A stretch of 64,000 nucleotides of DNA from positions 19,827 through 83,826 of IMG/VR virus record IMGVR_UViG_3300009873_000004. One strand, written 5' to 3'. Within the stretch, counting starts at the first letter, position 1. Every line of letters begins with the position of its first letter. The notes beneath the pieces were generated by a model. That model ran no database searches. It saw only the letters and a list, made by a program, of their open reading frames with translations, and was not told the origin of the DNA. The translations under genes were made by a program, and so were the position numbers. Origin of the DNA: a virus (Duplodnaviria > Caudoviricetes). Of the stretch, positions 1 through 64,000 are shown piece by piece.

Positions 1-1
1 C

Positions 2-2749
2 CCCATACGCCCAGGCCGTGCCCCACACCTGGCCTTGCAAGACTGCCAAGCCGTAGAGCGGAGCCTGGGTGTGAGCCAGCCCGCGCCCTTGCGCCATCAA
101 AGCGCCCGTTGCGCTCGGAGCCGCCAGGGCCAGGGCACTTCCAGCCGCCTGTCCATTCAAGGCCAGCCGCGCCAGCAGCCCGCCGTAAGCCAGGGCGTAG
201 CTGCGAGCCAGGCCCGAGAGCGCCCCTTCCGTCAGGCCCTGGGCCAGGGCCAGCGCCAGGGCGTAGCCCCGCGCCTGACCGGCCAGCGAGCCCAGGGCCT
301 GCGGGCTGGCCTGCGCCCAGGACAATCCGCTGGCCTGGGCTTGCAGACTGCCCAGGCCGCTGGCCTGCGCCAGCGCCAGGCTGATTCCAACGGCCCGGCC
401 GGAAATGGATCCCAGGGCCAGGCCTTGCACCAATCCGAAGGCCAGCGCCTCGCCAAAAGCCTGGCCGCTCAGGGCTCCCAACCCAGCCAGGTTGCCAAAG
501 GCCAGCGCCACCGCCCGCGACTGGCCGTTCAGGGCCAGCGAGCCGCTCAGGGTGCCCAGGACCCAGGCTTCCCCGAAGGCCCGGCTGGACAGGCTGCCGA
601 TCGCGCTGGGAAGCCCTACAGCCTGCCCATTCCCGTAGGCCCGAGCATTTAGGCTCACCAGCCCCGAAAGGCCCCCCAGCGCCGCGCCTGTGCCCCTGGC
701 CTGCCCATTTAGGGCCAGGTTGCCCAGCAGGTTTGCCAGCGCTCGGGCTGAGCCCCAGGCCAGCCCGGACAGCGCTCCCTCGACCAGGCCCTGCGCCAGG
801 CCGTAAGCCGCCGCCACGCCTCGCGCCTGGGCGCTGAGCGCTCCCATTCCAGTTAGAGCGCCCTGTCCCTGGGCCGTGCCATAGCTCTGGGCATTTAGCG
901 CCAGGTCGGCCAGCAGGTCGGCCAGGATGTAGGCGCTGCCCCGCGCCTGAGCATTCAGGGCACCACTGCCGGTGAGTGCGCCCTGGGAAAAAGTGGATCC
1001 AGCCGCCTGCCCGGACAACGCTCCGGGTGAGTTGATCTGGGTCAGGGTCCAGGCGCTACCGATCACCCGGCCAAACAACGCGCCCAGTCCGGCCAGAGCG
1101 CCCTGCCCCTGGCTGCTGCCCCGCGCCCGGCCTACCAACCCGGTCGTGACTTCAACATCGAACGAGCGCGTGGCCGACCAGGAGCCGTAAGTGTTGGAGC
1201 CGGACGGGTCGATGCCGCGCACCCGCCAGAAGTACAGCCCGTCGTCCAGGGCATCCCCGGCCTGGACCGTAAAGCTCACCTGTTGCCCGCTGGCAAACGG
1301 ATCGCTGTTGTCCGGCGAGCCCGAGAAGCCGCTGTCGGTGCCCGAGACCTTGTCCAGCAACAGGCCTTCTTCGTAGACTCGGAACTTCAGGTCGTACTGC
1401 GGCTGGGCTCCGTTGTTGGCCGGTTGCGCTCCGTCGTTGTAAAGATTGCCATTGTGCGCCGAGCCGGAAGTCAGGGCGTCGGCGTCAATCGCAATCGAGT
1501 TTTCGAAGGTGCGATCAGTTGGAACCCAGTCGATGACCAGCACATATTTCTCGCCCGCCGTCAACCGCACCCGGTTGGCCCCGGAAAAGTCCAGGGTGCG
1601 CCAGTCCTTTCCCGATACCCCCGGTGCGAACGGCAAGGCATCGGAGATCGCCAGCCAGCCGGGCGTGGGCGTGTCGGCCGGGAGCGCGGCGTTTAGGGGC
1701 TCGGAACTGGTGCCGAATGTTCCATCATGCGTATAGATCCGGCAGTAAGCGCTGCCGCTGGTGGCCGCAGGCGTGCTCTCGTGCGCTCCAAAGAAGACCT
1801 CGACGCTGTCGATAAGGCCGCCATTGGCCGTAAAGCTCTGGCCGGGTCGGTCATCTATCTGGATGTTGCCATTCCAGGCCGTGGCAGAAGCATCCGGGTT
1901 AGGGTGCATGACCACCCCGGAGGCCGTCTCCAGTTTGTCCTGGAGTGCCACCCCGGAGGTGAAGTCCGAGCTATCGCTGATCTGGATGTTGTAACGGACA
2001 TCATCGCCATCCGGATCCGTGCCGGTAAACGCCAGCGTCGGCGTTTCGTCGTTGAAGACCGTCTCGTCGGCCGTGTCCTGGGCCACGGTCGGCGGATCGC
2101 CCGCGTCCGCCTCGTAGTACACCGCGACCGCAAAGCCAAAGGTCGTGCTTTGACCTGTGGCGCTGCGGTTCCAGCCGACTGTTTCGGACGTACCATCGGC
2201 AATCAGGTAGCCGGTTCCGGCAACGTTGCCGCCCTGGTCCCAATCATCCAGAACGGACAGGTTATCGCCAGCCGCCACGTTGTTGTCCTGGCTGGCGTAG
2301 CCGCCGATGACCAGCGCCCCGATGACAGTCGTGACGGTAACAGTCGTCGGATCACTATTGGCGCTGGAACTGTCGTTGTCGAGCAGGTCTAGAGCGGCAT
2401 CGCTCTCCGAGTAGGAAACAGCGATGTTTAAGATCAGCGCACCGGTGGTCGTCCCGTTGCCACTGAAGTTCACTACCACGTCATACGTGCCAGACGGCGG
2501 ATCGTACAGCCGCCAGGTGTCACTGAATGGCGCGGTATCGCCCGAAGTGGCGTCCCGCGTCATGTTGTTGCCGTCCGCCGTGACGCTGGTTGGATCGCCA
2601 CCCGCGCCCTGAACGGAGATTACATTGACGAAGACATTCAAAATACCATGCGCCATCGAGGGGACGGTAACAGAGATCGTCCGCTGGATGGTGATGACAT
2701 TCGAAATGTCAACGGCCGTAGCCGCCTGGGTCGGCGGGTCGATCGCCAT
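2..2749 (-). CDS. Large virion structural/fibre protein, 3'-partial (>=916 aa): S/T/D-rich beta domains, FN3/Ig-like module, then G/A/L-rich 20-aa repeats
   Basis: Hand-translated from ATG 2749 (MAIDPPTQAATAVDIS...) with no stop to the window edge, so absent from the ORF track. FN3-like motifs PTLAFTGTDPDGDDVRYNIQIS and DGLYFWRVRGIDPSGSNTYGSWS. Lies downstream of the capsid gene. Confidence 0.75.
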   Translation of the reverse strand, partial: MAIDPPTQAATAVDISNVITIQRTISVTVPSMAHGILNVFVNVISVQGAGGDPTSVTADGNNMTRDATSGDTAPFSDTWRLYDPPSGTYDVVVNFSGNGTTTGALILNIAVSYSESDAALDLLDNDSSSANSDPTTVTVTTVIGALVIGGYASQDNNVAAGDNLSVLDDWDQGGNVAGTGYLIADGTSETVGWNRSATGQSTTFGFAVAVYYEADAGDPPTVAQDTADETVFNDETPTLAFTGTDPDGDDVRYNIQISDSSDFTSGVALQDKLETASGVVMHPNPDASATAWNGNIQIDDRPGQSFTANGGLIDSVEVFFGAHESTPAATSGSAYCRIYTHDGTFGTSSEPLNAALPADTPTPGWLAISDALPFAPGVSGKDWRTLDFSGANRVRLTAGEKYVLVIDWVPTDRTFENSIAIDADALTSGSAHNGNLYNDGAQPANNGAQPQYDLKFRVYEEGLLLDKVSGTDSGFSGSPDNSDPFASGQQVSFTVQAGDALDDGLYFWRVRGIDPSGSNTYGSWSATRSFDVEVTTGLVGRARGSSQGQGALAGLGALFGRVIGSAWTLTQINSPGALSGQAAGSTFSQGALTGSGALNAQARGSAYILADLLADLALNAQSYGTAQGQGALTGMGALSAQARGVAAAYGLAQGLVEGALSGLAWGSARALANLLGNLALNGQARGTGAALGGLSGLVSLNARAYGNGQAVGLPSAIGSLSSRAFGEAWVLGTLSGSLALNGQSRAVALAFGNLAGLGALSGQAFGEALAFGLVQGLALGSISGRAVGISLALAQASGLGSLQAQASGLSWAQASPQALGSLAGQARGYALALALAQGLTEGALSGLARSYALAYGGLLARLALNGQAAGSALALAAPSATGALMAQGRGLAHTQAPLYGLAVLQGQVWGTAWAYG

Positions 2750-2761
2750 GCGACCTGCCGG

Positions 2762-3457
2762 TTAGTCTTCCTGGATCACCAGCGCCCCGATGGCGAACTC
2801 GGGTGTCACGTTCTGGCTGATCGACAGCGTGCGAGCCTCATACGCCACCCCGTCGCCGACCGCCGAGATGTTGACCGCGCCGCCGCCCTGGGTTTCTGAG
2901 ACGGTGATGTCATCGCCGGAGACCGTGATCACCCAGTACAGGGTGCCCTCGGTGATGCCGGTCGGGAGCGAAGAGCCAAAGGCCGGGTAGAAAGCCACCC
3001 GCTCGTCGACCGCCAGGGTGTGGCCCGGAATGGTGATCGTGTCGTCGGTCTTGGCCGTGAAGGGTCCCTGGCAGACGGTGCCCAGGGGTCCCTTGTAGAG
3101 CACCATGCCCGCGCCCGATCCGGCCGTGCCCAGCGCCCAGTGAGTCGCCACCTGGGCCGCCCCGGCGTCGGTGCGCTGGGGGAAGGTGATGGCCGCCGCA
3201 TTGGAGACCTGGTTGGACGAGACCGTCCAGCCGGAGGCCGTGCGCACGATCCCACGCCGGACGTAAGGCGTGTAGGTGACTTCGTTGGTGGTCTGATCGC
3301 CGGTCTCGCCCACCTCGCCGGTATGCAGCGAGCAGTAGAGCGAGCCGCCTGTGGCCGAGGGCTGGAGGCCGGACGAGTCGCCGATCAGGCCGATGGCCTC
3401 GTTCAGAAAGATCAGGTCCAGGAGTTCGTTCTCAAAAACGTCGCTCTTAGACGACAT
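2762..3457 (-). CDS. Phage tail-fibre/structural protein (Gp80-like family) with an inserted domain
   Basis: Family-typical motifs FENELLDLIF, LYCSLHTG, Y.R..I.R...GW, N..AITFP, THWALG; inserted LPTGITEGTLYWV domain. Confidence 0.7.
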   Translation of the reverse strand: MSSKSDVFENELLDLIFLNEAIGLIGDSSGLQPSATGGSLYCSLHTGEVGETGDQTTNEVTYTPYVRRGIVRTASGWTVSSNQVSNAAAITFPQRTDAGAAQVATHWALGTAGSGAGMVLYKGPLGTVCQGPFTAKTDDTITIPGHTLAVDERVAFYPAFGSSLPTGITEGTLYWVITVSGDDITVSETQGGGAVNISAVGDGVAYEARTLSISQNVTPEFAIGALVIQED

Positions 3458-3467
3458 GGGTTACTCC

Positions 3468-4049
3468 TTAGTTCGGCAGCCGGTCGATCCGCGCCAGTTC
3501 CTTCTGGACCAGTTCGATCACGCTGCGCCGGGCCTGCCAGCGCTTCTCCAGATCGAGCAGGGCGTGCAGAAACGGCCGGTGGGTCTCGCGCAGGTAAGCG
3601 ACCGTGACGCGGGTGTTGTCGGTGCGCGGCTGGCCGTTGTCATTGACCAACTGGCCGATAGTGATCATCGCCTTCTGCTGGGGGTTGAGTTCTTTGGCCT
3701 CGACCGAGCACAGGTGGTAGACGAACTGGCGCTGGTCGGGCTTGAGCAGGTTGTCCCACTTCTGGGCGATCGCCAGGTCGCGCTCGACGGGCGGCTCGGT
3801 CGCCCGAGCGCCCTCGAACTTGCCGGTCTTCAGATCGCGCCGGAAGATTCCGTGCTGCTCGTAAACCGGATGAACCTCCACCCAGCGGTTGGGCGGCAGG
3901 ATCAGATCGGGTACGTCTTCCTTGGGCCGGGGGCTGGGATAAGCCAGCGTCCCCGGCCCAGGATTGCGCACGTACAGCCGCTCATTACCGGGCGCGAGCA
4001 GCGCTTCAGCGGCAGCCGCCGCTGCTTTGGTAGCCGATTTGGTTGGCAT
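3468..4049 (-). CDS. Hypothetical head-associated protein
   Basis: SD (AGGAG) before ATG; immediately downstream of the major capsid gene. Confidence 0.6.
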   Translation of the reverse strand: MPTKSATKAAAAAAEALLAPGNERLYVRNPGPGTLAYPSPRPKEDVPDLILPPNRWVEVHPVYEQHGIFRRDLKTGKFEGARATEPPVERDLAIAQKWDNLLKPDQRQFVYHLCSVEAKELNPQQKAMITIGQLVNDNGQPRTDNTRVTVAYLRETHRPFLHALLDLEKRWQARRSVIELVQKELARIDRLPN

Positions 4050-4064
4050 GCCTGATCTCCTAAG

Positions 4065-4078
4065 TTCCAGATTTGGAA
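4065..4078. promoter_or_regulatory. 14-bp palindromic operator-like site TTCCAGATTTGGAA
   Basis: Intergenic between capsid stop and next SD; one of 8 near-identical copies. Confidence 0.6.
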
Positions 4079-4083
4079 GCCGG

Positions 4084-5046
4084 TTAGCTGATGCGGATGC
4101 GGGCCAGGGTCAGCGCCGAGCCGACGTAGTACGAGTGCTCGGCATCGCGGATGGCGTGCAGGTCGACGCCCTTGGTGATGTCGACATCGCTGGCGACGTT
4201 CACCGAGCCCTTGGTCAGGTGCCAGCCGACCATGTCGGCCGGTCCCGCAAACAGCACCTCGTTGGTCGGGAAGTTCGGGTTGGTGAACCAGTCCACCCCG
4301 CCATAGTTCATCAGAATCAGGGTCCGCAGCAGTTGGCGGGCCTCTTCGGGCGGCAGTTGGAAGTTGGTGCCGCCCCAGTTGAAGTCGCCCATCGCCATCA
4401 GCGTGGCGGGGTTCGCCAGGGCGCGAGTGACCGGATAGCCGATCTCGGCCTGGTCCTTGAGCACCGTGTCGACGATGGTCTTGGACAGGTTGGTCGCCAC
4501 CAGGTACTCGTGCGACGGCAGGATGGCCGCCCGCAGGGTGTTGCCCGCCAGTTCATCGCGCTTGCGGGCGAGTTCGGCCGTGGCGTATTCCATCTGCCGC
4601 GCCAGGTAGTTCCAGCCCGCCCGGCGCAGGGCCTTCCACGGCACTTCGACGCCAGTGTCGAAGGTCACGAACTCCGGCCGGACCCAGGAGAAGCCCGAGC
4701 GGACGTACATGATCTCGGAGTCTTCGTGGGTCTGGAAGGCCAGGGCGACGATGTCCTCGACCGGGATGGTGGCGTCTTCCAACTCGCCCACGTTCCAGGG
4801 CTGGTAGAAGACGTCATACATCTCCTGGTAGGGGATGATCTGCCGGATCGGATCCACAAACTGCTGGGCCAGCAGTTCATGGTCTTCCCGCGAGCCCGAG
4901 CGCGACAATTCCGCCAGGAAGGCGTCCATGTCGGCCTGGTTGATGCTGTCGCGGGAAGCGGTCAACTGGTTGCCCGCCAGGTCGTGCGTCCCGACCGTGT
5001 AGCGGCGGTTCTTGAAGTCGTAACCAACGCAGTCTTTGAGAAGCAT
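4084..5046 (-). CDS. Major capsid protein (probable HK97 fold)
   Basis: 320 aa; position after protease/scaffold and decoration gene; capsid-like composition and E-loop/P-domain-like pattern. Confidence 0.7.
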   Translation of the reverse strand: MLLKDCVGYDFKNRRYTVGTHDLAGNQLTASRDSINQADMDAFLAELSRSGSREDHELLAQQFVDPIRQIIPYQEMYDVFYQPWNVGELEDATIPVEDIVALAFQTHEDSEIMYVRSGFSWVRPEFVTFDTGVEVPWKALRRAGWNYLARQMEYATAELARKRDELAGNTLRAAILPSHEYLVATNLSKTIVDTVLKDQAEIGYPVTRALANPATLMAMGDFNWGGTNFQLPPEEARQLLRTLILMNYGGVDWFTNPNFPTNEVLFAGPADMVGWHLTKGSVNVASDVDITKGVDLHAIRDAEHSYYVGSALTLARIRIS

Positions 5047-5069
5047 GCTCAGGTCCTCCTGCCGGTTGG

Positions 5070-5534
5070 TTACGGCTCAAAGTGGAACATGACGACCGCC
5101 AGCGATTGCAGAGCTCCGGTTCCACCGACCGGCTCCGTGCGCTTGACGGTCTGGACGTAGGTGCCAACCTTGTTGGCCGTAACGTTGGTCGTCCACTTGC
5201 CTGACTGGCTGGCGTAGATCGCCGTGCCGGGGGTGGACGGCAGCGCCGCTTCGTCGAAGAAGTCGACGCTCATGGCGGCAAAGCCCTGCCCGGTGACGAG
5301 CACGACCTCTTCGCCCGAGTCGTAGGTCTGGCTCGCCGGGCGGTACTCGCGGTAGCGCAGGCCGAACAGGAAGCCGAAGGGCTTGGTGGCAGCCGCCGAC
5401 CCGGAGGTCGTGACCGTCGAGCCGGAGGTGTCCAGCTTCGCCATCAACCCCTGGTAGTAGCCCGAGGTCGAGGTCTTCAGCCCCTTGCCGTAGCGGATCC
5501 CCCCATTCATCAGTTGAAAGACTTTAGCGGCCAT
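5070..5534 (-). CDS. Head decoration/cement protein
   Basis: 154 aa, G/T/S-rich beta protein between scaffold and capsid genes; PGTAIYASQSGKWT motif typical of decoration proteins. Confidence 0.55.
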   Translation of the reverse strand: MAAKVFQLMNGGIRYGKGLKTSTSGYYQGLMAKLDTSGSTVTTSGSAAATKPFGFLFGLRYREYRPASQTYDSGEEVVLVTGQGFAAMSVDFFDEAALPSTPGTAIYASQSGKWTTNVTANKVGTYVQTVKRTEPVGGTGALQSLAVVMFHFEP

Positions 5535-5549
5535 TCTTCATTCTCCCGT

Positions 5550-6791
5550 TTAGCGCAGGCTGATCTTGCGAGCGCCGTTCTGAGGTGCGCCAGCGTCGGG
5601 TTCTGGCAGGCCACCCCGCAGTCCCCCGCCCAATTGCACCCGCGAGCGCCTGCCCTCTTCCAGGGAGGCCACCACGGTATTGAAAGCGTCGTCATCGAGG
5701 CCCAGCAGGGTGTCCTGCTTCTCGGCCGCGACCAGATCCTTGAGCCGAGTCTTGCGCTCGGTCTGCTTGCGCTCGGCCTCGGTCTTCTCGGCCTGGGCGA
5801 TCTTGGCTTCAGCCGCCGTCAGCGCCTCGGCCTTGGCCGTCAGGTCGGCCTCCGCCTGAGCCCTGGCGGCTTCGAGCGTGGTCTTCTCCTGGGTCAGCGT
5901 CTCGACCTGCGCTTCCAGGGTGGCGGTCTTTTCCTCGGCCGCCGTCTTGGCCTTAAGGGCCTCGTTCAAGTCGGCCAGCAGGGCAGCCGCGCTCATCGAC
6001 CGGCCGCACTTGCCGCACTTATCGCCCTCGCCCTCGGCACCACAATGGGGGCATTTGTGCATCGGTTCCTCCTCTTCAGCTTCAGCATGGTTGGCGACGA
6101 AGTACATCTGGTTGCGATCGAAAACGGTGTCGCTGCCAGCCGGATTGCGGACAATGCCCGCGCCCTTGCCGCGCAGCCCCCGCAGTTGGCGGCGGGCACC
6201 GGATTTCTTCTTGGAACGGAGATGCTCGCAGTAGTCGCGGCGGGCCGTAAAGGCGTTGCCGCAAGCCGAGCAGGTAACGGTGGTGGCGTCGGCTTCGACC
6301 GAGAGCTTGTGGGTCCCGGCCTGCACCCCGGCGATCTCGTCTGGGTAGCGGTCAACCCACAGCAGGCCGTCAATGGCGAGGGACTTCTTGCCTTTGAAGG
6401 TGACGGCGCGAGCGGCCGAGACGAACCCGGCGTTTTCCTGCTGGTGATGCTCGATGTCGATTGCCCGGCCGACGATAGTGGTCGCCAGTTCCTCGATCCC
6501 GTCGTCGAAGATCTCGTCGTTGTTGCGGTTGGTCTCGACGTGGCACAGAATGGCGTTCTTGAAATGCAGCAGATCGCCGTCTTCCGTGGCCTGAAGAGTC
6601 AGATCGAGGGTGCCGTTGACTTGCGCGAAGGAGAGAAGATCGGAGAGGTCGGCCGCTTCCAGTTCGCCCTTGTTGAGCATGTCCTGGCCGATGGCCCAGG
6701 CCCGATCGCGGCGCTCAGAATCAGGAAGATCCGGATAGAAATCCGGATCCGCGAGTCGGCTCTGGACGAATCGTTCGACAACCTTTGGCAC
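5550..6791 (-). CDS. Prohead maturation protease fused to coiled-coil scaffold
   Basis: N.N.D.F, IDIEH (catalytic His-like), LSVEA (catalytic Ser-like), CSACG...YCEHL zinc motif, A/E/K-rich coiled-coil C-terminus. Confidence 0.75.
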   Translation of the reverse strand: MPKVVERFVQSRLADPDFYPDLPDSERRDRAWAIGQDMLNKGELEAADLSDLLSFAQVNGTLDLTLQATEDGDLLHFKNAILCHVETNRNNDEIFDDGIEELATTIVGRAIDIEHHQQENAGFVSAARAVTFKGKKSLAIDGLLWVDRYPDEIAGVQAGTHKLSVEADATTVTCSACGNAFTARRDYCEHLRSKKKSGARRQLRGLRGKGAGIVRNPAGSDTVFDRNQMYFVANHAEAEEEEPMHKCPHCGAEGEGDKCGKCGRSMSAAALLADLNEALKAKTAAEEKTATLEAQVETLTQEKTTLEAARAQAEADLTAKAEALTAAEAKIAQAEKTEAERKQTERKTRLKDLVAAEKQDTLLGLDDDAFNTVVASLEEGRRSRVQLGGGLRGGLPEPDAGAPQNGARKISLR

Positions 6792-6819
6792 TCAGCCCGT
6801 TGGACGCCAGGCTGCAAAT

Positions 6820-6856
6820 AAAAAAAGAGAGCGGGGGCTTTATGCGCCCTGCTCTC
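6820..6856 (-). terminator. Intrinsic terminator upstream of the protease/capsid operon
   Basis: GAGAGC-(inner GC stem)-GCTCTC hairpin followed by T7 on the minus strand. Confidence 0.7.
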
Positions 6857-6896
6857 CTGGAAAAAACGACCCTAAATTCGTGATGCGCTTGCGCAC

Positions 6897-6924
6897 ATCA
6901 TAACCAAATTTTGGGCTATGTCAA
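6897..6924 (-). promoter_or_regulatory. Sigma70-type promoter TTGACA-16-TATGAT
   Basis: Consensus -35 and near-consensus -10 directly after the last glycosyltransferase stop. Confidence 0.6.
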
Positions 6925-6927
6925 GCG

Positions 6928-7929
6928 TTAGCTTTCTGTCAACACCTTCTCCAGCCGGGTGATGACCTCCGGCCAGCGATAGCGAGCGGCCGTGTCCGGC
7001 CCGGTTTTGGCGAACTTCTGGCGCAGATCGCGGTCGTGGTTGAGCCGTTCCAGCGCCTTGACCAGCCCGAGCGCGTCATCGGCCACCAGGCAGTTTTCCT
7101 CCGGCTGGAGGTACTCATGGTTGCCATGGCTGTCAGTCGTGACGACCGGCGTGCCGCAGGCCATGGCCTCTAGCGCGGTCAGGTTGAAGCCCTCGTGCTG
7201 GGAGGTGGACAGGAAGGCCTGGCAGCTTTGATAGAGCTTGAGCACCGCGTCGTCGGGCGGGCGCGAGAAGTGCTGGGAGACCGGCACGATCATGGGCAGT
7301 TTCTTGTCCAGCCCGTAGGTGATGATCTTGCCCCCGCTCTGGGTGATGTAGCGGATGCACTCGCACAGCAGGTCCCAGCCCTTGAGAGCCTGCATCCGGG
7401 CGCAGGCCAGGAAGACTCCGCCATGACGCTTGTCCTTCTTGGGAGGCCGCCAATCATTCCCCAGCCCGATGCCGATGTGCAGGGTGCCCGGCAGTTGCGC
7501 TTCCACCCAGCGGCTGGTCGTCACCTGAAGCAGGCCCATCTCATACGTCTGCATGACCTGCTTGGCCCACACCGGCTGGGAAGTGTACGACGTCTCCACG
7601 TCCTGGATCAGATAGACGCCCTCGTCCTGCTGGGCGGCCTGGTCGACGATGTAGGCCGTGCGCCAGTAGGTCGCCATCTTCCAGCCGCGCTGCTTTTGAA
7701 GCAGCACCCCCAGCGGCTGGTAGTCAGCGATCGTGCCGGTCTTGAAGAAGTCGACCCACTTGACCTGCGGGTCGAGCTTGAACCAGTCGGTCAGGGTCTC
7801 GCGCTTATTGACCGACCAGATCGTCACCGGCCACTCACGCCGCGACAGGCGATTGGCGATCTCGCCCACCACCCGCACGCCCCCGGCCAGGCTGCCGGTC
7901 TCCAGGACGATGTGGACCGGGCGCTTCAC
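6928..7929 (-). CDS. Glycosyltransferase, GT-B fold (family 4-like)
   Basis: GGVRVVGEIAN N-terminus; STSQHEGFNLTALEAMACGTPVV (EX7E) motif. Confidence 0.9.
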   Translation of the reverse strand: MKRPVHIVLETGSLAGGVRVVGEIANRLSRREWPVTIWSVNKRETLTDWFKLDPQVKWVDFFKTGTIADYQPLGVLLQKQRGWKMATYWRTAYIVDQAAQQDEGVYLIQDVETSYTSQPVWAKQVMQTYEMGLLQVTTSRWVEAQLPGTLHIGIGLGNDWRPPKKDKRHGGVFLACARMQALKGWDLLCECIRYITQSGGKIITYGLDKKLPMIVPVSQHFSRPPDDAVLKLYQSCQAFLSTSQHEGFNLTALEAMACGTPVVTTDSHGNHEYLQPEENCLVADDALGLVKALERLNHDRDLRQKFAKTGPDTAARYRWPEVITRLEKVLTES

Positions 7930-8765
7930 GCCGCCACCTGTTCGTCAAAGGCCCGCTGGCGCTCCAGGGCAGCCTGGATGTAATCGGTCATGTAGCGCGG
8001 GTGGGTGCCGCTGAAAGGCTGGAACTCTCCCCGGCTGGCGGCCACGTCGAAGACGCGCATGTAGTCGAGATACCCCTGCTCCCACTGGGCCTTGACCTTG
8101 GGATCGGGGAAGCCCAGTTCGGTGTAAAGCTCCTGGAAGGAGCGCTCCTTCTCCAGCGCCTCGGGCATGCGCCCGGTGTGGACCTTGCCGTAGTGCATGA
8201 TTTGCAGGCGGGTCTGCCATTCGGCCCCGCCGCCCAGGGCGCAGGCATCCCCGCCCTTGCCGGTGTCATAGCGCAGCCCGGCGTGCGTGCGCGAGAGCAC
8301 CGCCTTGGAGTCATAGATAAACGGGAAGGTGGTCCCAAAGTCCGGGCAGAAGTGAGTGTAGGTTGGCCGCCCGAGCGGCACCCGCCGCAGGGCCATCGAG
8401 CCCAGGTCGTGCCGGAAGGCTTCGAAGCTGGCTTCGTGGATGACCTCGTCGGCGTCGAGCTTGAGCGCGAACTCATAGCGCGTGCCGATCTCGTTCAGCA
8501 GGAAGTTGCAGATGTAGGCCTGGATGGTGTGGTGGTCGCCCCAGGGATGGCGGCGCAGGTTGAGTTCGCCGTTGGCGATCTCGCGGTTGAAGCGGGTGGT
8601 GATGCGCAGCAGCGAGTCGTCAATGCTGTCGCACTCGCCGTAGTAGACCGCCCCCTGCCCGTTCACAAAGCGCGTCAGGTCCAGGGCGCTCTCGATCGAC
8701 TCCAGATAGGGATAGCGGATCTTCTCAAGGTTGTGCCCGAACAGGTAAACCGCAAGCGTGTCCAT
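7926..8765 (-). CDS. Glycosyltransferase, GT-A fold (family 2-like, divergent)
   Basis: YP..ESIES, EC.S.D.S and ALKLDADE (DxD) motifs; IMHYG. Confidence 0.7.
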   Translation of the reverse strand: MDTLAVYLFGHNLEKIRYPYLESIESALDLTRFVNGQGAVYYGECDSIDDSLLRITTRFNREIANGELNLRRHPWGDHHTIQAYICNFLLNEIGTRYEFALKLDADEVIHEASFEAFRHDLGSMALRRVPLGRPTYTHFCPDFGTTFPFIYDSKAVLSRTHAGLRYDTGKGGDACALGGGAEWQTRLQIMHYGKVHTGRMPEALEKERSFQELYTELGFPDPKVKAQWEQGYLDYMRVFDVAASRGEFQPFSGTHPRYMTDYIQAALERQRAFDEQVAA

Positions 8766-8767
8766 GC

Positions 8768-9472
8768 CTATTCTCCTGGTCCGGTGAAGATGAGCGGGCG
8801 AACGTAATCGGGCAAGGGCTTGATAATTCCGAGCTTGTGGGCGTTCTCTACCCGACCGATGTACTCATGCCAGGGTCCGATCCCGATCTCGCCCTGGTGA
8901 ACCTGATAGCGCCAGCCCTTGGCGATCAACTTCTCGCGAGAGGCGCAGGAGGTGTGGTCGAAGAAGTACACCCCCTGAGCCAGCATCTTGATCCTGAGCT
9001 TCTCAGCCTGTGGCTCGGTATGCACTCGCTGGGAAAAATGGACGCCCGGCAGGCGCTTGAAGAGCCGCTGGGCCGGTCCTTCGCCTCCGGCGTGGTGATA
9101 GCGGTCCAGGATAGTCGACCACTTCAAGAACTCCCAGATGTGCCCGTCGCGCCAGTTGGAGGTGCGCAGCCACTCGGCGAAGTTGCTGGTGAAGGTCTCG
9201 TCAGCGTCCAGGTAAAGGATCCATTCTGAGGTGAGCGGCTCAAGAGCCAGATTGCGAAGTTTTCCGTGATGGCTATGACGATGCTCGTGCTGTAGCACGA
9301 TGTTGAGTCGGGATCGAAATGACTCAACAATGGCAAGAGAAGCATCGGTGCTCCCATTATCGACGATCGAGAGGGTGCCCAGCAGGTCGCCCAAGGAGCA
9401 GAAGCTCTCCAGGGCGTAGGGCAGCAGTTCTTCTTCGTTGAGCAGGATCAGGAAGGCATCCAGCAGGCTCAT
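8768..9472 (-). CDS. Glycosyltransferase family 2
   Basis: LNEEELLPYALES, IVDNGSTDAS, EWILYLDADE. Confidence 0.9.
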   Translation of the reverse strand: MSLLDAFLILLNEEELLPYALESFCSLGDLLGTLSIVDNGSTDASLAIVESFRSRLNIVLQHEHRHSHHGKLRNLALEPLTSEWILYLDADETFTSNFAEWLRTSNWRDGHIWEFLKWSTILDRYHHAGGEGPAQRLFKRLPGVHFSQRVHTEPQAEKLRIKMLAQGVYFFDHTSCASREKLIAKGWRYQVHQGEIGIGPWHEYIGRVENAHKLGIIKPLPDYVRPLIFTGPGE

Positions 9473-9738
9473 TTCACACAGATCGCGGTGGCCGGGAAGA
9501 GCGGGTCGAGCGTGACCCGCAGCCCGTAAATCATCTCCACGTCCACCGTCCCAAAGTGATACTCCAGGGAGATCGGATTGATCACCAGTTCGACCGGGAC
9601 CTGGCCGAAGTTGGCATGGTGATCCAGGATCACCCGGACCAGATCGTACATGCGCTCAAAGCGAGTCAGGCGGCGCGTGAGTTCCTGGTGGCTCGCCACC
9701 GCCTCCAATTCCTCCAAGACCAAGTTCGCCGGTTCCAT
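9469..9738 (-). CDS. Hypothetical protein (89 aa)
   Basis: GAGG SD before ATG 9738; ATGA overlap with downstream GT2. Confidence 0.5.
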   Translation of the reverse strand: MEPANLVLEELEAVASHQELTRRLTRFERMYDLVRVILDHHANFGQVPVELVINPISLEYHFGTVDVEMIYGLRVTLDPLFPATAICVK

Positions 9739-11188
9739 ATTCGCCTCGCGCTCCAATGTCGGACTCTCTCACCCCCCAGTCCATAATATCCACCTGCTTG
9801 AGTTTCTTGCCCCCCGCCTTCAGTTCATAGCGGCTCGACGCCCACTTGAGCAGCCGCTCGATCAGCCATTTCTCCAGCCGGAAGTGGGTAAAGAAGCGCT
9901 TGCGCCAGCGCCAGGAGGCCAGGGCTTCAAGCGGCCAAATAAATGCCCGTCGCCAACCTGGAAAGTTGCGTTCAGTTTTGTCGCCGCGACCACGATGAAA
10001 ATGCAGTCCGCCGATGTGATACAGGTTAGAGGCCCGCACGTCCAGGGTCTGGTTGAGTGAATAGTTGGACCACTCTGCCATTGTTTGGGGCAGGGAATCC
10101 GGATCCACCAACTCAAATAGCGGACTGCCAGGGAGCGCCACATAGGCGTAAAAGTTCTGCGTAAGTCGGCCGTCATGGATACGATTGAGCCGATCCGCCT
10201 GGTCCAGAGTCTCATTGATCTCCTCGGGAGTCTCGGTCGGGAAGCCGGTGATCCAGTAATACAAGGGCCAGATGCCGTGGTTGGCGAGCGCCTGCGCACA
10301 GCGAACCTGGTCGTCCCGCGTAATGTCTTTCTCTGTGAGTTCGAGCATCCGCTTGCTGGCCGTCTCCATGCCGATGGAGATGTGCTTGATGCCCATGTCG
10401 GCCATTTCGCGAGCCACTTCATCTGTGACCTGGTGGGCTCGGATCGACGGGCGGTACTCAATGCCAAGGTCCCGCAGGTAGCGGATGATCTCTCGGGCTC
10501 GGGGCCAGCGACCAATCCAATCGTCACCATGCTCGTATTTCCTGACGCCAGCGTTCTCCAATAGATACTTTACATCCCACTTCCAGCGATCCAGGTCGAC
10601 CGATTGCCAACTGCGCTCGAAGAACTGCTGGATGTAGCAGAAGCCGCACCGAAACGGGCAACCCCTGGACGTCATCAAGACGCTGTCGCCGGTTCGGGCG
10701 GAACGACGAAAGTGAAGGAGGGTGTGTGGACTAACCGGGGAAACATGGTCAGCAGTTCCTGACAGATGTCCATGGGCACGTTGTTTAGGTCCACCGTGTA
10801 TAGCTTCAAGGACTGCCCACTCTCCCTCTGAAAGAACCACAGCGTCAACGTAGTCTTCTGCCAGGCACTGGTCGGGCTGCATGGTGACATGGATACCGCC
10901 CAGGATAGTTCGCTTGCCATGCGCCTTGGCTCCTTTGAGGATCTCGATCGCGCCCTGTAACTGGTAGCCCGTCATCGACGACACGCCTACCACGTCCGGC
11001 CAGGACAGGTCCGGCCAGGGATCGTAGCGCCCATCCCAATAGCGCACGTCGTAGGTCTCATCGCTCTTGCCCCTGGCTTTTGCTTCGACCAGCGCCTGGC
11101 CGACGTGCAGGATCGAAAGCGGCGGGCTCTTCTGCGGCGAGCTAACCGATGGTCGCGGGTAGGCCAGCAGGACTTTAGTCGTGCCCAT
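9656..11188 (-). CDS. Cobalamin-binding radical SAM enzyme (class B methyltransferase-like)
   Basis: N-terminal B12 domain (PPLSILHV, DVVGVSSMT, ILGGIHVT, VVLSEGE); SRGCPFRCGFC CxxxCxxC; IGMETAS; WITGFPTET. Confidence 0.92.
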   Translation of the reverse strand: MGTTKVLLAYPRPSVSSPQKSPPLSILHVGQALVEAKARGKSDETYDVRYWDGRYDPWPDLSWPDVVGVSSMTGYQLQGAIEILKGAKAHGKRTILGGIHVTMQPDQCLAEDYVDAVVLSEGEWAVLEAIHGGPKQRAHGHLSGTADHVSPVSPHTLLHFRRSARTGDSVLMTSRGCPFRCGFCYIQQFFERSWQSVDLDRWKWDVKYLLENAGVRKYEHGDDWIGRWPRAREIIRYLRDLGIEYRPSIRAHQVTDEVAREMADMGIKHISIGMETASKRMLELTEKDITRDDQVRCAQALANHGIWPLYYWITGFPTETPEEINETLDQADRLNRIHDGRLTQNFYAYVALPGSPLFELVDPDSLPQTMAEWSNYSLNQTLDVRASNLYHIGGLHFHRGRGDKTERNFPGWRRAFIWPLEALASWRWRKRFFTHFRLEKWLIERLLKWASSRYELKAGGKKLKQVDIMDWGVRESDIGARGEYGTGELGLGGIGGGGEPPGTHAPPDSL

Positions 11189-12110
11189 CGGCAATACTTT
11201 CCAGATAGCTGTCCCAGCGCCGGACGGTGATGCCCGGATCGAAATGGGTCAGTGTCCAATTGTAGGCCGGGTCGACCATTTCCAGGTAGGGAGCCGGGTC
11301 CCTCAGAAAGGCGTGGATGTGGTTGACGAACTCTTCCGAGTTGCGGGCGAAGTGGGCGAAGCCGCCCGTCGTCTCGCGCAGGGCCGGAATGTCCTGGCAT
11401 ATGACCGGCACCCTGCCCATCTGCGCCTGGGCGACGGAGGTGCAGCAGCACTCGTCCCGTGTGGGGAAGACGAACAACTTCAGGTTGCGATAGAAGATCT
11501 TGGGGTTGACCCAGCCGGTGATCAGGCAGTTGGACGGCGCTCGCTTCTGGCAGACTTCCAGCAACGGCCCGTCTCCGGCTAGGGCAAAGGGCTGTGCTGC
11601 AAAGACCCAGGCCAGGGCGATAAACTCCAGCGGGCACTTCTCGTCCGCCAGGCGGCTGAGTTTTCCGATCACGGTCGGGGTTACTTCCGGATCGCGTTCC
11701 ATGCGCTCAACGATCGCGTAGATCGTGGTGCGGTTGGGCATGCGCAGGTTGCGCTCGGAGGCCAGATGGCTCATCGCCACAAAACCGTCCACCAGTTCGG
11801 GCGGGGTCGGGCTGGCCGCGATCGAGTGCATGCACTCCACGAACTTCGCCCCCCACTCGTGCGCCAATCTGGCGTTGTCGGCATAGCTCCAGCCGCCAAC
11901 CGTGTGGCCGACGACGACTTTGTAAGTGCTCTTGAGTTCTTCCGGGGGTCCGCCTGGGAATAGGCGCATGCCCTCCAAGCGCATCTGCTCGGCCATTGAG
12001 CCATCCGCCGCCCAGAAGTCGTGAACATGCTTGGAGTGCCGGTGCAGGCGCAGCAGGTTGGCCTGGATGCCGCCCCTATGACTCACGTCGAGACAATGAA
12101 GAATATTCAT
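11175..12110 (-). CDS. Glycosyltransferase, GT-B fold (family 4-like)
   Basis: IGKLSRL..EK, LAGDGPL, FVFPTRDECCCTSVAQAQ...VPVICQDIPALRE; start refined to ATG 12110 (MNILHCLD). Confidence 0.85.
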   Translation of the reverse strand: MNILHCLDVSHRGGIQANLLRLHRHSKHVHDFWAADGSMAEQMRLEGMRLFPGGPPEELKSTYKVVVGHTVGGWSYADNARLAHEWGAKFVECMHSIAASPTPPELVDGFVAMSHLASERNLRMPNRTTIYAIVERMERDPEVTPTVIGKLSRLADEKCPLEFIALAWVFAAQPFALAGDGPLLEVCQKRAPSNCLITGWVNPKIFYRNLKLFVFPTRDECCCTSVAQAQMGRVPVICQDIPALRETTGGFAHFARNSEEFVNHIHAFLRDPAPYLEMVDPAYNWTLTHFDPGITVRRWDSYLESIADGHD

Positions 12111-12661
12111 TCCTTCCACGACCTGCCAACAATAATGGCACTAATGTTTGCCCGTTTGACGCCATAGTTGTCAGCCAACTGCTGCTGTGTCATCACACGC
12201 TCCTTGTAGAGCCTGCGTATTTCTCGCACATCATCCCAGGTCAAAACCGCCCTGGCCGCATTTTCCCCTCTCGGGTAAGGCGTCTTGCGATTTTTCTTGA
12301 CTCGCCCCAGGCCATTATCTGTGGCCCGCTTGATATTTTCTAGCTGAGTTACCGGCTCCAGATTGGACGGACAATTGTTGTGCTTATTGCAGTCCTTGTG
12401 ATCGATCTCAAGATCGTCAATAACATCCCCAAAAAAGTAGATGTAGACCACTCGATGCGCCGAGGCCTTGATCGACTGCCCGTCCTTGAATGTCGAAAGC
12501 CTAAGATAGCGCCCAGCATTCTCTGCTCGCTTTGGCTTTTTGAGTCTGATCCTTCCAGCAAACGGATGGATCCACCAATGACGCCAGATTCGGCCTTCAT
12601 CATCAATCGATAGTGTTCCATTTTGGACCAGACTCAGAAAGAACTTCTCCCCAGGTCGCAT
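12107..12661 (-). CDS. HNH homing endonuclease (HNH_3) with C-terminal HTH
   Basis: AHRVVY..FFG, IDHKDCNKHNNCPSNLEPVTQLEN; A.LT..DV.EIR and QQQLADNYGVKRANISAI HTH; ATG 12661 with AAGGAG SD. Confidence 0.92.
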   Translation of the reverse strand: MRPGEKFFLSLVQNGTLSIDDEGRIWRHWWIHPFAGRIRLKKPKRAENAGRYLRLSTFKDGQSIKASAHRVVYIYFFGDVIDDLEIDHKDCNKHNNCPSNLEPVTQLENIKRATDNGLGRVKKNRKTPYPRGENAARAVLTWDDVREIRRLYKERVMTQQQLADNYGVKRANISAIIVGRSWKE

Positions 12662-12695
12662 TGTCATCTCCTTGGTAAAAGATGACAATAGTATA
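12660..12695 (-). promoter_or_regulatory. RBS-sequestering hairpin and -10 box (TATACT) of the HNH gene
   Basis: Perfect 10-bp inverted repeat ATTGTCATCT/AGATGACAAT (12660-12669, 12680-12689) covering part of the SD and the start codon; TATACT at 12690-12695. Confidence 0.7.
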
Positions 12696-12751
12696 CAGCA
12701 AATGGTGGTATTCAGAAAGCCGGTTGGAATTGTCCAGGCAGTGCAGGATAT

Positions 12752-13405
12752 TCATTTCTTGATCCCCAGCCACCAGATGACGACCGGATGCAGGCCATCG
12801 GGCGGCGTGTTCCAGGAAGGCACTTCCTGCTGCGCCAATCGCACCGGGATCCACTCGCCCGTCATGCCCCGGCTGATCTTCGAAGCGTACAGTTCCTGGA
12901 TGATTGCCCGGTTCCCCCAACTGCCGAACTCGACCGTCTCCCACCAGAGCTCCGGGAAGAGAAAGCGGTAGCCGTCAGGCGAGATCCGCCAGCAGTCCAG
13001 GGGAGCCGGGTGAGTTGGATGCAGGTAAGGCGTGGCGACGATCGCCAGCCCACCCGGCTTCAAGACCTTGTAGATCTCCAGCGCAGCAGCGAAGATGTTT
13101 TGCACATGCTCCAGCACCTGGTCGACGATCAGCACGTCCCAATGGCCGGTCCACTCATTGGGCAGAATCTGAATGTCGATCTGTGGGTAGTCACATACCT
13201 GGGCCTCCACCCGCTGGCCGTGCAGGGACTTGAGCATGCGAATGATCGACGTCGTCGGCTCCCTGGCCCCGATCTCCATCACCCGCAAAGGATCGGCCAG
13301 CATCATCGTCCGCTTGAGAGTCGCGAAGATGCGCTCGTACATGACATGGCGCACCAGGTCGTGGTGCGCCCAAGAGCCATCAATCGGCCGCCAGATGTCG
13401 CTCAT
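12752..13405 (-). CDS. Class I SAM-dependent methyltransferase (Methyltransf_11-like)
   Basis: VMEIGA motif I, WDVLIVDQVLEHV, YKVLKPGG, DCWR; start by ATGA coupling. Confidence 0.88.
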   Translation of the reverse strand: MSDIWRPIDGSWAHHDLVRHVMYERIFATLKRTMMLADPLRVMEIGAREPTTSIIRMLKSLHGQRVEAQVCDYPQIDIQILPNEWTGHWDVLIVDQVLEHVQNIFAAALEIYKVLKPGGLAIVATPYLHPTHPAPLDCWRISPDGYRFLFPELWWETVEFGSWGNRAIIQELYASKISRGMTGEWIPVRLAQQEVPSWNTPPDGLHPVVIWWLGIKK

Positions 13406-13986
13406 GCTCGCCCCAGCAACATCCCGTTCCAGTCCAGCCAGTGGCAATGTCGGTAAATGGGGTCTTGGTGAATGTGGGCCTGGATCTGATCGCTCAGTGC
13501 ATGCTTGTGAATGCCGTGCTGGCCGAACTTCTCCAGCCAGTATTCCTTGGTCGCTTCGCCGTAATGCCCCTCACCCCCCTGCCCCGGCCGGGCCGCCGAG
13601 AAGTAGATCAGCGGAGCGCACTTGACCAGGGTAGCGACCAGCGTGTCGTGAAACTCGAAGTGCAGGTGCTCGCCGACTTCGATGCACAGGGCTAGATCAA
13701 AGACTTGGGGCGGGTCCCAGGCGGCCCGTAGATCAACAATTTGGAACTCTTCTGGAGCCACGGATTCCCCGCCTGCCGGACAGCCGTCGATCGCCAGGAC
13801 CTGGCAACCACGTTCCTTGAATGGGACGAGATAAATGCCCGGCCCAGCGCCCACATCAATAACAGACTTAGGCTGAAGCCGGTCATGCAGTAAAGCGCCC
13901 AGCGCCATGGCTTGCTCAGTTTCATGTTTGAGCACCTCCTTCATCAGCCAGGTGTATTCTTCGAGATTGAAATAGCGCTCGGTCAT
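13402..13986 (-). CDS. Class I SAM-dependent methyltransferase
   Basis: VIDVGAGPG, LAIDG, DLR, FDLALCIEVGEHL, PGQGGEGH. Confidence 0.9.
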   Translation of the reverse strand: MTERYFNLEEYTWLMKEVLKHETEQAMALGALLHDRLQPKSVIDVGAGPGIYLVPFKERGCQVLAIDGCPAGGESVAPEEFQIVDLRAAWDPPQVFDLALCIEVGEHLHFEFHDTLVATLVKCAPLIYFSAARPGQGGEGHYGEATKEYWLEKFGQHGIHKHALSDQIQAHIHQDPIYRHCHWLDWNGMLLGRA

Positions 13987-14195
13987 GCCAGCCTCGCCCA
14001 GGTCTCCACCGCCAGCTTGAAACGATCGAAGTCTGGATGGGCGCGGTGGATCGAGTAGGTCGCCACCTCTTCGCCGTTTGCCAGCAGGAAGTGCGCCCGC
14101 AGCATGATCCCGTCGTCGCGCATCTCGACCTTATCGGCTTCGATGTGCAGGTGCTTGCCGTCGATCCTCCGTCCTTTGAAGACGAACTCTTTCAT
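13983..14195 (-). CDS. Hypothetical protein (70 aa)
   Basis: ATGA-coupled at both ends. Confidence 0.55.
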   Translation of the reverse strand: MKEFVFKGRRIDGKHLHIEADKVEMRDDGIMLRAHFLLANGEEVATYSIHRAHPDFDRFKLAVETWARLA

Positions 14196-14437
14196 CTTTC
14201 CCTCAATGGAGTTGCCGGATTGTCTACGTACAGTTGCATTTCTCCTATCTTACCCAGCATTTCTTTGGACGTTTTCAAGAGAGATGCGTACATTTCCCTG
14301 AAGTAAGGCGATAGGAGCAGTTGTTGCTCCTTGCCAAACATTTCCGAACCAACATTCACGGTCTGCCTAACAAGCCCCATGAAGACTTTCAGAAACTCCT
14401 CGTCACTTTCGTTTACGTCGATTCTGACAGTCTTCAT
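14192..14437 (-). CDS. Hypothetical protein (81 aa)
   Basis: GGAGG SD before ATG 14437; lower GC than neighbours. Confidence 0.5.
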   Translation of the reverse strand: MKTVRIDVNESDEEFLKVFMGLVRQTVNVGSEMFGKEQQLLLSPYFREMYASLLKTSKEMLGKIGEMQLYVDNPATPLRER

Positions 14438-15333
14438 CCGAACACCTCCCGCAGTTCCAGAGTTGTAGCCTCGGCTGTGTAGCACAGGCTCCAGTCATAG
14501 GCCTGCTGGCGGATCCGCTCGCGAGCAGTCTCATCCCCGCGCAGGAGCTTGAGCCCGTCGACCACTTCAGCCACAAAGCGCGAGGGCGAGCCGTGCCCGC
14601 CGTTGTCGGGATCCTGCACCACCCAGGCCGTCTCGCGGTGGAACATGAACTCGTTTCCGCCACCCCCGGTCGTGCCGACCACCACCGCCCCCGAGCGCAT
14701 CGCTTCCAGGCAGGCCATCGGAAAGCCTTCCGGGTGAGTCAGGTGGGCGTAGTAGTCGCATTCGGCCAGCAGGTCGGCCAACTGGGCCTGGGTCTGCGGC
14801 TCGGTCACGTAGACCACGCCAAAGCCTTCGGCCTCCAGCGCCACTTTGAGCATCTGGTGGTAGGGATTGCGCCGGGCCATGACCAACACCCAGTTCTTCT
14901 GCTTGATGCCCACGCGCCAGGGAGAGAGTTCCAGGAAAGGCGTCACCTTGCGCAGGGCCTTGACATCGAAGACGCGCTGCATGTGGTTTGCCAGGAAGCG
15001 CGAGCAGACCAGCACCTCGCCCGGATCGCGCAGAAACTCCAGCCGGTCTAGCCAGACGTAGTTCTGCACGAAACACAACGAGCGCACCCCGTCACGATGG
15101 ATATGCGGCCAGAGCACTTCCGGCACCACCAGCACATCCCCCTGCCCCAGGCGGATCTCGGTCGTCAGATACCGGCGCGGAATGGGATTAGCATCCCACC
15201 AGGCCAGGTAGTCGTTCGTCTTCTGCCAGGCCAGGGCGGGCAGACCGGCCTGGTTGAGCAGATCCACCAACTTGTAGAGAAACCAGACTCCGCCTGAAGG
15301 CGTGTCGGGTTTGGGCACATGAAAATAGATCAC
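14434..15333 (-). CDS. Glycosyltransferase, GT-B fold (family 4-like)
   Basis: PSGGVWFLYKLVDLLN; PEGFPMACLEAMRSGAVVVG. Confidence 0.85.
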   Translation of the reverse strand: MIYFHVPKPDTPSGGVWFLYKLVDLLNQAGLPALAWQKTNDYLAWWDANPIPRRYLTTEIRLGQGDVLVVPEVLWPHIHRDGVRSLCFVQNYVWLDRLEFLRDPGEVLVCSRFLANHMQRVFDVKALRKVTPFLELSPWRVGIKQKNWVLVMARRNPYHQMLKVALEAEGFGVVYVTEPQTQAQLADLLAECDYYAHLTHPEGFPMACLEAMRSGAVVVGTTGGGGNEFMFHRETAWVVQDPDNGGHGSPSRFVAEVVDGLKLLRGDETARERIRQQAYDWSLCYTAEATTLELREVFG

Positions 15334-15623
15334 CGAACGACCACCTTTCGAGTCCGAGGCCTGATTCCCAGCAGGCGAGCCCAGAATCCCGGATCGTCAT
15401 CTTCATAGTCGGTTGCCTCAAAGCGCACCTGGCCCGGACGCTCAGGTGCTCGCTCGTCGACGCTGGCTCCACATTCTTGACACTTGATCTGTCTCTTCTG
15501 ACTGCCGCAGTAGGCGCAGATCCGCTCCAGACCCTGGTAATTCGGCCAGATGCGTAGGGTTGCCATTGAACCCGAGGTCGGCACATAACTCAACGCTGGC
15601 TGGTCAACATAGATAACGCTCAT
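15330..15623 (-). CDS. Small double zinc-ribbon protein
   Basis: CAYCG...CQECG; coupled at both ends. Confidence 0.5.
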   Translation of the reverse strand: MSVIYVDQPALSYVPTSGSMATLRIWPNYQGLERICAYCGSQKRQIKCQECGASVDERAPERPGQVRFEATDYEDDDPGFWARLLGIRPRTRKVVVR

Positions 15624-16462
15624 CCTGCCTCCATCCCGCCTGCGTGCATGCCCTGGGCGCTAAAACGCATGAAGTCCAGGCCGGTCCACTTCTGAAAGAG
15701 AAAGGCCAGCGAGTGCGCTTCCTTCTCGGCTACCTCCGGCTCCAGCGCCAACTTCTCCTCCAGCGTCCGTCCCCGGCTTGCGCCTTCCTGGTGAATGGCG
15801 TGGGTGTAGCCCAGATAGACGGGCGGCATGCCGCACTGGAAGGACCGCAGGCCCAGGTCGATGTCCTCGGCCGTAAAGCCGAAGCGCCGATCCAGGAGCC
15901 CTGAGCGCATGATGAACTCGCGGGAGACTCCCAATAGCGCTCCCGTCACCAGCCCGGTGCGCATCACCACCGCGTCTGGATCGAGCGCGTCTTCAAAGCG
16001 ACACAGGTGGTCGAAATACCCAGGCAGCGGGCCTTCAGGCGTGGGCACAAAGACCACCCCGGCATGCTGGATGCGCAGGTCCGGATACAGCAGGCGGCAG
16101 CCGATCACCCCGGCTCGCAGCTTCGTTTGCGCGTCGGCCAGCACCTGGAGCGACTCTTCGGTGAAGAGGATGTCGTTGTTGACCAGGAAGACCGAATACT
16201 CGCCGTTGGCCCGCTCGATCCCGGCGTTGCAGGCGGCGGCAAAGCCCTCCCGCTCGATCCGGACCAGTTCCACCTCGAACTCGGTCGCCAGGGCCTGGAG
16301 CAGGTCAAGCGCTTCGCCGTCGTCGCCGTCCGAGACGATAAAGGTCTCGGGGAACATGTGGTCGTGCGTCTGGCGCAGCGATGTCAGGCAAGCGCGGGTC
16401 AACTTCGCCCCCTTGACGCCGTAAGTCGGGATGACGACCGAGGCCCAGGGAGTCTCGATCAT
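15620..16462 (-). CDS. Glycosyltransferase family 2
   Basis: SVVIPTY, IVSDG, GFAAACNAG, FLVNNDI, VTGALLG, EDIDLGLR. Confidence 0.92.
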   Translation of the reverse strand: MIETPWASVVIPTYGVKGAKLTRACLTSLRQTHDHMFPETFIVSDGDDGEALDLLQALATEFEVELVRIEREGFAAACNAGIERANGEYSVFLVNNDILFTEESLQVLADAQTKLRAGVIGCRLLYPDLRIQHAGVVFVPTPEGPLPGYFDHLCRFEDALDPDAVVMRTGLVTGALLGVSREFIMRSGLLDRRFGFTAEDIDLGLRSFQCGMPPVYLGYTHAIHQEGASRGRTLEEKLALEPEVAEKEAHSLAFLFQKWTGLDFMRFSAQGMHAGGMEAG

Positions 16463-17454
16463 GGCGCGTTCCCCCACAACACCTGCTCATAGCGGTCGAC
16501 GTTGCGGTGCATCAGATGATCTCTGGCCCAGGCCAGGCCTTCCTCGCGCAGTTCCCGCCGCAGGCTATTCTCCGTACAGATCCGGCGCAGCGCCTTCTTC
16601 CAGCCGTCGTTGTCAATCAAGAGACCGCCCTTGGGTTTGTGATAGTAGGCATAGTTGAGAGTCGCCACCCAGGGCACGCCCGTCCGGGCATACTCCAGCA
16701 CCTTGAGGTGCGAGCGGTAGCGGTCGTACTGCCCTGAGAGCGGCGCGATCCCGGTTCCAAATTTGGACACTTCCTGCGGCCAGGCTTCATAGCTGACCCA
16801 GGGACGCGAGTCATGCGGAGCCTGGATCAGCGATTGCAGATAGTCGTTGTAGATCACCAGCCGGTGCTCGGGCAGGCCGACCAGCGCCCTGCCAATCCCG
16901 CGACTGATCTCCAGGTTCTGCCAGGTCTGGGCATGCCCGCTCGACCCGCCCCAGCCAATGACCTTGCTGTCCAGGCTGGCCGCGCCTTCCGGCCAGCAGT
17001 CGCCATCCAGAAAATTGCCCAGGAACTGGACCTTGCCGTAGTTGCCGAAATAGCGCACCAGTTCGTGGCTGGGAACCACGGAAAGATCCACCAGCGACAG
17101 CGCCTTCAAAAAGTTGGGGTAGTTCTGCTTCCAGTAGCGCTTGGCGCTGACGATCTCGGGCATGGCCCCGTAGTGATCGTCAAAGGTGCAGATGATGCGT
17201 TTGGCCCCCGCCAGGCGCAGCTTCTCCACCCGCTCGACGGTCAAGTTGCGCTCGATCAGCACCACCTCGGGCACCGGCTCGGTCCAGTCGATGTCGTCGC
17301 GAAACTGGCCCAGGCCGTTGATCTGCCAGGTCGCCAGGCGCAGATGGATGGTGTGTCCCGCCTGTTGAAGGTATTTGCGAGGAATGTGAATGCGATAGTC
17401 GGAGGTGGCCGTCTTTTCGCCCGGCGCATCTCCCTGCAAAAACAGGGCTTCCAA
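16459..17454 (-). CDS. Glycosyltransferase, GT-B fold
   Basis: SDYRI..P..YL, TFDDHY, IGWGGSSGH, GIAPL...YDRYRSHLKVLEY...GVPWVA. TTG start supported by leader GGAGATCAGGC, identical to that before the ATG at 4049. Confidence 0.8.
   Translation of the reverse strand: MEALFLQGDAPGEKTATSDYRIHIPRKYLQQAGHTIHLRLATWQINGLGQFRDDIDWTEPVPEVVLIERNLTVERVEKLRLAGAKRIICTFDDHYGAMPEIVSAKRYWKQNYPNFLKALSLVDLSVVPSHELVRYFGNYGKVQFLGNFLDGDCWPEGAASLDSKVIGWGGSSGHAQTWQNLEISRGIGRALVGLPEHRLVIYNDYLQSLIQAPHDSRPWVSYEAWPQEVSKFGTGIAPLSGQYDRYRSHLKVLEYARTGVPWVATLNYAYYHKPKGGLLIDNDGWKKALRRICTENSLRRELREEGLAWARDHLMHRNVDRYEQVLWGNAP
16755..16768. promoter_or_regulatory. Palindromic site TTCCAAATTTGGAC inside a GT gene
   Basis: Copy of the 14-bp motif, encoded with atypical AT-rich codons. 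Confidence 0.45.
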
Positions 17455-17471
17455 GCCTGATCTCCTTGGCC

Positions 17472-19862
17472 CTAGAGTCGACGACGGCGCAGCCGCCCGT
17501 TGACGGGCGTCTTCAGCCCCTCCTCCACCATGGCCGCGATCTCGTTGCGGTGCGAGGGCACCGGCATCTCGATCGACGGGATGGCTCCCACAAAGTATTG
17601 CAGGTAGAGCGCCTGCGCCCCGCACATCTCGTTGGGGTGCATGACGATAAAGGGCTCGGTGCTGGCATGCACGATCTGGCTGTCAGCCACGCACAGCGGA
17701 CAGGGTCCCGAGGCGCTCTTCTCCGGGTGCAGCACCCGCCGCCAGTGGGACGCGCCCTGCTGCTGAAAGGCGAACATCTGCCCGTTGAGGACCGCCATCT
17801 TATAGCCCTCTTGCGGGTAGAGCATCGCCCGCCAGGCGATGCGGGCCGTCTGGTGCTCGTCGGTGGCGTTCAGATCTTCCAAGAAGCCGTCCGCAAAGGC
17901 GTTGATCCAGGCCGACGACTGGTCGAGCCATTCGTCCAGCGCCGCGCCATTGACGGTCCCAAACGCCCCGCCACTGGCCTCATAGCTGGCCCGCCCGATC
18001 AGCCGGGTGAAGCTGGCGTTGTGCATCTTGAGCGCGGCGATAAAGGCGGCCGGATCCCCCCGCTCCCAGAGCAATTCGCGCAGGGCGGCATAGATCTCGG
18101 CAAACCAGGCCTTGCGATCCGCTTCGTCGTCGGCTGCCTTGAGCGAGGTCTTGGGCCGACCCTGCGGCTTGGTCTGGCTGACGGTCTTGCTCGCGCCGTT
18201 CGGACCCGCCACGGTCTGGGAGAAGGAAGCCGGAGGCCCGAACTTCTCCTTGTTGGGATCGAACTCCTTCTTGCGCTCCAGTTCGGTCTCGTAATCGTAC
18301 CCGGATCGTTCCAGCGTCGTCTGCGGGCTGATCAAGCCGATGGTGTACAACGGCTGGAGTTCTTTCTCGATCTGGCTGCCGACCTCCAGCAGGGACTTGG
18401 AGAACCCGACCTTGGCCGAAGCAATCTTTTCGGCTGCCCTGGACCCGTCGCGCTCGGCCCAGCGGCGGCGATAGCCCTGCTCCCACTTCAAGACCTGCGT
18501 GCGGGCAAACTCCAGCCGCCGCAGGTACATGGTCAGGTCGATGTCCAGGCCCTGGTCGCCGCCTGACGAGCCCGAGAGCAGCTTGTTGCCGGTCGCCAGT
18601 CGGATGTTGGAGCCCAGGTCGCGGTAAACCGCCAGGGTCATCGACTGGTCGATCTGGTCGCCGATGGCGGCTTCCAACCCCTCGGGCACGATCACCTTGA
18701 CTTCCAGCCCGAAGCGCCAAACCAGGTCGCCCGTTCGCTGGCCGTTGAGACCGCCGATGGCGGCCTTGAGCGCGGCCATCTCCTTGGGCGAAGGCGGCAT
18801 GTCCTTGGTGCCCAGGACGAAGAGCCACAACTGGTTCTTGTAGCCTTCGAGCAAGGCCCGGCGCATCTCGCGATAAACCGCCCGCGTCGAGATCGAGCGG
18901 AAGGCGCGAGCATACGGCGGCAGGGGATAGCGCTGCCAGTCAAAGGCCTTGGCCCTGACCGGGTAGAGGTAGTTGGGGTTGATCGGGATGCCCCAGCCCT
19001 GGAGCACCTGCTCATTGAAGTCCGGCCCGAAAGCGTTGTAGGTCATCGGCCGGAAGGCGTTCTGCACCAGATCCTGGGTCCAGGTCTCGCTGTTGTTGAG
19101 CGGCCGGATGGCGTAGGGAGTCGCGGCGTTCTGCGGCAGGCGGGCCTGCTGGCCGTAGGTCAGATGGTTGCCGACCCAGATGTAGCGCGGGGGCAGCATG
19201 AAGATGCTTTCGGCCTGGCCGGTGGCCTTGTCCTGCGGGATCTCGATCGGATAGGCCGAGCCCCACACCCCGACGCACATCATCAACTGGTAAAGCACAT
19301 GGCGCATGTCGATCCCATGCACCGAATAGTGCTCCTGAAGCTGCTTCTCCAGGCCCTTGTCCTTGGGGACCGAGACGGTGATCTCGGGCGAGATCGCCAC
19401 GTCGATGGCGCTCTCCAGGTGCTGCCAGACATCGCCCTCGGTGTTGTTGTAATACTCCGAGAGGTTCATGGCCGAGCGAATGGCGGCCGGGATCGGATCC
19501 GGTGGCCGCTCGTCTTTTCGAGGCTCCTGCCCAACCAGACCGCCCCGGTAATCCGGATCCGGGTCGAGCATCGCCACCAGGCTGTTGAAGCGGTTGGCTG
19601 CCTCCACCAGGACCGGGTCCCGGCGATCAATCGTCTTGCCGCGCTCGCCCTGCCCCACCAGCCGCTCGACCTTGGCGTACAGATCGCTGTCGGGCGTCCG
19701 GTTCCAGATCACCGGAAAGCCAAACTCTCCAGCCTCGTCGTGCTTGGACTGGAGAGTCAGCAGGTCTTTCTCGCGCTTGGAGATGAAGCGCTGGTTGTGG
19801 TTGTCCCACCAGCGCCGGTTCTTGTTCTTGTAGACGAAACGCTCGGTTGGCTTCTTGGGCAT
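17472..19862 (-). CDS. Portal protein with C-terminal MuF/head-morphogenesis-like domain
   Basis: About 800 aa between terminase and protease; portal-like central region; C-terminal WRRVLH..S..GPCPLC...HPNEMC resembles the MuF CxxC...HPNCRC motif. Confidence 0.7.
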   Translation of the reverse strand: MPKKPTERFVYKNKNRRWWDNHNQRFISKREKDLLTLQSKHDEAGEFGFPVIWNRTPDSDLYAKVERLVGQGERGKTIDRRDPVLVEAANRFNSLVAMLDPDPDYRGGLVGQEPRKDERPPDPIPAAIRSAMNLSEYYNNTEGDVWQHLESAIDVAISPEITVSVPKDKGLEKQLQEHYSVHGIDMRHVLYQLMMCVGVWGSAYPIEIPQDKATGQAESIFMLPPRYIWVGNHLTYGQQARLPQNAATPYAIRPLNNSETWTQDLVQNAFRPMTYNAFGPDFNEQVLQGWGIPINPNYLYPVRAKAFDWQRYPLPPYARAFRSISTRAVYREMRRALLEGYKNQLWLFVLGTKDMPPSPKEMAALKAAIGGLNGQRTGDLVWRFGLEVKVIVPEGLEAAIGDQIDQSMTLAVYRDLGSNIRLATGNKLLSGSSGGDQGLDIDLTMYLRRLEFARTQVLKWEQGYRRRWAERDGSRAAEKIASAKVGFSKSLLEVGSQIEKELQPLYTIGLISPQTTLERSGYDYETELERKKEFDPNKEKFGPPASFSQTVAGPNGASKTVSQTKPQGRPKTSLKAADDEADRKAWFAEIYAALRELLWERGDPAAFIAALKMHNASFTRLIGRASYEASGGAFGTVNGAALDEWLDQSSAWINAFADGFLEDLNATDEHQTARIAWRAMLYPQEGYKMAVLNGQMFAFQQQGASHWRRVLHPEKSASGPCPLCVADSQIVHASTEPFIVMHPNEMCGAQALYLQYFVGAIPSIEMPVPSHRNEIAAMVEEGLKTPVNGRLRRRRL

Positions 19863-19894
19863 GATTGAATTGCAGTGTAATTGCAATTCAATCA
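19862..19894. repeat. Perfect 13-bp AT-rich inverted repeat filling the portal leader
   Basis: TGATTGAATTGCA-gtgtaat-TGCAATTCAATCA. Confidence 0.9.
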
Positions 19895-20089
19895 GTCGTC
19901 AAGCGGCTCGTCTTCTTCCGGCTTGCCGGTCTCCGGGTCGATGTAGCGCTTGCCGTGACAGTCGGGGTAGTTGCGGCAGCCCCAGAAGGGAGTCCAGGCT
20001 GCCCTGGGTCCGGGACGGCGCAGGATCATGGGAGACGCGCCGCATTCCGGGCAGGTCGGTTCAGGTTTCACTTGAATGATCGACGGCAT
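19892..20089 (-). CDS. Topoisomerase C4-type zinc-finger protein
   Basis: CPECG..M.LR.....FWGC.NYPDC. Confidence 0.8.
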   Translation of the reverse strand: MPSIIQVKPEPTCPECGASPMILRRPGPRAAWTPFWGCRNYPDCHGKRYIDPETGKPEEDEPLDD

Positions 20090-20378
20090 AGATCCCCAGA
20101 AGATGTGGATAGAGACGAGGCAGGTCGAGCTTATACAGATCCCACATCAATGTGACCAACTGCTCGGTATTCGGCTCACGCCCGTTGTGGTGCGCCATGT
20201 GGCAGGCGTGGCACAGGGAAATGCACAGGTCCTCCACATCCGTAGACTCCCCCTTCCGGCGACAGATGTGGTGGACATCTGTCGCCGGGTTGAGGGCGTT
20301 GTCTTCGGGACGGTACAGGCACCACAGGCACCACGGCCCATCACGCTCCGCTGCCCGGCACTGGGCTTGAGTTCTCAC
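20061..20378 (-). CDS. Small HNH nuclease (possibly packaging-associated)
   Basis: RD...CLWC...ATDVHHI......D.EDLCISLCHACH. Confidence 0.75.
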   Translation of the reverse strand: MRTQAQCRAAERDGPWCLWCLYRPEDNALNPATDVHHICRRKGESTDVEDLCISLCHACHMAHHNGREPNTEQLVTLMWDLYKLDLPRLYPHLLGIYAVDHSSET

Positions 20379-20664
20379 GGATGACGACCTTCCCCTCCCC
20401 GCCCAGATCCAGCGTGAGCGGCAAGACCACCAGGACGGGATCGCCTGGATCGGTCCCCTTGACCAGATGCACGTCCCCAAAACGCTCCTGAAGGCGGGCC
20501 AGGTCGGCGGCGAAGATCAGGAGCAGGTCTTCATCGGGCAGATGCCCTTTCGAAGTAGGCGGCTTGCCGCTCGGGGCTGAGTTCTTTGACGAGCCCGCCG
20601 TAGATCCGCCTGCCGCCCCTTTTCCGTTCCGCGTGCTGGTAGTACCTGCCGGTGACTTCGCCAC
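20341..20664 (-). CDS. Hypothetical protein
   Basis: GGAGG SD before GTG 20664. Confidence 0.5.
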   Translation of the reverse strand: MAKSPAGTTSTRNGKGAAGGSTAGSSKNSAPSGKPPTSKGHLPDEDLLLIFAADLARLQERFGDVHLVKGTDPGDPVLVVLPLTLDLGGEGKVVIRENSSPVPGSGA

Positions 20665-20736
20665 TTCGGTTCCTCCGAGGCCAACACTCAATCCGCCAGC
20701 CAACCTCTTCCGCAGCCCTGACTTTCTGGCCGGTCT

Positions 20737-21447
20737 CTAGGGCTGCGGCGTAGTAGGGTAAGACCCCTTCCTCGGCTCGTTTTGGGTCAACTCCCCCACC
20801 GGCCCCAGGGTGTTGTCGAACTTGCGGCCGTTGCCGTTGGGAGCCGGGCTGCCGATCTGGGTCTCGGGCAGGACCCGCGCCGGTTGGGGCAGGTGTCTCT
20901 GATTCCCCTTGCCACCGCCCTGCCCCCGGAACTGGTTGGGCACAGAAGCAGGATGCGGGTTGTACTGTGACATTTGCTGTGACGCGGGAAAAGCGGGCTG
21001 GTTTTGGCCCTTCTGTTTCTGATTCCGCTCCAGGAAATCCGGCACGCCGTTCTTGTCCTTGTCGAAAAGCTGGATCAAGGCAGCGGTCACAAACGAGCCC
21101 GTCCCCGAGGCGATCGGGATGATGTAGGTCGCCACGATCGCCAGCCAGGGCTCCAGCACCTGGCCGGTCGATAGCCGGTAGGAAATGACCTGGGAAGTCG
21201 CCGAAACCACGCCAAAGAGCGTGATGCCCACGGCTGCCGCCTGCTGCTTGCTGCCGGTCCAGCGCCGAACCGAGTGCATCGTGTAAGCCAGCAGGCCGTC
21301 CACCGTCAGGGCGCTGAGCAGCGCGATGAAGGGTGGGTTGGCCTGGAGATTGACCTGGTAGGTGTGAAATCCGGCGACGATCGCGCCGCCCAGGAAAATC
21401 AGGTAATACAGCATCACGTCAAACCAGGTTTCGCGTTTCTGAGTCAT
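20737..21447 (-). CDS. Multi-pass membrane protein (DUF2637-like) with disordered tail
   Basis: Four hydrophobic helices, ALTVDG motif, DKDKNGVPD motif, Q/P/G-rich C-terminus. Confidence 0.6.
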   Translation of the reverse strand: MTQKRETWFDVMLYYLIFLGGAIVAGFHTYQVNLQANPPFIALLSALTVDGLLAYTMHSVRRWTGSKQQAAAVGITLFGVVSATSQVISYRLSTGQVLEPWLAIVATYIIPIASGTGSFVTAALIQLFDKDKNGVPDFLERNQKQKGQNQPAFPASQQMSQYNPHPASVPNQFRGQGGGKGNQRHLPQPARVLPETQIGSPAPNGNGRKFDNTLGPVGELTQNEPRKGSYPTTPQP

Positions 21448-21668
21448 TTCTTCTTGCCCTTTCCAGGTTTCTGAGTCACTGCCTGATCGCCTTGCTGCTC
21501 TTTGCGCTCCACCCAGTCCAGGGGAATGCGCTTCATCCAGCCCACCGTGAAGTAGGGGATCTCGCCCTTCTGGATCTGGGTCAGCACGTTCTTGTAGCTG
21601 ATTCCCCAGCGTTTTGCCAGGTCGCGTGGCGAGATCGCGCTCTGGGACGTTTGTTCTATCATAGGCAT
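21444..21668 (-). CDS. Excisionase-like (HTH_17) DNA-binding protein
   Basis: SPRDLAKRWGIS..NV...I.KGEIP..TVG...RIP; AAGGAGG SD. Confidence 0.8.
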   Translation of the reverse strand: MPMIEQTSQSAISPRDLAKRWGISYKNVLTQIQKGEIPYFTVGWMKRIPLDWVERKEQQGDQAVTQKPGKGKKK

Positions 21669-21689
21669 ACTTTGCCTCCTTATGCAGTT

Positions 21690-21718
21690 AGATTACACGA
21701 AAGGGAATAAAGTGTCAA
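21690..21718 (-). promoter_or_regulatory. Sigma70-type promoter TTGACA-17-TAATCT
   Basis: Starts immediately after the terminase stop codon. Confidence 0.7.
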
Positions 21719-24571
21719 TTACCAGGGGGCTTGCCAGCCTGTTTCTGATTCCGTTTCGGCCCAGCCCATGGCCGCCAGAAGCTCGTCCTCGGAATATTGG
21801 GCATCCAGCGAGAGCATCGCCTCGTAGATGACGTAGGTGGCGTGGCGCAGCATGTCGGTGTCGTGGTCGACCAGGCGCTTCTTGTCGGACGGATCAGGCG
21901 GGCCGTAGTAGACCGTGTGACCCGACTGGGTCTTCTTCTCGGTCGTGCCGCCCAGTTCGGACTGGAGATCGGGATCCGGACCAAGCCAAAGCTTGCGGCC
22001 GGGGAAGGGGGTGACGGCGTTGATCATCCAGTTGCGCAGGCGCTCGGTCGAGAGTTGCTTGTTGGGAATGTTGACCGTCTCGGCCTTGCGGGCTTCGTCC
22101 GACAGGATCCGGTAGACCTCGGGCTCGCGCTCGCGCAGCTTGTTGACCTCGAAGGTGGTCGAGCCGCCCGGCATGAAATGGCGGTAAAGCTCTTCCAGTT
22201 CCTCCCCGGCCGCCTGCTTGAGCAGTTGCACGGTCGGCAGGTGGTCGGACGAGAAGCCGACGAACTCGCCGGTAAAGACCTTGGTGCGCACATGCTGGAT
22301 GATGTCGATCTGGTGCGGCTGGGCGATGCGGCGCATGGTCAGCTTCACCACCAGCCGCCAGACATCCTCGGCCACGTCTTCATCGCTGAGTTGAGCAACC
22401 ACGCCCAGGACGGATGGATCGGGCGAGTAGCCATAGTCCAGGGCCAGGACAAAGCGCTTGACGCGCTGGCTGCCGAGCTTGAGGATCAGCCCCAGGTCGC
22501 GCATGTCCTCCCGCCCCAGGGCGAAGAGTTCCTGGGTGATGTAGGGGTGCGCCCCAATGGCGATCGAGCCAGGCGGGAAGGACGAGAACAGTTCCTCGCC
22601 CCATTCCCCCAGGACCTGGGTGATGTAGCCGTGGCTCTTCTCCCCGCCGTAGTCCTCGATCAGCTTCTGCTTGGCTTCTTCCGAGTCGTAGAGCGGGTTG
22701 ATGTGGGTCGGGTACTTGTGGCGTGACCAGGACTTGCCCCGATCGGTCTGGTCGAGTTCGTAGAAGGGCGAGCGCCGCACGCCGTTGGGCACGCCCGCCA
22801 GCACCCAATGGCAGAAGGGCAGGGCGGTCTGGAGCAGGGAATTGAAGACCGGGTAGGTGCCGAAGGCCTGCTCGTCGCCCCAGATGTAGTGCGCCCGCAG
22901 GCCGACCACGTTGCGGTCGGTGCCCGACAGGCCCTCGATGCGGAAGTAGATCAGCAGCCCGCCCTTGAAGCGCAGGATCGAGTTGTCGCCGCGCTTCTTT
23001 TCGGCCACGAACCCGCCCAGCAGGATGTTGCGATCCAGCCGGTTCCAGACCCGGTCCAGGAAGGGGTTCATGTGGACGTCGGACGGGGTGAAGAACAGCG
23101 CTTCGACCGTGCCTTCCGACTCGGTCAACAGCCCGGTCTGGATGACGTCGGCTTCCAGGTCGATCGTGTTGTGGGTGATGAAGCCGTTGGCGACAAAATT
23201 GTGCGATCCAGGAACGTTCAAGTCGTAAGTCAATTCCTCACCGTCAGGTGTAATCGACTCGATTTCGTCCCAATACACATGCCCATCCGCCAGGTTGATC
23301 AGATCTCCAATTCGATTGATCCAGCCAACCTTGAGCGCCTTGCTGCGGGAAACCTCGTAGCTTGATTTCAAACGAACGCCAGCATTGACTCCGGCCGTGT
23401 AAACACCGACGCCGGATTGCTCGATCACCGTCCTGACCAGTTGAAGCGGGATGCGATCGTGCTTGCTGGGTCCGGATTGAACAGCTAGATCGACAGCCGC
23501 CTGGACGGCAGCTTCTTTCGAGAAAATGCCGATCTCACTGGCGAAACGAATAACATCCTGGGAGTCGCAGATTTCGAGCGAATAACTCACTCCCCCAAGA
23601 TGCGTCTTTTTTGGATAAATCCTGGCGAAGATCCCAAAACGCAACAGCAGTTCACGCAGATCCTTGATCAATTCCAGGGAGACGCTGGCGTAACCGATGG
23701 AACCCGAGCGGGTGGCATAGCCATCCGTGGCATACAACCTGCTCAAAAAGAGCTTCAGCCCATCTCGACCAAGCGCGAAGATGGCATCGGGAATGAACTT
23801 GGTGTGGCTGTTCTTTCCGTTCAGTCCAAGTTCTACCAGCCGCCGCCTCAAGGGATTGACGATCTCATGGCGTTTGAATTTCTTGTTTGCCACAACGACA
23901 TAGTCGTACTTTCCACGCCGCCTGAGCGACAGGTCCCGATCCATTCGGTTGAGCCAGCCGGTGAAGTCCTGCAAAACATCCGGCGAGGCGGTAGTAAAAA
24001 CCAGCGTTGATCCCGAGATCCCACCATCCCCCAGCAGATAGGCAACCAGGGCAACCTCGCAATCTTCCAGCCCGCTGGTGTCTTCCGTGGGCATGGGCAT
24101 CTTGCGAGCCATGCCAACCAGATCGCCTGGCTTGAGATCTTCGCAGTTGGCCCAGCCGCTACCAGTCAAAAAGGGATGATTGCCGGAAACCCGAATGCTG
24201 GATCCCGATCGTGTTGTCACCTTGAATACCGGAACAACTTCATTAGGCCAGATCTTGGCTTTGGTCGGCCAGATACGCCAATCTCCCGCCAGCGAGGCAA
24301 CGTCCAATGGACCCTTTTCGATGTGGTCGGCTCGTTGTCGTCTTCCGGTATAGGGATCAACAATCAGCGTATCGCCCGCAATACACTTGGCGATCTTGCG
24401 GCCGGTGCAGTAGAGCTTGCGCGGGCTCTCATCGCACCACATCAACTTCTGTTCCCAGGATGGCTCCAGGGTGATCTCGTCCTTGAAGACTTCCTTGCGA
24501 AACAGGACCCGGTCGACCAGGACCAGGCCCGCGTAGAAGTCCAGATCGTCCGGAGCGGTTTCAAGGGTCAT
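21719..24571 (-). CDS. terL: Terminase large subunit containing an intein
   Basis: Walker A GRKIAK|T, Walker B YIWGDEQA, coupling motif GVPNG, nuclease LDYGYSPD and DHDTDMLRH. Confidence 0.9.
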   Translation of the reverse strand: MTLETAPDDLDFYAGLVLVDRVLFRKEVFKDEITLEPSWEQKLMWCDESPRKLYCTGRKIAKCIAGDTLIVDPYTGRRQRADHIEKGPLDVASLAGDWRIWPTKAKIWPNEVVPVFKVTTRSGSSIRVSGNHPFLTGSGWANCEDLKPGDLVGMARKMPMPTEDTSGLEDCEVALVAYLLGDGGISGSTLVFTTASPDVLQDFTGWLNRMDRDLSLRRRGKYDYVVVANKKFKRHEIVNPLRRRLVELGLNGKNSHTKFIPDAIFALGRDGLKLFLSRLYATDGYATRSGSIGYASVSLELIKDLRELLLRFGIFARIYPKKTHLGGVSYSLEICDSQDVIRFASEIGIFSKEAAVQAAVDLAVQSGPSKHDRIPLQLVRTVIEQSGVGVYTAGVNAGVRLKSSYEVSRSKALKVGWINRIGDLINLADGHVYWDEIESITPDGEELTYDLNVPGSHNFVANGFITHNTIDLEADVIQTGLLTESEGTVEALFFTPSDVHMNPFLDRVWNRLDRNILLGGFVAEKKRGDNSILRFKGGLLIYFRIEGLSGTDRNVVGLRAHYIWGDEQAFGTYPVFNSLLQTALPFCHWVLAGVPNGVRRSPFYELDQTDRGKSWSRHKYPTHINPLYDSEEAKQKLIEDYGGEKSHGYITQVLGEWGEELFSSFPPGSIAIGAHPYITQELFALGREDMRDLGLILKLGSQRVKRFVLALDYGYSPDPSVLGVVAQLSDEDVAEDVWRLVVKLTMRRIAQPHQIDIIQHVRTKVFTGEFVGFSSDHLPTVQLLKQAAGEELEELYRHFMPGGSTTFEVNKLREREPEVYRILSDEARKAETVNIPNKQLSTERLRNWMINAVTPFPGRKLWLGPDPDLQSELGGTTEKKTQSGHTVYYGPPDPSDKKRLVDHDTDMLRHATYVIYEAMLSLDAQYSEDELLAAMGWAETESETGWQAPW
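23168..24385 (-). mobile_element. Intein with LAGLIDADG endonuclease (406 aa)
   Basis: CIAGDT N-terminus, SGNHPF block B, YLLGDG and LYATDG blocks, YDLNV..SHNFVANGFITHN|T C-terminus; lower GC. Confidence 0.95.
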
Positions 24572-24798
24572 AGGTTGAGCGAAGCGGTGAAGTAGCCACG
24601 CACGATGTCGCCCGCTTCATCCCCGGCCAGGATCAGCAGGCTGGCAACCCGGTTGTAGATCTTCTCGCGCAGCAGGCGCTGTTCCAGGGCAGACTCTGCC
24701 GCCGTGCAGCGCTCGTCAATCACGATCGACTCGGACTCCCAGAGTTCCTCCAGGGTCTTGCAAGCGATCGCCACGACCTCGCGCAGGTTGTCGCTCAT
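24568..24798 (-). CDS. Hypothetical protein
   Basis: ATGA-coupled to neighbours. Confidence 0.55.
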   Translation of the reverse strand: MSDNLREVVAIACKTLEELWESESIVIDERCTAAESALEQRLLREKIYNRVASLLILAGDEAGDIVRGYFTASLNL

Positions 24799-25001
24799 TC
24801 CAGATTTGGAACCAGGGCCATGGGCTCGTCGACCCGCTTGAACTTGCCGTCCACCACCTGCTCAGACGCAGGCTTCGGTTTCCAACTCCCGGTCTGGTAG
24901 CCCGACAGGTCGGTCAGGGTCTGCATCCGGACGAAGAGCGAGTCCTTCGCCAACTGCTCGATCAGGCTCTCGATGTCGATCTGCCGAAGGAAGGCGCTCA
25001 T
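24795..25001 (-). CDS. Hypothetical protein
   Basis: Coupled ORF in the packaging operon. Confidence 0.5.
   Translation of the reverse strand: MSAFLRQIDIESLIEQLAKDSLFVRMQTLTDLSGYQTGSWKPKPASEQVVDGKFKRVDEPMALVPNLE
24798..24811. promoter_or_regulatory. Palindromic site TTCCAGATTTGGAA at a gene junction
   Basis: Copy of the 14-bp motif overlapping a stop/start junction. Confidence 0.55.
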
Positions 25002-25450
25002 TTTTCCGTTTCTCCACCAGCCATTGAAGGTCGTGCAGATGCCTGCACCAATAGCCGCCTTTCCTCGTTCCGGGGCGGCAGATCAGGAGCGCCTCGGCCC
25101 TGGTAATTAGACCAGCGCGTATGGCCTCCCGAGCGATGGCGTTGAAGGCTCTCCAGCACTTGATAATCGGCCGCTCGGTGGAGATAGCGGACTCGCTTAC
25201 CGCCATCGAACTCGGGCGGGGCATCTCCGGCCGGATAGAGGATAAGGGTCTTGGTGCCTGCGGCGTAGTCATCGACCACCTCGAACTCGACCCAGCCTTT
25301 GATGACGGCATCCACCAGGGCGTGGTCGAAGGTCGTCATCTCTTCCAGGTGCCGAAAGCGACTGCGAGTCAGGACGACTTCGACTCGCCGGGTGTGGTAG
25401 ATCTCCCACAGGCTGACCCCCTGGACGGTGTACTCAGCCAGTTCGTTCAC
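24998..25450 (-). CDS. Hypothetical protein
   Basis: GTGA-coupled ORF. Confidence 0.5.
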   Translation of the reverse strand: MNELAEYTVQGVSLWEIYHTRRVEVVLTRSRFRHLEEMTTFDHALVDAVIKGWVEFEVVDDYAAGTKTLILYPAGDAPPEFDGGKRVRYLHRAADYQVLESLQRHRSGGHTRWSNYQGRGAPDLPPRNEERRLLVQASARPSMAGGETEK

Positions 25451-25551
25451 GACCTTCTCCAGAAGGACCAGGCCTCCAACACAGCATAGATTGAACCGAC
25501 AACCAGAGTGGCGATTACGCCCACGACGACTCCCAGAAAGAATTCAGGCAT
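25447..25551 (-). CDS. 34-aa single-TM peptide (MPEFFLGVVVGVIATLVVGSIYAVLEAWSFWRRS)
   Basis: Overlap-coupled to both neighbours; fills the gap exactly; below ORF-track cutoff. Confidence 0.55.
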   Translation of the reverse strand: MPEFFLGVVVGVIATLVVGSIYAVLEAWSFWRRS

Positions 25552-26264
25552 CAGAACGGCACCTCCGGGAAGGCGACTTGCCCGACCAACTGGATCGGCG
25601 AGCCGCACTTGGGACAGTTGGTCAGAAACGACCAGGGCTGGTCCTGGCGAAAGTGGTACAGGATAAAGCCCAGGTTATAGGACTCCGGGCAGACCGGGCA
25701 GCGAATGGCAACCGTTTCGTTCTCGATGCGGATCCTGGCTGCCTCCCGGAACTTACGGATCTCGTTCTCGATGTTGACCTGCTCGCCTCGGGCCGCCCGG
25801 CCGATGCCCAGGGCCTGCTGCACCAGGCGGTGCTCTCGCGAGAGCGTCGTCTGTGTCTCGGACAGGTCCTTGTGATCGCGAGCGCTTAGCCCACCCGCCC
25901 GCAATTGGGTGTCGATCTCGTCCATCTGCATCTCGATCGAAACCAGGGTTTCGAAGGAGTGCTGATCGTTTGGCGTTATGTTGGTATAGCTTTGGGTGTA
26001 CTTCTCCAAACGGGCCAGGAAATTGGCCGAGCGGATGCGCTCCGCATACTTCGCCCGGCGCTCCAGAGTGTCCGGATCGACCAGGTAAGAGACGATCTCC
26101 TGCACGCCAAACCCATCGGGCCAGCGCCGCTCCAGGGCGGTGCGAGTCCCGGCATGGCGGTACGTCTTCAAGACCGCCTCGCCTTCAATGCCTTCCGGGA
26201 GCTTGAAGGTCTCCAGTTCCTTCTTGAGCTTGGAGACGATGTTCCTAGAAAGTTTCGACGCCAT
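25551..26264 (-). CDS. Probable terminase small subunit with C-terminal zinc ribbon
   Basis: Upstream of terL; helical FETLV.IE....QQALGIGR..R pattern; CPVC...CPKC. Confidence 0.45.
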   Translation of the reverse strand: MASKLSRNIVSKLKKELETFKLPEGIEGEAVLKTYRHAGTRTALERRWPDGFGVQEIVSYLVDPDTLERRAKYAERIRSANFLARLEKYTQSYTNITPNDQHSFETLVSIEMQMDEIDTQLRAGGLSARDHKDLSETQTTLSREHRLVQQALGIGRAARGEQVNIENEIRKFREAARIRIENETVAIRCPVCPESYNLGFILYHFRQDQPWSFLTNCPKCGSPIQLVGQVAFPEVPF

Positions 26265-26607
26265 ACAGGCGGATCTCCAGCCGGGACTCGGGAGCCCAGA
26301 GTTTGCGGCCAACTTCGCTCCAGACCTGCGAGTCGTCGTAGATCAGGGCGTCTTCCACACCCTTGAGGATGTTGGTCATGTCCGGCTTCCTGCGATGCGG
26401 CTTGCCCCACAACTTGGGGTCGGAGGTCTCGAAAAAAGCATGCACCTCAATCGCCTCGGCCGTCTTGAACTTCTGGAGCCGGTTGAAGCCCGTCAGGATC
26501 GTCTTGCAGTAGTTCTGGTAATACTCCAGCACCTTCGGGCTGTGCTTGCCCCGGCTCGTCGTCCGCACGTAGCCCCTGGGGACGACGGAGATACTTGCGG
26601 CCACCAT
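26245..26607 (-). CDS. rusA: RusA-like Holliday junction resolvase
   Basis: KPDMTNILKGVEDAL..DDSQV signature; start uncertain (26607 or 26697). Confidence 0.85.
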   Translation of the reverse strand: MVAASISVVPRGYVRTTSRGKHSPKVLEYYQNYCKTILTGFNRLQKFKTAEAIEVHAFFETSDPKLWGKPHRRKPDMTNILKGVEDALIYDDSQVWSEVGRKLWAPESRLEIRLYGVETF

Positions 26608-27244
26608 CTGCGCCGGGAGATCCGTTAGTAACGTGGCCTTTGACGGGAAATTCGTGGCTGCAATCAGGGCATCGGACAAGAATGGGTTTGCGCTCATGCT
26701 TCTTCCTGACGATCTCCGTGGGCCGCCCATCGTGGTCGCGCAGGCGGCGGCTATCCATATCGCTGCACTTGCGAGAGCAATACTTCTGCCCCGCCCAGGT
26801 GAAGATGCAGATCTTGGGGCAATCGGGCCGGGCGCACTTCTCACGGCGCAAGTTGGGAGCCACAATCTGCTCAAGATTGACTCGCCTGGTCCTCTCGATC
26901 GGGATCATGGGCACTTTGAAGGCCCGGTCGTCCGGCAGGCGCTGAAAGCCTTCAGCGTCCAGTTGCCGGATCATGTCCCGCAGGTTCTCGATGAAGTGCG
27001 GCCCCGGCTTCTCCCCCCGTTCAAAGCGGATGACCGACTGGCGCGAGTAGCCCGTCATCCGGGCCAGGCCCGCCTTGGAAATCAAGCCTGTGGACACCCG
27101 GTACTTTGTGACCCAGATCGGATCCACCGGATCGTCGTTGAGGATGTGCTCAATCGCCTCCCGATCCACATTTTCCCGGTAGATCTTGGTGGCGTTGGTC
27201 AAACGCTCCTCTGTTACATATTGAACGTCCCTGTAGCGTGGCAT
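26447..27244 (-). CDS. XRE-type HTH regulator with zinc fingers
   Basis: SKAGLARMTGYSRQSVIRFERG HTH; CARPDC...QKYCSRKC (CGNR-like); CPDC. Confidence 0.7.
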   Translation of the reverse strand: MPRYRDVQYVTEERLTNATKIYRENVDREAIEHILNDDPVDPIWVTKYRVSTGLISKAGLARMTGYSRQSVIRFERGEKPGPHFIENLRDMIRQLDAEGFQRLPDDRAFKVPMIPIERTRRVNLEQIVAPNLRREKCARPDCPKICIFTWAGQKYCSRKCSDMDSRRLRDHDGRPTEIVRKKHERKPILVRCPDCSHEFPVKGHVTNGSPGADGGRKYLRRPQGLRADDEPGQAQPEGAGVLPELLQDDPDGLQPAPEVQDGRGD

Positions 27245-27252
27245 CGCGTGCC

Positions 27253-27281
27253 ATTGTGTGACATTTTGGACTACGGGTCAA
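27253..27281 (-). promoter_or_regulatory. Sigma70-type promoter TTGACC-17-CACAAT (near-leaderless transcript)
   Basis: -10 ends 8 nt before ATG 27244; no SD. Confidence 0.6.
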
Positions 27282-27289
27282 GGGGGAAA

Positions 27290-27332
27290 GCAAAACGCCA
27301 GTCCTGGCTGGTAAGGTCGGCTGGCGTTTTGC
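27290..27332. terminator. Bidirectional intrinsic terminator
   Basis: GCAAAACGCCAG/CTGGCGTTTTGC 12-bp inverted repeat. Confidence 0.7.
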
Positions 27333-27522
27333 TGGAGCAGATTGGCGTCGGTTAGGACTATAACGGATAGCGTGTAGGAGAGTCAATGACGGGTTTGTAA
27401 TCCACAGGTTAACAACCCGTTACAAATGGACTGGCCCCTGAGTCGTCACTTGGATGTGCGCCCAGGGGCCAGTTGCCCACACGAAGATCCCGCAGCACCG
27501 CGAGACCGAAGGACGAAGGGGA

Positions 27523-27741
27523 TTATAGGCCTGGCGCGGGCAGGTTGTCAACGACGAAGACATCCCAATAAGCGACGACCTTCTCCAGTTCGGTGATGGC
27601 AACGGCGACGTGACGGCCGTAAGCGTTCCAGGCGGACAGGTCCTTGGCCTGATCGCGCAGGCTGGCGTGGACGTCGCGGTACTGGCGCATAGAGCCCAGC
27701 GTGGCGTACAGGGACTGGAGAATCGACTCGGGGTCATTCAT
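27523..27741 (-). CDS. Hypothetical protein (72 aa)
   Basis: GGAGGAG SD before ATG 27741. Confidence 0.6.
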   Translation of the reverse strand: MNDPESILQSLYATLGSMRQYRDVHASLRDQAKDLSAWNAYGRHVAVAITELEKVVAYWDVFVVDNLPAPGL

Positions 27742-27820
27742 TCTGGGAACTCCTCCTGGTGAAAGAGCAGACCCCAGCGCTGAGTGAGGGGGGCACTCAG
27801 AAGCCGGGGCTGCACGGCAG

Positions 27821-27849
27821 ATGGTAAGCCAGGGCAGGGGGATTGTCAA
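27821..27849 (-). promoter_or_regulatory. Sigma70-type promoter TTGACA-17-TACCAT
   Basis: Consensus -35 with optimal spacing. Confidence 0.7.
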
Positions 27850-27939
27850 GAGTCCATCCGCATGGCAGGTTGATGGCCCCAAGCCGGTGCGAACTCGTTG
27901 CGGATGGGTGGTGGGAGCTTGCGAGTTCCAAGCTCTAGA

Positions 27940-28062
27940 AGTATAGCAGAGCGCTGGGGCGGGTCTTTGAAGCAGCGACGGTATGGATCCTTACGTCGTT
28001 TCCGGTTATTTCAACCCGCAGCCTGAACCCCTCGCTTCGAAGGCGGATGGAGTATAGCAGAG
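27940..28062 (-). promoter_or_regulatory. Two tandem extended -10 elements (CTCTGCTATACT) at 27940 and 28051
   Basis: Identical 12-mers containing TGnTATACT. Confidence 0.5.
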
Positions 28063-28630
28063 ATCGGGGCAGGCGGATCTTCTCCCAGTGATCCCTTCGC
28101 CAGGTCGGGTGTCCGGAAGTCGCGGATGCTGTGGCTCGCTGACCGTGTGCCCTGGCACCTGCCCCTAATAGCTATTCGCCCGAGCGTCACAAAACCGGAA
28201 AGGGAGTGTATGATCAACCTGACACATCCGGTGCGCCAGGAGAAGTGGCTCCAAAGCGCTGGGCATCCCCAATCCGGACACGGAAGCCTGTCACCGTGAA
28301 TTCGGAGCCTGTCGAAAGATGGGCTCCTTTTCATTTGGGCAGGCAGCGTTATGTGAAGGTGGGGATTTTGGGGGGTTCAAGTTGTGCGAGGGACTACCTG
28401 GGCCTGCCTCGCTGCGAAGCTGGCGAGTGTGGCGCACATGGGGGGGGGTCTGTAATCGCGTCAGAATGGCCCACGTTCGTTTTGGCGTCTCTAGCTCCGC
28501 ACTACTGCGATTAGGCCCATCCTAGGCCCGCCTGACGCGATTGTGAGCATGTCTAGGCGACAGTCACAAGCCACCGTGCGGCCAAGTGTATTTGTGTCGC
28601 TTGACCGTGTGTTGTAGGATGTTTTTTGCC

Positions 28631-29090
28631 TGACCCATCGCGGGTTTGGCCTTGGCGTCATGCGCCATGGTTCCTTGATAATTCTGCTAGGGGTGGGGTC
28701 AGGCAAAGGTTTCGAGTCTGACCCCTGGCCGAATCGACGTTCGGTCACTGGCCCACTACGCGCATATCGCAAGCACGCGAACCTGACCCCGGTCAGGCAG
28801 AACCGACGGGAGTTTACATAAAGTGACCCCGTTCTAGATCAAGGTTCTCGTGCTTAGGTCAGATGGTAGGGATCATTCTGACCCCGTGGGGAATTGTGTT
28901 GTCAGCCAATAGCAGATGGAACCCGTTGTTCCTTACCAGTCGCATAGCTAGGTTAGTTAGGTGACCCACCCCTGGCCCATAGGCGCATAGGGACTAGCCC
29001 ACTAACCCATCTTGACGCTAGGTCAGACCCCGGAAGGGGTCATAGTCTAGGGGTCAGGGGTGGGTCACTTAACTACGCGGGGTCTGACCC
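28631..29090. repeat. Cluster of 11 TGACCC/GGGTCA motifs in both orientations forming several hairpins
   Basis: Copies at 28631, 28696, 28719, 28784, 28824, 28879, 28962, 29037, 29051, 29062, 29085. Confidence 0.85.
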
Positions 29091-29120
29091 ACCCCGCACT
29101 AATGCCCATAGGAGGCAAAC

Positions 29121-29726
29121 ATGGCACGGAATAGCAAAACGCATCGGTTTTTCGCGGAACCTCTGGAATCACTTCCGGAAGTGGTCACGTTCTTAAACAA
29201 GCACCACAAGTACGGAACCGGGGTTACCGCGACTAGCAAAGACGGCGCGAATGTCAGCCTGACCGCCAAAGGACAGATTGAGTTCGCGCAAGGAACCCGG
29301 CGCCTGACCTACAGCCTAACCATGGCGGGGCCGTTCGCCAAGCTTGGCGAATTGCCCAACACTCGGGGTCAGGCAGAATTTGACCGTAACGCGACGGTCA
29401 AGAACGTGGGTCAGGTAGAATTCCGGCTTGACTGGCCCGAAGTGGCTTATGGCCCGCGCATGATGCGCCAAGCGGAAAAGAACGGGTTTGACAAGTGGTA
29501 CGGTTCGGAGGTACTTCACTTCCGAAATGGCGAATTGACCGTCAAGTATTCCGCCGTCATCACCCCGGTCAAGGCCGATGTCATCATGGGGACCGATGAG
29601 AAATTGGTTTCCAAGCCACTTGACGACAAGGCCCGCCAGTACCAGAGGACGGAAGTGGTCGCCAAGGAACTGACCGAACCCAAACCCACCCCGAACGGCG
29701 CGACGGAACCCGAACCCACCAACTAA
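29121..29726 (+). CDS. First early gene, hypothetical (201 aa)
   Basis: GGAGG SD; atypical codon usage. Confidence 0.7.
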   Translation: MARNSKTHRFFAEPLESLPEVVTFLNKHHKYGTGVTATSKDGANVSLTAKGQIEFAQGTRRLTYSLTMAGPFAKLGELPNTRGQAEFDRNATVKNVGQVEFRLDWPEVAYGPRMMRQAEKNGFDKWYGSEVLHFRNGELTVKYSAVITPVKADVIMGTDEKLVSKPLDDKARQYQRTEVVAKELTEPKPTPNGATEPEPTN

Positions 29727-29745
29727 CCTAGTATGCGACTGGCCC

Positions 29746-29781
29746 AAACTGGCCCACCCCGTTCGGGGTGGGCCAGTTTTG
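29746..29781 (+). terminator. Intrinsic terminator T0
   Basis: AAACTGGCCCACCCC-gttc-GGGGTGGGCCAGTTT 15-bp stem then TTG. Confidence 0.8.
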
Positions 29782-29821
29782 ATTCCCCACCCCACCCCAT
29801 AACCGCATAGGAGGCTGACCC

Positions 29822-30256
29822 ATGGCCCACCCCGCCTATAACGATGACTGGCGGAACCATGGCGCTAGGCCCGCGCATAGCAAGCCGGTTGACCCACCCC
29901 ACCCATGGGAAAAGAATGGGTGGCGCGAGTCTGACTGGGAAGAATTGCGGGCTATCCGCGCCGACGACAAACGCCACAAAACCGAAGAACTGGCGCAATC
30001 CGCTATTGACCGCGCCGAAAAACGCGAAAAGGAATTGATCCGCATCGCCAGACGCGGGCTATCCGACAATGATCGCCTGTATACCTACGCGGAATTGATC
30101 GCTAGTCTACGCTCTAACCGAGAGCAACTTATCTGGGAATTGAATATCGCCCGAACCGCAAACGTCCTTAGCAAGCGGATTCCCGATCCGGAACCCTGGA
30201 AGACCGTCGAATTCCTGGCGCATCTGCTACTGACCCTATCCGACAAGCAAATCTAA
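29822..30256 (+). CDS. Hypothetical protein (144 aa, helical)
   Basis: GGAGG SD; followed by terminator. Confidence 0.65.
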   Translation: MAHPAYNDDWRNHGARPAHSKPVDPPHPWEKNGWRESDWEELRAIRADDKRHKTEELAQSAIDRAEKREKELIRIARRGLSDNDRLYTYAELIASLRSNREQLIWELNIARTANVLSKRIPDPEPWKTVEFLAHLLLTLSDKQI

Positions 30257-30271
30257 TCCGCACTGCAAACG

Positions 30272-30300
30272 AGGGCCGCAAGGCCCTTTTTTGCGTTAAG
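30272..30300 (+). terminator. Terminator T1 plus conserved junction motif
   Basis: AGGGCC-GCAA-GGCCCT, T-run, GCGTTAAG. Confidence 0.8.
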
Positions 30301-30337
30301 CAACCGGCGTTTTCTATCCGCGCACTGGAGGTGCAAT

Positions 30338-30499
30338 ATGCTTATTCTCGCAGTATCCGCCGTCACCCTGCTTATTTGGTGGCGCATCAACTGTTGGCGC
30401 GAAGATCAGCGCCAAAAGCAGTATCCGCGCATCCGCGCCAATACCGTCCTGGACTGGCGCTATCCGCGCCAGAACTCCGACCAGGGATCTATGTGGTAG
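30338..30499 (+). CDS. 53-aa membrane peptide
   Basis: GGAGG SD; N-terminal hydrophobic helix MLILAVSAVTLLIWW. Confidence 0.55.
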   Translation: MLILAVSAVTLLIWWRINCWREDQRQKQYPRIRANTVLDWRYPRQNSDQGSMW

Positions 30500-30513
30500 T
30501 TCCAAATCTGGAA
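30500..30513. promoter_or_regulatory. Palindromic site TTCCAAATCTGGAA
   Basis: Intergenic, directly after a stop codon. Confidence 0.55.
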
Positions 30514-30524
30514 CTATCCGCGTT

Positions 30525-30573
30525 GGGGCAGGGAAGGGCGATTGTGCCTCTCCCTGCCCCTTTTTTGTTTAAG
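30525..30573 (+). terminator. Terminator T2 plus junction motif
   Basis: GGGGCAGGGA/TCCCTGCCCC, T6, GTTTAAG. Confidence 0.8.
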
Positions 30574-30610
30574 TAACCGGCACTATCCGCGCACAGAAAA
30601 GGAGATCAAC

Positions 30611-30799
30611 ATGGGCATTGATCGGGCATTCGCGGTTGTCATTTCCTGGGAGAACGGCGCTTCAACCGTATTCGGCCAGGACAACGACTCCAGCGGCGAG
30701 GGGCACTACGCTGCCGTTTACGCACCGGACGGCATTATCCGCTGGCCGATGTACGACACCGGCTGCGATCCGACCGAAGTCACCGAACTCGACTTCTAG
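30611..30799 (+). CDS. Hypothetical protein (62 aa)
   Basis: AAGGAG SD. Confidence 0.6.
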   Translation: MGIDRAFAVVISWENGASTVFGQDNDSSGEGHYAAVYAPDGIIRWPMYDTGCDPTEVTELDF

Positions 30800-30816
30800 G
30801 CCCTATCCCGGCCGCT

Positions 30817-30854
30817 AAAACGGGCTGCATCGCGCAGCCCGTTTTGCATTTAAG
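30817..30854 (+). terminator. Terminator T3 plus junction motif
   Basis: AAAACGGGCTGC/GCAGCCCGTTTT then GCATTTAAG. Confidence 0.8.
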
Positions 30855-30881
30855 TAACCCGCGTTTTATCAGCACAAGTAG

Positions 30882-31256
30882 TATCCGCGCCGCACCCAGC
30901 TTCCCAGAAAGGAGATGCGCCCATTAAATTTATCCCGGTAGGGTGAACTACCTGAGGGCTTGCACTTCAGGCCACAATCGCATATCGCACTAGAAGATCC
31001 CTTACAAGGGACTCGGGACTGCGCTTTCTCTATAGGCTGTGCCCGTAAACAATTCGCGCATCTCAGACGCGATTCACAATCAAGTATCTGGACCCGGAAG
31101 GTATGGCCGAAGCAGACTGTCACCGGGTAATGAAATCAGCTTGCTTACGGGGCGTCCTGGGCCTGTATGACGGCAGGCAGGCGTCAACACCCATCTATCC
31201 CGTCATTAGGTAGCCTGTTGGACGTGAGGGTCCCAGCCCTGCCAGGCTATCGAAGC
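30882..31256 (+). ncRNA. Candidate structured non-coding RNA (unassigned)
   Basis: Cassette between T3 and T4 without a credible ORF; lower GC; several hairpins. Confidence 0.3.
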
Positions 31257-31297
31257 AAAACAGCCCGCCCTGGGAGGCGGGCTGTTTTGCATTTAAG
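31257..31297 (+). terminator. Terminator T4 plus junction motif
   Basis: AAAACAGCCCGCC/GGCGGGCTGTTTT then GCATTTAAG. Confidence 0.8.
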
Positions 31298-31305
31298 ACA
31301 CCCGC

Positions 31306-31435
31306 TATCCGGGAAGCGATCGGACTCCCGGAACACGACTCGCCACAGGCAGGTGGATCCCTGGAAAGATCTCTCGCCGAGTCGCGTTGCCGACTGCCCG
31401 CCCACTCACCCTCTCAACCCCATCCGCAGCACCCT
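31306..31435 (+). ncRNA. Candidate small structured RNA (unassigned)
   Basis: ORF-less cassette between T4 and T5; stems TCCGGGA/TCCCGGA and CGACTCG/CGAGTCG. Confidence 0.3.
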
Positions 31436-31470
31436 GGCCGGATCTCTGTGTCCGGCCTTTTTGTTTTAAG
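31436..31470 (+). terminator. Terminator T5 plus junction motif
   Basis: GGCCGGA/TCCGGCC, T5, GTTTTAAG. Confidence 0.75.
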
Positions 31471-31496
31471 TAACTCGCTATCCCGGAAAGGAGATT

Positions 31497-31601
31497 ATGG
31501 ACGAGGACATCCGCTACCTCATTGGGCAGACCCGCACCCGCTATCTGCGGATCATTCTATTCGTGGCCCTGGTCCTGGCGACCAAGGTCGCGGGAGGCTA
31601 A
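31497..31601 (+). CDS. 34-aa membrane peptide
   Basis: AAGGAG SD; hydrophobic C-terminus. Confidence 0.55.
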   Translation: MDEDIRYLIGQTRTRYLRIILFVALVLATKVAGG

Positions 31602-31603
31602 CC

Positions 31604-31891
31604 ATGAATTGTGACAAGTGCGGCCATCCGGTCGCCCAGCACGAGGACGCAACCTGGCTGGACGCGATCGCGAATGACAATCCCATCGTCATCCTGTTCA
31701 ATCAGGCACGGCATATTCGCTGCTCGCCCTCGCGAGCCCAATTCATCGTCCATCCGGCTTTCGAGCCTGTTGTCGATGATCGTCCTGAATACGACAAGCG
31801 CCTGCTCGCCTCGAAGGATGCCCATCACCTGGAAATGCACTGCACCCAGGCCTGGGTGCAGCTTCAGCACCATTGCGGCATGGAGGTGTAG
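31604..31891 (+). CDS. Hypothetical Cys/His-rich protein
   Basis: GGAGG SD; CDKCGH...H motif. Confidence 0.6.
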   Translation: MNCDKCGHPVAQHEDATWLDAIANDNPIVILFNQARHIRCSPSRAQFIVHPAFEPVVDDRPEYDKRLLASKDAHHLEMHCTQAWVQLQHHCGMEV

Positions 31892-31893
31892 CC

Positions 31894-32097
31894 ATGTTCC
31901 AACTCTACAACCGAGAAGCCGAAGGCGTTCCGCCAGGGACGGACCTGACTCCTTTCCTGGTCTGGGAAGGCGACTACGACGCTATGATGGCCTATCTGCG
32001 CCAGGCGGGCGATCCCACCGGCGCAACCTTCGTGATCGCCTACACGCCCGCCCTGCTGTGGCGGGTGCTGTATCAGCCCGAGCAGTTGTTCGTCTAA
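31894..32097 (+). CDS. Hypothetical protein
   Basis: GGAGG SD. Confidence 0.6.
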   Translation: MFQLYNREAEGVPPGTDLTPFLVWEGDYDAMMAYLRQAGDPTGATFVIAYTPALLWRVLYQPEQLFV

Positions 32098-32110
32098 GAA
32101 CAGGAGACCC

Positions 32111-32305
32111 ATGACCACCAAAACCAGAGGCAAGCTATCCCGCACCCGGCGCAAGATCGGCGCGTTGGAGCGCCAGATCACCTTCGATACCGCCCGCCTG
32201 GCAGAGGCCAATGCCCGGCCCGACCAGTACTGGGATCGCATTCAGACGCTCAACAAGCGCCTGGAGCGCAACATCCAGGCCCTGAAGAAGATCAACGCCA
32301 TCTGA
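32111..32305 (+). CDS. Small basic coiled-coil protein
   Basis: AGGAG SD. Confidence 0.6.
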   Translation: MTTKTRGKLSRTRRKIGALERQITFDTARLAEANARPDQYWDRIQTLNKRLERNIQALKKINAI

Positions 32306-32317
32306 TCCGTTCGTCCC

Positions 32318-32361
32318 AAAAACGGGCTGGGCCTTGTGTCCCAGCCCGTTTTTGCTTTAAG
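32318..32361 (+). terminator. Terminator T6 plus junction motif
   Basis: AAAAACGGGCTGGG/CCCAGCCCGTTTTT then GCTTTAAG. Confidence 0.8.
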
Positions 32362-32416
32362 CTGACGCCACCACCCAAAGTATCTGTTGGCGTCAATTAC
32401 ATATCGGGAGGCCACC

Positions 32417-32548
32417 ATGCCCACTCGGGAAGATTGGATCATTCTCTTCGAGATGATCCTGGCACTCGGCCTGACCCTGGCCTGCGTGTTGGGGATCAGT
32501 GCCGCCTATCTGGCCTGCCACCAGTGGATGCCCGCCCTGTGCGGGTAA
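32417..32548 (+). CDS. 43-aa membrane peptide
   Basis: GGAGG SD; single TM helix. Confidence 0.55.
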   Translation: MPTREDWIILFEMILALGLTLACVLGISAAYLACHQWMPALCG

Positions 32549-32560
32549 GGGAGAATGCCC

Positions 32561-32680
32561 ATGGAAAAAGATAGCTACGAACGCTTTGTAATTCACCTGT
32601 GCATTGGCATTGGCACGCTGGCCTTTTCGGGCATGCTCTACGCCCTGGGCCAGGTCATCGCTATTCTGAAGGGAGGCTAA
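32561..32680 (+). CDS. 39-aa membrane peptide
   Basis: GGAG SD; single TM helix. Confidence 0.55.
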   Translation: MEKDSYERFVIHLCIGIGTLAFSGMLYALGQVIAILKGG

Positions 32681-32681
32681 C

Positions 32682-32870
32682 GTGGAAGAAAAGACTGTTT
32701 CGTTCGTATTCCGGGGCAGCCCGGAAGCCCTGGAGCGCCTGCACGATCGCATTATTGGCGCGACCAACATCATCGAAAACCTGCATGGCCTGAAGATCGA
32801 AATGGTCGGGCCGTTCGACGAGGAGACGGAAGATGGGCCGCAAACCCCCGAATCCGAAGAACGGCGCTGA
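32682..32870 (+). CDS. Hypothetical protein
   Basis: GGAGG SD before GTG. Confidence 0.55.
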   Translation: MEEKTVSFVFRGSPEALERLHDRIIGATNIIENLHGLKIEMVGPFDEETEDGPQTPESEERR

Positions 32871-33072
32871 GACTATCCGCTATGCTGAGCACCACCCCGA
32901 CTTGCGCTCCATGCGCTGCGAGGGCGACCACTTCACCTTCGAAGGCCCTGACGGCCGCATGACGGCTACCAATTCCAAGTGGGAGTATCCGGGCTGGCTG
33001 CGCAAGAAAGTCGTCCGCCAGTTGATCGCGATCGGTCTGGGAGTCCTGGCCGTGTTGTGGATGCTGCCATGA
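32833..33072 (+). CDS. HicA-like (dsRBD-fold) protein with hydrophobic C-terminal tail
   Basis: R..GDH..F....G......EYPGWLRKKVVRQL resembles the HicA pattern. Confidence 0.4.
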   Translation: MGRKPPNPKNGAETIRYAEHHPDLRSMRCEGDHFTFEGPDGRMTATNSKWEYPGWLRKKVVRQLIAIGLGVLAVLWMLP

Positions 33073-33197
33073 GCCTGCACAAGCAATTGGAACCACTGAA
33101 CGATCCGGAGGCGCTGCCCGAGCAGGGCTGCTGCCTCGTCTGGTTCGTGATCATAATGGCGCTGGTCGCGCTGCTGGCCCGCGCCCTGGGCTACTAG
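33069..33197 (+). CDS. 42-aa membrane peptide
   Basis: ATGA coupling; C-terminal TM helix. Confidence 0.55.
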   Translation: MSLHKQLEPLNDPEALPEQGCCLVWFVIIMALVALLARALGY

Positions 33198-33198
33198 C

Positions 33199-33453
33199 AT
33201 GTTCCCCATTCCTCATCCGCCCGGCAGCGCCCTGGAATACGGTCAGGTGCTGGAGCGCGTCTTATCCGGCTGGGTGCTATTCGGACCCGACACCGAGTTC
33301 CACCGCTCCGAACATGGCACCGACTTGCACGTTGTCGTTTATTCGCTCAGGCTGCATGTGGCTTGCCACGAAGCGGTGCTCTTCATGCACCTGGACCAGT
33401 GGCAGGCCATGGGCGTGGATCCACAACTGGTCTGGAAGCGTTCCTGGAAATAG
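33199..33453 (+). CDS. Hypothetical protein
   Basis: Co-oriented, tightly packed ORF. Confidence 0.55.
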   Translation: MFPIPHPPGSALEYGQVLERVLSGWVLFGPDTEFHRSEHGTDLHVVVYSLRLHVACHEAVLFMHLDQWQAMGVDPQLVWKRSWK

Positions 33454-33464
33454 ATCTCCAACTC

Positions 33465-33505
33465 AAACGGCCCTCCAAGATGCGGAGGGCCGTTTTTGTT
33501 TTAAG
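33465..33505 (+). terminator. Terminator T7 plus junction motif
   Basis: AAACGGCCCTCC/GGAGGGCCGTTT then TTGTTTTAAG. Confidence 0.8.
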
Positions 33506-33539
33506 CAACAGAAGTCTCTATCCGCACAGGAGAAAACCC

Positions 33540-33623
33540 ATGCTAATCTTCTTCATTGGCCTGATCGTCGCCGTGGCTGCGGGCTATCTGGTCTTCAGCC
33601 TGACCCATTCGGAGATCCCATGA
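33540..33623 (+). CDS. 27-aa membrane peptide
   Basis: AGGAG SD; MLIFFIGLIVAVAAGYLVF. Confidence 0.5.
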   Translation: MLIFFIGLIVAVAAGYLVFSLTHSEIP

Positions 33624-33790
33624 GCATGTTTGGCGACGGACCCAAGCAACAATTGTACGAAGCGATCCGCTACAACGGACCCGACTGGCGCGATCTGACC
33701 CTGGCCCAGTTCCTGGTGATGGTCCTGGACGTTGTCCGCGCCATCGTCGAGTACCACCAATCCGACTTTTTCCCGGAGAGCCAGCCATGA
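33620..33790 (+). CDS. Hypothetical protein
   Basis: ATGA-coupled. Confidence 0.55.
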   Translation: MSMFGDGPKQQLYEAIRYNGPDWRDLTLAQFLVMVLDVVRAIVEYHQSDFFPESQP

Positions 33791-34200
33791 CCGACCTGAA
33801 GAACTATCAGCCCAAGCACACTGAAGAGCGGCGCGAGTGGGTTCGCGCCTTCTGGAACAGCCCGCATTGCGGCTTCTCATTCCCCGTCGACCAGGACGGC
33901 AACTATCTGGGAGCGCCGCGTGGCACGGCCTGGGAGAACTATCAGGACTGCCTGGCCGGCAAGCATCCCAGCCTGATCGACCAGGGCGTTATCGAGAACG
34001 TCTGGTACGCCCAGATCCCGGCCAGTGGTACCTGCCGGTGTGGGCGCTTTGTCTGGCTCAACGATGCCCTCTGGAACGCCTGCGACTGCGGGCGCTACTA
34101 CAACCTATCCGGCCAGGAAGTACAGGCTCCGCATTCCGGGCCTTACGAGACCGGCGAGATGCTCAGCGACATCTATCTGGGAAAGGATGAGGATTACTGA
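33787..34200 (+). CDS. Hypothetical Cys-containing protein
   Basis: ATGA-coupled; CRCG...CDCG. Confidence 0.6.
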   Translation: MTDLKNYQPKHTEERREWVRAFWNSPHCGFSFPVDQDGNYLGAPRGTAWENYQDCLAGKHPSLIDQGVIENVWYAQIPASGTCRCGRFVWLNDALWNACDCGRYYNLSGQEVQAPHSGPYETGEMLSDIYLGKDEDY

Positions 34201-34559
34201 TGAAGTGCCAGGCCTGGATCGTCACGCTCACCCAACCGCCCCAGATCCGTACCCGCGCACTCTACATCGTGCAGGTCTCGCACGCCAACCATCCCCGGCA
34301 AATTGCCGAACTCAACTTCATCACGACCCAGAAGTATTACAAGAGCCTCAGCCCGGCGTACAACGCCCACGACCTGCGGCGCTGCCCCGGCCACATTCGA
34401 CCCAAGCTGATGGCTGATAATGGGCAGATTTACATCCAGTACACCTGCGATACTTGCAGACTGGCGGATTTTGAAGGCCTGCCCACCGTGAGCGACGTCG
34501 AGGCCGACCTGGCCCACATGATCGACCGCTTTCCGGATCGCTATTCGAGGGACGAATGA
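34200..34559 (+). CDS. Hypothetical protein
   Basis: TGATG-coupled. Confidence 0.55.
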   Translation: MKCQAWIVTLTQPPQIRTRALYIVQVSHANHPRQIAELNFITTQKYYKSLSPAYNAHDLRRCPGHIRPKLMADNGQIYIQYTCDTCRLADFEGLPTVSDVEADLAHMIDRFPDRYSRDE

Positions 34560-34723
34560 ACGCTACCGAGCGCCGACTGACCTATCGAGTCATTGAACTC
34601 GTCATCAACTTGCTGTTCACCATCCTGTACGCTATCACCCGAAGCGATCCGCGCATACCCGACTTGGGAAGCCGCTGGATCGAACTTGATCGCGACCTGT
34701 CAGATTGGAGCCGGGACGAATGA
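34556..34723 (+). CDS. Hypothetical protein (55 aa)
   Basis: ATGA-coupled at both ends; below ORF-track cutoff. Confidence 0.5.
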   Translation: MNATERRLTYRVIELVINLLFTILYAITRSDPRIPDLGSRWIELDRDLSDWSRDE

Positions 34724-34995
34724 TCCTGCGCACCGCCCACTGCGCTATCTGGCTGCACAAGCCCAACGAGTACGTCAAGGCCCCCTGGACGCCTTATCTG
34801 TATCCGGGCTTTCCCCTGAAGGGCTGCGAGCGCTTCAATCCCACCCGCGCTTTTAGCGCCGCCCTATCCCGCCTGGATCAGCTAGATCAGGAAGCCAGGC
34901 AAGCACTGGACATCCGCCCCTTGCCGAATGTGGAGCAGGGGGCTTACGACCACATCCCAGAAGGAGAATTCGAGGACTGCGATGGCGAAGTATGA
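34720..34995 (+). CDS. Hypothetical protein
   Basis: ATGA-coupled. Confidence 0.55.
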   Translation: MILRTAHCAIWLHKPNEYVKAPWTPYLYPGFPLKGCERFNPTRAFSAALSRLDQLDQEARQALDIRPLPNVEQGAYDHIPEGEFEDCDGEV

Positions 34996-35401
34996 GGAAC
35001 AAGACTATTCGCTGGTCATTGAACCAACCAGCCAACCCGGCGCGTTGGGCTTCAAGATGGTCTTTCGCAGCACGGACGCCACTCTGACCTTTTGGGTCTT
35101 CAAGTGGCCGCGTTATCAAAACGGCAAGATCTTCTGCACCGATCTGGTTCAGCACACGCCTGTTGAGCCTGGCGACTACACGGCCCAGTGCGAGTATTCG
35201 CCCACCGGCCACTGCTCGCCCTACAGCGTCATCCGCTCCACTGGCGCAGGCTGGGAATACCTGATGGAGCCCTACGATCTGGCCTGCACCGTGATCGAGA
35301 CTTTGGTCCGGGGCCATGTTGCAATCACACCCCAGGAAGATGAGCAGATCCTGCACGCCTGCGAGCGCTTCTGGGAAATCGAGCCGCTGCCCAACGAATA
35401 A
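34982..35401 (+). CDS. Hypothetical protein
   Basis: GAGG SD. Confidence 0.6.
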   Translation: MAKYEEQDYSLVIEPTSQPGALGFKMVFRSTDATLTFWVFKWPRYQNGKIFCTDLVQHTPVEPGDYTAQCEYSPTGHCSPYSVIRSTGAGWEYLMEPYDLACTVIETLVRGHVAITPQEDEQILHACERFWEIEPLPNE

Positions 35402-35425
35402 TGTGTCTGACAAGGAGACCAACAA

Positions 35426-35965
35426 ATGAGCTATTACGATGACATTCGCAAGCACGAAGCACGCGGGATCGACTATGACCTGATTGCCTGCCTGGAATAC
35501 AATCCGCAGCGCACGTTCACCGTCGACGACATCGAGCAAGTCCTGGCCGTCTGGACGGGCGAGAATGATGGCGACGACTGGCGCTGGGTCGTGCGCCTGT
35601 CCCCCGATCCAGATTATGGCGAAGCACGCTTTGCCTTCATCCAGGGCGGCTGTGACTATACCGGCTGGGACTGCCAGTCCTGGGCCACACATGCTTTTGC
35701 CGGTTCGGCTCAGGAGGCCGCGCTCAAGGCCCAAGGAGACTTTCCAACCGGCAACTGGAGTCCCCAGAACATGGGCCTCGGCCAGCTAATCAATCTGCTA
35801 TCCGGCGAAACAGGCAAGAACTTCAACGAGGTTGCGCTGGAACTCTTGCGCCAGGTAGCGCAAGGCAAGGACCAGACCTGGCGCGAAAAGAAAGACCAAG
35901 AACTGGGTCTGGACAAGAACCCGCCCAAGACCGTCGATCCTCTCGATCCGATGGGCGATTACTGA
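35426..35965 (+). CDS. Hypothetical acidic protein (GGCDYTGWDCQ motif)
   Basis: AAGGAG SD; high GC3. Confidence 0.7.
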   Translation: MSYYDDIRKHEARGIDYDLIACLEYNPQRTFTVDDIEQVLAVWTGENDGDDWRWVVRLSPDPDYGEARFAFIQGGCDYTGWDCQSWATHAFAGSAQEAALKAQGDFPTGNWSPQNMGLGQLINLLSGETGKNFNEVALELLRQVAQGKDQTWREKKDQELGLDKNPPKTVDPLDPMGDY

Positions 35966-35981
35966 TCTTTCATCCAAGGCC

Positions 35982-36018
35982 AACGGGCTCCCTAACCGGA
36001 GCCCGTTTTGCATTTAAG
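35982..36018 (+). terminator. Terminator T8 plus junction motif
   Basis: AACGGGCTCC/GGAGCCCGTT then TTGCATTTAAG. Confidence 0.8.
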
Positions 36019-36027
36019 CAACCGACG

Positions 36028-36041
36028 TTCCAAATTTGGAA
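36028..36041. promoter_or_regulatory. Perfect palindrome TTCCAAATTTGGAA abutting an SD
   Basis: Intergenic, between T8 and the next SD. Confidence 0.65.
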
Positions 36042-36051
36042 AGGATAACCC

Positions 36052-36267
36052 ATGCAGAAGAGTCTCTATCTGGCAACTTACTACCAGAAAGACAAGCAGA
36101 CCGGCCAGTTGTATTGGGCCTTGCTGCTGGTGCGCGAGGAGAGCCACTTCCGGGCGGAAGCCCAGGCTAAGGCGCTCACGCCCCAGGATTACACCTACCA
36201 CAACACCGAGCACCTGGACGAGCAGAAGCTCGACAAGAAGGGCTACCTGGAACTGTTCTATTCATAG
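36052..36267 (+). CDS. Hypothetical protein
   Basis: AAGGA SD. Confidence 0.6.
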   Translation: MQKSLYLATYYQKDKQTGQLYWALLLVREESHFRAEAQAKALTPQDYTYHNTEHLDEQKLDKKGYLELFYS

Positions 36268-36275
36268 GAGACTGC

Positions 36276-36497
36276 ATGCCTGTATCCATTGGGCGCAATC
36301 CATTCGCCCGCCATGACCTCGTGCGCGAGATCGTGCGCACCCAGAAGGGCTGCTCCTGGTGCGGTCAGAACTTCCGAGGCCGCCTGTTCGCCTACGGCCA
36401 TCACCCGGACGGGATCTACACCCGCCCCGCCTATCTCAAGGGCGAATTCTGCTCCATCGACTGCTGCCGCTCGTACCACGACGGCCAGCCCCAGTAG
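36276..36497 (+). CDS. Small zinc-binding protein
   Basis: CSWCG...FCSIDC; AGGAG SD. Confidence 0.6.
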   Translation: MPVSIGRNPFARHDLVREIVRTQKGCSWCGQNFRGRLFAYGHHPDGIYTRPAYLKGEFCSIDCCRSYHDGQPQ

Positions 36498-36524
36498 GAA
36501 GACTGACCCTATCCGGGTTAGAAC

Positions 36525-36553
36525 TTGCCTTACACGCCCATTTTGTGTAATCT
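36525..36553 (+). promoter_or_regulatory. Sigma70-type promoter TTGCCT-17-TAATCT
   Basis: Shares GTGTAATCTA with the 21690 promoter. Confidence 0.6.
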
Positions 36554-36574
36554 ATTAGCAAAGGAGACTGTTCC

Positions 36575-36835
36575 ATGCCGATTGACGAATTGATCGAGAA
36601 GCTGAAGGCCCTGCAAAAGCTGTATCCGGAGGCGGAGGTCGAGGTTCGCGCCTATGGTCCCAAGGGTGAAAACCTGGACGGTGATCCGCTCTTCTACGCC
36701 AACGTGCGCCACAATCTGGGCCAGAACATCCTGCTGGTCAGCGATCAAGACACCGAGGGCCAGGCCTGGACCACACACTGGGAAGACTGGATGGCAAGCA
36801 CCTACATCATGCGCTATCGGGAGGTAAAACCTTGA
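36575..36835 (+). CDS. Hypothetical protein
   Basis: AAGGAG SD. Confidence 0.6.
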   Translation: MPIDELIEKLKALQKLYPEAEVEVRAYGPKGENLDGDPLFYANVRHNLGQNILLVSDQDTEGQAWTTHWEDWMASTYIMRYREVKP

Positions 36836-37188
36836 TCTTCATCGAGTACGACCCGCACCTATCTGGTGCCGCCTGGCCGGACGGGCAAGCCCTGGAGCGA
36901 GCCCTTAGTATCGCCGAATGGGCCAAAACGATTGATGCCGACATCCACGAAACCTACTCCACCGAAAACATCTTCTACGCCCTGCGGCTGCTGATCGCCA
37001 ACGGCACCCTGCCGCACGATCGCATCCTGTTCGTCTATCAGGGCCACGCCTTCCAGGCCAACGAGTATGGGGCCATTCGCGACTGGCCGGAAGGTTTTTC
37101 CGACCTGACGACTCGCTTCAGCGAGAACATCATCCGCGCCGCCATGCAGAAACGAAAGGACAAAATCCATGGATCTCAAGCCGGGTGA
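36832..37188 (+). CDS. Hypothetical protein
   Basis: GGAGG SD, TTGA coupling. Confidence 0.6.
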   Translation: MIFIEYDPHLSGAAWPDGQALERALSIAEWAKTIDADIHETYSTENIFYALRLLIANGTLPHDRILFVYQGHAFQANEYGAIRDWPEGFSDLTTRFSENIIRAAMQKRKDKIHGSQAG

Positions 37189-37399
37189 TCGCGTGCGAGC
37201 CTATCTGGACCCGAACAACACCACCCTCGACTACGTCGATGGCACGATCCAGCAAGACAACTCCTTGTTGGTCAGCTACGACAACTGGGCGACCGAGTAC
37301 AAAGATGATCCGATGGTCGCCAATCTGGTCGGCCGCGCTATCCCCTTGAAACCGCATTTCAAAATCGAAAAACTGGAGGACCAGCATGGAAGATCCTGA
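37169..37399 (+). CDS. Hypothetical protein
   Basis: AAGGA SD. Confidence 0.55.
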   Translation: MDLKPGDRVRAYLDPNNTTLDYVDGTIQQDNSLLVSYDNWATEYKDDPMVANLVGRAIPLKPHFKIEKLEDQHGRS

Positions 37400-37985
37400 C
37401 AATTTCGACACCGAAGCATTCCGCGAGAAGTACAAGGCCGGGATTGACTACGGCCTGGGCATGAGCAACATCGACCATGAAAATGGCATCCGCTATGGCG
37501 TGATCAGCCAGCACTCGCTGGCGTCCTGGGTCATGGGCGAAGCCGAGCCGATCTATCCGGACTACGAGGTCGAGGTCGAGTGCGAGCACTGTGAAGAGAC
37601 CTTCATGGTGACAGACTCGCAGACCAACGACAACGTCACCTGTCCGGAGTGTGGTGAGCAGACCTGGGCCGAGGGCAACGACTTCATCGAACTGGAGCCG
37701 GTCGGCTGGGACCTGGGCATCGACGAAGACGGCTATGAGACCGACTGGAGCGAGACGCTCAACGCCCTGTTCGTGCTCAAGAGCCCCTACTACACCGAAT
37801 GCCATTACTGCTCGCCCTGCGCCCCAGGCGCGGGCGATCTGGACAGCCCGATGCCGGGCGGCGTGAAGGCTTACGCCTTTGGCCCGGACTTCTTCGACGA
37901 GGACAGCCCCTGCCCGTACCCGATCTATTCGGTGGAGACGGGCGAACTGGTGCAGAAAGGCCCCGACGATGTGGACGCTGACTGA
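37386..37985 (+). CDS. Highly acidic zinc-ribbon protein
   Basis: GGAGG SD; CEHC, CPEC, CSPCAPG; very D/E-rich. Confidence 0.7.
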   Translation: MEDPDNFDTEAFREKYKAGIDYGLGMSNIDHENGIRYGVISQHSLASWVMGEAEPIYPDYEVEVECEHCEETFMVTDSQTNDNVTCPECGEQTWAEGNDFIELEPVGWDLGIDEDGYETDWSETLNALFVLKSPYYTECHYCSPCAPGAGDLDSPMPGGVKAYAFGPDFFDEDSPCPYPIYSVETGELVQKGPDDVDAD

Positions 37986-38175
37986 AGACCGCCTGCCGGA
38001 AGGCCTGCCTGCCACCTACTTCGTGACCATCAAGAACAACAACGGCCGCCGCCGAGTTGACATCGCTCAGTGGACCGGCGACCACTGGAACTACCGCCTC
38101 GACGACTGGAGCGGTGAGTGGATCCTGGCCTGGCGGCCCATCCCCTATCCCGATCCCTACTGGGGAGAATACTGA
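37969..38175 (+). CDS. Small Trp-rich protein
   Basis: High GC3; ILAWRPIP.PY ending. Confidence 0.55.
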   Translation: MWTLTEDRLPEGLPATYFVTIKNNNGRRRVDIAQWTGDHWNYRLDDWSGEWILAWRPIPYPDPYWGEY

Positions 38176-38441
38176 TGAACCCAACTGACATGCAGGCTGT
38201 CGTTGACCAGATGCGCCAGGTGATGTATGAGCGCCACCTGGACTACATCCAGTTTCGATTGATGGACTGGATCGTGGAACTGGGGCCTGGCTACGGCTTC
38301 GACGAAACCTACTGCGGTGCCAAGGTCTGGTATCGCGAGGCTTATCCGATCAGTTACAAAGAGGCCCTGTCGTACAAGCTCTATCTGTACCTGTGCGGCG
38401 AGGCCGAGTTCCCCGAGTTCGCCTGGGAGCCTACCCCATGA
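38175..38441 (+). CDS. Hypothetical protein
   Basis: TGATG-coupled. Confidence 0.55.
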   Translation: MNPTDMQAVVDQMRQVMYERHLDYIQFRLMDWIVELGPGYGFDETYCGAKVWYREAYPISYKEALSYKLYLYLCGEAEFPEFAWEPTP

Positions 38442-38755
38442 TCGTCATACCCGACACCGTCAACCAGGTTGTTTTTGAGTTCCACTACTTCGGTCGGCGC
38501 AAAGGCACCGGCCGAGGATTCTGGGACGATCCCCAGGAGGTGATTGAGTCCAGCCGCGAGCAACTGGACGCCGAGATCGTGCTCAAGAAAGAGGACTGGC
38601 CCTGGCTGTCCGACTGGAACGACTACGGCAGCACCGTCGAGTTTGCTGTCGTCAGGCGCGACCTGGACCTGGATCTGTACTGGGTCGAGCAGCAGTTGAT
38701 CACCCTGCTGCTGCTGTGCGAATACCAATTGGAGGCACCAAATGCGCCTGCCTAA
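38438..38755 (+). CDS. Hypothetical acidic protein
   Basis: ATGA-coupled. Confidence 0.55.
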   Translation: MIVIPDTVNQVVFEFHYFGRRKGTGRGFWDDPQEVIESSREQLDAEIVLKKEDWPWLSDWNDYGSTVEFAVVRRDLDLDLYWVEQQLITLLLLCEYQLEAPNAPA

Positions 38756-39044
38756 GTCTATTCGCCAGGTTGTGTACTTCCTGCGATACAAGAAAGGCGT
38801 TCCTCTCGACACCGCGATCGTCGTAGCCGAGACCGAGATCGCAGAACTGCCCTATGTGCATGAAGTCGAAGCGGGACCGTTTGATCAGGTCCTGTTCTAT
38901 GCCGTCACCGTCAATCTGGACGATGTGTCCCCGTATTACCGATCCGCCTTGACTGGCAACGTCGATGCCGTGGCGCTGGGGCGTGTCGAAGACAGACTGC
39001 GCGAGATCCTGACCAAGTACGGTTTCACCCTGGAGGCACCCTAA
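38742..39044 (+). CDS. Hypothetical protein
   Basis: GGAGG SD. Confidence 0.6.
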   Translation: MRLPKSIRQVVYFLRYKKGVPLDTAIVVAETEIAELPYVHEVEAGPFDQVLFYAVTVNLDDVSPYYRSALTGNVDAVALGRVEDRLREILTKYGFTLEAP

Positions 39045-39302
39045 ATGTTTCCGAAGACCATGGATAGCGTCAACTTCTATATCACCTGGAAGAACTACCG
39101 CTGGGATAACCGCTACGACGGCATGAAAGTGGTGCAAGAACGCCTGCATCGAATTCCCTGGATCATCAACCACTTCGACCCGATGGGCGCAATGAGGCAC
39201 ATCGTGGTCGTAGTCGCCGTCTCTGAGATGCCCGACCTCTTTGAAGCCGAACGCCAGATCAAGCAGGCGTTTATCGACTCGTCTTTCACCCTGGAGGACT
39301 AA
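39045..39302 (+). CDS. Hypothetical protein
   Basis: GGAGG SD. Confidence 0.6.
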   Translation: MFPKTMDSVNFYITWKNYRWDNRYDGMKVVQERLHRIPWIINHFDPMGAMRHIVVVVAVSEMPDLFEAERQIKQAFIDSSFTLED

Positions 39303-39598
39303 TGCGCCTGAAGCCCAATATCTCGCCCATCATCGACGAAGGCAAACGCAAGCGGGCGATCTACAAGCACCTGAAGCTCCTGCCCGACTCCCTGCGGCCG
39401 TACTTCCAACGGCCGCGTTGGGATTCCGAACTGCACATCCTGCTGGGCGTGAATGGCTACGCCATCCGCTATTTTAGCGACCTGCCCAATGGCGGACCGC
39501 GAACAGAAGCCTATCGGCTGTGGATTGATGACGGCGACCGAGACGTCCACCACATCGTCAAGCACGCAATCGCCGTTTCAGGAAAGGAGCGCCCATGA
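39302..39598 (+). CDS. Hypothetical basic protein
   Basis: TAATG-coupled, GGAGG SD. Confidence 0.6.
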   Translation: MRLKPNISPIIDEGKRKRAIYKHLKLLPDSLRPYFQRPRWDSELHILLGVNGYAIRYFSDLPNGGPRTEAYRLWIDDGDRDVHHIVKHAIAVSGKERP

Positions 39599-39882
39599 AG
39601 AAGGTTGATGGCGATTTTGTCATTTCTGGCCCCTATCGCCACTACTGGACTCCCTGGGGCCATGTTATCGGCTACCACGATGTCGTTTACGTCCAGCACC
39701 AGCCCAGCGGCGCAATCTGCGTCGTGGAGAGCCACCAGAAGGCCAGGGGCGTGGGCAAGCGCCACATCGCCAAGACCACCACCCACGGCTATTACGATCA
39801 CCCGGCACCGCGCTTTTTGTCGCAGCGCCAGGCCATCGAAGCAGCAAAAGCCAATTGCCTGAAGGAGGCCCATGACAACTAG
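39595..39882 (+). CDS. Hypothetical protein
   Basis: AAGGAG SD. Confidence 0.6.
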   Translation: MKKVDGDFVISGPYRHYWTPWGHVIGYHDVVYVQHQPSGAICVVESHQKARGVGKRHIAKTTTHGYYDHPAPRFLSQRQAIEAAKANCLKEAHDN

Positions 39883-40588
39883 CTACCGCGTCCTGGAAGC
39901 CAAGCACCACGCCCCCTACGCGGGGGCCTTCTGGGAATGGAACTACTGGCTGATCAGCTTTGAGAATGACCAGCCCTTCACCATCACCCCGATCTACGTT
40001 TCGGGCAAGGACCGGCTGGAATTCACCCGGCTGAAAGAGATGTGGCAGGCGCACCTGGCCCAGAAAGACGAGGGCTACGTCTATCCGCTCGACCACGCCA
40101 GTTTCTATGACCTGGACGACGACCTGGAAAAGCAGATCCCAACCAACCTGGTCCCCGACTTCTGGAAGTTCTTCAACGAGCCGGGCCACAGCCCAATCTT
40201 CCGCCAGTTCATCTTCCGCTGGACCTGCGAGCATTCCGAGAGCCTGACGTCCAACCCGCCGCACGTCATGTCCGGCTACCGGGGCAACGGCGGCGTCGGC
40301 ATTGAGGTCGATGGTTGGGTGTGCGATGACTGCATGCACGCCTACGCCTACGCCCAGTCGATTGAGTGGTGCGCGGAGGAGTTGCGCTTCCACTTCGACG
40401 AGTGGTTCCCCGATCTCGAACTGGAAGAGCTTGAAACTGTCGCCAAGGAAGTCATCCAGCGCCTGTCGCAGGCCCACGACTGGGAATACATCGACACGGA
40501 TGGTACTGGCCGCTATCCGGCCACCGAGTTGGTCCGGACGGCGCTGTTGGAGTTGGGCTACTGCGAGCCCGAGGAGGCAGTCGAGTGA
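39872..40588 (+). CDS. Hypothetical acidic protein (238 aa)
   Basis: GGAGG SD. Confidence 0.65.
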   Translation: MTTSYRVLEAKHHAPYAGAFWEWNYWLISFENDQPFTITPIYVSGKDRLEFTRLKEMWQAHLAQKDEGYVYPLDHASFYDLDDDLEKQIPTNLVPDFWKFFNEPGHSPIFRQFIFRWTCEHSESLTSNPPHVMSGYRGNGGVGIEVDGWVCDDCMHAYAYAQSIEWCAEELRFHFDEWFPDLELEELETVAKEVIQRLSQAHDWEYIDTDGTGRYPATELVRTALLELGYCEPEEAVE

Positions 40589-40902
40589 GGCAATACAAGT
40601 ACGAGAACTACACCCTGGTCCTGGAGGTGGTCGGCGAGGATGGGCACGGCAAGCCCCGCGTACGCTACCACCTGTTCGACCAGGACGGCACGATCTTCGA
40701 GGGGAATGATTTCTATTCCTGGGACGGATCCGATCCCAAGAGCGCCGAGGGGCTGCTGGGATTCCTGACCCTGCGCCAGGGCGATGTGGAGGAGGACTAT
40801 TTCAAGGACTACACCGAGCGCCAGCTCAAGTTCCGCGACAACGAAGCCGAAGACCTGTATTTCTGGCAGGAAGAACTCAACCCGGAGGCCTACAAGGAAT
40901 GA
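40585..40902 (+). CDS. Hypothetical acidic protein
   Basis: GGAGG SD, GTGA coupling. Confidence 0.65.
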   Translation: MRQYKYENYTLVLEVVGEDGHGKPRVRYHLFDQDGTIFEGNDFYSWDGSDPKSAEGLLGFLTLRQGDVEEDYFKDYTERQLKFRDNEAEDLYFWQEELNPEAYKE

Positions 40903-41393
40903 CCCGCCAGCCTGAATGGGAATTGATCGACAACCTGGGCGACCAGGGCGACCCAATCGCTTATGGCGGCTTTTGGGTTTACCGAGACACGACCGGCGTC
41001 TACGAGGAAGAGGCTGAATACTGGGAGCCCTTGGATGATACCCCCAAAGGATTCGCCTACCGCTTCAGCCTGGAGCGCTGCGGCCTGCACGAAGGCCACC
41101 TGGTCCACAAGCGCATCCTGGACAAGCATCCCGACCTGCCCTATCCGCTCGATCGCTACACCAAGTGGTTTGATGACCACATTGACGCTGTGGCCGACTT
41201 TCAAGGACTCCAGCCGGACGAACTGCGGGCCAGCTTCTGCTCAGAAGATCCGATCGCCCGCGCCTGGGCCTATCGGTCCCTGGGCGAATACTTCGGCTTC
41301 TTCGAACTGGACCAGTACCCGCTCGAACTGACGATCGAAGAGGCTCAGGAGCGCTATGGCGATGAAGATCAACAAGCAGGTTCTGAAGACTGA
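40899..41393 (+). CDS. Hypothetical acidic protein
   Basis: ATGA-coupled. Confidence 0.65.
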   Translation: MTRQPEWELIDNLGDQGDPIAYGGFWVYRDTTGVYEEEAEYWEPLDDTPKGFAYRFSLERCGLHEGHLVHKRILDKHPDLPYPLDRYTKWFDDHIDAVADFQGLQPDELRASFCSEDPIARAWAYRSLGEYFGFFELDQYPLELTIEEAQERYGDEDQQAGSED

Positions 41394-41586
41394 AGTCAGC
41401 TACCTGATCCTGCCCCAGGGCGTGCGCTGCCAGTCGATTGACGAGGTGGTCGAGAAGCGCCGCAAACTGGCGGGCGAGACCTGGGTCCGGGAATACACGC
41501 TCGTCACCAAGGCCATCACCATCGAGCATGGGGGCCGCAAAACCCGCGTCAAAGGGGAGTATCTGACCAGCAAAGGAGTGGAATGA
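41356..41586 (+). CDS. Hypothetical basic protein
   Basis: AGGAG SD. Confidence 0.55.
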   Translation: MAMKINKQVLKTEVSYLILPQGVRCQSIDEVVEKRRKLAGETWVREYTLVTKAITIEHGGRKTRVKGEYLTSKGVE

Positions 41587-41777
41587 AGATCGCAATCACC
41601 GTTCGAGAGTTAGGGGCCATTCTGGCGGGCCTGATCACGCTCCGGCGTCACCTGGAAGGCAAGTTGCTCGATACCGGCGACTACGAAGCCGTGCGCGACC
41701 TGCTATCCGACCTGGGCAACTTCGAAGCCCTGTCCCTCGCCGAGATCGACGACCTGTTCGAAAGGCTGAACGCATGA
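41583..41777 (+). CDS. Hypothetical protein
   Basis: ATGA-coupled. Confidence 0.55.
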   Translation: MKIAITVRELGAILAGLITLRRHLEGKLLDTGDYEAVRDLLSDLGNFEALSLAEIDDLFERLNA

Positions 41778-42124
41778 GCGACGTTCATCTGCTGCACTAC
41801 GAATGGGAAACGGCCTACGGCTGGCTGCGCGGCAAGTACAGCCTGCCCGATCAGATCTGGAGCCTGCTTTCAACCCTGGACAGCGACACGATCCAGGACC
41901 AGTTCCAGGACGAGATGGATGCCGACCGCTACTTCGACCTGCTCTTTGACGTCCCCTGCAACGCTTGCGGCAGGCGAGTCTATTCCGATCCCAATGGCAC
42001 GGACGACCTTGATGGGCAGGAATGCCGCCGCTGCCGCGCCGTCTACCACAACACTTGCGGCTTCACCGAAGAGGTCAGCCTGGAAGAGCACATCTGCGAC
42101 GAATGCCAACGGGAGGACTTGTAA
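41774..42124 (+). CDS. Acidic protein with PHD-like (C4HC3) zinc finger
   Basis: CNAC-x15-CRRC-x3-YH-x2-C-x12-CDEC. Confidence 0.6.
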   Translation: MSDVHLLHYEWETAYGWLRGKYSLPDQIWSLLSTLDSDTIQDQFQDEMDADRYFDLLFDVPCNACGRRVYSDPNGTDDLDGQECRRCRAVYHNTCGFTEEVSLEEHICDECQREDL

Positions 42125-42376
42125 ATGGTCATTCTTCTGGAGTACGACAACGGTTGGACGCATGACGACCATCGCCGCTATCCGCTGGGAATCTTCACCG
42201 ACGAGGACCAGGCTCGCCAGGCGGCCGTGTTCTACCTGGTAAGCATGCAGGCCGATTGGGGCTGGCACAGTGACCACCACTGCCGCCTGGGTTGGTACAC
42301 CCCCAACTGGGAGTACGGCGAAGCCGGTCCCGGCCGAGTCGTCACTATCCGCGTTCCACCCAAGGAGACCGAATGA
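42125..42376 (+). CDS. Hypothetical protein
   Basis: GGAGG SD. Confidence 0.55.
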   Translation: MVILLEYDNGWTHDDHRRYPLGIFTDEDQARQAAVFYLVSMQADWGWHSDHHCRLGWYTPNWEYGEAGPGRVVTIRVPPKETE

Positions 42377-42858
42377 GCACCCTGCAAGGCGACATTGAAG
42401 ACTGTATCCGCGAACTGCGCGAGCGCATTGAAGAGAACCCGGACGAGAGGGAGCCGCACGATTGGATCCACGAGATCGCTGACTCGAACGTTCCAATCTA
42501 CTATTCCGACATCCTCCAGTATGCCGCCGATGACATCGACCTGGCAACGGCCGAGCCCGAGATTGGCCCGGCCTTTGACGGCTCGCCCACGCCGATCAAC
42601 GTCATCGCCGCCAACATTTTCGACCGGCTGGAAGAGGCCCTCTGGGAAGAGTGGCGCAGGTTTGAAGACCAGCGCGACGAAGCGCCCGAATGCGCCATCT
42701 GCTACGAGAAGGTCTTCGAGTGGCAGGACTCGATCGTCTGCACCGTTGCCGACTGCGAGGAGGTCATTCACCAGGACTGTGACACCCCCAAAACACCCGA
42801 CCCCTATTTCTGCGACACCCACCTGCCCGAGGAACCCGATGACGACGAAACTGACTAA
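42373..42858 (+). CDS. Ocr (T7 gp0.3)-like DNA-mimic anti-restriction protein with C-terminal PHD-like zinc finger
   Basis: HDWIHEIADSNVPIYYSDI matches T7 Ocr HDAIHMAADNAVPHYYADI; about 47 D/E of 161 aa; AAGGAG SD. Confidence 0.8.
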   Translation: MSTLQGDIEDCIRELRERIEENPDEREPHDWIHEIADSNVPIYYSDILQYAADDIDLATAEPEIGPAFDGSPTPINVIAANIFDRLEEALWEEWRRFEDQRDEAPECAICYEKVFEWQDSIVCTVADCEEVIHQDCDTPKTPDPYFCDTHLPEEPDDDETD

Positions 42859-43105
42859 AGACACCGCCCACGCCTCGATCGACCGCAACTTCGCCCGCGT
42901 CCAGGTCGGCGACCTGGTGCTGTGGTTCTCCTACCAGACCCTGATCGGCTTCTGGGACACCGAGAAGGTCGCCATCCAGAACTACTGGAACAAGACGACC
43001 GGCAAGCACCTGAACACCTTCAGCGACAAGGCCGACCGGGTCAACCGGGAGACCTTCGACGCCAAGTGGGCCGAAGTGCTCAAGAAACACAAGCTGGTGG
43101 GCTGA
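42839..43105 (+). CDS. Hypothetical protein
   Basis: GAGG SD; FSY.TLI.F and TTGKHLN motifs seen in phage early proteins. Confidence 0.6.
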   Translation: MTTKLTKDTAHASIDRNFARVQVGDLVLWFSYQTLIGFWDTEKVAIQNYWNKTTGKHLNTFSDKADRVNRETFDAKWAEVLKKHKLVG

Positions 43106-43106
43106 A

Positions 43107-43433
43107 ATGGAAGATTGGGTGAGAGATCGCGTTGAAAAGGCCCTGAAGACAGGCGTTACCGGCCCCAACCGGATGAAGCCGCCCGAAGAACTGGAGGCGA
43201 TCCGACCGCACATTCAGGGCTGGAAGACCTACGTCCTGCGCGTCCCCGATGAGGACAGTAACGGAGAATTGTCGGACTATGTCGACATCCAGGCCGTGGA
43301 TGAAGACACCGCCATCCGCTACTTTCACGCAGGTTTTTTCCTGACCGACGCTCCTTACGAGATTGTGCGCCGCGAGGTGAACGAGACCATCATCGACGCC
43401 AGCGGCCCCATGAAACCCGGATTGGACCCATAG
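43107..43433 (+). CDS. Hypothetical protein
   Basis: Tightly packed co-oriented ORF. Confidence 0.55.
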   Translation: MEDWVRDRVEKALKTGVTGPNRMKPPEELEAIRPHIQGWKTYVLRVPDEDSNGELSDYVDIQAVDEDTAIRYFHAGFFLTDAPYEIVRREVNETIIDASGPMKPGLDP

Positions 43434-43441
43434 GAGACCTT

Positions 43442-44197
43442 ATGACCCACAACCGCTATGAAGAGATCCTGCCCAAGCTGAGAGGCCGCCAGGGCATGGC
43501 CCCCAGCCGCAAGCTGGAGAACAACACCTACGCCATTCAGGGCGAGGACGAGATCGAAGTGCGCCTGCACGGCCACACCATCCTGGTGCTCTATCCGGAC
43601 AGCTCCGTGAAATACGATAGCTGTGGCTGGAAGACCGTCACCACTAAGGCCCGGCTCAACCGCTACGGCCAACCAGGCGTCGTCATCTCCCAGAAGGGCG
43701 GCCAATGGTTCATCGGCAAGGGTGGCTACCGGAACGAAGCCGACTGGATCCCCTTTGAAGACGGCATGACGATTGGGCCAGGCGGCCAGTTGCCCCTTCC
43801 CAGCCAACCGGCCGTCGACGCGAAGACCCTGCGCAAGCAGGTGAAGAAATACGTCAAAGCCTTCATGGTGGCCCTGACCACCGGCCAGGTGAACGTCCCC
43901 GGCCCCGGCGACTGCTTTTACTGCGCCATGGTCACAGAAGACGGCCAGACGCTGGGCGAAGCCAGCCACGGTTCCGACCACCTCCAGAGTCACATCGAGC
44001 AGGACTACTTCGTGCCTTCGCTCCTGGTGCGCGCCCTGGAGGTCATGCCAACCTCAATTGCCGCCAGGCACAACGTCTGGGCTTACATGCAGCAGGCCGA
44101 CGCGGACCAGTTCTATCCGGCTGCGGACTTCCTCGACAAGCAGATCGAGAAGGCCCTCTGCCGCTACGTGCTGCGGCAATTGGGACAGGCGGCCTAA
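43442..44197 (+). CDS. Hypothetical protein (GW.T.TTK.RLN motif)
   Basis: AGGAG SD; high GC3. Confidence 0.7.
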   Translation: MTHNRYEEILPKLRGRQGMAPSRKLENNTYAIQGEDEIEVRLHGHTILVLYPDSSVKYDSCGWKTVTTKARLNRYGQPGVVISQKGGQWFIGKGGYRNEADWIPFEDGMTIGPGGQLPLPSQPAVDAKTLRKQVKKYVKAFMVALTTGQVNVPGPGDCFYCAMVTEDGQTLGEASHGSDHLQSHIEQDYFVPSLLVRALEVMPTSIAARHNVWAYMQQADADQFYPAADFLDKQIEKALCRYVLRQLGQAA

Positions 44198-44199
44198 GA

Positions 44200-44439
44200 A
44201 TGGACGATCTGGACTTCCAGGAAAATCTCCTGACCATCAACTTTCCGAGCCTGTATCGGATTAGGATCGAGCGCCGAAGCGGAGATACATCCTGGGTCAT
44301 GGCCTATGATCATCGGGGCACGGCGTTCAACTTCAAGACCTGGCGCTTTGATAACGATCACGCCGGGTTTGCTATCCCGATCACGGCGACTCAATTCGCC
44401 AGCCTGGTCTACCTTTGCAACCGGCCTGCGAATGGCTGA
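44200..44439 (+). CDS. Hypothetical protein
   Basis: Tightly packed co-oriented ORF. Confidence 0.5.
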   Translation: MDDLDFQENLLTINFPSLYRIRIERRSGDTSWVMAYDHRGTAFNFKTWRFDNDHAGFAIPITATQFASLVYLCNRPANG

Positions 44440-44538
44440 CCCTGCACCGGAACCCGCGCTGTCTAGAGTAGCGCCTGGAAACAACACGAGCAAGATCCAA
44501 ACACCGAGGACTTGAAAGGAGCTATCGGAAAACCCGAA

Positions 44539-44856
44539 ATGAATACCGACACCCTCCGCACCGTCAACCAGATCCTGGAGCAGGGCTACTACGAAGACCA
44601 CACCGGCCTGGGGGAAGGCGGCTGGGAGCACCTGTACTTCTACATCCGCGACTGGGGGCGCTACATCCTGCGAGCCACCCCTCTGGAAGAACCGTCCGAG
44701 CCCTTCACTCACAAGATCACCGCCCGGACGGAAGCTGAAGCCATCGCCGCTTTCCACAAGCTCTACCGGCTGGACAAGTGCATCTACGAGATCGTGCGCG
44801 TCTACCGGCACGAGGTCATCATCGAAGACAACATTCACGAAAAGGAGAACCAGTGA
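44539..44856 (+). CDS. Hypothetical protein
   Basis: High GC3; start uncertain. Confidence 0.55.
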   Translation: MNTDTLRTVNQILEQGYYEDHTGLGEGGWEHLYFYIRDWGRYILRATPLEEPSEPFTHKITARTEAEAIAAFHKLYRLDKCIYEIVRVYRHEVIIEDNIHEKENQ

Positions 44857-45158
44857 TCGTCGGTCTGAACCTTCAGAAGAACACCTGCCTCATCCAGCGA
44901 GCCGATGACGTCAAGATCTATCGCGAGAGCCTGCTCTGGCACCGGATAAAGCGCGTGCTTCAGCGCCAGGGCTATGACGTGGTCAAGAAGCTCATGTGGA
45001 AGGACGGCTACCTGGTCAGCGATGACCAGTATTACATCCGCCAGCGCAAGTGGGAGTGGGCCATCACCGACTCGCACTATGCCATCCGCTCGCTGTGCGT
45101 CGCGTACAACGCGGGCGAGCCGATCGTCCTGACTGTCCACCAAGGAGAAAACTGGTGA
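44853..45158 (+). CDS. Hypothetical protein
   Basis: AAGGAG SD before GTG. Confidence 0.6.
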   Translation: MIVGLNLQKNTCLIQRADDVKIYRESLLWHRIKRVLQRQGYDVVKKLMWKDGYLVSDDQYYIRQRKWEWAITDSHYAIRSLCVAYNAGEPIVLTVHQGENW

Positions 45159-45406
45159 GCGATAACGCTGTTCGCGCTTTCCTGGTCTTCGCCCCCATGA
45201 CGCGGGGCGGCCACGTCGCCCACGTCCATCGCGTGGGCTGCGCCGATACCCGCAAGGCGCTCTACCAGCACGAAGAGCGCCACATCATCGAGACCGACGA
45301 GGGGCCGGTGGACGCGGCCTTTGCGATCGTCGACCCCGAACTGGGCTACCAGCCCGAGGACTTCAAGATCTTCCCCTGCTGCTATCCGAACTCGGAAGGC
45401 AACTAG
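45155..45406 (+). CDS. Hypothetical protein
   Basis: AAGGAG SD before GTG. Confidence 0.6.
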   Translation: MSDNAVRAFLVFAPMTRGGHVAHVHRVGCADTRKALYQHEERHIIETDEGPVDAAFAIVDPELGYQPEDFKIFPCCYPNSEGN

Positions 45407-45462
45407 CATTACGTCAACCTGTACCTATTTTGCATTCCCAGTTTTTTCTGAAAGGAGAACCC

Positions 45463-45723
45463 ATGAAGGTTTTGCAAATCGAGCACCGGCACGGCACGAA
45501 CTTCTACATCTGCGAGAGCGACGAGGTGGTGCAGATCGTCCTGCGCCACTATGTCGCCGACTGGTGGAAAATGGAAATGGGTGAGCCCCTGCCCAAGCCC
45601 ATGACCGGAGCGGACATCGAGCGCTACTTCGAGATGGCGAACGAGTCCTGGACGGTCTCCGACTACTCGGAACCGATCACCCTGGAACATGCCCGCACGT
45701 TCTATCCGAAAGGTGTGCAATGA
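45463..45723 (+). CDS. Hypothetical protein
   Basis: AAGGAG SD. Confidence 0.6.
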   Translation: MKVLQIEHRHGTNFYICESDEVVQIVLRHYVADWWKMEMGEPLPKPMTGADIERYFEMANESWTVSDYSEPITLEHARTFYPKGVQ

Positions 45724-46046
45724 GCGACCGAGTTTTCGCCCGCTATACGTTCAAGTTCGTGGTCCTGGTCGAGGGGGAGATCCCCGACGACATGAGCCTG
45801 GGCGACATTTACCGGGAAAGCGTGGAAGGCAGCTACTCCGGCCACTGGGAAACCGATAGCCTGGAGTATCTGACGCCTGCGGAGATGGCCGAGGCCCTGA
45901 TTGGGCAGGGCTCCGATCCGGAGTTCTTTCGACTGAACGAGAAAGGTGACGATCTGGAAGACGACGACTACGACCCGCACGAAGAGCCCTATCAGGGCAT
46001 GCAACTGGACGAGAATGGAGACTCTTTCTGGGAAGGCAAACTATGA
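45720..46046 (+). CDS. Very acidic small protein
   Basis: ATGA-coupled; D/E-rich. Confidence 0.6.
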   Translation: MSDRVFARYTFKFVVLVEGEIPDDMSLGDIYRESVEGSYSGHWETDSLEYLTPAEMAEALIGQGSDPEFFRLNEKGDDLEDDDYDPHEEPYQGMQLDENGDSFWEGKL

Positions 46047-46103
46047 AGACTGACCGGATGGTGATCATCGAGGTTCTGGGCGGCATGGCCGACGACCTGC
46101 AAG

Positions 46104-46117
46104 TTCCAAATTTGGAG
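46104..46117. promoter_or_regulatory. Palindromic site TTCCAAATTTGGAG overlapping an SD
   Basis: Right arm overlaps the GGAGG of the 46126 gene. Confidence 0.6.
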
Positions 46118-46125
46118 GACTGACC

Positions 46126-46377
46126 ATGCCGCTCTACACCCTTACCTACGCCAGGGTGGTCATTCTCAAGACCACTCTCTGGGCTGCCAACCAGGCTGCC
46201 GCTACCGACCTGGCCTTCGAGCTAGAACTGACCCAGGAACTGGGCCTGGAAGACTGGACTCCCAAGAAGGGATCCGAAGTGGATGACGTCCAGGATTACG
46301 ACCAGATCTGGGAGGTCGAATACCAGGATCCGGGCGATCCCGCAGACGCTGACTTCGCCTACGAGGCTGAAGCATGA
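46126..46377 (+). CDS. Very acidic small protein
   Basis: GGAGG SD. Confidence 0.6.
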   Translation: MPLYTLTYARVVILKTTLWAANQAAATDLAFELELTQELGLEDWTPKKGSEVDDVQDYDQIWEVEYQDPGDPADADFAYEAEA

Positions 46378-46541
46378 AGCGCCTGCTGTTGATCGCCCTG
46401 TTCCTGCTGCTGACCACCGGCCCGGCCGTGGCCGGGGAGACCCACACCATCTATCTGCCCCTGACGGGCTATTACTGCCCACCGCCTTACGTCTGGACCC
46501 CGGAAGGCTGTGTCGATATTGGCAAGCCGCCTGTTCCCTGA
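46374..46541 (+). CDS. 55-aa secreted peptide with signal peptide and IYLPL motif
   Basis: MKRLLLIALFLLLTTGPAVA|GETHTIYLPLTGYYCPPPYVWTPEGCVDIGKPPVP; ATGA-coupled; below ORF-track cutoff. Confidence 0.6.
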   Translation: MKRLLLIALFLLLTTGPAVAGETHTIYLPLTGYYCPPPYVWTPEGCVDIGKPPVP

Positions 46542-46551
46542 AAGGAGACCC

Positions 46552-47427
46552 ATGAACGACACCTACACCTACGATCCCGATCCGAAGGACCCCGACTCCA
46601 AACTGATCGACCTGGAGATCTTCTACTCGGACGCCGATGAGAGCACCATCCAGGTCCACAAGCTGCCGGACGGCCGCTATCTGGTCGGCTACCTGGCTCG
46701 CGATGATGACTGCTCCGACCCGACCGAGGACAACGGCACGGGCTACATCTGCGCCCATGACAACCATCGCTCGGCTGACTACTGGGCTGCTCGCGGCCAG
46801 ACTCGGTATGGGGAACTGCTGGTCGGTGAAGATGACCTCTTGGAAGAGGTAGCCCGAGAGGTCGATAAGCCGCTCGACGACCTGCTGCGCGAGACCTATC
46901 TGTACAAGCGCGAACAGTCCTGGCAAGAGGCAGACGCAGAACTAAAGCGGATCTACTCCCGCGCCAACCTGAAGCTCCCCTATCGAGGGATCTACGACCG
47001 ACTCCTGGAAGAGCACCGCCAGGCAGGCGATCTGGGCGATCCGGATGCCGTGCTTCTCAGCTACTACGAGCACGGCGGGAGAGCCTACTCCCTGCTGTAC
47101 GAAAACCGCTTCCCTGACCAACAGTGGGACGTGACCAACGGCGGGGCGGTTTGGATTCCCGACGATCACTTGCGCAATGTCAAAGCTAAGGGCCTGACCG
47201 GCAAGAAGCGCCGCGCCAAGATGGAGCAGTGGGCCAGGGAATGTGTCGACACCTACAACGACTGGCTTTCGGGGGACTGCTGGGGCGTGGTGGTGCAGAC
47301 CAACGACGAAGACGGCAACATGATCGACGACGACGCCTGCTGGGGCTACATCGGCTCCAAGTGGGCTAAGGAAGAACTGGCAAGCAGTATCAAGTGGGCT
47401 TTGGAACACCAAAAGGAAACTGCATGA
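46552..47427 (+). CDS. Hypothetical acidic protein (YNDWLSGDCWG...DDACWGYIG motif)
   Basis: AAGGAG SD. Confidence 0.7.
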   Translation: MNDTYTYDPDPKDPDSKLIDLEIFYSDADESTIQVHKLPDGRYLVGYLARDDDCSDPTEDNGTGYICAHDNHRSADYWAARGQTRYGELLVGEDDLLEEVAREVDKPLDDLLRETYLYKREQSWQEADAELKRIYSRANLKLPYRGIYDRLLEEHRQAGDLGDPDAVLLSYYEHGGRAYSLLYENRFPDQQWDVTNGGAVWIPDDHLRNVKAKGLTGKKRRAKMEQWARECVDTYNDWLSGDCWGVVVQTNDEDGNMIDDDACWGYIGSKWAKEELASSIKWALEHQKETA

Positions 47428-47633
47428 AGCAACCCAAATGGTACGTCAAGATCACAAACGAAGATGGAATCGTGATTGCCGAAGCAATCAGGCATACGTC
47501 TCGAACTGCCACAACGGCCCTGTTCGACGTCATGGCCGAGATGGGGGTTGGACCACATGATGTTTTTGAAATCCTGGTCCAACCTGCCTTGCCTGAGTAC
47601 CTTATTGCAAAAATGATGAGAGGGAAGGCATGA
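47424..47633 (+). CDS. Hypothetical protein
   Basis: AAGGA SD. Confidence 0.5.
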   Translation: MKQPKWYVKITNEDGIVIAEAIRHTSRTATTALFDVMAEMGVGPHDVFEILVQPALPEYLIAKMMRGKA

Positions 47634-47884
47634 GTATCTACAACCGCTGGGGTGATGAGATCGAGATCGTCGCCCACCTGGGCGTGCATACCATCCAGGA
47701 ATTTCCCCATCCGCAAGAACTGCTCCTGGTCCGGATCAAGCCCGACAACTTGATGGCGACCTACTGGCTGTTCACCCTGCGAGCCGACGATGGCCTGAAA
47801 GAGATTGCCACCGCCATCCAGAACATTCCCATCTGGGACCTATCCAGCCGCCTACTGCAAGGCGCTATCCTGGCAGCCCAATGA
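47630..47884 (+). CDS. Hypothetical protein
   Basis: ATGA-coupled. Confidence 0.6.
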   Translation: MSIYNRWGDEIEIVAHLGVHTIQEFPHPQELLLVRIKPDNLMATYWLFTLRADDGLKEIATAIQNIPIWDLSSRLLQGAILAAQ

Positions 47885-48159
47885 CCGGCCTGTTCAAGCG
47901 CAAGTACGGCGATAAGCTGAAGGGCCGGGTCGACTGGATCAAGGTCCTGGACCCGGAGGATCAGCAGGTCCTGATCCGGTTGGGATTACAGGCCGCCGAC
48001 TACGGCAGGCGCGGCGGCAAGGTCCGCGCAGAGTGTGCAAAGCGTGACAGGCGAGGCCGCTTCGCCCCTGGAAAAGAAGCCCCGCCAGCGGCTCAGAGTT
48101 ATGTCGAGCCGCCTGTATCCGCCGAGCAGGATTTTTTCGAGCAAGAGCTACCGTTCTAA
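47881..48159 (+). CDS. Hypothetical basic protein
   Basis: ATGA-coupled; GRRGG and RDRRGRF motifs. Confidence 0.55.
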   Translation: MTGLFKRKYGDKLKGRVDWIKVLDPEDQQVLIRLGLQAADYGRRGGKVRAECAKRDRRGRFAPGKEAPPAAQSYVEPPVSAEQDFFEQELPF

Positions 48160-48171
48160 GAAAGGACACCC

Positions 48172-48531
48172 ATGCCCATCGCTCTTGAAGGCACCATGAT
48201 GCACGTTACGCCCAGCGGCCAGGTGATGGCCGAGTGGGTAAACATCGGCGAAGGCTGGTCAGGCGAGTGGGATCCAGACGATCCCGAGGACCAGAACCTG
48301 CTGCGCTTCGACCTGCACGTCCGCGCCCAGGGCGCAACCCAGGACCCGGACGAATGGTGGGAAGACGTCGACGATGCCAGCTACTGTACCCGCATGCCTG
48401 CTGACGCCGACGACGACCTTCTGCACCAGGCCCTGGCCTACATCGCTCGCGAGTTCGAGTGGGCCTATCCGACTCACCACAAGCGCCGCCTGGAAGAGCT
48501 TTCCTGGATCGGCCCGGAGGACTTTGCATGA
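48172..48531 (+). CDS. Hypothetical acidic protein
   Basis: AAGGA SD. Confidence 0.65.
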   Translation: MPIALEGTMMHVTPSGQVMAEWVNIGEGWSGEWDPDDPEDQNLLRFDLHVRAQGATQDPDEWWEDVDDASYCTRMPADADDDLLHQALAYIAREFEWAYPTHHKRRLEELSWIGPEDFA

Positions 48532-48986
48532 AGACCGTTGACGAGCTAACCGACGTGCGCCTGCTGTCCTACGCCTGCCATTTTCTGGCGGCCAATCTGG
48601 ACGAAGACAATCTGAGCAATCTGCTGCGCCTGGGAGATGACGACGCAACTCCCGAATCCCTCTACGACTCCCTGGAGCATCGCCTGGATGACCTGGGTGA
48701 TCGCTTCCGCGACCCGGTCGATGACTCGGGCGAGTGCCATGAGTGTGGCTGTGACTATCAGTGGCAGGGCCTGAGCAACGAGACCTGCCCCAATCCGGAA
48801 TGCCCGTCCAATCTGAATGGTCCCGAGCAAGTGGTGGTGATCGCCAAGAAAGACCTGGTTGACCTTCTCACCCTGCTGTGGGCCGAACTGGACGCTGACG
48901 AAGACAGCCGCCACCTGTTCTGGACTCGCGATCAACTTGATCGCATGATCGCCCTGGGCGAGCACCTGAAGACCTACGCTTTCTGA
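48528..48986 (+). CDS. Acidic zinc-ribbon protein
   Basis: CHECG...CPNPEC; GGAGG SD. Confidence 0.6.
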   Translation: MKTVDELTDVRLLSYACHFLAANLDEDNLSNLLRLGDDDATPESLYDSLEHRLDDLGDRFRDPVDDSGECHECGCDYQWQGLSNETCPNPECPSNLNGPEQVVVIAKKDLVDLLTLLWAELDADEDSRHLFWTRDQLDRMIALGEHLKTYAF

Positions 48987-48998
48987 GAAAGGACCCAC

Positions 48999-49277
48999 AT
49001 GCTTGCAAAACCCGACTACTTCAAGACCACCCTGATCGACGGCGACGGCAACCTCCAGCCGATCGAGATCCGCTTCTATGGCAATGGCATCGGCCTGTAC
49101 ATCTACGGCATGGGGACATCCGATTCGGTAGAAGGCGAAGCGGTCTACCTGGACTGGAACGAGGGCAAGCTGCAACTGGTGCTCAACCTCGACGTCAACT
49201 CGGACGAGCAGACCCTGATCAGCCTGGAAGGCGCTCGCACTTCCCAGTACCAGGGCGAGGAGCAGGGCGATGCTTGA
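48999..49277 (+). CDS. Hypothetical acidic protein
   Basis: AAGGA SD. Confidence 0.6.
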   Translation: MLAKPDYFKTTLIDGDGNLQPIEIRFYGNGIGLYIYGMGTSDSVEGEAVYLDWNEGKLQLVLNLDVNSDEQTLISLEGARTSQYQGEEQGDA

Positions 49278-49476
49278 CCAGATCGCTAAAGCTATGCGCA
49301 CCATCTCCCAGATGGCCGACCACTATGAAGAACTGCTGAGCAAGTTGGACGACCAGTATCACCTGCTGGCCTACGACGACGACACCCCGATCGAAGACCT
49401 GCAAGCCAACATCGACGATTGCCGGGCCACTCTGGCCCAGATCCTGGTCGAGGCGAACTGGCCGGGTTACGGCTAA
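49270..49476 (+). CDS. Hypothetical acidic protein
   Basis: GAGGAG SD. Confidence 0.55.
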   Translation: MLDQIAKAMRTISQMADHYEELLSKLDDQYHLLAYDDDTPIEDLQANIDDCRATLAQILVEANWPGYG

Positions 49477-49483
49477 CTCTCTC

Positions 49484-49513
49484 TTGACCCATCGTATCCG
49501 TTTGTACTAGAAT
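49484..49513 (+). promoter_or_regulatory. Sigma70-type promoter TTGACC-18-TAGAAT
   Basis: Intergenic; 8 nt upstream of ATG 49522. Confidence 0.6.
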
Positions 49514-49521
49514 GGAGCAGT

Positions 49522-49869
49522 ATGGCGAACAACAAACAGGTGTGGACGTATGAGGAGTTTTGGGGCAGTCTCAGAAAGATCGACGATCCCGAGACCTACC
49601 GCCACTGGTGCGAGGCGTTTGGGTTTGCGATCCCCGAGCCTTTGCGGATCCTGATCCAGCCGCGCCTGCGCCAGGCGCTGGACACCTGCTCGGCGCTGGA
49701 ACTGGAGCAGATCCTGACCGGCGCACCCGTCGAACTGACGGCGCTATATATCCACAAGCTGCCGGTGACGGCCGCCCGGCGCATCCTCAAGCGCTACCGG
49801 ATCGAAGATGCCCGCCTGCTGGACCAGGCCTACTACCGGCCACCGCAAATTACTTCAGGAGACCCATGA
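49522..49869 (+). CDS. Hypothetical protein
   Basis: First gene after a promoter. Confidence 0.6.
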   Translation: MANNKQVWTYEEFWGSLRKIDDPETYRHWCEAFGFAIPEPLRILIQPRLRQALDTCSALELEQILTGAPVELTALYIHKLPVTAARRILKRYRIEDARLLDQAYYRPPQITSGDP

Positions 49870-50084
49870 ACCAAGACCGTTTCTGGATGAACCCGTCCGA
49901 CACCGCCCACCCCTTCTCCAGCGTGCGCGCCTATCTGCACGAACACCTGAACGTGCAGTGGGTGGTGCTGACCCTGAACGAAGGCGTGATTTACGGCGCA
50001 CCCGGCCAGGCCGTGCGCCTGACGGCCGGAGAAGCCCACGACCTGGGCCTGGCCCTGATCAACCTCTCGGAGAAAATGGCATGA
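49866..50084 (+). CDS. Hypothetical protein
   Basis: AGGAG SD. Confidence 0.55.
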   Translation: MNQDRFWMNPSDTAHPFSSVRAYLHEHLNVQWVVLTLNEGVIYGAPGQAVRLTAGEAHDLGLALINLSEKMA

Positions 50085-50350
50085 CTAAGAAGCGCAAGCC
50101 CAGCGCCGTACAACGTCTCATCCTGCGCCGGATGCTGGACGGCTGGGAGTTGGGCCTATACGGCGGCCTGGAGGCCCATGTCCGCATTCAGCAGGGCGGC
50201 CTCGGGCGCGGCGGTCAGGCTGAAACCGTCCACCTAAACACCTTTTACTCGCTGCACAAGAACGCCTGGATCGAAGTAGCCAAAGACTCTTACCCGGTCT
50301 CACCCTACCGGCTGACCAACCTGGGGCGGCTGGTCGCCAGAGAATCCTGA
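50081..50350 (+). CDS. Possible winged-helix protein
   Basis: S..Q..IL.RM...; Y.LT..GR ending. Confidence 0.5.
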   Translation: MTKKRKPSAVQRLILRRMLDGWELGLYGGLEAHVRIQQGGLGRGGQAETVHLNTFYSLHKNAWIEVAKDSYPVSPYRLTNLGRLVARES

Positions 50351-50799
50351 TGGCCTGGGTTCCGACCCTCAAGGACTTCGATCACGACCTGCTGCGGCGC
50401 AAGTGGTTCGCTTACCAGGAAAAGGCCTACGCCGCTCAGGCTCACCTGGAGCCCCGGCCGATCGAGCCCTATCCCGGCGAAGTGCCAGTTGCGCAAGCCC
50501 TGGTCGATCGCTATCATGGGCTCAAGTCTCACCGCAATATCCTGGCGCAGATGGCGCAAGACACAACCGAACTGGACCGGCTGATCCGGGCGCACGAACT
50601 GCGCCTGCGGGTCAAGGGCATCCCGATCCCCGAGCATCCGCCCCAGGCCTGCTTCCCGGATGGCTATGTCTATGAGCCCATCGAGCGCGTGGCGGAGAAG
50701 GCGGTCGTGCTGGAAGAGCAGGCGATGAAAGAGCGCCCGAAGAAGACTCGCAAGCGCAAGGCGATCACGCCCAAGAAGGTGAAGATTCAGAAGACATGA
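50350..50799 (+). CDS. Hypothetical protein with basic tail
   Basis: TGATG-coupled. Confidence 0.6.
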   Translation: MAWVPTLKDFDHDLLRRKWFAYQEKAYAAQAHLEPRPIEPYPGEVPVAQALVDRYHGLKSHRNILAQMAQDTTELDRLIRAHELRLRVKGIPIPEHPPQACFPDGYVYEPIERVAEKAVVLEEQAMKERPKKTRKRKAITPKKVKIQKT

Positions 50800-51023
50800 A
50801 GCGCTATCTGCTGGGCAAGAAGTACGTCGGCTGCCACCAGGGCGGCCAATGGCAGTTCTACCTGCTGAGCCAGGCCGACGCTCGCGGGAAGCCACGCTCG
50901 CACACCGTCATCGGAGTCGGCCAGTCCCGCGCTGCCGCCGTTGCCAGCCTGAACCGCCGTCTGCGCAGACTGCGGCGCGTCGTATCCGACCTTGTGGAGA
51001 TCCTGAATGATGGAATGGATTGA
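50796..51023 (+). CDS. Hypothetical basic protein
   Basis: ATGA-coupled. Confidence 0.55.
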   Translation: MKRYLLGKKYVGCHQGGQWQFYLLSQADARGKPRSHTVIGVGQSRAAAVASLNRRLRRLRRVVSDLVEILNDGMD

Positions 51024-51363
51024 GCCCACCACGATCAAGGAAGCTGAACTCAAACGAGCGGCCCTCGCCAAGGACATTCGCTCCATCCAGGTGCAGTTGG
51101 CCGCCCAGACTCGCAGCGATCCAACCACCGGAATACCGCTGTCCCGGAAAGAGTACGAGAACTGGCGGCAGAAGGCGCTGCGGGCGCTCAACGGCAAGAT
51201 GACCGAGATCACCCAGGTCAACGCCTGGCTGAAGGCCAACCGCTCCCAGAATAAGGTCAACTACCTCAAGCGGCTGCTGCGCGAGATCTACCCGCACCTG
51301 CGCGCCCTGCCCGATCTGTTCCCTGAAGACCTGCTGGCCCGGATCGAGAAGGAGACCCGCTGA
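51007..51363 (+). CDS. Hypothetical coiled-coil protein
   Basis: GGAG SD. Confidence 0.6.
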   Translation: MMEWIEPTTIKEAELKRAALAKDIRSIQVQLAAQTRSDPTTGIPLSRKEYENWRQKALRALNGKMTEITQVNAWLKANRSQNKVNYLKRLLREIYPHLRALPDLFPEDLLARIEKETR

Positions 51364-52007
51364 TGCCAGTCCTGTACCGCGACAAAGACACCATCGACCA
51401 GATGCGGCCAAGAATTGATAAAGACGTCTACCTGACCGATCCGCGCCTGCCAGGTCCTGCCTGCCGGATGCTGAAGGACGTCTTCCACCTGGGCCATGAG
51501 CGCGACTTCTCGGTCCTGGATCCGGGAGCAGGGGCAGGCGTATGGGGCCGGGCGGTCCGAGAAGTCTGGCCGCACTCACACCGCACCGGCTTTGACATCC
51601 GCGAGCTAAAACGCCCTGGCCGGGGACTGTACCAGGCCTGGTTCCCCAACTTCAACTTCCCCGGCCACACCTGGGTGCTGGAGGGCCAGCGCTACCACCT
51701 GGCGGTCGGCAACCCGCCCTTCTCCCTGGCCGAGACGTTTGTGCGTGAATGCTTGAAGCTGGCCCACTACGTCTGCTTCCTCTTGCCGTCCGACTTCCTG
51801 CACGGCCAGGACCGGGGACGGCACCTGTACCGCGAGCATCCGCCTGTGGCCGTCATCACCCTGATGCAGCGCCCGCAGTTCACCGGCCCGGAAGGCGAGA
51901 GCCTGGGCGATCGCAACACCGACGTCTACTCGCTGGTGCTGTGGACCTCGCTCTGGCGATTGCATCCCCACGACACCCAGCACAAGTGGCTGGACTGGAA
52001 GGTCTAA
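51363..52007 (+). CDS. Orphan N6-adenine DNA methyltransferase
   Basis: Motif I VLDPGAGAGVWG; motif IV VGNPPF. Confidence 0.85.
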   Translation: MPVLYRDKDTIDQMRPRIDKDVYLTDPRLPGPACRMLKDVFHLGHERDFSVLDPGAGAGVWGRAVREVWPHSHRTGFDIRELKRPGRGLYQAWFPNFNFPGHTWVLEGQRYHLAVGNPPFSLAETFVRECLKLAHYVCFLLPSDFLHGQDRGRHLYREHPPVAVITLMQRPQFTGPEGESLGDRNTDVYSLVLWTSLWRLHPHDTQHKWLDWKV

Positions 52008-52008
52008 G

Positions 52009-52488
52009 ATGATCACCAAGAGCGAACAGGCGCAGGTCGAGCGCCAGACTCGCGATAGCCAGATCCGCTATCGGCGCATCGTCCTGGGCGAGAGCATCTT
52101 CGAGGTCGCCCAGCGCTTTGGGGTCAGCCCCGAGCGCGTGCGCCAGATCGCGCCCGGCTCGATCTTCCCCACCCGTAACCGGCAGGCCAAGGCCCTGCGC
52201 GTCCTGGAGAAGGCTAAGACCGGACCCAATACCGTGCGCGGGATTGCCGAGTCGCTGGGCTACTCAACCGGCTTTGTGCAGAGCGTCCTGGTCGAGCACG
52301 GCGTCAAGCTGCGCATCACCAACGCCGACCTGTTTGAGCAAGGCCTGCGCAGGTGCGCCGTCTGCAAGGGAATCAAGCCGCTCTCGGAGTTTGGCCCGCT
52401 CAAGACCGACCCGCAGGGCTACAACCGCAAGTGCCGCCCCTGCAACCGGGGCGATGCCCGCAAGTATTACCGAAAGGACACCCCATGA
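52009..52488 (+). CDS. Sigma70 region-4-like HTH, second HTH and zinc finger
   Basis: IFEVAQRFGVSPERVRQI; TVRGIAESLGYS; CAVCKGIKPLSEF...CRPC. Confidence 0.65.
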   Translation: MITKSEQAQVERQTRDSQIRYRRIVLGESIFEVAQRFGVSPERVRQIAPGSIFPTRNRQAKALRVLEKAKTGPNTVRGIAESLGYSTGFVQSVLVEHGVKLRITNADLFEQGLRRCAVCKGIKPLSEFGPLKTDPQGYNRKCRPCNRGDARKYYRKDTP

Positions 52489-52886
52489 ACGAGCCGCTGT
52501 TTGAAGTCGAGTGGGAAGTCGCCGACGATCCGACCGCCAATGGGCATGACGTCTTCACCTTCGAAGAAGTCGTGCGCCAGTATCCGGACTTCGCCCGCCT
52601 GTTCCTGGACCCGCACTTCGTCCACCTGCACTTCACCGTCGACCTGACCGAGACCCACATCCGCCGCCTGGAGACCCTGCCCTCCTGTCCGCGTTGCGGT
52701 TTCTATCGCCAACCGGAGGAATGGGTCAACGACTCGAACATCTGCGACGAGTGCCGGGCTGCCCAGGAGACCGAGATGGCCCTGATCGACGAGGACCTGC
52801 GCCAGGAAGCGCTCTGGGACGAGGGCACCGACCCCCTGCTGGATCCCATCCGCTTCGAGGAGCCCGACGACGAAATCCCCTACTGA
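52485..52886 (+). CDS. Acidic zinc-ribbon protein
   Basis: AAGGA SD; CPRC...CDEC. Confidence 0.6.
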   Translation: MNEPLFEVEWEVADDPTANGHDVFTFEEVVRQYPDFARLFLDPHFVHLHFTVDLTETHIRRLETLPSCPRCGFYRQPEEWVNDSNICDECRAAQETEMALIDEDLRQEALWDEGTDPLLDPIRFEEPDDEIPY

Positions 52887-52896
52887 AAATTGCCGC

Positions 52897-52926
52897 TTGA
52901 CTCGAAGTGCCAAGATGCCTTACAGT
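52897..52926 (+). promoter_or_regulatory. Sigma70-type promoter TTGACT-18-TACAGT
   Basis: Intergenic, upstream of a long structured leader. Confidence 0.5.
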
Positions 52927-52985
52927 CTGTGCTGCCCGCAGGTCTCGCCAGCCTGCCTAACAGGGCAAAATCGGTTCCGGGTAAG

Positions 52986-53070
52986 AACCCTTTCGTCGCT
53001 GGTTTGGTGCCCGCCTTGGCCGGTGGGTTTCCGGAACCAACCAGACCAGCAACGAAAGGGTTTTTGTTTT
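52986..53070 (+). terminator. Long-stem terminator/attenuator in the leader of the initiator-like gene
   Basis: AACCCTTTCGT-C-GCTGGT-TTGGT pairs with ACCAG-ACCAGC-A-ACGAAAGGGTT, then TTTGTTTT. Confidence 0.65.
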
Positions 53071-53182
53071 CCCCCTTTCACCAACCCTAAGCAGGCTCAA
53101 GCACTTGGCGTCAGACAATCCCATATCCAGAGCGCCGATCGGTATCTTGCCGTCCGGCTGCCTGGCGCTGAGAGAGGCTGCT

Positions 53183-53644
53183 GTGCCCAGGAAAAAGACC
53201 GTCTACACCCCCAGGCCCGAGTCGTTTGTCACCATGCAGGAGATCGACGACGCCAGGGCCATGATGGGCCTGCACGTCCTGGCCCAACAACCCCCCGAAA
53301 CGATCGTCGTCGAAGACGAGCAGGGGGAACTGCGCTCCTTCAAGACCGTTGGCTGGCTCAAGCTCAGTCGCCATTTTCTGCCCTATCTGGAACGCCTTCA
53401 GGGCTGTCCGCTTTCAGTCTTCCTGGCCCTGGCGATCTTCGCCAACCAGAACAACCGCTGCTTCCCCTCTGTCGACACCCTGGCCCAGGTAACGGGCTAC
53501 AAGAAACGCACCGTCCTGTACGCTCTCAAGAGCCTGGAGGAACAACGCCTGATTATGGTCCTGCGCAGCGGCAGGAACAACACCTACATCATCCGTTTTT
53601 TCACTGCAAATGGAAAGGAGAACCCCGAAGTCCCAATTAAATGA
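53183..53644 (+). CDS. Replication initiator-like winged-helix protein (HTH_36), no C-terminal domain
   Basis: LSVFLAL..FAN.NN.CFPSVDTLAQVTG.K.RTV...LKSLEE..LI...R...NTY. Confidence 0.75.
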   Translation: MPRKKTVYTPRPESFVTMQEIDDARAMMGLHVLAQQPPETIVVEDEQGELRSFKTVGWLKLSRHFLPYLERLQGCPLSVFLALAIFANQNNRCFPSVDTLAQVTGYKKRTVLYALKSLEEQRLIMVLRSGRNNTYIIRFFTANGKENPEVPIK

Positions 53645-53654
53645 TTACGTCAAC

Positions 53655-53707
53655 AGGTGCAGTGTATTGCACCTATTATTGGTTCAATAGGTGCAGTGTA
53701 TTGCACC
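53655..53707. repeat. Two 19-bp direct repeats, each palindromic (AGGTGCAGTGTATTGCACC), 34-bp period
   Basis: 53655-53673 and 53689-53707 with an AT-rich spacer, just past the HTH_36 stop codon. Confidence 0.9.
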
Positions 53708-53921
53708 CTAACAAGAAGAGGTTTTAACAAGAACGCGCTTCGCGCCCCGGCTACGCCGGGAAGGTCTTTCCATAACGATAGTCGGCCTGGCATCCTGTCC
53801 TTCTGAGCCTGTCCGCACCTGCCAACTCTCGAAAGGCTTCAGCAGGGCAGGGGCCTGACAATAACCGTAACCGGCGACTCTTATTATGGGATTCCATACA
53901 GCGGGAACCGAAAGGACAAGC

Positions 53922-54161
53922 ATGCAGCACACGCAGAAAGTGACCATCACCTGTGAACTGACCGCCCTGGAAGCCGCCTCGGCCTGGCTGGCGCTCACGT
54001 TCGGGGTCCGGCATAAGGACAACCCGGTAGAGATGAACCGGGCGATCGTCAAGCTGGCGGACGTCATCCATACCGCGCTACGGAAGGCCAATCTCAGCCT
54101 GATCGAACTGGCCGACATCGTGGAGCGGGGTGGCTCAGAAGAAGAGCAGGTTGGGGAGTGA
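53922..54161 (+). CDS. Hypothetical protein
   Basis: AAGGA SD. Confidence 0.55.
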   Translation: MQHTQKVTITCELTALEAASAWLALTFGVRHKDNPVEMNRAIVKLADVIHTALRKANLSLIELADIVERGGSEEEQVGE

Positions 54162-54197
54162 TCTTTTAGAGCGAACCCGACCGCAATCCGCAGCACC

Positions 54198-54211
54198 TTC
54201 CAAATTTGGAG
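54198..54211. promoter_or_regulatory. Palindromic site TTCCAAATTTGGAG overlapping an SD
   Basis: Right arm is the GGAG of the 54217 gene. Confidence 0.6.
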
Positions 54212-54216
54212 ACCGA

Positions 54217-54603
54217 ATGAAGATCAAGGCATTTGAGCGCAAGCGGCAGGAGATGGCCGAGAGCAGCGCCTGCTACTGGCGTGATGGCAACACGATCATG
54301 GAAGTGCAGGTCGCGCTGAAAGATCCAGCCCAGGCCAAACCTTTTGTGGTCCGTCTCTCCCGCAAGGGGTGGATCCCGGTCAACGTGATCGTCATGGGCG
54401 CGGATGAAGACGAGGCGGTCGACCGACTGCTGGCCGCTCTGCGCTACTGCGTGGAGCACGAGTACGATCGCGACCGAGCGGGACTGGATCCCCAAAACCG
54501 ACGCATCCTGAACGAGTTCAACCAGGGCAAGCTCGAAGTCGAGGCGGTGCATTTCAACCCGTTCTCGATTGTCAAGTGCGATTGGTGTTCGCATGGCTTC
54601 TAA
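54217..54603 (+). CDS. Hypothetical protein
   Basis: GGAG SD. Confidence 0.6.
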   Translation: MKIKAFERKRQEMAESSACYWRDGNTIMEVQVALKDPAQAKPFVVRLSRKGWIPVNVIVMGADEDEAVDRLLAALRYCVEHEYDRDRAGLDPQNRRILNEFNQGKLEVEAVHFNPFSIVKCDWCSHGF

Positions 54604-55060
54604 GAAGGTCATTCACCTGGAGATCACCACCTGGGCCGGAATGTCCATCGGAGCCATCCACTACTACGGCAAACTGGTCGGGGAAGATGAGCAGGGCGAG
54701 TACAAGAAGGTCGAGGTCGAGAAGGGGATGACCGCCCGAGAAGCGCGGGCCATGAACAAGCTGGATGGCACACGCGGCCTGTACAAGGCAGGCAGCACCA
54801 CCTCGCGCTTTGACCGGCGCGAGCAGGTTATCGAGCGGGCGCTGGAGATCTGGAAAGACCATTTCCCCGAAGGCGAGATCCTGCTGATCGGTTCGTCCAG
54901 CACAGTCGACCCACAGGAGGTGCTGGTCGGGCCGGAAGAACTGAAGACGGTCGTGAATGCCTGGGTCAAGCAGTACGAAGACGAGTACGAGGGCTACCCG
55001 GACGAGATCTACCAGCGGTGGCGCAAGTTGATGCGCCCCTGGATGAGGTTGACTGCATGA
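54593..55060 (+). CDS. Hypothetical protein
   Basis: High GC3; co-oriented. Confidence 0.6.
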   Translation: MASKKVIHLEITTWAGMSIGAIHYYGKLVGEDEQGEYKKVEVEKGMTAREARAMNKLDGTRGLYKAGSTTSRFDRREQVIERALEIWKDHFPEGEILLIGSSSTVDPQEVLVGPEELKTVVNAWVKQYEDEYEGYPDEIYQRWRKLMRPWMRLTA

Positions 55061-55425
55061 CTCCCACCATCATTGCCGGTTCACGCTGGATTACTGACTA
55101 TCAGGCTCTGTGCCGGTCGATCGAGATCTCGGGCTTTCGCATCACCGAGGTCGTTTCCGGCACCGCCAAGGGAGTCGACACACTCGGCGAGCGTTGGGCC
55201 AGGGAGCGCGGCATTCCGATCAAGCAGTTCGTCCCTGACTGGCAGAACCATTTCCTGGCAGCCGGTCCCATCCGCAACGGCGAGATGATCGAGTACATTC
55301 GGCCCCAGGGACAGGTGGTCCTGCTCTGGGACGGCACTTCCACCGGCTCGGCTGATCTTTTGAGGAAAGCCCGGCTGGCCCTACCCGAAAGCCACATCTA
55401 CCAGGAGCTTTACCATGGCAAGTGA
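55057..55425 (+). CDS. YspA/cpYpsA-related SLOG-family protein
   Basis: IIAGSR, EVVSGTAKGVDTLGERWA, PDW....AAGPIRNGEM. Confidence 0.85.
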   Translation: MTPTIIAGSRWITDYQALCRSIEISGFRITEVVSGTAKGVDTLGERWARERGIPIKQFVPDWQNHFLAAGPIRNGEMIEYIRPQGQVVLLWDGTSTGSADLLRKARLALPESHIYQELYHGK

Positions 55426-55744
55426 CACCGAGATCTGGAATGGCAAGATCCCCCAGGCGCTGCGGGAGATCCCAGCCCTGGCGATTGCCCAGGCGCAATC
55501 GCTGGTCTACGCCGAACTCAAGCGGGCCTACAGCAAGCACCGCGACATCGGCAGCCTGCATGAAGGCTACGTCGTCACCCTGGAAGAGTTTGAAGAGTTC
55601 TGGGAGCAGGTCAAGATGAAGCGTTCCGAGCGCGACCTGCTCAAGATCCGGGCCGAACTGGTCCAGGTGGCGGCCATGGCAATCCGCACGATCGTCGACG
55701 TGGTCGAGCCCCTACTGGCCGAAGACCCGGCAGGAGGCTTTTAG
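55415..55744 (+). CDS. MazG-like nucleotide pyrophosphatase
   Basis: HEGYVV.LEEFEE.W..VK...ELVQVAAMAIR. Confidence 0.7.
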   Translation: MASDTEIWNGKIPQALREIPALAIAQAQSLVYAELKRAYSKHRDIGSLHEGYVVTLEEFEEFWEQVKMKRSERDLLKIRAELVQVAAMAIRTIVDVVEPLLAEDPAGGF

Positions 55745-56283
55745 TGAGCGACCTGCCTGCCGTCAACCTCTACACCGATGGGGCCGGGGTGTCGATCAAC
55801 CTGGGCAAGATGGGCGGCTATGGGGGCTGGTCTTACCTGCTGCATTACCTGGTCGGCGACCAGATCCTCAACCAGAAGGCCGAGTCGGGCGCAGCCTATC
55901 CGACCACCAACAACCGCATGGAACTGACGGCGGTGGTGATGGGGTTGCGCTCCCTGCGCCGACCGTCCAGGGTGGTGATCTTCTCCGACTCCGAGTACGT
56001 CGTGCTGGGCATCAACGAGCGACTGGACATCTGGAAGAACAGCAGCCGCCCCTGGAAGAACTACCGGGGAGCGCCGATCGCCAACCGCGACCTGTGGGAA
56101 GAGATCGACCGCTACCGCCGCCTGCACGTCATCACCGCCACCTGGATCCGGGGCCACGTCAAGGCCGTCGACCGGACATTTGCCCACGAGATGCAGGACC
56201 TGTGCGACAAGGCGGCCGTCAAGGCCAAGGAGGATCTTTATCGGCTCAACCACTTGACTTCACAACCAAGTAGTGTAGAATAA
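55744..56283 (+). CDS. rnhA: Ribonuclease HI
   Basis: YTDG, TTNNRMEL, SDSEYV, IANRDLW, WIRGH. Confidence 0.92.
   Translation: MSDLPAVNLYTDGAGVSINLGKMGGYGGWSYLLHYLVGDQILNQKAESGAAYPTTNNRMELTAVVMGLRSLRRPSRVVIFSDSEYVVLGINERLDIWKNSSRPWKNYRGAPIANRDLWEEIDRYRRLHVITATWIRGHVKAVDRTFAHEMQDLCDKAAVKAKEDLYRLNHLTSQPSSVE
56254..56281 (+). promoter_or_regulatory. Sigma70-type promoter TTGACT-16-TAGAAT
   Basis: At the end of rnhA, upstream of the replication genes. Confidence 0.55.
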
Positions 56284-56317
56284 GAGTCCATCTTCGAGCA
56301 CCCGGAGACCCATCTGT

Positions 56318-56659
56318 ATGACACCCCGCTTACAACTCAACGAGACAGGCGACTCCGTCGCCATTGGCGACACCGTCTGGGTTGCCCAGTATGGTGGTGA
56401 CGGACTGGTCGAACCCAACGTTTTTCCAGCCCACCTGGTCGACTTCGACGACGAGATGGCTCGTGTCCACTTCCTGGTGGCCGGGATCAGCCAGCCTTTT
56501 GTCAGCCTGTCGATCGGCCAGGTCTACGCCAGCGAGAAGGCCGCCTGGCTGCACATCCTCACCAGGCTTTCCGAGCAATCCCGACACCACTATCATCTGC
56601 ACCTCAAGTACGAAGCCGCCACGCATCTCATCCGCCAGCAGCACCTGGAGTCCGAATGA
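56318..56659 (+). CDS. Hypothetical protein
   Basis: GGAG SD. Confidence 0.55.
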   Translation: MTPRLQLNETGDSVAIGDTVWVAQYGGDGLVEPNVFPAHLVDFDDEMARVHFLVAGISQPFVSLSIGQVYASEKAAWLHILTRLSEQSRHHYHLHLKYEAATHLIRQQHLESE

Positions 56660-56892
56660 TCTACTTCCCGATCCACGGCAATCATCTGGCGAAGATGGGC
56701 GACCTGGCCTGGTTCATCACCGGGGGCGAGATCATCCAGGTCAAGATCCAGACCTTCAATGCAGGCTGGATCCTGGCGAATGACAGCCGGGGCTACAGCT
56801 ACACCGTGTCCGACCAGTACCGGCTGTATCCATCCTTGGAAGATGCCCTGGCGGTTCTGAAAGCCGAGCAGGAACTGGTCGACCTGCAATAA
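56656..56892 (+). CDS. Hypothetical protein
   Basis: ATGA-coupled. Confidence 0.55.
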   Translation: MIYFPIHGNHLAKMGDLAWFITGGEIIQVKIQTFNAGWILANDSRGYSYTVSDQYRLYPSLEDALAVLKAEQELVDLQ

Positions 56893-56911
56893 CACACACA
56901 CGAAGGACACC

Positions 56912-57613
56912 ATGCCCACCATTCACACGGTTTTTGACTCTGAACGCGGCTGCGGCTGGCGCAAGGGCGGCGGCCTGTACCTGGTCGGCGGCGAGTTCTG
57001 GGACGCTTGCGGCAAGTTGCCGCTGCGCCTGGAGGTCTGCCCCTGCTGTGGCTCGGGGGTTCGCCTGACACGCGGGCTGAGCCGCATCAACCCCAGCAGG
57101 CTGTTCGCTGACGCCGAATGCAGCACGCCCAAGAAGTGCCGCCGCTGCAACCTGGCGACCGAGGCCCTGCCGGACCTGGCGTATCTCATGGGGGTGGGGG
57201 CCAAGTTCTATCCGAGCCGAGCCGACTTCATGCGCGAAGCCATCGAGCAGGGGATCTCGAAAAGGATCGCCCAGATCCCCCGCGACTTCAAGATCGGCGA
57301 GACGCAGGTCTTCCTGGCCCACCCCAAGGTCTTCATGGACCTGGTGGATGAAGAGGCGGAAGACACGCCCCTGGAAGTGGACGAGGACGACGAGCAGCAG
57401 CCGCTGGTCCTGGACGGGGAGAGCAAAACGACAGGCCGACAGAAGGCCGTCTACCGGCCGGGGGTCTTTTGCGTCTTTACGCCCCAAAGAATCGAGTACG
57501 TGGTCAAGGGCGACGAGACGGACGACTTCCTGAAGCGGCTGGAGGGCAGGGGGGTGACGCTGGTGAAGGTCATCCGGCGCGAGACCAAGCAACTGCCGCT
57601 GTCGGAGGCGTAG
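56912..57613 (+). CDS. Cys-rich hypothetical protein (RGCGWRKGGGLY motif)
   Basis: AAGGA SD. Confidence 0.7.
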   Translation: MPTIHTVFDSERGCGWRKGGGLYLVGGEFWDACGKLPLRLEVCPCCGSGVRLTRGLSRINPSRLFADAECSTPKKCRRCNLATEALPDLAYLMGVGAKFYPSRADFMREAIEQGISKRIAQIPRDFKIGETQVFLAHPKVFMDLVDEEAEDTPLEVDEDDEQQPLVLDGESKTTGRQKAVYRPGVFCVFTPQRIEYVVKGDETDDFLKRLEGRGVTLVKVIRRETKQLPLSEA

Positions 57614-58432
57614 GTGGACGCTATCACCATCACGCGCTACCTGCTCGAAGGCTTCACTATCACCGATGCCGCTTACTGGCAGCGGTGCGAGACTTGCTGC
57701 GAGTGGCAGCGCGTGCTGGTGCCCAACCTGACTCCGGAAGAGTGGCGACAATTGCAAGAGTCGGGGCGCAGGACCGTCGTCCTGGAAGCCCTACCGCTGG
57801 ACACAGTCCTGCGCTTCCAGGACGACCAGGAGGGAGCCTATTCCCCCGAGGGCTGGTGGACTCCTGCCCCGGTTCCCTATCTGCTGATCCAGGATCTGTG
57901 GCAAGAAAGGCGCATTGAAATGGCCCGTCGCGAAAGCCTGACCCAAAACCTGACGGCCTGGTTCGTCAAGGAGATCCTGGGGCGCGAGATCGCCCCTTCG
58001 GACTGGAAGATCATCGGAGCGCACGCCAAGTCGCTGCTGGCCGACTACGAGTTGGCCGACATCTGCGGCTGCCTGGAGGCGGCCCGCGACGGCCTGCCCG
58101 ATCTGGAACTGCCCGACGACTTTCAAGTCAGCTATATGACCGTCATCCGGCGCTTCGAGCCGCCGCTGATTGAACGGTGGCGTCAGTATAAGCTCGACGA
58201 GCCGCCAAGCTGGATGGCGGGCACGCATCGTGAGTGGGTAGAAAGGACCACCCGGACGTATGAAGAACTTGATCCAATGCTGCGGGCGGAAGAACTGCGG
58301 AGCGCTGCTGAGCCCGCCAAAGCTCGACGACGTCGATCTCCAAAGCCTGTGGCTCCCCGCTTATTACCTGAGCTACATGAAGGGGAGCACCTACCTGGAG
58401 CACACCAAGAAGGATCCGATCTTCGCCAATAA
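57614..58432 (+). CDS. Hypothetical protein, possible replisome organiser
   Basis: GGAGG SD before GTG; directly upstream of the helicase; function from position only. Confidence 0.55.
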   Translation: MDAITITRYLLEGFTITDAAYWQRCETCCEWQRVLVPNLTPEEWRQLQESGRRTVVLEALPLDTVLRFQDDQEGAYSPEGWWTPAPVPYLLIQDLWQERRIEMARRESLTQNLTAWFVKEILGREIAPSDWKIIGAHAKSLLADYELADICGCLEAARDGLPDLELPDDFQVSYMTVIRRFEPPLIERWRQYKLDEPPSWMAGTHREWVERTTRTYEELDPMLRAEELRSAAEPAKARRRRSPKPVAPRLLPELHEGEHLPGAHQEGSDLRQ

Positions 58433-58556
58433 GCGCGAGGCGGCCCTGGAGTATCTCAAGCACATGCACAAGCGTATTCGCCAACAATCCGCGCCCCTCA
58501 AGGAGACCAGGCAGACGGCGCAAGGAAACGACCATGAGCCACCTGCCACCGACTGA
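58260..58556 (+). CDS. Hypothetical protein overlapping the previous gene
   Basis: AAGGA SD; high GC3 throughout its own frame. Confidence 0.55.
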   Translation: MKNLIQCCGRKNCGALLSPPKLDDVDLQSLWLPAYYLSYMKGSTYLEHTKKDPIFANKREAALEYLKHMHKRIRQQSAPLKETRQTAQGNDHEPPATD

Positions 58557-59826
58557 CGAAGCCTTGATCGGATTGATGCTGCACGGCCAGACGGCCGAAC
58601 TGGACCGGATGCTCAAGCCCGAGTGGATGTTGTCCGAGCCCGGACGGGCGGCGGCGGTTGCCGCCATCGAGTTGGCGCGAGAAGGCAAGGCCGTCAACCC
58701 GATCTCGGTATTGGCGCGAGCCAAGCTCGGCTCGCAGTACGCGCCGGACCTGATGCGCCTGTACAAGAACGGCTTCGGCCAGGCGGATCCCAAGGATGCG
58801 GTCGAGCATGCCTTCCAGGAATACGTCCTGCGCGAGCTAGGGGCAGCCCAGGAAGAAATGCGTCTGCTGGCTCAGTCCAAGCCCAGGGACGTGCGCAGGT
58901 GGCTGCCTGAGATCCTGTCCCGCTTTGGCGAGGTCATGCGCTCGGGCGACACCTACGATCCCCGGCCCTCCACGCACTCCAAGAAGGACCTGCCGAGCAT
59001 CTTCGCCCAGAGCCTGATCACCGGGCAGGGGCCAGCCAACAGCATGAACGCCATCCTGGGCGGCGGCTACCGGCGCGGGTATCTCAAGCTGTATGCCGGT
59101 GTCACCAAGCACGGCAAGAGCGTGACCCTGACGTCGCACGCCGTCGATCTGCTGATGCAGAAGTTCCGGGTAGTCGTCATCCGCACAGAGAACACCGAGC
59201 AGGCTGCCACGCACGAGATCGCCTGCGCCCTGACCGGGGTGTCCTACCTGACCGAGATCATGGTCGAGCCGCGCACGTTCAAGGCCAACGAGTGGGAGAC
59301 GGCCAGTGAGCGCGAGGCGCGTTACAACCAGTGCATCCAGTGGCTGGATGAATACTTGCGGGTCTATGACTACAGCTACTGCAACGACGAGCAACTCAAG
59401 CGGCTCGCCAAGTGGAACCCGCCCGATGCCGTCATCATCGACTACCTCAAGCCGCAGCCTGGCCTGTTCGCCCGCAAGAGCACCATGTCCCAGGACGTGG
59501 TGGGCGACTTCGCCGACTGGCTGCTGGTCTACGCCCACGACAACGGGATCTGGCTGGGCACGGCCGGGCAGATCTCGGACGCCATGAGCAAGAAGCTGGT
59601 CAAGCACGACTCGGGCGAGCCGGTCATCATCTACGGTTCGGCCCGCCCAGGCTTTGCGGCCGACCAGTTGACGTTTCTCAAGCGCGACCACGCCCCCAAC
59701 ACCGCCTACTTCCGGGTGCAGTTGCGCCGCTATGGAGGCGAGACTCTCGACACCATCCACCGCATTCCGCTCTCGCCAGTTCGTCGCATTCTGATGATTC
59801 CGCAACTAGAACAAGGAGCAGCATGA
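58534..59826 (+). CDS. DnaB-like (SF4) replicative helicase
   Basis: N-terminal E..LIG.ML helical domain; Walker A AGVTKHGKS; Walker B VIIDYL; DQL..L.R motif. Confidence 0.75.
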   Translation: MSHLPPTDEALIGLMLHGQTAELDRMLKPEWMLSEPGRAAAVAAIELAREGKAVNPISVLARAKLGSQYAPDLMRLYKNGFGQADPKDAVEHAFQEYVLRELGAAQEEMRLLAQSKPRDVRRWLPEILSRFGEVMRSGDTYDPRPSTHSKKDLPSIFAQSLITGQGPANSMNAILGGGYRRGYLKLYAGVTKHGKSVTLTSHAVDLLMQKFRVVVIRTENTEQAATHEIACALTGVSYLTEIMVEPRTFKANEWETASEREARYNQCIQWLDEYLRVYDYSYCNDEQLKRLAKWNPPDAVIIDYLKPQPGLFARKSTMSQDVVGDFADWLLVYAHDNGIWLGTAGQISDAMSKKLVKHDSGEPVIIYGSARPGFAADQLTFLKRDHAPNTAYFRVQLRRYGGETLDTIHRIPLSPVRRILMIPQLEQGAA

Positions 59827-61208
59827 GCGACAAAGCCCTGACCGTAGCCCAACCGGCCATCCCGGTGGCGCAGGCCGTCGAGCAGTACAACCAACTGGTC
59901 GACTTCGTGCGCAACATCATGCAGGAGAACCTCGACTTCGGTGTGATCCCCGGCACCGGCAACAAGCCGACTCTGTATAAACCCGGCGCGGAGAAGCTGG
60001 CCCGCTTCTTCGGACTGGTGCCGATCTTCAAAGAACTGCAAGTCGTCGAGGACTGGACCGGCGAGTTCCACAAGGGCGAGCCGTTCTTTTACAACAAAAC
60101 CCTGTGCCAACTGATGCAGGGCGACCGGGTGGTGGCCGAGTGCATCGCCTCCGCTAACTCCTGGGAAAGCCGCTATCGCTATCGCAAGGCCAGCCGCCAG
60201 TGCCCGCAATGCGGCAAGGAAGCCATCATCAAGGGCAAGGTCGAGTACGGCGGCGGCTGGATCTGTTTCGCCAAGAAGGGCGGCTGCGGCTACAAGTTCC
60301 CTGACGACGACCCGCGTATCACTTCCCAGGTGGAGGGCGAGGTCAAGAACGAGCGCATCTTCGACCTGGTCAACACCCTTCAGAAGATGTCCCAGAAACG
60401 CGCCCTGGTCGGGGCCACCCTGATCGGCACCTCCGCTTCCGAGTTCTTCACCCAGGACCTGGAGGACATCGTCTATGACGGTACCTACCGGGTGGTCGAG
60501 GAGGATCCCAAGAAGGAGTCTAAGCCCAAGGAGAAGCGCCCGACCGACGACTGGGATGAGGATCCGCCTCCGCCTGGGGACCTGCATCCAGCCGAACAGG
60601 CAGTGCAAGCCAAGCTGCCCGCCGTGAGCCCGACCTACCAGGTCGGGGCGCTAACGCTCAAGAAGATCGGCGAGGTGGAGTGGGTCCTGGCCCCAGACGG
60701 CCAGTGGAAGGAGGCCGACGCCAAGGTCTCGGTCACGTCCTCGACCATGGAGCGCTTTGAGCGGCTGTACAAGAACAAGTTCGATCTCCAGGGCTCACTC
60801 AAGAAACACTTCGGCAAGGCCCTGCCGACCTCGCTCACCTGGCGCGAATGGCTGGCGGCGCTCTATATGCGCAAGGATGGAGTCCCTACGCCGCCCTACT
60901 ACGAGGTGCCGAACGCCGAGCCAGTTCTGCCTACCTTCAGCGACACCGTCGCCGAAGAGTTGGTAACGCTTTACGCTCCAAATTTGGAAGACCAGGCCCA
61001 GAAGGAACTGGTCCGCCTGATTTCCAAGCTGCCCGACCCGTATTGCCTCAAGCCGCTGGTCGAGGCGGGTCTGACGATCGCCAATTGCTACGATCAGTAC
61101 GAAGCCCTGACGACCGTATTATCCAATCCCGAGCAAGCCCCCAAGACCAAGGACGAACTGAATGACTACCTCACCTTCATCATCAACGAAGCAACTGCAA
61201 CCCCATAA
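59823..61208 (+). CDS. Putative single-strand annealing/recombination protein with zinc-finger insert
   Basis: DFGVIPGT.KPTLYKPGAEKL and NTLQKMSQKRA...FTQDLED motifs; CPQC...C...GC; AAGGAG SD before ATG 59823. Confidence 0.55.
   Translation: MSDKALTVAQPAIPVAQAVEQYNQLVDFVRNIMQENLDFGVIPGTGNKPTLYKPGAEKLARFFGLVPIFKELQVVEDWTGEFHKGEPFFYNKTLCQLMQGDRVVAECIASANSWESRYRYRKASRQCPQCGKEAIIKGKVEYGGGWICFAKKGGCGYKFPDDDPRITSQVEGEVKNERIFDLVNTLQKMSQKRALVGATLIGTSASEFFTQDLEDIVYDGTYRVVEEDPKKESKPKEKRPTDDWDEDPPPPGDLHPAEQAVQAKLPAVSPTYQVGALTLKKIGEVEWVLAPDGQWKEADAKVSVTSSTMERFERLYKNKFDLQGSLKKHFGKALPTSLTWREWLAALYMRKDGVPTPPYYEVPNAEPVLPTFSDTVAEELVTLYAPNLEDQAQKELVRLISKLPDPYCLKPLVEAGLTIANCYDQYEALTTVLSNPEQAPKTKDELNDYLTFIINEATATP
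60976..60989. promoter_or_regulatory. Palindromic site CTCCAAATTTGGAA inside a CDS
   Basis: Copy of the 14-bp motif. Confidence 0.45.
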
Positions 61209-61914
61209 CGGCACGGTGATCAGCCCCAAATTAGTCGCCGCCTATGAGAAGCGCCAGGCGATCATCGAGCGCGAGCATGCCAAGATCGCCGACGCCAGTA
61301 GCGAATACTGGTGGGCGATGTACGAGATGTATCGCGACGAACTCTGGCGAGCGCGGTTCGAGACCCAGGAAGATTGGCTGGGCGACTGGTCGGCTTCGCC
61401 GTCCGGGCGCTCCAAGAGTACGTTCTACAACGTCAAGGACGGGATCGAGGCCGGGTTCAAGGTCGGCCTGAGCGAGGCGGAGGTGAGGGGGCAGTTGCTC
61501 AAGGGGCGCAAGGTTGCCACCGAGGGCGACTTCAAGCAGCTTTTCACCCGCGAGAAGGGCGGGAAGCTCGGCGAACTGCGCCCGGAAGTGGTCGAGCGGA
61601 TCGAAGCGGGAGGCGAGACCCCCCGCCAGTACCTCTTGCGGCTGGCCGAACTGCCGGATGGCGAAGCCCGAGGCGCAGTGCAGGCCCTGACGCGCACGGA
61701 GCAGATCTTCGTCCATGAAAAGGACGTGGTCGTGACCGACACCATGATCGCCTTCAACGTCCAGCACGAGTCGGAGAAGGGCGGGATTCTCTACAAGGGC
61801 ACGGTCACGCTCAAGATCAGCGAGATCACCAAGCCGCCCCGGCGCAAGAAGGCCAATGAGATCCCGCCCGTCTTGCAGGCCTGGCTGATCAGGAAGTTCG
61901 GGCTCAAGCCGTGA
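61162..61914 (+). CDS. Hypothetical protein
   Basis: High GC3; start uncertain. Confidence 0.6.
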   Translation: MTTSPSSSTKQLQPHNGTVISPKLVAAYEKRQAIIEREHAKIADASSEYWWAMYEMYRDELWRARFETQEDWLGDWSASPSGRSKSTFYNVKDGIEAGFKVGLSEAEVRGQLLKGRKVATEGDFKQLFTREKGGKLGELRPEVVERIEAGGETPRQYLLRLAELPDGEARGAVQALTRTEQIFVHEKDVVVTDTMIAFNVQHESEKGGILYKGTVTLKISEITKPPRRKKANEIPPVLQAWLIRKFGLKP

Positions 61915-62276
61915 ACCGCAGAGACGCCTTACATCATCTGATCGACGACTTCCTGGCCGAGAAGGTGCCCAGCGCAGGCGGGGGCTGGGCACCCGTCGAT
62001 CCCGACCAGGTAAGCCAACTGAACGACATTGTCCATCGCCTGGTGATGCTCAAGTACGGAGCCGACTCGGACGGCGACTATCCGATCGAGTGGGAGATCG
62101 TCGACCGGACGCGCTTTGAGCGCCTGCCTTACAATCTGGTGCCCTACGATCACGCCCCGGACGCCGACCTGGATTACATCTGGCAGGTGCTGCACGATAA
62201 CCTGTCGATTGCGCTACGCGGGCTTCAGGTCTTCATGGACCTGGAGGCGTTCCACGCTCGAAAGGCGACTCGATGA
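61911..62276 (+). CDS. Hypothetical protein
   Basis: GTGA-coupled. Confidence 0.55.
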   Translation: MNRRDALHHLIDDFLAEKVPSAGGGWAPVDPDQVSQLNDIVHRLVMLKYGADSDGDYPIEWEIVDRTRFERLPYNLVPYDHAPDADLDYIWQVLHDNLSIALRGLQVFMDLEAFHARKATR

Positions 62277-62605
62277 TCAAAACCGAGCAGGTGGTCCAGG
62301 CGCGCAAGCGCTATCTCCGCAAGGGCCAGTCCGTGCAGGCGCAGGTCTGCACGGACCTGCTCGTTTCCGGGCTCTCCCGCCAACTGGCAAAGACCTACCA
62401 GGTGGTGCGGAAGTGCCCCGGCATCCCCACCAAGGACGTGGCCCACAAGCTCGGCCTGGCCCAGAACCACACCGGCAATCTGCTGGCGGGGCTGGAAGCC
62501 ATGGGCCTGATCGCTTCGGGCCACATCCGGGGCAAGCCGTCCTACTCGATCTGGTGGGACGACGCTTACAGCTTTCTGGGAAAGGAGGCGGCGTACACGG
62601 CATGA
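62273..62605 (+). CDS. MarR-like winged-helix protein
   Basis: PGIPTKDVAHKLGLAQNHTGNLLAGLEAMGLI. Confidence 0.65.
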   Translation: MIKTEQVVQARKRYLRKGQSVQAQVCTDLLVSGLSRQLAKTYQVVRKCPGIPTKDVAHKLGLAQNHTGNLLAGLEAMGLIASGHIRGKPSYSIWWDDAYSFLGKEAAYTA

Positions 62606-62901
62606 ACGTCTACACCAACGGCAACGACTTCATGGTCGCCGAGAACATCGAGCAGGCCGTCCTGGCCTGGGAAGCCTTTACCGGCGAGTCGATCCAGGAC
62701 TACGACCTGGAGGCCTGGCACATCGTCAATCCCAACCAGGTCCAGACGATTGCCTTTGAATTTGATCCCACCGTATCCGCCAAGATTCCGCCCGGCGTGG
62801 AACTGGTGGTGGTCGACGAGTGGACCCGCAAGGCCACCGCCACCTTCCGCCAGTGGGCGCAGTCCAATGGTCCCGGCTTTCTGTGCAGTCTGGATTACTA
62901 A
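62602..62901 (+). CDS. Hypothetical protein
   Basis: GGAGG SD. Confidence 0.55.
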   Translation: MNVYTNGNDFMVAENIEQAVLAWEAFTGESIQDYDLEAWHIVNPNQVQTIAFEFDPTVSAKIPPGVELVVVDEWTRKATATFRQWAQSNGPGFLCSLDY

Positions 62902-62921
62902 CCCAACGAAAAGAGGAGCAG

Positions 62922-63233
62922 ATGGAAGTCGAGCACACCGTCACCCGTTTTGTCATTTCCGTGGAAGAACTGGCCGCCCTGAGAACCCAGCCCGAGGCGC
63001 TCAAGAGCCTGGTGCAGGGCGCGGTCGGCCAGATCAACGGCGGCAGGCAGGTGGTCGTCGACCACAAGCCGATGCCCGCCGAGCGGCTCCTGCCGTCCGC
63101 TTCCGGGCTGACCTACTCCAACTGCAAGCGCTGCGGCCAGGAGATCTGCGATCGCCGCATGAAGGTCCACCAGCGCAGCCAGACCTGCAAGCGCGGCCGG
63201 GCCAAGTACCAGGCCTTCCTGGAGGGACGATGA
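62922..63233 (+). CDS. Protein with C-terminal C2HC zinc finger
   Basis: CKRCG...H....C; GAGGAG SD. Confidence 0.6.
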   Translation: MEVEHTVTRFVISVEELAALRTQPEALKSLVQGAVGQINGGRQVVVDHKPMPAERLLPSASGLTYSNCKRCGQEICDRRMKVHQRSQTCKRGRAKYQAFLEGR

Positions 63234-63517
63234 ACGACGAACAGAGAGCCCGCTATGAAAGAGCGGCCCACGCCATGCAGAGCGGCGTGGCGATGATGAT
63301 GAACTACGATCCCGGCCCGACCAACCCCAAGCACCTGCGGGTAGGGGTCAATTCGGCGATGGTCGAGCATTCCGCCTTGGGGCACCTACTGATCGAGAAG
63401 GGGCTGATCACTGAAGACGAGTACGTCGAGGCGATCATCATCTTCATGGAGCGTGAAGTGAAGACTTACGAGCGTCTTCTGAAGGAGATCCTGGGAACGG
63501 AGGTTCACCTGCGATGA
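63230..63517 (+). CDS. Hypothetical protein
   Basis: GGAGG SD. Confidence 0.6.
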   Translation: MNDEQRARYERAAHAMQSGVAMMMNYDPGPTNPKHLRVGVNSAMVEHSALGHLLIEKGLITEDEYVEAIIIFMEREVKTYERLLKEILGTEVHLR

Positions 63518-63969
63518 AAGGGGTCTACCTGGTTCATGAGGACCACTACAACGGCGATCCAACCATGATCCCGACGTCGGGTTCTGGCTTTGAAGAACTG
63601 AAGGTCGGCCAGATCATCTTTCACGAGAACATGGTCGTGCCCAAGGAGGTGCTGGAGATCGTCCATCCCGCTCTGGGCAGCGAGTGGATCAAGTTTGTCT
63701 ACGTTAGGGACCGCTTGCCACCCGTTGGTCATCACACTTACCAAGGTCATGGCGGCTGGTTTTCGGCGGGAAGCCATCCCGACTGGGGACCTGACCCAGT
63801 CGTTCTGATCGAATGGATCATCACTGACGATGGACTGGAACGCTTCAATGCCAACAATCCGTACCACCTGGACCTGATCCGCTTTGACATTAGCCACGGC
63901 GATCCGATCGTCGTCGAACACGAAGGCGGATGCACGGTTCAGCCTACCCGGAGGCCGCCGCATGGCTGA
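63514..63969 (+). CDS. Hypothetical protein
   Basis: GGAGG SD. Confidence 0.55.
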   Translation: MKGVYLVHEDHYNGDPTMIPTSGSGFEELKVGQIIFHENMVVPKEVLEIVHPALGSEWIKFVYVRDRLPPVGHHTYQGHGGWFSAGSHPDWGPDPVVLIEWIITDDGLERFNANNPYHLDLIRFDISHGDPIVVEHEGGCTVQPTRRPPHG

Positions 63970-64000
63970 CTACACCCCCCAGATCAACCGCATTTACTGG
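63962..64000 (+). CDS. Partial CDS running off the right edge
   Basis: GGAGG SD, ATG GCT GAC TAC... Confidence 0.45.
   Translation, partial: MADYTPQINRIYW

Follow-up and report, generated by a model that had tools for sequence, protein, structure and literature searches.

A ten-enzyme island behind the portal gene of an uncultured tailed phage is a putative virion glycosylation system

An uncultured tailed phage of ~84 kb (83.8-kb record) carries ten enzyme genes directly 3' of its portal gene. We estimate a probability of roughly 60% that these enzymes add a methylated oligosaccharide to virion proteins of the same phage by cytoplasmic O-glycosylation. The island occupies the minus strand from 6928 to 17454 of the window (the whole 64,000-nucleotide stretch of DNA that was analysed) and encodes four GT-B and three GT-A glycosyltransferases (GTs), two SAM methyltransferases (MTases) and one B12-binding radical SAM enzyme (rSAM). 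All ten had been listed at these positions in a preliminary description and are confirmed by Pfam, PHROG, AF2/Foldseek and Atlas matches; one intruding HNH gene and four small ORFs, absent from that list, also lie in the island. The same description had proposed a virion-directed glycan pathway drawing on host sugars, which gains support from the soluble enzymes, the late-arm slot, the linkage to capsid genes elsewhere, the TSGS motif and the mycobacteriophage parallel described below. We favor this reading because the phage encodes no partners for DNA hypermodification or membrane-linked glycan export, because an rSAM/GT/MTase core directly precedes the capsid gene in siphophages of an unrelated lineage, because TSGS is enriched, nearly confined to virion proteins and position-conserved in a relative with the distal enzymes, and because the portal-to-head-gene position matches that in cluster O mycobacteriophages (PMC4351075).

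The gene next to the portal encodes the core glycosyltransferase, a GT4-like GT-B protein (16459-17454) that matches PHROG 7162 'glycosyltransferase' (E 3e-11) and has no Pfam match. Its AF2 model (pLDDT 91.8) was matched by Foldseek to the GT4 GT-B enzymes BshA, PimA, MMP mannosyltransferase, GtfC and SdgB (E ~1e-12), at sequence identities of only 12-16%. The adjoining GT-A (GT2) gene (15620-16462, or to 16477 with a longer start; PF00535 Glycos_transf_2, E 3.5e-15) has homologues that come after the core GT in L003, L004, L006, L008, L016, L020, L026, L127 and L132. Three further GT-B (GT4) genes were called by Pfam Glycos_transf_1 / Glyco_trans_1_4: 14434-15333 (PF00534 and PF13692, E ~5e-11), with homologues of 43-47% identity in L003, L004 and L006; 11175-12110 (PF13692 and PF00534), 45-48% identical to counterparts in L006 and L031; and the last island gene, 6928-7929 (PF00534, E 8e-19), 57% identical to its L031 counterpart. 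L031 also holds counterparts of the GT-A (GT2) protein at 8768-9472 (PF00535 Glycos_transf_2, E 1e-12; 52% identity) and of the product of 7926-8765 (57% identity). The latter has no Pfam, NCBIfam or PHROG match and is read as a divergent, GT-A-like GT2 enzyme from its placement among viral GT2 clusters in the Atlas (feature score 0.97; structural TM 0.75 to GT2 models); it carries a DxD at residue 104. Both methyltransferases are class I SAM enzymes. That at 13402-13986 (Methyltransf_23, E 1.5e-10) has homologues in L003, L006, L031, L033 and L034, fused to a GT4 in the last two, and that at 12752-13405 (13447 with a longer start; Methyltransf_11/23/12) has an ATG at 13405 that gives a 4-nt overlap with the upstream stop.

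The B12-binding (class B) radical SAM enzyme (9656-11188; PF02310 and PF04055 Radical_SAM) carries CxxxCxxC at residue 179. Homologues of 53-82% identity occur in more than 100 metagenome clusters, almost confined to phage-like contigs, with no match in 50,697 GenBank phage records and one close match in a species-representative genome collection; the enzyme is part of a highly conserved clade of its own. Profile matches to class B structures reach E 9e-19 to 3e-8, and the best NCBIfam score (84 bits against a cut-off of 251) falls far under every equivalog cut-off. Its neighbors, in phages and in the nearest bacterial homologues, are always GTs, MTases or sugar-nucleotide genes, and the nearest cellular homologues (38-40%) sit in nucleotide-sugar and GT clusters, so a sugar substrate is favored. 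Counting against this is the identity of one of its closest solved structures, QCMT (9CCB; the other is AprD4), which is the MCR glutamine C-methyltransferase (PMC12931638), a protein-residue methylase and no sugar enzyme. C-methylation is only one possibility among several.

Ten of the 15 junctions in the island are 4-nt ATGA/GTGA overlaps (taking the nearest in-frame start), in agreement with the translational coupling described earlier. All internal junctions are tight, with no promoter or terminator signal except at the HNH insert, and the genes run in the direction of the portal gene, to which they are coupled, within the late structural arm; replication genes occupy the other arm. No island protein has a transmembrane segment, and all the enzymes are soluble. 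The claim that the block lies inside the head-assembly operon does not stand, because a near-consensus promoter-like site (TTGACA-16-TATGAT, an 11/12 match), followed by a GC hairpin and T-run, splits the island from the capsid genes (minus strand, 6924-6835).

The HNH-HTH homing-type nuclease gene (12107-12667; HNH_3, E 1e-11; GC3 0.57) sits in the start of GT4 gene 11175-12110 and is missing at the matching junction in L006 and L031. Beside it lies an orphan duplicate of the GT4 N-terminus in recoded form (together 12107-12755), such that MNILHCLD is encoded at both 12755 and 12110 with differing codons. Among the small ORFs, one of 97 aa (15330-15623; GC3 0.62) has a weak, below-cut-off zinc-ribbon match (DZR, E 1e-3) and one TSGS at residue 16; it is not conserved in relatives, and there is no space for a counterpart in L003 or L006. 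Those of ~81 aa (14192-14437, low GC3) and ~70 aa (13983-14195) have 4-nt overlaps and no family match, and that of ~60 aa (~9469-9651, start by nearest in-frame choice) has no Pfam or PHROG match.

The gene upstream of the island, an 804-aa ORF (17472-19886) downstream of an intein-bearing terminase-like ORF, has 20 homologues (34-52% identity) and no Pfam match. Its AF2 model is of low confidence (pLDDT 57), and all of its ~50 top Foldseek PDB matches are phage portals (E 2e-3 to 8e-2); the label 'portal' is therefore retained, weakly by fold and also by synteny. In contrast, the label 'protease' given to the 413-aa product of the slot-closing gene (5550-6791) was not upheld. Family searches, Pfam and PHROG included, found no protease family in this protein, which is scaffold-like: a zinc ribbon follows its N-terminal domain, and an Ala/Glu/Lys coiled coil forms its C-terminal end. 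The gene is conserved in G002 (L031) and G001, where it likewise closes the slot and directly precedes a decoration-like gene and then the capsid gene. In the island phage these are a head decoration/cement-like protein (5070-5534; Phage_cement, E 5e-4, below cut-off) and the major capsid protein (4084-5046; PHROG 2522 major head protein), whose homologues are 39% identical in G001 (19907-20785) and 59% in G002.

A synteny search for the proposed portal-GT-protease order recovered its first part, with no protease family match in the slot-closing gene: the portal is followed directly by a core GT homologue in 15 distinct related contigs, comprising 13 distinct metagenome/viral loci (from 14 rows, L002 and L009 being read as one phage) and two IMG/VR loci (L127, L132). 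Glycan genes are present in every relative examined that has DNA in the slot from the portal to the first head gene, and the cargo behind the core GT differs between relatives. L006 has a Glf (UDP-Galp) mutase, three MTases and an rSAM; L008 has a DegT aminotransferase together with a GT4-GT2 fusion; L020 has DegT, a cupin, a hexapeptide transferase, a GHMP kinase and two nucleotidyltransferases; L013 has a sulfotransferase-like gene; and ABC-transporter parts also occur. This variability suggests that an exposed glycan may be under diversifying selection, in the manner of bacterial O-antigen loci. In siphophage contigs L033 and L034, which are not related to the island phage, a protease::HK97-capsid gene is directly preceded by an rSAM (74-75% identical), an O-MTase and the GT4::MTase fusion.

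Candidate acceptor sites are indicated by the motif TSGS, which occurs 22 times in the phage proteins compared with 0.4 ± 0.6 expected from per-protein shuffles (50-fold enrichment), in 14 different DNA spellings and with 20 of the 22 copies in late-arm virion proteins. In G002 there are 32 copies versus 1.3 expected, at matching positions in orthologues. The decoration-like protein, a candidate glycan acceptor, carries two TSGS motifs (residues 36 and 43), which G002 retains and G001 lacks. Assignment of a 1240-aa ORF as the tape measure places a 335-aa TSGS protein in the major-tail-protein position. Counting against the virion reading, TSGS is lacking in the major capsid protein and throughout G001. 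Because the latter, a more distant relative, still has the core GT, the proposed tie between sequon and enzyme is tentative; TSGS tracks the distal enzyme set rather than the core GT, and could serve some other purpose.

Under the virion glycosylation reading, one transferase would act late in infection (a timing inferred from gene order only), attaching the initial sugar, taken from a host nucleotide sugar, to a Ser or Thr residue in exposed TSGS[A/G] loops. Likely carriers would be the decoration-like protein of the head, distal tail or fiber proteins, and the protein that occupies the major-tail-protein position. The remaining transferases would lengthen this sugar into an oligosaccharide, which the two SAM methyltransferases would O-methylate. 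The rSAM may add a modification beyond the reach of ordinary enzymes, most likely sugar C-methylation, with dehydration or rearrangement also possible. The coated subunits would then assemble into particles.

Other targets were weighed against the same evidence. Phage glycosyltransferases classically modify DNA, yet anti-restriction hypermodification of the phage genome is highly improbable here: PF00303 is absent and no ThyA-like hydroxymethylase is encoded in the 83.8-kb record, the block stands in the late arm behind the portal and away from the replication genes, seven transferases with O- and radical methylation far exceed known DNA glycans, and the module is tied to capsid genes in other lineages. 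It is unlikely that the enzymes remodel a host metabolite, or a glycoconjugate of the cytoplasm or inner leaflet, during infection or lysogeny (candidates being a glycolipid, a storage glycan, a teichoic-acid-type polymer or a lipid-linked precursor); such an activity might, for instance, prevent superinfection or divert sugar pools. The phage may be temperate, since it encodes a tyrosine recombinase that makes lysogeny and host-directed functions possible; GT4 enzymes of the core-GT fold often use lipids or small molecules (PimA, BshA, MshA); and the ABC-transporter parts and nucleotide-sugar genes in relatives' slots resemble auxiliary metabolic genes. However, the whole genome codes for neither a membrane GT nor a Gtr-type protein. 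The earlier report that the window lacks nucleotide-sugar synthesis, flippase, polymerase and hydroxymethylase genes holds for the whole 83.8-kb record, in which PF01370, PF00483 and any polytopic membrane protein are likewise absent. Moreover, the block is coupled to the portal, neither near the recombinase nor under its own promoter, the rSAM module adjoins capsid genes in an unrelated lineage, and a host target would leave the TSGS enrichment in virion proteins unexplained.

It is likewise unlikely that the island is a mosaic of at least two independent modules with different substrates, wherein the conserved proximal genes (core GT-B, GT2, GT4) glycosylate one target and a mobile distal unit (GT4 11175, rSAM, GT2 8768, GT-A 7926, GT4 6928 and an MTase) serves another, with the rSAM perhaps acting like QCMT and Mmp10, which methylate protein side chains directly. 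Consistent with such a division, G002 has only the distal sub-block in common within the available DNA (48-76% identity), whereas the proximal genes are common to L003, L004 and L006. The rSAM is also far more conserved (53-82%) than the portal (31-52%) and occurs in other phage lineages; GC3 is lower in the rSAM, MTase 13402 and GT2 8768 than in adjacent genes; and both the resemblance to QCMT and the association of TSGS with the distal set fit two modules. On the other hand, both halves form one gene string in L006, the junctions are tight throughout apart from the HNH insert, and the constant company of the rSAM favors a sugar.

Among known systems, the rSAM shares an N-terminal B12-binding Rossmann domain and a CxxxCxxC radical SAM core with class B enzymes (QCMT, TokK, CysS, OxsB; AprD4 is related and B12-free), and differs in forming a separate, almost phage-only clade. 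Several class B enzymes methylate unactivated carbons, and AprD4 acts on a sugar. GenK and GenD1 act on sugars. The proposed pathway also resembles O-glycosylation of serine-rich and SD-repeat adhesins (GtfA/B, GtfC and later Gtfs; SdgA/SdgB), in which soluble GT4/GT-B enzymes start on Ser/Thr of short Ser-rich motifs in the cytoplasm and GT-A and GT-B enzymes extend stepwise without a lipid carrier or flippase; the core GT itself matches GtfC and SdgB, among others, in structure. Here, however, the targets would be phage structural proteins and the export step is absent, and the adhesin systems have no methyltransferases or radical SAM enzyme. Bacterial O-antigen and capsule loci likewise have conserved flanks (here portal and core GT on one side, the head gene on the other) around swappable GT, tailoring and nucleotide-sugar genes, but the island lacks Wzx, Wzy or ABC export for a lipid-linked glycan and the carrier is most likely protein, so the parallel is evolutionary and not one of membership.

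The closest parallel in position is the gp35-gp38 region of Corndog (cluster O), with an O-MTase and three GTs between portal and protease (PMC4351075); in both phages the slot opens after the portal and ends at the next head-assembly gene. Corndog, Che8 (F1) and the island phage all encode soluble GTs with an O-methyltransferase, enzymes that are not virion components. Mycobacteriophage glycans, in the work of Freeman et al. (2023, Cell Host Microbe 31:1216) as relayed by PMC12619734 and PMC11256854, are reported on capsid and tail-tube subunits, paralleling the TSGS carriers proposed here, although the capsid protein of the island phage is without the motif. The island enzymes have no detectable sequence homology to those of mycobacteriophages, which also counts against the virion reading. 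Here the candidate sequon is an internal TSGS loop, not a tail at the C-terminus, the slot is hypervariable across the lineage with nucleotide-sugar synthesis genes in relatives, and there are ten enzymes rather than two to four, with a B12 rSAM only in the island. The island would represent a larger, chemically richer version of the virion glycosylation so far shown only in mycobacteriophages.

The glycosyltransferase block (positions 6928–17454, minus strand) belongs to a record of 83,826 bp with 144-bp terminal repeats and a GC content of ~60%, of which the window covers bases 19,827–83,826. Late genes are arranged on the minus strand in the order terminase-like ORF, portal, block and head genes, and beyond the window this late arm goes on through tail genes, a tape measure protein (PF10145) and lysis genes; the plus strand carries early genes. 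The terminase-like ORF (21719–24571, minus strand, 950 aa) carries a LAGLIDADG intein. The 804-aa ORF immediately ahead of the block (17472–19886) has no family match, and its 20 homologues share 31–52% identity. Its AF2 model is of low confidence (pLDDT 57), yet all of the ~50 top PDB structure matches are phage portals. These portal-only matches, together with the position behind the terminase-like gene, make 'portal' a reasonable assignment for the modelled protein. Outside the window, at the distal end of the late arm, lies a tyrosine recombinase gene (PF00589, E 3e-31; G000:C1:793–1254 of the record, plus strand), and the phage may be temperate or may use this enzyme for another purpose.

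Every enzyme named in the preliminary description of the block was recovered by Pfam, Atlas or structure-model comparison. Pfam assigns GT4-type GT-B domains to 6928–7929, 11175–12110 and 14434–15333, GT2 domains to 8768–9472 and 15620–16477, class I methyltransferase domains to 12752–13447 and 13402–13986, and B12-binding plus Radical_SAM domains to 9656–11188. The genes at 16459–17454 and 7926–8765 have no Pfam or NCBIfam match. The former, which adjoins the portal gene and is called here the core transferase, was examined by alignment of 13 homologues (alignment A2) and by its AF2 fold (pLDDT 91.8), which is predicted to be a two-Rossmann GT-B fold with a C-terminal nucleotide-sugar binding domain. 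This model matches BshA, PimA and GtfC with TM scores of 0.6–0.73 and E ~1e-12, as well as the methylmannose-polysaccharide mannosyltransferase and SdgB (E ~1e-12). GtfC and SdgB are protein O-glycosyltransferases. One homologue of the core transferase, from metagenome locus L020, scores 25.6 bits against PF13692, under the cut-off of 27. The product of 7926–8765 is placed by Atlas among viral GT2 clusters (0.97) and has a TM score of 0.75 to GT2 models. With the Pfam domains, this placement and the fold match of the core transferase bear out the earlier count of four GT-B and three GT-A enzymes. The described coupling is likewise supported: 4-nt ATGA/GTGA overlaps occur at 10 of the 15 junctions when the nearest in-frame start codons are used.

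Nucleotide and protein searches with the block, portal, capsid protein, radical SAM enzyme and core transferase against 50,697 GenBank phage records returned nothing or marginal glycosyltransferase-domain matches, and no cultured relative. PDB sequence searches were empty for the portal, the 413-aa head gene that follows the block, the core transferase, the 7926 transferase, a 335-aa tail protein and a 600-aa fibre protein.

An HNH-HTH nuclease gene and four small ORFs had been left out of the original gene list. The nuclease gene (12107–12667, minus strand) interrupts the GT4 gene at 11175–12110 within its opening codons, such that the first eight GT4 codons (MNILHCLD) are encoded twice, at 12755 and 12110, with different synonymous codons. 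Both copies are ATGA-coupled to the stop before them, and the upstream copy is an orphan. The insert (12107–12755) is AT-richer (GC3 0.57) and is missing from the same junction in loci L006 and L031. A 97-aa ORF (15330–15623, minus strand) has a weak zinc-ribbon match, one TSGS tetrapeptide and low GC3, and is not found in relatives; it may have been inserted recently, or may encode a small protein that acts as an accessory or an acceptor.

The block is co-oriented with the portal gene and begins 17 nt past its stop, and no internal promoter or terminator was found within the block except at the HNH insert. Between the block and the 413-aa gene (6835–6924, minus strand) lie a promoter close to consensus (TTGACA-16-TATGAT), whose spacer contains the palindrome CCAAAATTTGG, and a GC hairpin with a T-run. 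This arrangement is most simply read as placing the block in the portal transcription unit and not in the capsid unit. The initial proposal that the block is embedded in the head-assembly operon did not hold, as the promoter and hairpin set it apart from the capsid genes. The hairpin and its T7 run stand downstream of the promoter, ahead of the head genes, and not upstream. Transcripts started at this promoter would have to traverse the hairpin, and regulation through a leader or by anti-termination is therefore suggested. The downstream flank had been labelled a protease gene. However, no protease signature was found in this 413-aa gene (5550–6791) in Pfam, PHROGs, PDB or Atlas, and an Ala/Glu/Lys coiled coil of scaffold type fills the C-terminal third to half of its product. 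The label is therefore unproven and was dropped, although the N-terminal part may hold a cryptic protease domain.

Portal homologues were collected from 27 metagenome loci and one viral locus by alignment-based pattern scans. In every locus with DNA downstream of the portal gene (14 loci), the gene directly after it is a core transferase homologue with 26–39% identity, and a GT2 gene resembling 15620 is often next. These represent 13 distinct loci, since L002 and L009 are read as the same phage, and two more IMG/VR contigs have the same arrangement. Of the order portal, transferase, protease for which a synteny search had been proposed, the first two elements thus recur in 13 distinct loci and two IMG/VR contigs, and the protease end is unsupported.

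The genes behind the core transferase differ from locus to locus. The cargo of L006 comprises a GT4 gene, three methyltransferases, another GT4 gene, a UDP-galactopyranose mutase, a GT2 gene and a radical SAM gene with a LAGLIDADG insert, whereas L008 carries GT2, GT4, a DegT-type aminotransferase and a GT4-GT2 fusion, and L013 carries GT4, a sulfotransferase-like gene and a methyltransferase. In L020 the cargo consists of a GHMP kinase, two nucleotidyltransferases, PhnD/PhnE-like ABC parts, a cupin, a DegT aminotransferase and a hexapeptide transferase. The phage of L002 (genome G001) carries an HNH gene, GT4, a methyltransferase, GT2, a cytidylyltransferase and ABC permeases, and ~13 kb on come a homologue of the 413-aa gene, a decoration-like gene and the capsid gene. 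With the core transferase following the portal in each of these loci and different cargo behind it, the region from the portal to the first head gene is a hypervariable glycan island throughout the lineage, and its first transferase is conserved. Gene content indicates that some relatives make their own activated sugars and that the present phage does not. Consistent with the earlier remark that nucleotide-sugar synthesis genes are lacking, PF01370 and PF00483 were not found in the whole record. The PhnD/PhnE-like ABC transporter parts adjoin cytidylyltransferases within the island (L020:16054–17702 and L002:12211–16231), and may relate to a phosphonate- or phospho-alcohol-decorated glycan or to unrelated auxiliary uptake.

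The most conserved gene of the block is that of the radical SAM enzyme (9656–11188, minus strand), with 53–82% identity to more than 100 metagenome clusters, compared with only 31–52% for the portal. The protein matches PF04055 (E 5.5e-20), with a CxxxCxxC motif at residue 179 whose cluster cysteines are invariant in 23 homologues (C177, C181 and C184 in alignment A3), and its N-terminal cobalamin-binding domain matches PF02310 (E 2e-11, 44 bits versus a cut-off of 32). By these domains it clearly belongs to the class B (B12-dependent) radical SAM family, and it scores under every NCBIfam equivalog cut-off. Some homologues carry LAGLIDADG or intein inserts (L006:13686–15176; proteins P0115 and P0128), a common feature of highly conserved phage genes. 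The closest solved structures are those of QCMT (9CCB), the MCR glutamine C-methyltransferase (PMC12931638), AprD4, OxsB, CysS and TokK.

No match to this enzyme was found in the 50,697 GenBank phage records, and a search of one genome per prokaryotic species gave a single close match (72% identity), two at 38–40% and the rest at ≤28%. The 72% match comes from a contig of 9.7 kb that was assigned to an Anaerolineales MAG (locus L047, CAYGZE010000164.1) and also encodes a double GT2 protein. It hints weakly at a Chloroflexi host, or else the contig is phage DNA placed in the wrong bin. In the IMG/VR relative G002 (locus L031), whose capsid protein is 59% identical, the distal sub-block of GT4 11175, radical SAM enzyme, GT2 8768, GT-A 7926, GT4 6928 and methyltransferase is kept in the same order. 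In locus L032 the gene lies amid glycosyltransferases, an FkbM methyltransferase, a sugar 4,6-dehydratase and a GHMP kinase. Two siphophage contigs of different build (L033 and L034) encode enzymes 74–75% identical, where an O-methyltransferase, the radical SAM gene and a GT4-methyltransferase fusion lie directly upstream of a protease-HK97-capsid fusion, with connector and tape-measure genes after it. The two nearest bacterial homologues are within nucleotide-sugar and glycosyltransferase clusters. Methyl transfer to an unactivated carbon is one candidate reaction. The enzymes of the nearest structures catalyse different reactions, namely methylation (QCMT), dehydration of a sugar diol (AprD4) and ring contraction (OxsB); gene context favours a sugar as the predicted substrate.

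The proteome contains a candidate sequon. TSGS is the most over-represented tetrapeptide, with 22 copies versus 0.32 expected from composition and 0.4 ± 0.6 (maximum 3) in per-protein shuffles. These copies use 14 different DNA spellings, including both AGC and TCN serines, which rules out a DNA-level motif. All except two of the 22 copies are in late-arm proteins. A decoration/cement-like head protein (5070–5534) has two copies, as does a 335-aa protein encoded at the major-tail-protein position, upstream of chaperone-position genes and the tape measure gene. The remaining late-arm carriers are distal tail/fibre proteins, one of which has eight copies.

The same test was applied to genomes G001 to G004. 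In G002 there are 32 copies versus 1.3 expected, situated at matching positions of the orthologous decoration and tail proteins, with 20 copies in a 2084-aa fibre protein. The more distant G001 has no TSGS in the equivalent loop, though the core transferase is present. The motif appears to track the distal enzyme set, or a changed specificity. In G004, the phage of L034 from an unrelated lineage of siphophages that also carries this radical SAM enzyme, a 158-aa protein encoded just before the tape measure gene (L034:9002–9478) has TSGS at residue 153, its end. The distal tail proteins of this phage (L034 from 10043 onward joined with L046) contain 19 copies of [ST][STA]G[ST] versus 3.9 expected, which is only a lead, as the pattern was chosen after the data were seen.

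Three targets for the block were weighed, namely the phage DNA, the host envelope and the virion. DNA hypermodification was rejected as the main reading because a ThyA-like gene is lacking and the block sits in the late arm. A PF00303 search for a ThyA-like hydroxymethylase found none in the 83.8-kb record, in line with the absence noted when the block was first described, and gave matches in control genomes. Envelope glycosylation of the Gtr or Wzx/Wzy type, including GtrABC lysogenic conversion, was rejected because the genome encodes no polytopic membrane protein (none with more than two hydrophobic 19-mers), which also agrees with the reported absence of a flippase or polymerase. In addition, no Gtr-type enzyme was found, and no block protein contains a hydrophobic 19-mer. 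With both of these targets tested against and TSGS present in virion proteins, the original suggestion of a virion glycan system is supported, and a virion-directed glycan pathway is the best reading of the block, to which we assign a probability of roughly 0.6. A glycan covalently linked to capsid or tail subunits is predicted, with indirect support from the TSGS enrichment in virion proteins.

A broader proposal, which we advance tentatively and at somewhat short of even odds, combines a serotype locus, a sequon-directed toolkit and radical glycan chemistry. According to this proposal, the portal-linked slot would determine a 'virion serotype' throughout an uncultured phage lineage, in which a conserved initiating GT-B enzyme and a swappable toolkit would put differing glycans on short sequons such as TSGS, located in exposed loops of head-decoration, tail-tube and fibre proteins. 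The phage-restricted radical SAM enzyme (53–82% conserved), hopping between the head modules of unrelated phages, would perform an undescribed radical modification of the protein-bound glycan. If so, cobalamin-dependent radical chemistry would be part of virus particle maturation.

These observations suggest that virion glycosylation reaches well beyond actinophages, that phage virion-glycan pathways may equal bacterial surface-glycan loci in elaborateness, and that such pathways are swapped as cassettes at a fixed head-module position. They also provide two handles for further work, a short candidate sequon (TSGS) and a radical SAM clade that is highly conserved and nearly confined to phages. 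Confirmation of the virion-directed reading would be relevant to how stable phages are and how they adsorb in biofilms and sludge, to the design of stealth coats in phage therapy, and to the known repertoire of B12-dependent radical reactions.

To our knowledge, a sugar coat on phage particles has been demonstrated for just a few mycobacteriophages, in which it alters antibody recognition. Capsid and tail-tube subunits of mycobacteriophages are reported to be glycosylated (Freeman 2023, as described in PMC11256854 and PMC12619734). The present block has no detected sequence homology to the mycobacteriophage enzymes, and a tblastn search with the core transferase, GT4 6928 and methyltransferase 13402 against the 50,697 phage records found no actinophage glycosylation gene, the sole actinophage match being Microbacterium phage Magritte at 22% coverage. 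The nearest cellular analogue by mechanism is the O-glycosylation of serine-rich adhesins, which is stepwise and cytoplasmic and uses soluble GT4 and GT-A enzymes. In the Che8/Corndog type, phage glycosyltransferases with or without a methyltransferase lie in or beside the structural genes, and here seven glycosyltransferases and two methyltransferases lie between the portal and head genes, a position that is the same in Corndog (PMC4351075). The mode of working would be alike. The present block differs from the mycobacteriophage systems in its size, which is two to five times theirs, in its additional B12 radical SAM enzyme, and in occupying a slot that is a variable island across the lineage.

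Follow-up and report, generated by a model that had tools for sequence, protein, structure and literature searches.

An HNH homing element that probably lies twelve codons inside a phage glycosyltransferase gene and leaves the gene whole without splicing

In a stretch of 64,000 nucleotides from a virus of the Caudoviricetes (positions 19,827 to 83,826 of IMG/VR record IMGVR_UViG_3300009873_000004; hereafter the window) an HNH endonuclease gene probably sits twelve codons into a glycosyltransferase (GT) gene, which has been kept whole without splicing. We consider it likely that the element is a 645-nt homing cassette located between GT codons 12 and 13, whose mobile unit consists of a leader, an I-HmuI-like HNH gene and a surrogate GT start. 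Homing endonuclease genes that lie within genes are usually said to survive only by means of self-splicing introns or inteins; otherwise those of phages are found between genes, or splitting genes.

Results

Architecture of the locus

All parts of the locus are encoded on the minus strand:

12752..13405, minus strand: class I methyltransferase gene (MT_B), an ORF with Pfam Methyltransf_11/23
12720..12755, minus strand: native stub, the original GT codons 1-12 (MNILHCLDNSNR), upstream of the insert
12603..12755, minus strand: orphan 50-codon ORF opening at the stub ATG, in the frame of ORF 12603..12944
12075..12719, minus strand: probable inserted cassette of 645 nt, made of leader, HNH ORF and surrogate GT codons 1-12
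12662..12719, minus strand: cassette leader, from DNA alignment with the cassette of a related locus, L016
12660..12689, minus strand: 13-bp hairpin, from a predicted fold
12107..12661, minus strand: free-standing HNH homing endonuclease gene, 184 aa, from Pfam and profile search
12075..12110, minus strand: surrogate GT start, codons 1-12 (MNILHCLDVSHR), part of the cassette, its ATG overlapping the HNH TGA
11175..12110, minus strand: chimeric GT gene, intact, 311 aa, GT-B, Glyco_trans_1_4 (Pfam)

The cassette boundaries were set by the end of the stub, the step in third-position GC content (GC3) at codon 12|13 and the alignment with L016. The cassette is a low-GC island, with a GC content of ~0.47-0.52 against ~0.62 in the flanks. 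The orphan ORF that opens at the stub crosses the ribosome site and the start of the HNH gene out of frame and ends 59 nt into the HNH ORF.

Two gene starts flank the HNH gene 645 nt apart and each encodes MNILHCLD. The first, ATGAATATCCTGCACTGCCTGGAC at 12755-12732 (minus strand), overlaps with its ATG the TGA stop of the methyltransferase ORF 13405-12752, and this is the ATG of the native GT stub; the second, ATGAATATTCTTCATTGTCTCGAC at 12110-12087 (minus strand), overlaps in the same way the TGA of the HNH ORF 12661-12107. A sequence-only reading of the window, whose interpretation proved largely right, had pointed to this pair of starts and to five synonymous third-position differences between them, and both the sequence and a pattern search agree: the copies are identical in 19 of 24 nt, the five mismatches are all synonymous third positions, and a degenerate MNILHCLD pattern matches the window at these two starts only (0 expected in 100 shuffles). 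The chance that five random substitutions in codons 2-8 would all be silent is about 1e-4. A genome-wide scan found no other non-low-complexity 7-residue peptide repeat opening at two start codons.

The same reading had placed the insertion at codon 8. However, the similarity of the two copies reaches codon 12 (NSNR in the stub versus VSHR in the surrogate, with Ser as TCC versus AGT and Arg as CGG versus AGG), and the point of insertion is therefore codon 12|13, after which the upstream copy abandons the GT reading. Over these 36 nt stub and surrogate differ at 14 positions, the longest identical run being 8 nt, and the divergence peaks at codons 9-12, beside the junction, where 8 of 12 nt are changed.

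Native and foreign copy

The stub has a GC3 of 9/11 and resembles the resident genes, which bears out the earlier remark that the upstream copy carries phage-like G/C-ending codons. The surrogate reaches 4/11, compared with 83% in the remainder of the GT gene, and no other run of 11 codons in that gene has so low a GC3 (binomial P 7e-4). The stub also fits the consensus of the GT family, M-x-[IV]-L-H-x-L-D-N-S-N-R-GGIQ, and in P0003, the nearest relative of the GT, the sequence is ..LDNSNRGGIQANLLRLH, equal to the stub joined to the window's codons 13 onward. At codons 9-12 the stub matches AATTCTAACCGT of locus L012 in 10 of 12 nt, the surrogate in 3 of 12. Judged by composition and family alignment, the upstream copy is the native stub and the downstream copy is part of a foreign low-GC cassette; the reverse assignment is contradicted by codon usage, the family consensus and P0003. 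In an alignment of 30 members 42 columns are invariant, and the GT protein retains all of them; on this measure the GT gene is a functional chimera.

It had further been suggested that the endonuclease recoded its own target, which would imply an active rewrite. At codons 9-12, however, the surrogate encodes different residues, and these look like variation that occurs naturally in the family (LDVSHRGGIQ in the member P0004, (G/V)LSY in the loci L016 and L019), so that a foreign allele fragment is the simpler explanation; the surrogate is more likely such a fragment, co-transferred with the endonuclease gene in the manner of WHO elements and mitochondrial mORFs, than the product of active recoding. 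Since V at codon 9 is also found in some other GT family members, a non-consensus surrogate is no proof of selection for resistance.

The HNH endonuclease and its leader

The HNH protein matches Pfam HNH_3 with an E value of 9e-12 (44.9 bits, cut-off 24.8), and residues D87, H88, N96, N100, E108 and N109 are invariant in five HNH homologues. Its closest solved relative is I-HmuI (PDB 1U3E), the nicking HNH enzyme of Bacillus phage SPO1, which the HNH family profile matches over the HNH core with E 1e-10. The likeness may extend to a C-terminal DNA-binding tail of helix-turn-helix type, for which the window protein gives a match to HTH_3 below the cut-off (18.6 bits against 23, E 0.0019) and the profile a weak match to the helix-turn-helix protein 8TAC (E 0.0014). 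I-HmuI is encoded in a self-splicing group I intron, whereas the HNH gene of the window has no intron. By tblastn against GenBank phages the HNH protein found only distant HNH homing endonucleases (<=39% identity), from Bacillus, Staphylococcus, Escherichia and other phages.

The predicted hairpin of the leader hides the AGGAG ribosome site together with the AU of the HNH AUG; the folding energy of the 96-nt stretch that holds it is -23.6 kcal/mol (z -1.8). A different upstream arm is predicted to sequester the HNH ribosome site in L016 (z -3.0). The two cassettes have in common the leader motif CTGAAT-n-CC-n-CCA ... TATACTATT-n-TCA. A sigma-70 scan gave matches only in the hairpin arms and at one site overlapping the GT start.

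Relatives with and without the element

The element is borne by three loci, the window, L016 and L019, the latter two being independent metagenome contigs. In both contigs an HNH homologue (57-59% identity) lies directly upstream of a GT homologue, and the overlap of HNH stop and GT start is kept in all three loci (ATGA, ATGA, GTGA), in agreement with the proposal that the element lies inside the GT frame and supplies a replacement start overlapping the HNH stop. A consensus-type stub (KVLHNLDNSH) is present in L016 too, where the stub ORF ends at 991 with the HNH start at 933, thus reproducing the layout of the window, 59 nt into the HNH gene. No stub was found in L019 within its 247 nt of upstream sequence. 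The presence of the element is sporadic, as there is no endonuclease gene at the GT junction of L003, L012, L014, L015 and L017. HNH-less relatives of the kind that the sequence-only reading had proposed for comparison hence exist, and they include L014, with the same methyltransferase-GT adjacency as the window. In their GT bodies L016 and L019 resemble each other (57%) no more than they resemble other alleles, yet both read (G/V)LSY at codons 9-12, which indicates that the surrogate tracks the endonuclease gene and not the GT body. Among the islands of nucleotide conservation that the HNH-less alleles show in the GT gene, codons 8-17 take third place (0.70 versus 0.53, rank 7/235). The left homology available between distant phages amounts to only ~33-36 nt, which, like the missing stub of L019 and the small number of known loci with the element, speaks against a homing cassette.

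Neither blastn of the locus nor tblastn of the GT found a match among GenBank phages. In IMG/VR, queries with GT and HNH, both as single proteins and as alignments, returned two relatives, L003 (= L008, L010) and L011, and no HNH relative; L007 and L009, matches in IMG/VR to the MNILHCLD DNA pattern, were judged to be chance. No match was obtained in GTDB genomes with the GT or HNH alignments.

Discussion

The anatomy of the locus, its foreign composition, the recurrence of the arrangement at this site in further phages and the absent intron signature are observed; from the sequences we infer a cleavage specificity, an immunity, a repair route and present-day activity of the element. We propose that the endonuclease would nick or cut HNH-less GT alleles in the conserved coding island ..LDNSNR|GGIQ.. 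and that the break would be repaired from an element-bearing genome, the right end pairing with the GT body and the left end either pairing with the short stub or being closed by microhomology joining. In this way the recipient would gain the endonuclease gene together with the surrogate start of the donor, while its own first 12 codons would be pushed upstream as a dead stub, and neither RNA nor protein splicing would be needed to keep the GT whole. With its divergent codons the surrogate may make the occupied allele a poor target, and the identity between stub and surrogate (longest run 8 nt) would be too short for a recombination between them that deletes the element.

An alternative that we hold unlikely dispenses with a dedicated cassette and takes the HNH gene for an ordinary free-standing endonuclease gene of intergenic position, which originally lay upstream of the GT start. 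The surrogate would then be the donor's own GT start and the stub a one-off by-product of one-sided illegitimate double-strand-break repair, owing to the differences between phages in the genes that precede the GT. Such one-sided illegitimate repair is documented in T4 (PMC2988022). The gene order upstream of the GT is indeed highly variable (MT_B, MT_A, a zinc-ribbon ORF or small ORFs), the HNH gene of L019 stands before the GT with no visible stub, and L018 carries an unrelated HNH_3-AP2 gene at the same intergenic position, also stubless. Against this, the left junctions of the window and L016 agree within 4 nt and their leaders are related, despite GT bodies that are only ~46-49% identical and unrelated upstream genes, and independent accidents are not expected to produce such agreement. 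The first cassette of this kind may well have come about from an intergenic gene, and the alternative thus complements the reading of a homing cassette within the GT gene.

Rather improbable, in our opinion, is an ancient insertion, inherited vertically and now immobile, with the stub kept as something useful, e.g. a coupled leader ORF controlling HNH/GT translation. The junction common to the window and L016 would suit it, and so would their stub ORFs, which in both cases keep the frame relation and the end point within the HNH gene; a quick, weakly resolved GT tree compels no more than one origin of the element, so that old vertical inheritance remains compatible with it. However, the HNH island has not drifted to the composition of the genome and the surrogate still has foreign codon usage, the window GT groups apart from L016 and L019 in the family with HNH-less alleles in between, and a 12-codon stub without a role in the protein is unlikely to have stayed at consensus over the time that corresponds to 57% HNH identity, unless every round of homing restores it.

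A group I intron or other spliced element containing the HNH ORF, with the stub as exon 1 spliced to codon 13, has very little to recommend it, even though introns typically encode the I-HmuI-type HNH enzymes of Bacillus phages and ORF-containing introns can escape Rfam models. Rfam gave no intron or other relevant RNA at the window locus (no intron family at E<=10) or in L016 and L019. Beyond the HNH ORF and the surrogate start the cassette has only ~58 nt, too little noncoding RNA for a ribozyme core, and neither the core P3-P9 nor the splice-site context of a group I intron was recognised; these results uphold the earlier view of a non-intron element. In addition, HNH ORF and GT are read in different frames, and the HNH stop overlaps a complete, in-frame GT start whose 12 replacement codons make splicing needless, and the HNH-GT unit of L019 has no upstream exon. 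From these features, the HNH gene is not embedded in an intron or intein.

Finally, an assembly artefact or a transposon-type target-site duplication is hardly credible. Nothing specific favours it apart from direct repeats on both sides of an insert, and these repeats are unlike each other at 14 of 36 nt, in a pattern that respects codons; the sole ORF is the HNH_3 endonuclease gene with neither transposase nor terminal inverted repeats, and the same architecture is present in the independent contig L016.

We found no description in the phage literature of a duplicated or replaced gene start beside a homing endonuclease gene, and the word 'duplication' is absent from a review of the phage systems (Edgell et al. 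2010, PMC2988022). The mechanism is nevertheless not new in kind, its precedents, which have experimental support and speak for our reading, being the WHO elements (PMC7282813) and the mitochondrial mORFs (PMC3630166). WHO homing elements occupy the aldolase gene FBA1 of Torulaspora and Lachancea yeasts, and their cleavage and allele specificity have been demonstrated experimentally (Coughlan et al. 2020, eLife, PMC7282813). As in the phage locus, an endonuclease gene lies inside a conserved coding gene without splicing and turns it into a chimera; the mobile unit joins the endonuclease gene to a divergent copy of the displaced gene end, which in WHO confers resistance, and the recipient's own end is left on the far side as a fragment, comparable to the phage stub, that serves as homology for recombination. 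WHO, however, replaces the 3' end, and the phage element the 5' end, for which it has to supply a start codon and a signal for translation as well. In WHO an intein-like LAGLIDADG-zinc finger protein is the endonuclease, and it acts in yeast nuclear chromosomes in meiosis; the phage enzyme belongs to HNH_3, and its cassette is known from sequence alone.

In fungal mitochondria mORFs form gene hybrids in atp6, atp9, cox2 and nad3 of Glomus (Beaudet et al. 2013, PMC3630166), and an atp6 hybrid of Allomyces macrogynus (Paquin, Laforest and Lang 1994) is described there as well. These hybrids likewise combine a foreign terminus, an endonuclease ORF and the native terminus as a remnant (PMC3630166), the remnant resembling relatives and the inserted copy being divergent with many silent differences. 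Unlike the phage element, mORFs replace carboxy-terminal ends, often with the ORF in phase with the host gene, and they encode LAGLIDADG or GIY-YIG endonucleases in organelle genomes, not an HNH_3 enzyme.

Among phages, the intronless homing of the T4 Seg and Mob endonucleases and the gene-splitting mobE in Aeh1 nrdA and mobA in T4 gene 39/60 (Edgell et al. 2010, PMC2988022) are comparable in having a free-standing endonuclease gene with, here presumably, a conserved coding island as target, an RNA hairpin over the ribosome site, co-conversion of flanks (again presumably) and a sporadic distribution among relatives. Seg and Mob genes occupy intergenic positions, or they break a gene up into two polypeptides that need reassembly; in contrast, the GT is neither untouched nor split, its 12 codons being duplicated and replaced to give a single full-length protein.

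If our reading is true, a phage element enters a conserved coding island and mends the damage at the DNA level with a substitute gene start, and what has been proven in yeast (WHO/HO) would be extended to the viruses of bacteria. The genes so formed would be chimeric, their first codons having a separate history from the remainder, which calls for caution in phylogeny and in annotation, where stubs can be miscalled as small ORFs. The locus would also be a natural, compact system for studying target-site immunity and short-homology repair in phages. More tentatively, phages may hold widespread, unrecognised 'start-replacing' homing elements, in which the surrogate 5' end belongs to the mobile unit as an integral and selected component. 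It would give such elements self-immunity, protection against deletion by recombination between repeats and translational coupling, and it would open to endonuclease genes a third route into conserved coding sequence besides introns and inteins.

Results

The window lies in an IMG/VR virus record of 83,826 bp with direct terminal repeats, and the genes in and around the insert follow one another on the minus strand:

13986-13402, minus strand: class I methyltransferase, MT_A
13405-12752, minus strand: second methyltransferase, MT_B
12661-12107, minus strand: HNH_3 endonuclease ORF
12110-11175, minus strand: GT-B glycosyltransferase, GT
next after GT in gene order, minus strand: B12-binding radical SAM enzyme gene

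The ATG at 12755, overlapping the MT_B stop, and the ATG at 12110, overlapping the HNH stop, open an identical octapeptide, MNILHCLD. A degenerate pattern for this peptide matches at these two starts only (0 expected by chance) and the two 24-mers show five mismatches, every one at a synonymous third position, an outcome with a chance of about 1/10,000 for five random substitutions. Thus, the two starts flanking the HNH gene, which had been noticed in the sequence-only reading, are real. The upstream copy, MNILHCLDNSNR, follows the GT family N-terminal consensus M-x-[IV]-L-H-x-L-D-N-S-N-[RLI]-G-G-I-Q-E (64 homologues) to codon 12 and then leaves the GT frame, while the functional N-terminus is MNILHCLDVSHR-GGIQANLL; the duplication therefore comprises 12 codons, and the insertion point lies at codon 12|13 instead of codon 8 as first proposed. 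In codons 9-12 the upstream copy (the stub) and the replacement carried by the cassette (the surrogate) differ at 8/12 nt, including Ser TCC versus AGT, a swap between two unconnected serine codon sets.

Relatives without the element, suggested earlier as a comparison, include L014, L012, L003, L015 and L017, and in L014 MT_B directly precedes GT with no endonuclease gene between them. The nearest GT relative, P0003, reads ..LDNSNRGGIQANLLRLH, exactly the stub plus window codons 13 onward, which supports a reconstruction of the uninterrupted gene as the stub joined to codon 13. In L003, an IMG/VR relative, an HNH_3-AP2 gene is found between MT_B and MT_A (2691-3206), and at 5142-5902 a radical SAM gene, collapsed to 126 codons with its N-terminal 50 residues fused to the C-terminal part, precedes another HNH-like ORF.

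G+C at third codon positions (GC3) across the locus
MT_B: 83%
Stub, codons 2-12: 9/11
HNH ORF: 58%
Surrogate, codons 2-12: 4/11
GT body, codons 13 onward: 83%

As had been read from its G/C-ending codons, the upstream copy is phage-like, and this stub (12755-12720) represents the native start of the resident gene. The surrogate is the lowest 11-codon GC3 window of the whole GT gene (binomial P 7e-4) and the insert has a G+C of ~0.47-0.52 versus ~0.62 in the flanks, delimiting a foreign block at 12719-12075 (645 nt) formed by a 58-nt leader, the HNH ORF and the surrogate start.

The HNH ORF matches HNH_3 (E 9e-12) and, weakly, a C-terminal helix-turn-helix. A profile of the protein and its four homologues (52-62% identity) matches I-HmuI (PDB 1U3E, E 1e-10), a nicking homing endonuclease, and remoter relatives are annotated HNH homing endonucleases of many phages. 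With its D-H, N, N and E-N columns conserved without exception in the alignment, the gene looks intact. Elsewhere in the window, a weak classical HNH match (PF01844, E 0.0015, below the cut-off) at 20184-20330 on the minus strand lies in a 151-aa open frame which may be another nuclease gene, and peptide words repeating at 540-552 nt spacing (166-1024) and 639 nt spacing (40764-41422) point to repeats within coding sequence.

Conservation around the insertion point was analysed in 10-codon windows over the HNH-less alleles and the reconstructed native GT. Mean pairwise nucleotide identity is 0.53 for the set and 0.70 for codons 8-17, which span the insertion point and rank 7/235; only two islands of the gene are more conserved. 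Conserved coding islands are characteristic targets of homing endonucleases (PMC2988022).

Scanning JGI metagenome contigs with a GT alignment returned eight loci, in two of which an HNH homologue ends exactly at the GT start:

L016: HNH 933-1484, GT from 1487
L019: HNH 248-802, GT from 802

Their HNH proteins are 57-59% identical to that of the window, and their stop/start overlaps are ATGA and GTGA (ATGA in the window). L016 carries a stub upstream of its HNH gene at 848-880, TTG AAA GTT CTC CAC AAC CTT GAC AAT TCG CAC, encoding (M)KVLHNLDNSH and overlapping the stop of an unrelated upstream ORF, and its functional GT start is MKLLHCLDGLSY-GGIQ. The left junctions of the window and L016 coincide to within 4 nt, and both leaders contain the motifs CTGAAT-n-CC-n-CCA ... 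TATACTATT-n-TCA. No stub was seen in the 247 nt available upstream in L019. Positions 93-230 there hold instead a sigma-70-like TTGACT-17-TACAAT element and, between it and the adjoining HNH gene, a leader that folds into a very stable hairpin (101 nt, -33.5 kcal/mol, z -2.7) and has no Rfam family match. In a quick, weakly supported GT tree the window groups with P0003 and the two metagenome loci are placed elsewhere, a topology still compatible with a single origin of the element.

The MT_B-GT junction of another metagenome phage (L018:688-1161) holds an endonuclease gene of another type (157 aa, HNH_3 with an AP2 domain), whose stop overlaps the GT ATG; no stub was detected there. Endonuclease genes seem to have a hot spot at the start of GT. 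What looks like a second case of the stub-and-endonuclease layout occurs in the genome of the window itself, outside the window, at a GH25 endolysin locus (L002:1140-1760; C1 ~3820-4440). The endolysin gene begins MIHILDSSK at ~1144 on the minus strand; just upstream of this start, on the opposite (plus) strand, is an HNH_3 gene broken by TGA into ORFs 1225-1458 and 1459-1704, beyond which the minus strand holds a candidate stub, MKKIRIIDLSK.

A spliced intron is a highly improbable explanation, and the non-intron nature proposed earlier holds. The locus has no Rfam match, to an intron or any other family, even at E<=10; the 58-nt leader is the only part of the insert outside the ORF and the surrogate; the HNH-GT unit exists in L019 without an upstream exon; and splicing is unnecessary, as the HNH stop overlaps a complete start that brings twelve replacement codons. 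In the window the AGGAG ribosome site is buried, along with the AU of the HNH start codon, in a 13-bp hairpin (12689-12660), and in L016 the ribosome site pairs instead with an upstream UUCCUCCA; fold statistics are modest (z -1.8 and -3.0, respectively). Sequestered ribosome sites are known for T4 endonuclease genes (PMC2988022). In the window as in L016, an orphan ORF begins with the stub (window 12603-12755, minus strand; L016:848-991, plus strand), runs over the ribosome site and start of the HNH gene in another frame and ends 59 nt inside that gene; its translation may interplay with the hairpin.

Discussion

Over residues 13-117 the GT bodies of L016 and L019 show 57% identity, each resembling HNH-less alleles at least as much as it resembles the other, and yet their starts have 9 of 12 residues in common and, at codons 9-12, the uncommon pattern (G/V)LSY; the consensus Asn at codon 9 is missing from all three element-linked starts. 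This evidence, thin at three loci and four codons, supports a mobile unit in which the surrogate start accompanies the endonuclease gene. Some family members that may or may not carry the element, P0004 (LDVSHRGGIQ) among them, also have Val at codon 9. The simplest origin of the surrogate would be a fragment of another GT allele brought by co-conversion, a likelier reading than the active recoding of its own target that had been attributed to the element.

The best-supported reading is thus a terminus-replacing homing element. By analogy with the yeast WHO elements, from which these steps are inferred, the enzyme would break empty GT alleles at about codon 12|13, and repair off an occupied genome would copy the endonuclease gene together with the surrogate start, the recipient's own 12 codons turning into a new stub, which would account for the match of each stub to its resident genome. 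The divergent spelling of the surrogate would block re-cutting of the occupied allele, and a longest identical run of 8 nt between the repeats would hinder deletion by recombination. For WHO elements, cleavage and its specificity for certain alleles have been worked out, as has the use of the leftover fragment as homology for recombination (PMC7282813). The first cassette may go back to an intergenic endonuclease gene, from which one-sided illegitimate repair (PMC2988022) would have produced it; the arrangements in L019 and L018 may correspond to that precursor state.

The phage element is the mirror image of the WHO elements at FBA1 (PMC7282813) and of the mobile endonuclease ORFs (mORFs) of fungal mitochondria, which form gene hybrids in Allomyces atp6 and Glomus atp6, atp9, cox2 and nad3 (PMC3630166); those replace 3' ends, whereas here the 5' end is replaced, by an element with an HNH enzyme and a phage host. 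An element replacing a 5' end must also bring a start codon and ensure that it is translated, here through the overlap of the HNH stop and the GT start. A review of T4 describes intergenic and gene-splitting endonuclease genes and no duplication of this type (PMC2988022), and no phage description of such a start-replacing layout was found in the literature searched. The terminus-replacing design is known from WHO elements and mORFs, and replacement of the 5' end with an HNH enzyme in a phage is a new variant of it.

Follow-up and report, generated by a model that had tools for sequence, protein, structure and literature searches.

In an uncultured phage of 84 kb and 60% GC, the early-gene region was found to be punctuated by eight junctions, in each of which an intrinsic terminator runs directly into a conserved AT-rich box and a short leader. 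These junctions point to an unrecognised restart or read-through signal. Phage early regions accumulate host-takeover and anti-defence genes, and their wiring is known for few model phages. Textbook sigma70 promoters are present elsewhere in this phage, whereas eight early units bear a different, terminator-welded signal. Should transcription start at the box, it would define a new promoter class and imply that a hidden factor redirecting RNA polymerase is encoded among the ORFans; as a read-through or termination signal, the box would represent a new way of gating early genes. The compact 60-70-nt modules (terminator, box, leader, and SD) are natural insulating parts and offer a handle on cassette boundaries in uncultured phages.

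Terminators and units of the early array

The array (29121..36051, + strand) is located at the start of the plus-strand arm and contained approximately 30 tiny ORFan genes, distributed over 8 coding units, together with two ORF-less units. No Pfam or PHROGs match was obtained for the 8 array proteins scanned. Nine clean intrinsic terminators, each consisting of a GC-rich hairpin and a sense-strand T-tract, were identified between 29746 and 36007, in full agreement with the nine that the first-pass annotation had placed in 29746-36041. Their dG values were -12.9 to -31.1 kcal/mol in an RNAfold-based scan, which was used for dG (a simpler terminator scan recovered 4 of the 9), and 6-8 T were present within 9 nt 3' of the stem. 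Each terminator was found 10-30 nt past a stop codon or closed an ORF-less unit, and the units held 0-8 genes, not 0-6 as counted earlier. On the + strand of the window (the whole 64,000-nt stretch analysed), the RNAfold-based scan gave only two further clean hairpin and T-tract sites, at 27293 and 28304, and past 36 kb it listed only hairpins judged weak and intragenic; no intrinsic terminator was found for 28 kb 3' of J9. The individual elements were as follows.

29746..29779, + strand: T1, intrinsic terminator, dG -31.1 kcal/mol, after the first right-arm gene (201 aa), without box; the following leader (CCCCACCCC..TAACCGCATAGGAGGC) is unlike the junction leaders and common to the leader of the 201-aa gene
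30271..30337, + strand: J2, hairpin 30271-30288 (dG -12.9), box TTTTGCGTTAAGCAACCGGCG at 30289-30309, TATCCG at 30315, SD; ATG 30338 of a 53-aa membrane-like peptide
30500-30513: palindrome TTCCAAATCTGGAA, just upstream of J3
30525..30610, + strand: J3, hairpin 30525-30560 (dG -29.5), box 30563-30582, TATCCG at 30584, SD; ATG 30611 of a 62-aa gene
30818..30915, + strand: J4, hairpin 30818-30844 (dG -19.3), box 30842-30863, TATCAG, then TATCCG at 30882; SD and ATG open only an 8-codon frame, followed by ORF-less unit 4 (to 31257)
31258..31311, + strand: J5, hairpin 31258-31287 (dG -22.4), box TTTTGCATTTAAGACACCCGC, TATCCG at 31306; followed by ORF-less unit 5 (~130 nt)
31436..31496, + strand: J6, hairpin 31436-31457 (dG -14.1), box 31459-31478, TATCCC at 31479, SD; ATG 31497 of a 4-gene unit (34, 95, 67, and 64 aa)
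32320..32416, + strand: J7, hairpin 32320-32351 (dG -22.7), box TTTTGCTTTAAGCTGAC (more divergent than any other copy), 60-nt leader containing TATCTG and a small inverted repeat of its own; ATG 32417 of a 6-gene unit
33465..33539, + strand: J8, hairpin 33465-33495 (dG -22.5), box 33494-33513, TATCCG at 33519, SD; ATG 33540 of an 8-gene unit
35982..36051, + strand: J9, hairpin 35982-36007 (dG -18.5), box 36006-36027, then palindrome TTCCAAATTTGGAA (36028-36041), which overlaps the SD and takes the place of the TATCC(G/C) box; ATG 36052

The stems, previously described as differing, were indeed variable in sequence, and the hairpins of J2, J3, and J6 were unrelated; however, five stems shared the 8-bp base AAAC(G/A)G(G/C)C...G(G/C)C(C/T)GTTT. 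Judged from dG and T-tract, the array terminators are predicted to be efficient. Eight to nine such terminators in series would extinguish plain read-through, so the downstream units need either restart or antitermination.

A conserved box apart from sigma70 promoters

Eight of the nine terminators (J2-J9) run directly into TTTTG(0-3 nt)TTAAG-YAAC-CSGC. The window contained 8 matches to the pattern TTTTGN{0,3}TTAAG, where shuffled sequences gave an expectation of 0.11. Every match directly follows one of the stems on its 3' side, which bears out the motif that had been noticed behind eight terminators. The genome-wide search proposed in the first-pass annotation found no other copy on either strand of the 83.8-kb genome, so that all copies are confined to the eight junctions. 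With a 24-nt PWM applied to the whole genome, the junctions scored 26.8-35.6 bits and the next best site 13.0. Counting both strands, the genome has only 9 TTTAAG sites, of which 7 lie inside junctions, and TTAA-containing hexamers were otherwise rare. The T-rich part (TTTTGCATTT-like) was also found at the non-array terminators 28304, 27329(-), and 6857(-); the array-specific part is thus AAG-YAAC-CSGC.

The box was always in a fixed register with the T-tract (8/8) and never occurred without a hairpin, while good terminators without it were present at 29746, 28304, 27329(-), and 6857(-). It was the sole strongly AT-rich (meltable) block of each junction, was located 26-37 nt upstream of the ATG (55 nt in J7), and had a purine after TTTAAG, at +6/+7, in 7 of the 8 copies. 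Retention of the box while the hairpins differ argues for selection on the box rather than homogenisation of whole repeats. Further downstream, six of the eight leaders carried TATCC(G/C) and then the SD, which largely agrees with the TATCCG box and strong SD reported earlier as usual, although J7 (TATCTG) and J9 (palindrome) depart from it. The distance between TATCCG and TTTAAG varied from 8 to 27 nt, and the two are therefore not halves of one fixed-geometry promoter.

The best sigma70 PWM scores were -0.6 to 7.5 in J2-J8 and 10.1 in J9, far below those of the canonical sigma70 promoters of the phage (12/12 at 27551(-); PWM 13.8-15.6 at 49484, 52897, and 56254), and the box is therefore a signal class separate from sigma70 promoters. 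A sigma70 pair was missing from 7 of the 8 junctions, as had been claimed for most units. In J6, no -10 hexamer (TANNNT) fits between terminator and SD; only J9 allows a plausible, weak sigma70 reading (TTGCAT-17-CAAATT). No second promoter element at a fixed spacing from the box was found. The elements, their register, their uniqueness, and the absence of sigma70 geometry are all directly observed.

Junction turnover was examined in one relative phage, present as fragments in Logan ERR6015509/10 (four short contigs, ~4.7 kb compared); at 86-99% identity, this relative is too close to prove selection on the box. It retained J7 (3 substitutions), J8 (stems and box identical, 7-nt loop inverted), and J9, and J6 was missing, with the 34-aa gene coupled to an upstream gene. 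From the T9 hairpin through the box, the leader, and the 71-aa gene, the identity was 99.3%. The homology began precisely at the T9 hairpin foot, upstream of which the cargo was replaced. Over the ~4.7 kb, genes had been gained, lost, or replaced in at least 5 instances. Breakpoints had been predicted to fall in the motif, but none was found inside the box in this relative: three adjoined junctions (the 5' foot of the T9 hairpin, a site 3' of the J8 TATCCG, and the ATG after J6), and at least 3 further gene swaps occurred at ordinary coupled gene boundaries without a junction. Junctions are thus gained, lost, or kept while the cargo changes, i.e., partial conservation and modularity are seen in one relative.

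Possible roles of the junction box

Our preferred reading, which we hold tentatively, is that the junctions are composite terminator/restart/leader modules insulating hyperplastic early mini-operons, similar to the PeSL/PmSL terminator-promoter cassettes of T4-like phages (Arbiol 2010; Comeau 2014, PMC4122927), and that the box is a non-sigma70 initiation signal. Each module would comprise three parts: an intrinsic terminator (variable GC-rich hairpin and bipartite T-tract) that would stop the preceding unit; the AT-rich box TTTAAG-YAAC-CSGC, fused in fixed register so that the T-tract would serve as the upstream part of the signal; and a short leader, usually with (C)TATCCG(CGCAC), followed by SD and ATG. 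The junctions would divide the ORFan-rich early module into approximately nine insulated mini-operons. The box would most likely function as a single-element non-sigma70 promoter at which transcription restarts, giving a 19-30-nt leader carrying the SD. The host RNA polymerase would be redirected by a phage factor, possibly encoded by the first two right-arm genes, whose leader is of another kind. Both initiation at the box and the existence of such a factor are what we infer from these features. The two ORF-less units keep box and terminator, as independent transcription units would. Precedents for dense early arrays of promoters and terminators with conserved motifs also exist in PeSLs (PMC4122927) and phage P23-45 (PMC10770324), which speaks for restart. 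Against it, all eight boxes are terminator-bound, and a free promoter might stand alone; the relative also appears, from its gene arrangement, to express the 34-aa gene without J6. Since no box precedes the unit after T1, one unit or more must be expressed by other means.

A more far-reaching form of restart, which we consider doubtful, is a new class of terminator-coupled promoter, in which one AT-rich element acts in U-tract register and the host polymerase is either redirected by a small phage factor or retained after termination and recycled. The terminator would then be the upstream half of the next start signal, and the strand-/arm-specific TATCCG would be a linked early-transcript signal.

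A promoter array for a phage RNA polymerase (T7-, N4-, P23-45-, or phiKZ-type) is not supported, as no such polymerase was detected by Pfam or by a search for a catalytic motif. Among the 83 proteins of at least 90 aa, no RNA polymerase, sigma, or antiterminator family was present in the 25 families listed of 28 matched in Pfam, and no sigma factor, RNA polymerase, or activator was found among selected early and large proteins (Pfam or PHROGs). A [DN]xDxD / DxDGD-type catalytic motif was absent from proteins of at least 150 aa; very divergent polymerases could escape both the Pfam and the motif searches. A 1240-aa protein carried a phage minor-tail-protein domain (Pfam).

Processive antitermination in a read-through operon seems unlikely. 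Here, one upstream promoter would serve the whole arm, RNA polymerase would be carried past the terminators by a phage or host factor, the box RNA (a boxA-like NusB/NusE site or similar) would load or renew the modification, and the terminators would act as a timing gate. The 7 junctions without a recognisable promoter fit this reading, and the arrangement resembles lambda nut/rrn boxA in its hairpin beside a U/A-rich 12-mer and in its terminator-rich early operon: an XRE/Cro-C1-type (Cro/CI-like) regulator and a divergent control region adjoin the array in a lambdoid-like layout, and the order of hairpin and box recalls rrn boxB-boxA. The rrn boxA consensus is GCUCUUUAACAA, with the core CUCUUU. 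With regard to the boxA-like signal suggested in the first-pass annotation, UGCAUUUAAGCAA matches 8 of 12 ungapped positions (by eye, against a consensus that may not be that of the host), but the CUCUUU core is absent. Moreover, known systems use one loading site per operon, whereas here a copy follows every junction terminator; no N/Q-like protein was detected (Pfam/PHROGs), and no convincing sigma70 promoter was found upstream of the array (27.9-29.85 kb, best PWM 8.5-10.1).

It is also improbable that the box is part of the termination or processing signal and not of initiation, as a downstream-duplex element or protein roadblock tuning the terminator, or, in read-through RNA, as an AU-rich RNase E/S1-binding stretch fixing the ends of mRNAs and enhancing translation of the following gene. 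RNase E has a loose cleavage-site preference, with which GC↓AUU and GU↓UUU are compatible. The U-tract register (8/8) and the constant presence of a hairpin agree with such a role, as do seven P23-45 pre-early terminators with a common 26-nt motif, read as an unusual termination mechanism (PMC10770324). However, the four other good terminators named above lack the box, AT-richness alone leaves the conservation of AAG-YAAC-CSGC unexplained, and this reading does not account for expression behind 8-9 terminators.

A recombination patch, either a PeSL-like homologous crossover point or a recombinase/nuclease site at which co-infecting phages swap cassettes, has a poor chance of being the explanation. 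The array is hyperplastic in the relative, J6 is present in one phage only, and one breakpoint coincides with the T9 hairpin foot and another lies immediately 3' of the J8 leader box; in contrast, none lies inside the box, and at least 3 swaps occurred at coupled boundaries without a junction. Junctions account for about a quarter of the gene boundaries and are touched by approximately 3 of 10 breakpoints, so there is no enrichment at junctions. The eight direct repeats have only ~20-25 nt in common, a short length for homologous exchange.

Common descent alone, with one terminator-leader module duplicated and the box functionless, is very improbable: the common basal 8 bp of five stems and the leaders alignable with small indels favour it, but the J2, J3, and J6 hairpins have the box in common despite being unrelated in sequence, the box stayed while upper stems and loops diverged (one loop inverted), and TTAA-containing hexamers are rare elsewhere. 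Integron attC sites (RYYYAAC...GTTRRRY at the hairpin base) were discarded: the stem bases are AAAACGGGC/GCCCGTTTT, and AAGYAAC has 2 mismatches and lies outside the stem.

Relation to known phage systems

PeSLs contain sigma70 -35/N17/-10 elements, or a Mot box plus -10 (PMC4122927). The junctions share with them the order of stem-loop, AT-rich stretch, SD, and start codon, and the repetition between tiny ORFan genes of a hyperplastic early region whose neighbours vary between close relatives. In the nt-1 type, a stem A3-4G3-loop-C3T3-4 leads into a TTG-initiated box; here, the counterpart is AAACGGGC-loop-GCCCGTTTTG. The PeSL analogy drawn earlier therefore applies to the layout and the variable ORFan-rich region but not to the promoter, since no -35/-10 pair fits the junctions except weakly J9. 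Breakpoints inside the element were also not found here, and T4-like phages are unrelated to this phage.

Thermus phage P23-45 is likewise GC-rich and ~84 kb, with its first-entering genes in many small units (Chaban et al. 2024, PMC10770324). Its pre-early genes have a strongly conserved AT-rich non-sigma70 promoter motif at 14 start sites, the 26-nt motif is found at seven terminators, and later genes use other polymerases or promoters (PMC10770324). The likeness extends to genome size, small early units, and conserved motifs, the motifs being compared by description only. P23-45 encodes two polymerases of its own, a virion RNA polymerase fused to the tape measure and a further phage enzyme (PMC10770324), whereas none is detectable here. 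No protein similarity to cultured phages was found.

In Cluster K mycobacteriophages, many start codons are closely preceded by a short conserved sequence, the SAS/ESAS (Pope et al. 2011, PMC3203893). Half of the SAS have an inverted repeat ahead of them, whose spacer varies; all occur in a single orientation and are of unknown function (PMC3203893). Similarly, the TATCCG box lies 0-10 nt before the SD. The ESAS arms are conserved 17-mers without a T-tract, whereas the stems here vary and form canonical terminators, and the sequences are unrelated. Stoperators are ~13-bp asymmetric sites in one orientation, located in short intergenic gaps and with a cognate repressor. In comparison, 49 of 50 TATCCG sites were co-oriented with transcription, but the core is only 6-7 nt and most sites are intragenic. 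Coding accounts for most of this orientation bias (CTATC is 83:6 in one arm and 48:7 in the other), and the intragenic TATCCG sites turn over in the relative phage.

Terminator-box junctions at the start of the right arm

A real, sharply defined composite element was found at eight junctions, J2 to J9 (30271-36051, plus strand), where the hairpin of an intrinsic terminator is directly followed by a conserved AT-rich box. All nine terminators proposed in the first-pass annotation were found where it had placed them, T1 being the one without a box, and 8/9 lead directly into TTTTG-(0-3 nt)-TTAAG, in agreement with its claim of a shared motif. The window contains 8 matches to this pattern (0.11 expected). 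When aligned on TTAAG, the eight junctions had ~24 nt in common (T-tract, TTAAG, YAAC, and CSGC). In the genome-wide motif search suggested in that annotation (84 kb, both strands), the junctions scored 26.8-35.6 bits by their own PWM and the next site 13.0, and a repeat search of the sequence found the same junction family.

Hairpins of T1 and the junctions
29746, plus strand: T1 hairpin, dG -31.1 kcal/mol
J2, plus strand: -12.9 kcal/mol
J3, plus strand: -29.5 kcal/mol
J4, plus strand: -19.3 kcal/mol
J5, plus strand: -22.4 kcal/mol
J6, plus strand: -14.1 kcal/mol
J7, plus strand: -22.7 kcal/mol
J8, plus strand: -22.5 kcal/mol
J9, plus strand: -18.5 kcal/mol

In the scan behind these dG values, which folded the 14-45 nt preceding each T4+ run, the plus strand of the window had only two further clean hairpin and T-tract sites, at 27293 and 28304, and weak in-gene hairpins alone were present past 36 kb. 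The bipartite T-tract (TTTTGCATTT, TTTTCATTTG, TTTTGCTTTC) also occurs at the phage's other terminators, so the array-specific part is AAG-YAAC-CSGC. Common descent alone is a very improbable origin of the shared box; the basal 8 bp are common to five stems, and the stems of J2, J3, and J6 are unrelated. A special avoidance of TTTAAG outside the junctions was rejected, since every TTAA-containing hexamer was rare and the scarcity thus carries no special signal.

The window is the final 64 kb of a virus record of 83,826 bp in one contig and is laid out as follows.

up to ~27.9 kb, minus strand: left arm
between the two arms: ORF-poor control region with strong canonical sigma70 promoters facing left
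27551, minus strand: sigma70 promoter, 12/12
27849 and 27386, minus strand: sigma70 promoters, 10/12
from 29.1 kb, plus strand: right arm, with ~30 tiny ORFan genes at its start

Products of the left arm included capsid and tail proteins, a glycosyltransferase block, a GH25 lysin, and a 950-aa protein (21719-24571, minus strand) with an intein that includes a LAGLIDADG endonuclease (E-values in Pfam, 1e-18 and 2e-20). Beyond the ORFans, the right arm encoded RNase H, a DnaB-like helicase, an Ocr-like protein, and numerous small acidic proteins. Within 600 bp (27253-27860, minus strand) there are four sigma70 promoters directed leftward, one of which is a perfect TTGACA-18-TATAAT located within a 105-aa ORF. 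The promoter at 27386 is followed after ~20 nt by a bidirectional terminator (27293-27329), implying a very short RNA (~60 nt). An HTH gene of the Cro/C1 type adjoins the control region, and the 265-aa regulator was predicted to be Cro/C1-like, not sigma-like (ESM Atlas). The ~800 bp at 28330-29120 hold short ORFs only (<=53 aa), are crowded with TGACCC/GGGTCA copies and CTAG, and, in the rightward direction, contain no convincing sigma70 promoter (best PWM 8.5). A second leader type, CCACCCC..TAA..CATAGGAGGC, unlike the eight junction leaders, precedes both of the genes that open the right arm (29075-29120 and 29780-29821).

Proposed restart of transcription and its rivals

Since eight or nine good terminators follow one another, later units, the small gene groups between junctions, would be reached either by restart after each terminator or by processive antitermination. 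Restart, in which the box would be an initiation signal at the point where each unit starts, is tentatively favoured. The conserved signal is located exactly at the start of each unit, is the sole meltable block in the junction, and is kept in ORF-less units; initiation there would leave a leader of normal length, and a purine is found 6-7 nt downstream. It is established that conserved promoters and terminators form dense early arrays in T4-type phages, as PeSL cassettes (PMC4122927), and Thermus phage P23-45 likewise has a dense early promoter/terminator array, with an AT-rich non-sigma70 pre-early promoter and a motif common to seven terminators (PMC10770324). The PeSL analogy drawn in the first-pass annotation held for logic and context, but the promoter required of a PeSL was not found in the junctions.

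The annotation had also reported no canonical sigma70 promoter in most units, which was borne out. The best sigma70 PWM scores for J2 to J8 were 3.2, 2.5, 6.2, -0.6, 0.2, 7.5, and 2.9, against 13.8-15.6 for the phage's intergenic promoters at 49484, 52897, and 56254; J9 reached 10.1 (TTGCAT-17-CAAATT, with the -10 within a palindrome). In J6, the box and the SD are only ~20 nt apart, and no hexamer in this gap combines A at position 2 with T at position 6. Other promoter readings were tried and rejected: TTGYNT as -35 with TATCCG as -10 (inconsistent spacings of 12-24 nt, -7 T missing), TATCCG as -10 in J6 and J8 (the start site would land within the SD), TTTAAG or TAAGYA as -10 (without A-11 or T-7), and an extended -10 TGn geometry (fit in 4/8 junctions). 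By eye, no fixed-spacing fit to consensus was obtained for sigma54, sigma28, sigma32, MotA box plus -10, sigmaB (GTTTAA without GGGTAT), ECF (xAAC, but no fixed CGT element), or an archaeal TATA box, a reading that would do away with the SDs. Nor was a second element at fixed spacing seen by eye in the junctions, evidence against a two-part promoter (ECF, sigmaB, sigma54, or MotA type).

Against restart stand the lack of a recognised cognate factor, the tie of every box to a terminator, and the unit behind T1, which has no box. A role of the box in antitermination, through an RNA signal, seems unlikely, and one in termination or processing is doubtful to a similar degree. No polymerase, sigma, or antiterminator family was present among the Pfam matches listed (25 of 28 families; 83 proteins of at least 90 aa) or in targeted Pfam and PHROGs scans, and the two-barrel polymerase catalytic motif was not found, searches that very divergent proteins could escape. 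A 201-aa protein had no ESM Atlas match. No relative was found in the phages database by DNA, capsid, or helicase protein, or in IMG/VR by capsid, 950-aa, or 201-aa protein, and an endolysin-based search yielded no host. Homologues of a 179-aa protein occurred in many unrelated phages, 0 of which carried the box. In collections of viral, metagenome, and genome sequences, the matches to the junction pattern were all due to chance or to coding sequence, a conserved Clostridia gene among them.

Comparison with a related phage

In a large protein collection, one relative was identified, in the Logan assemblies of ERR6015509 and ERR6015510; it is known only as contigs of 1-2 kb (L200-L203), with 75-99% DNA identity in shared blocks.

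31497-31909: 90% identity
32111-32563: 96% identity
32990-33795: 86% identity
34905-34988: 94% identity
35981-36270: 99.3% identity
36487-37151: 75% identity

J7 was present in the relative with 3 substitutions. At J8, the upstream gene, both stem arms, and the box were identical as far as AGAAGTC, followed by a 10-nt indel, an identical TCTATCCG, and a divergent SD and small gene. The 7-nt loop of the J8 hairpin (33477-33483 vs L202:488-494) was the reverse complement in the relative (AAGATGC vs GCATCTT), which looks like a palindrome-mediated flip; as the arms are intact, this shows that what is preserved is the hairpin, not the loop sequence. J9 was identical but for one loop base, and homology started at the exact 5' foot of its hairpin, upstream of which the relative has an unrelated 79-aa gene in place of the 139-aa and 179-aa genes of this phage. 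J6 was absent from the relative; there, an unrelated 45-aa gene runs into the 34-aa gene (TGATG overlap), and homology begins at the ATG of the latter. Differences at ordinary coupled boundaries comprised an extra 49-aa gene, a replaced 137-aa gene, and a missing 73-aa gene. In the relative, CTATCCG was again present, immediately ahead of GGAGG, in two new leaders. Given these gene and junction differences, the array is hyperplastic and its junctions behave as modules. Against this one relative, 0 breakpoints fell inside the box, contrary to the earlier prediction, and junctions were not clearly enriched among breakpoints; a recombination patch is an improbable role for the box.

Leaders, ORF-less units and the TATCCG word

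The TATCCG box described as usual after the motif was confirmed as (C)TATCC(G/C) in six leaders, often as CTATCCGCGCAC, located 8-27 nt from TTTAAG, with 0-10 nt between it and the SD. The J7 leader has TATCTG instead, and that of J9 has the palindrome TTCCAAATTTGGAA across the SD. Copies of the palindrome (TT)CCAAAT(Y)TGG(AA) were located at 30502, 36030, 46106, 54200, and 60978, and at 6904 and 16757; three right-arm copies overlap the next gene's SD, and the J9 copy also covers the only plausible -10.

Units held 0-8 genes rather than the 0-6 counted earlier. No credible ORF was found in units 4 and 5, after J4 and J5, and these showed no folding advantage over shuffles (z = -1.15 and -0.03). 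Rfam matches were all sub-threshold and in or beside the J5 terminator (31170-31340). In unit 4, a sigma70-like site (TTCCCA-18-TAAATT, 30901-30930, PWM 11.9) could start a ~340-nt RNA ending at the J5 hairpin; folding of this candidate was no better than that of shuffles.

TATCCG occurred 43 times in sense and once in antisense in the right arm, and 6 vs 0 times in the left arm. Much of this strand bias is a coding effect; sense:antisense counts of CTATC were 83:6 and 48:7, respectively. Coding does not explain, however, the ten-fold higher sense density of TATCCG in the right arm, or the use of TAT-CCG for 18/26 Tyr-Pro pairs there (~3 expected by codon usage; 4/25 in the left arm). The right-arm excess reflects selection at the DNA or RNA level. 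Right-arm sites extend over 29953-62779 (plus strand); they are most frequent between 30 and 32 kb (11 per 2 kb) and thin out along the arm. A per-gene promoter was rejected, as TATCCG was not enriched upstream of starts (7 vs 4.6 expected). Between the two phages, in-gene sites turn over, whereas leader and intergenic sites are kept. The word is compatible with a Chi-like, protein-binding, or early-RNA signal. A TATCCG kept in the relative also lies immediately upstream of TTGCCT-17-TAATCT (36525-36553), a site preceded by TGTG in the 78-nt gap 3' of a 73-aa gene, which is probably the promoter of the long operon behind it.
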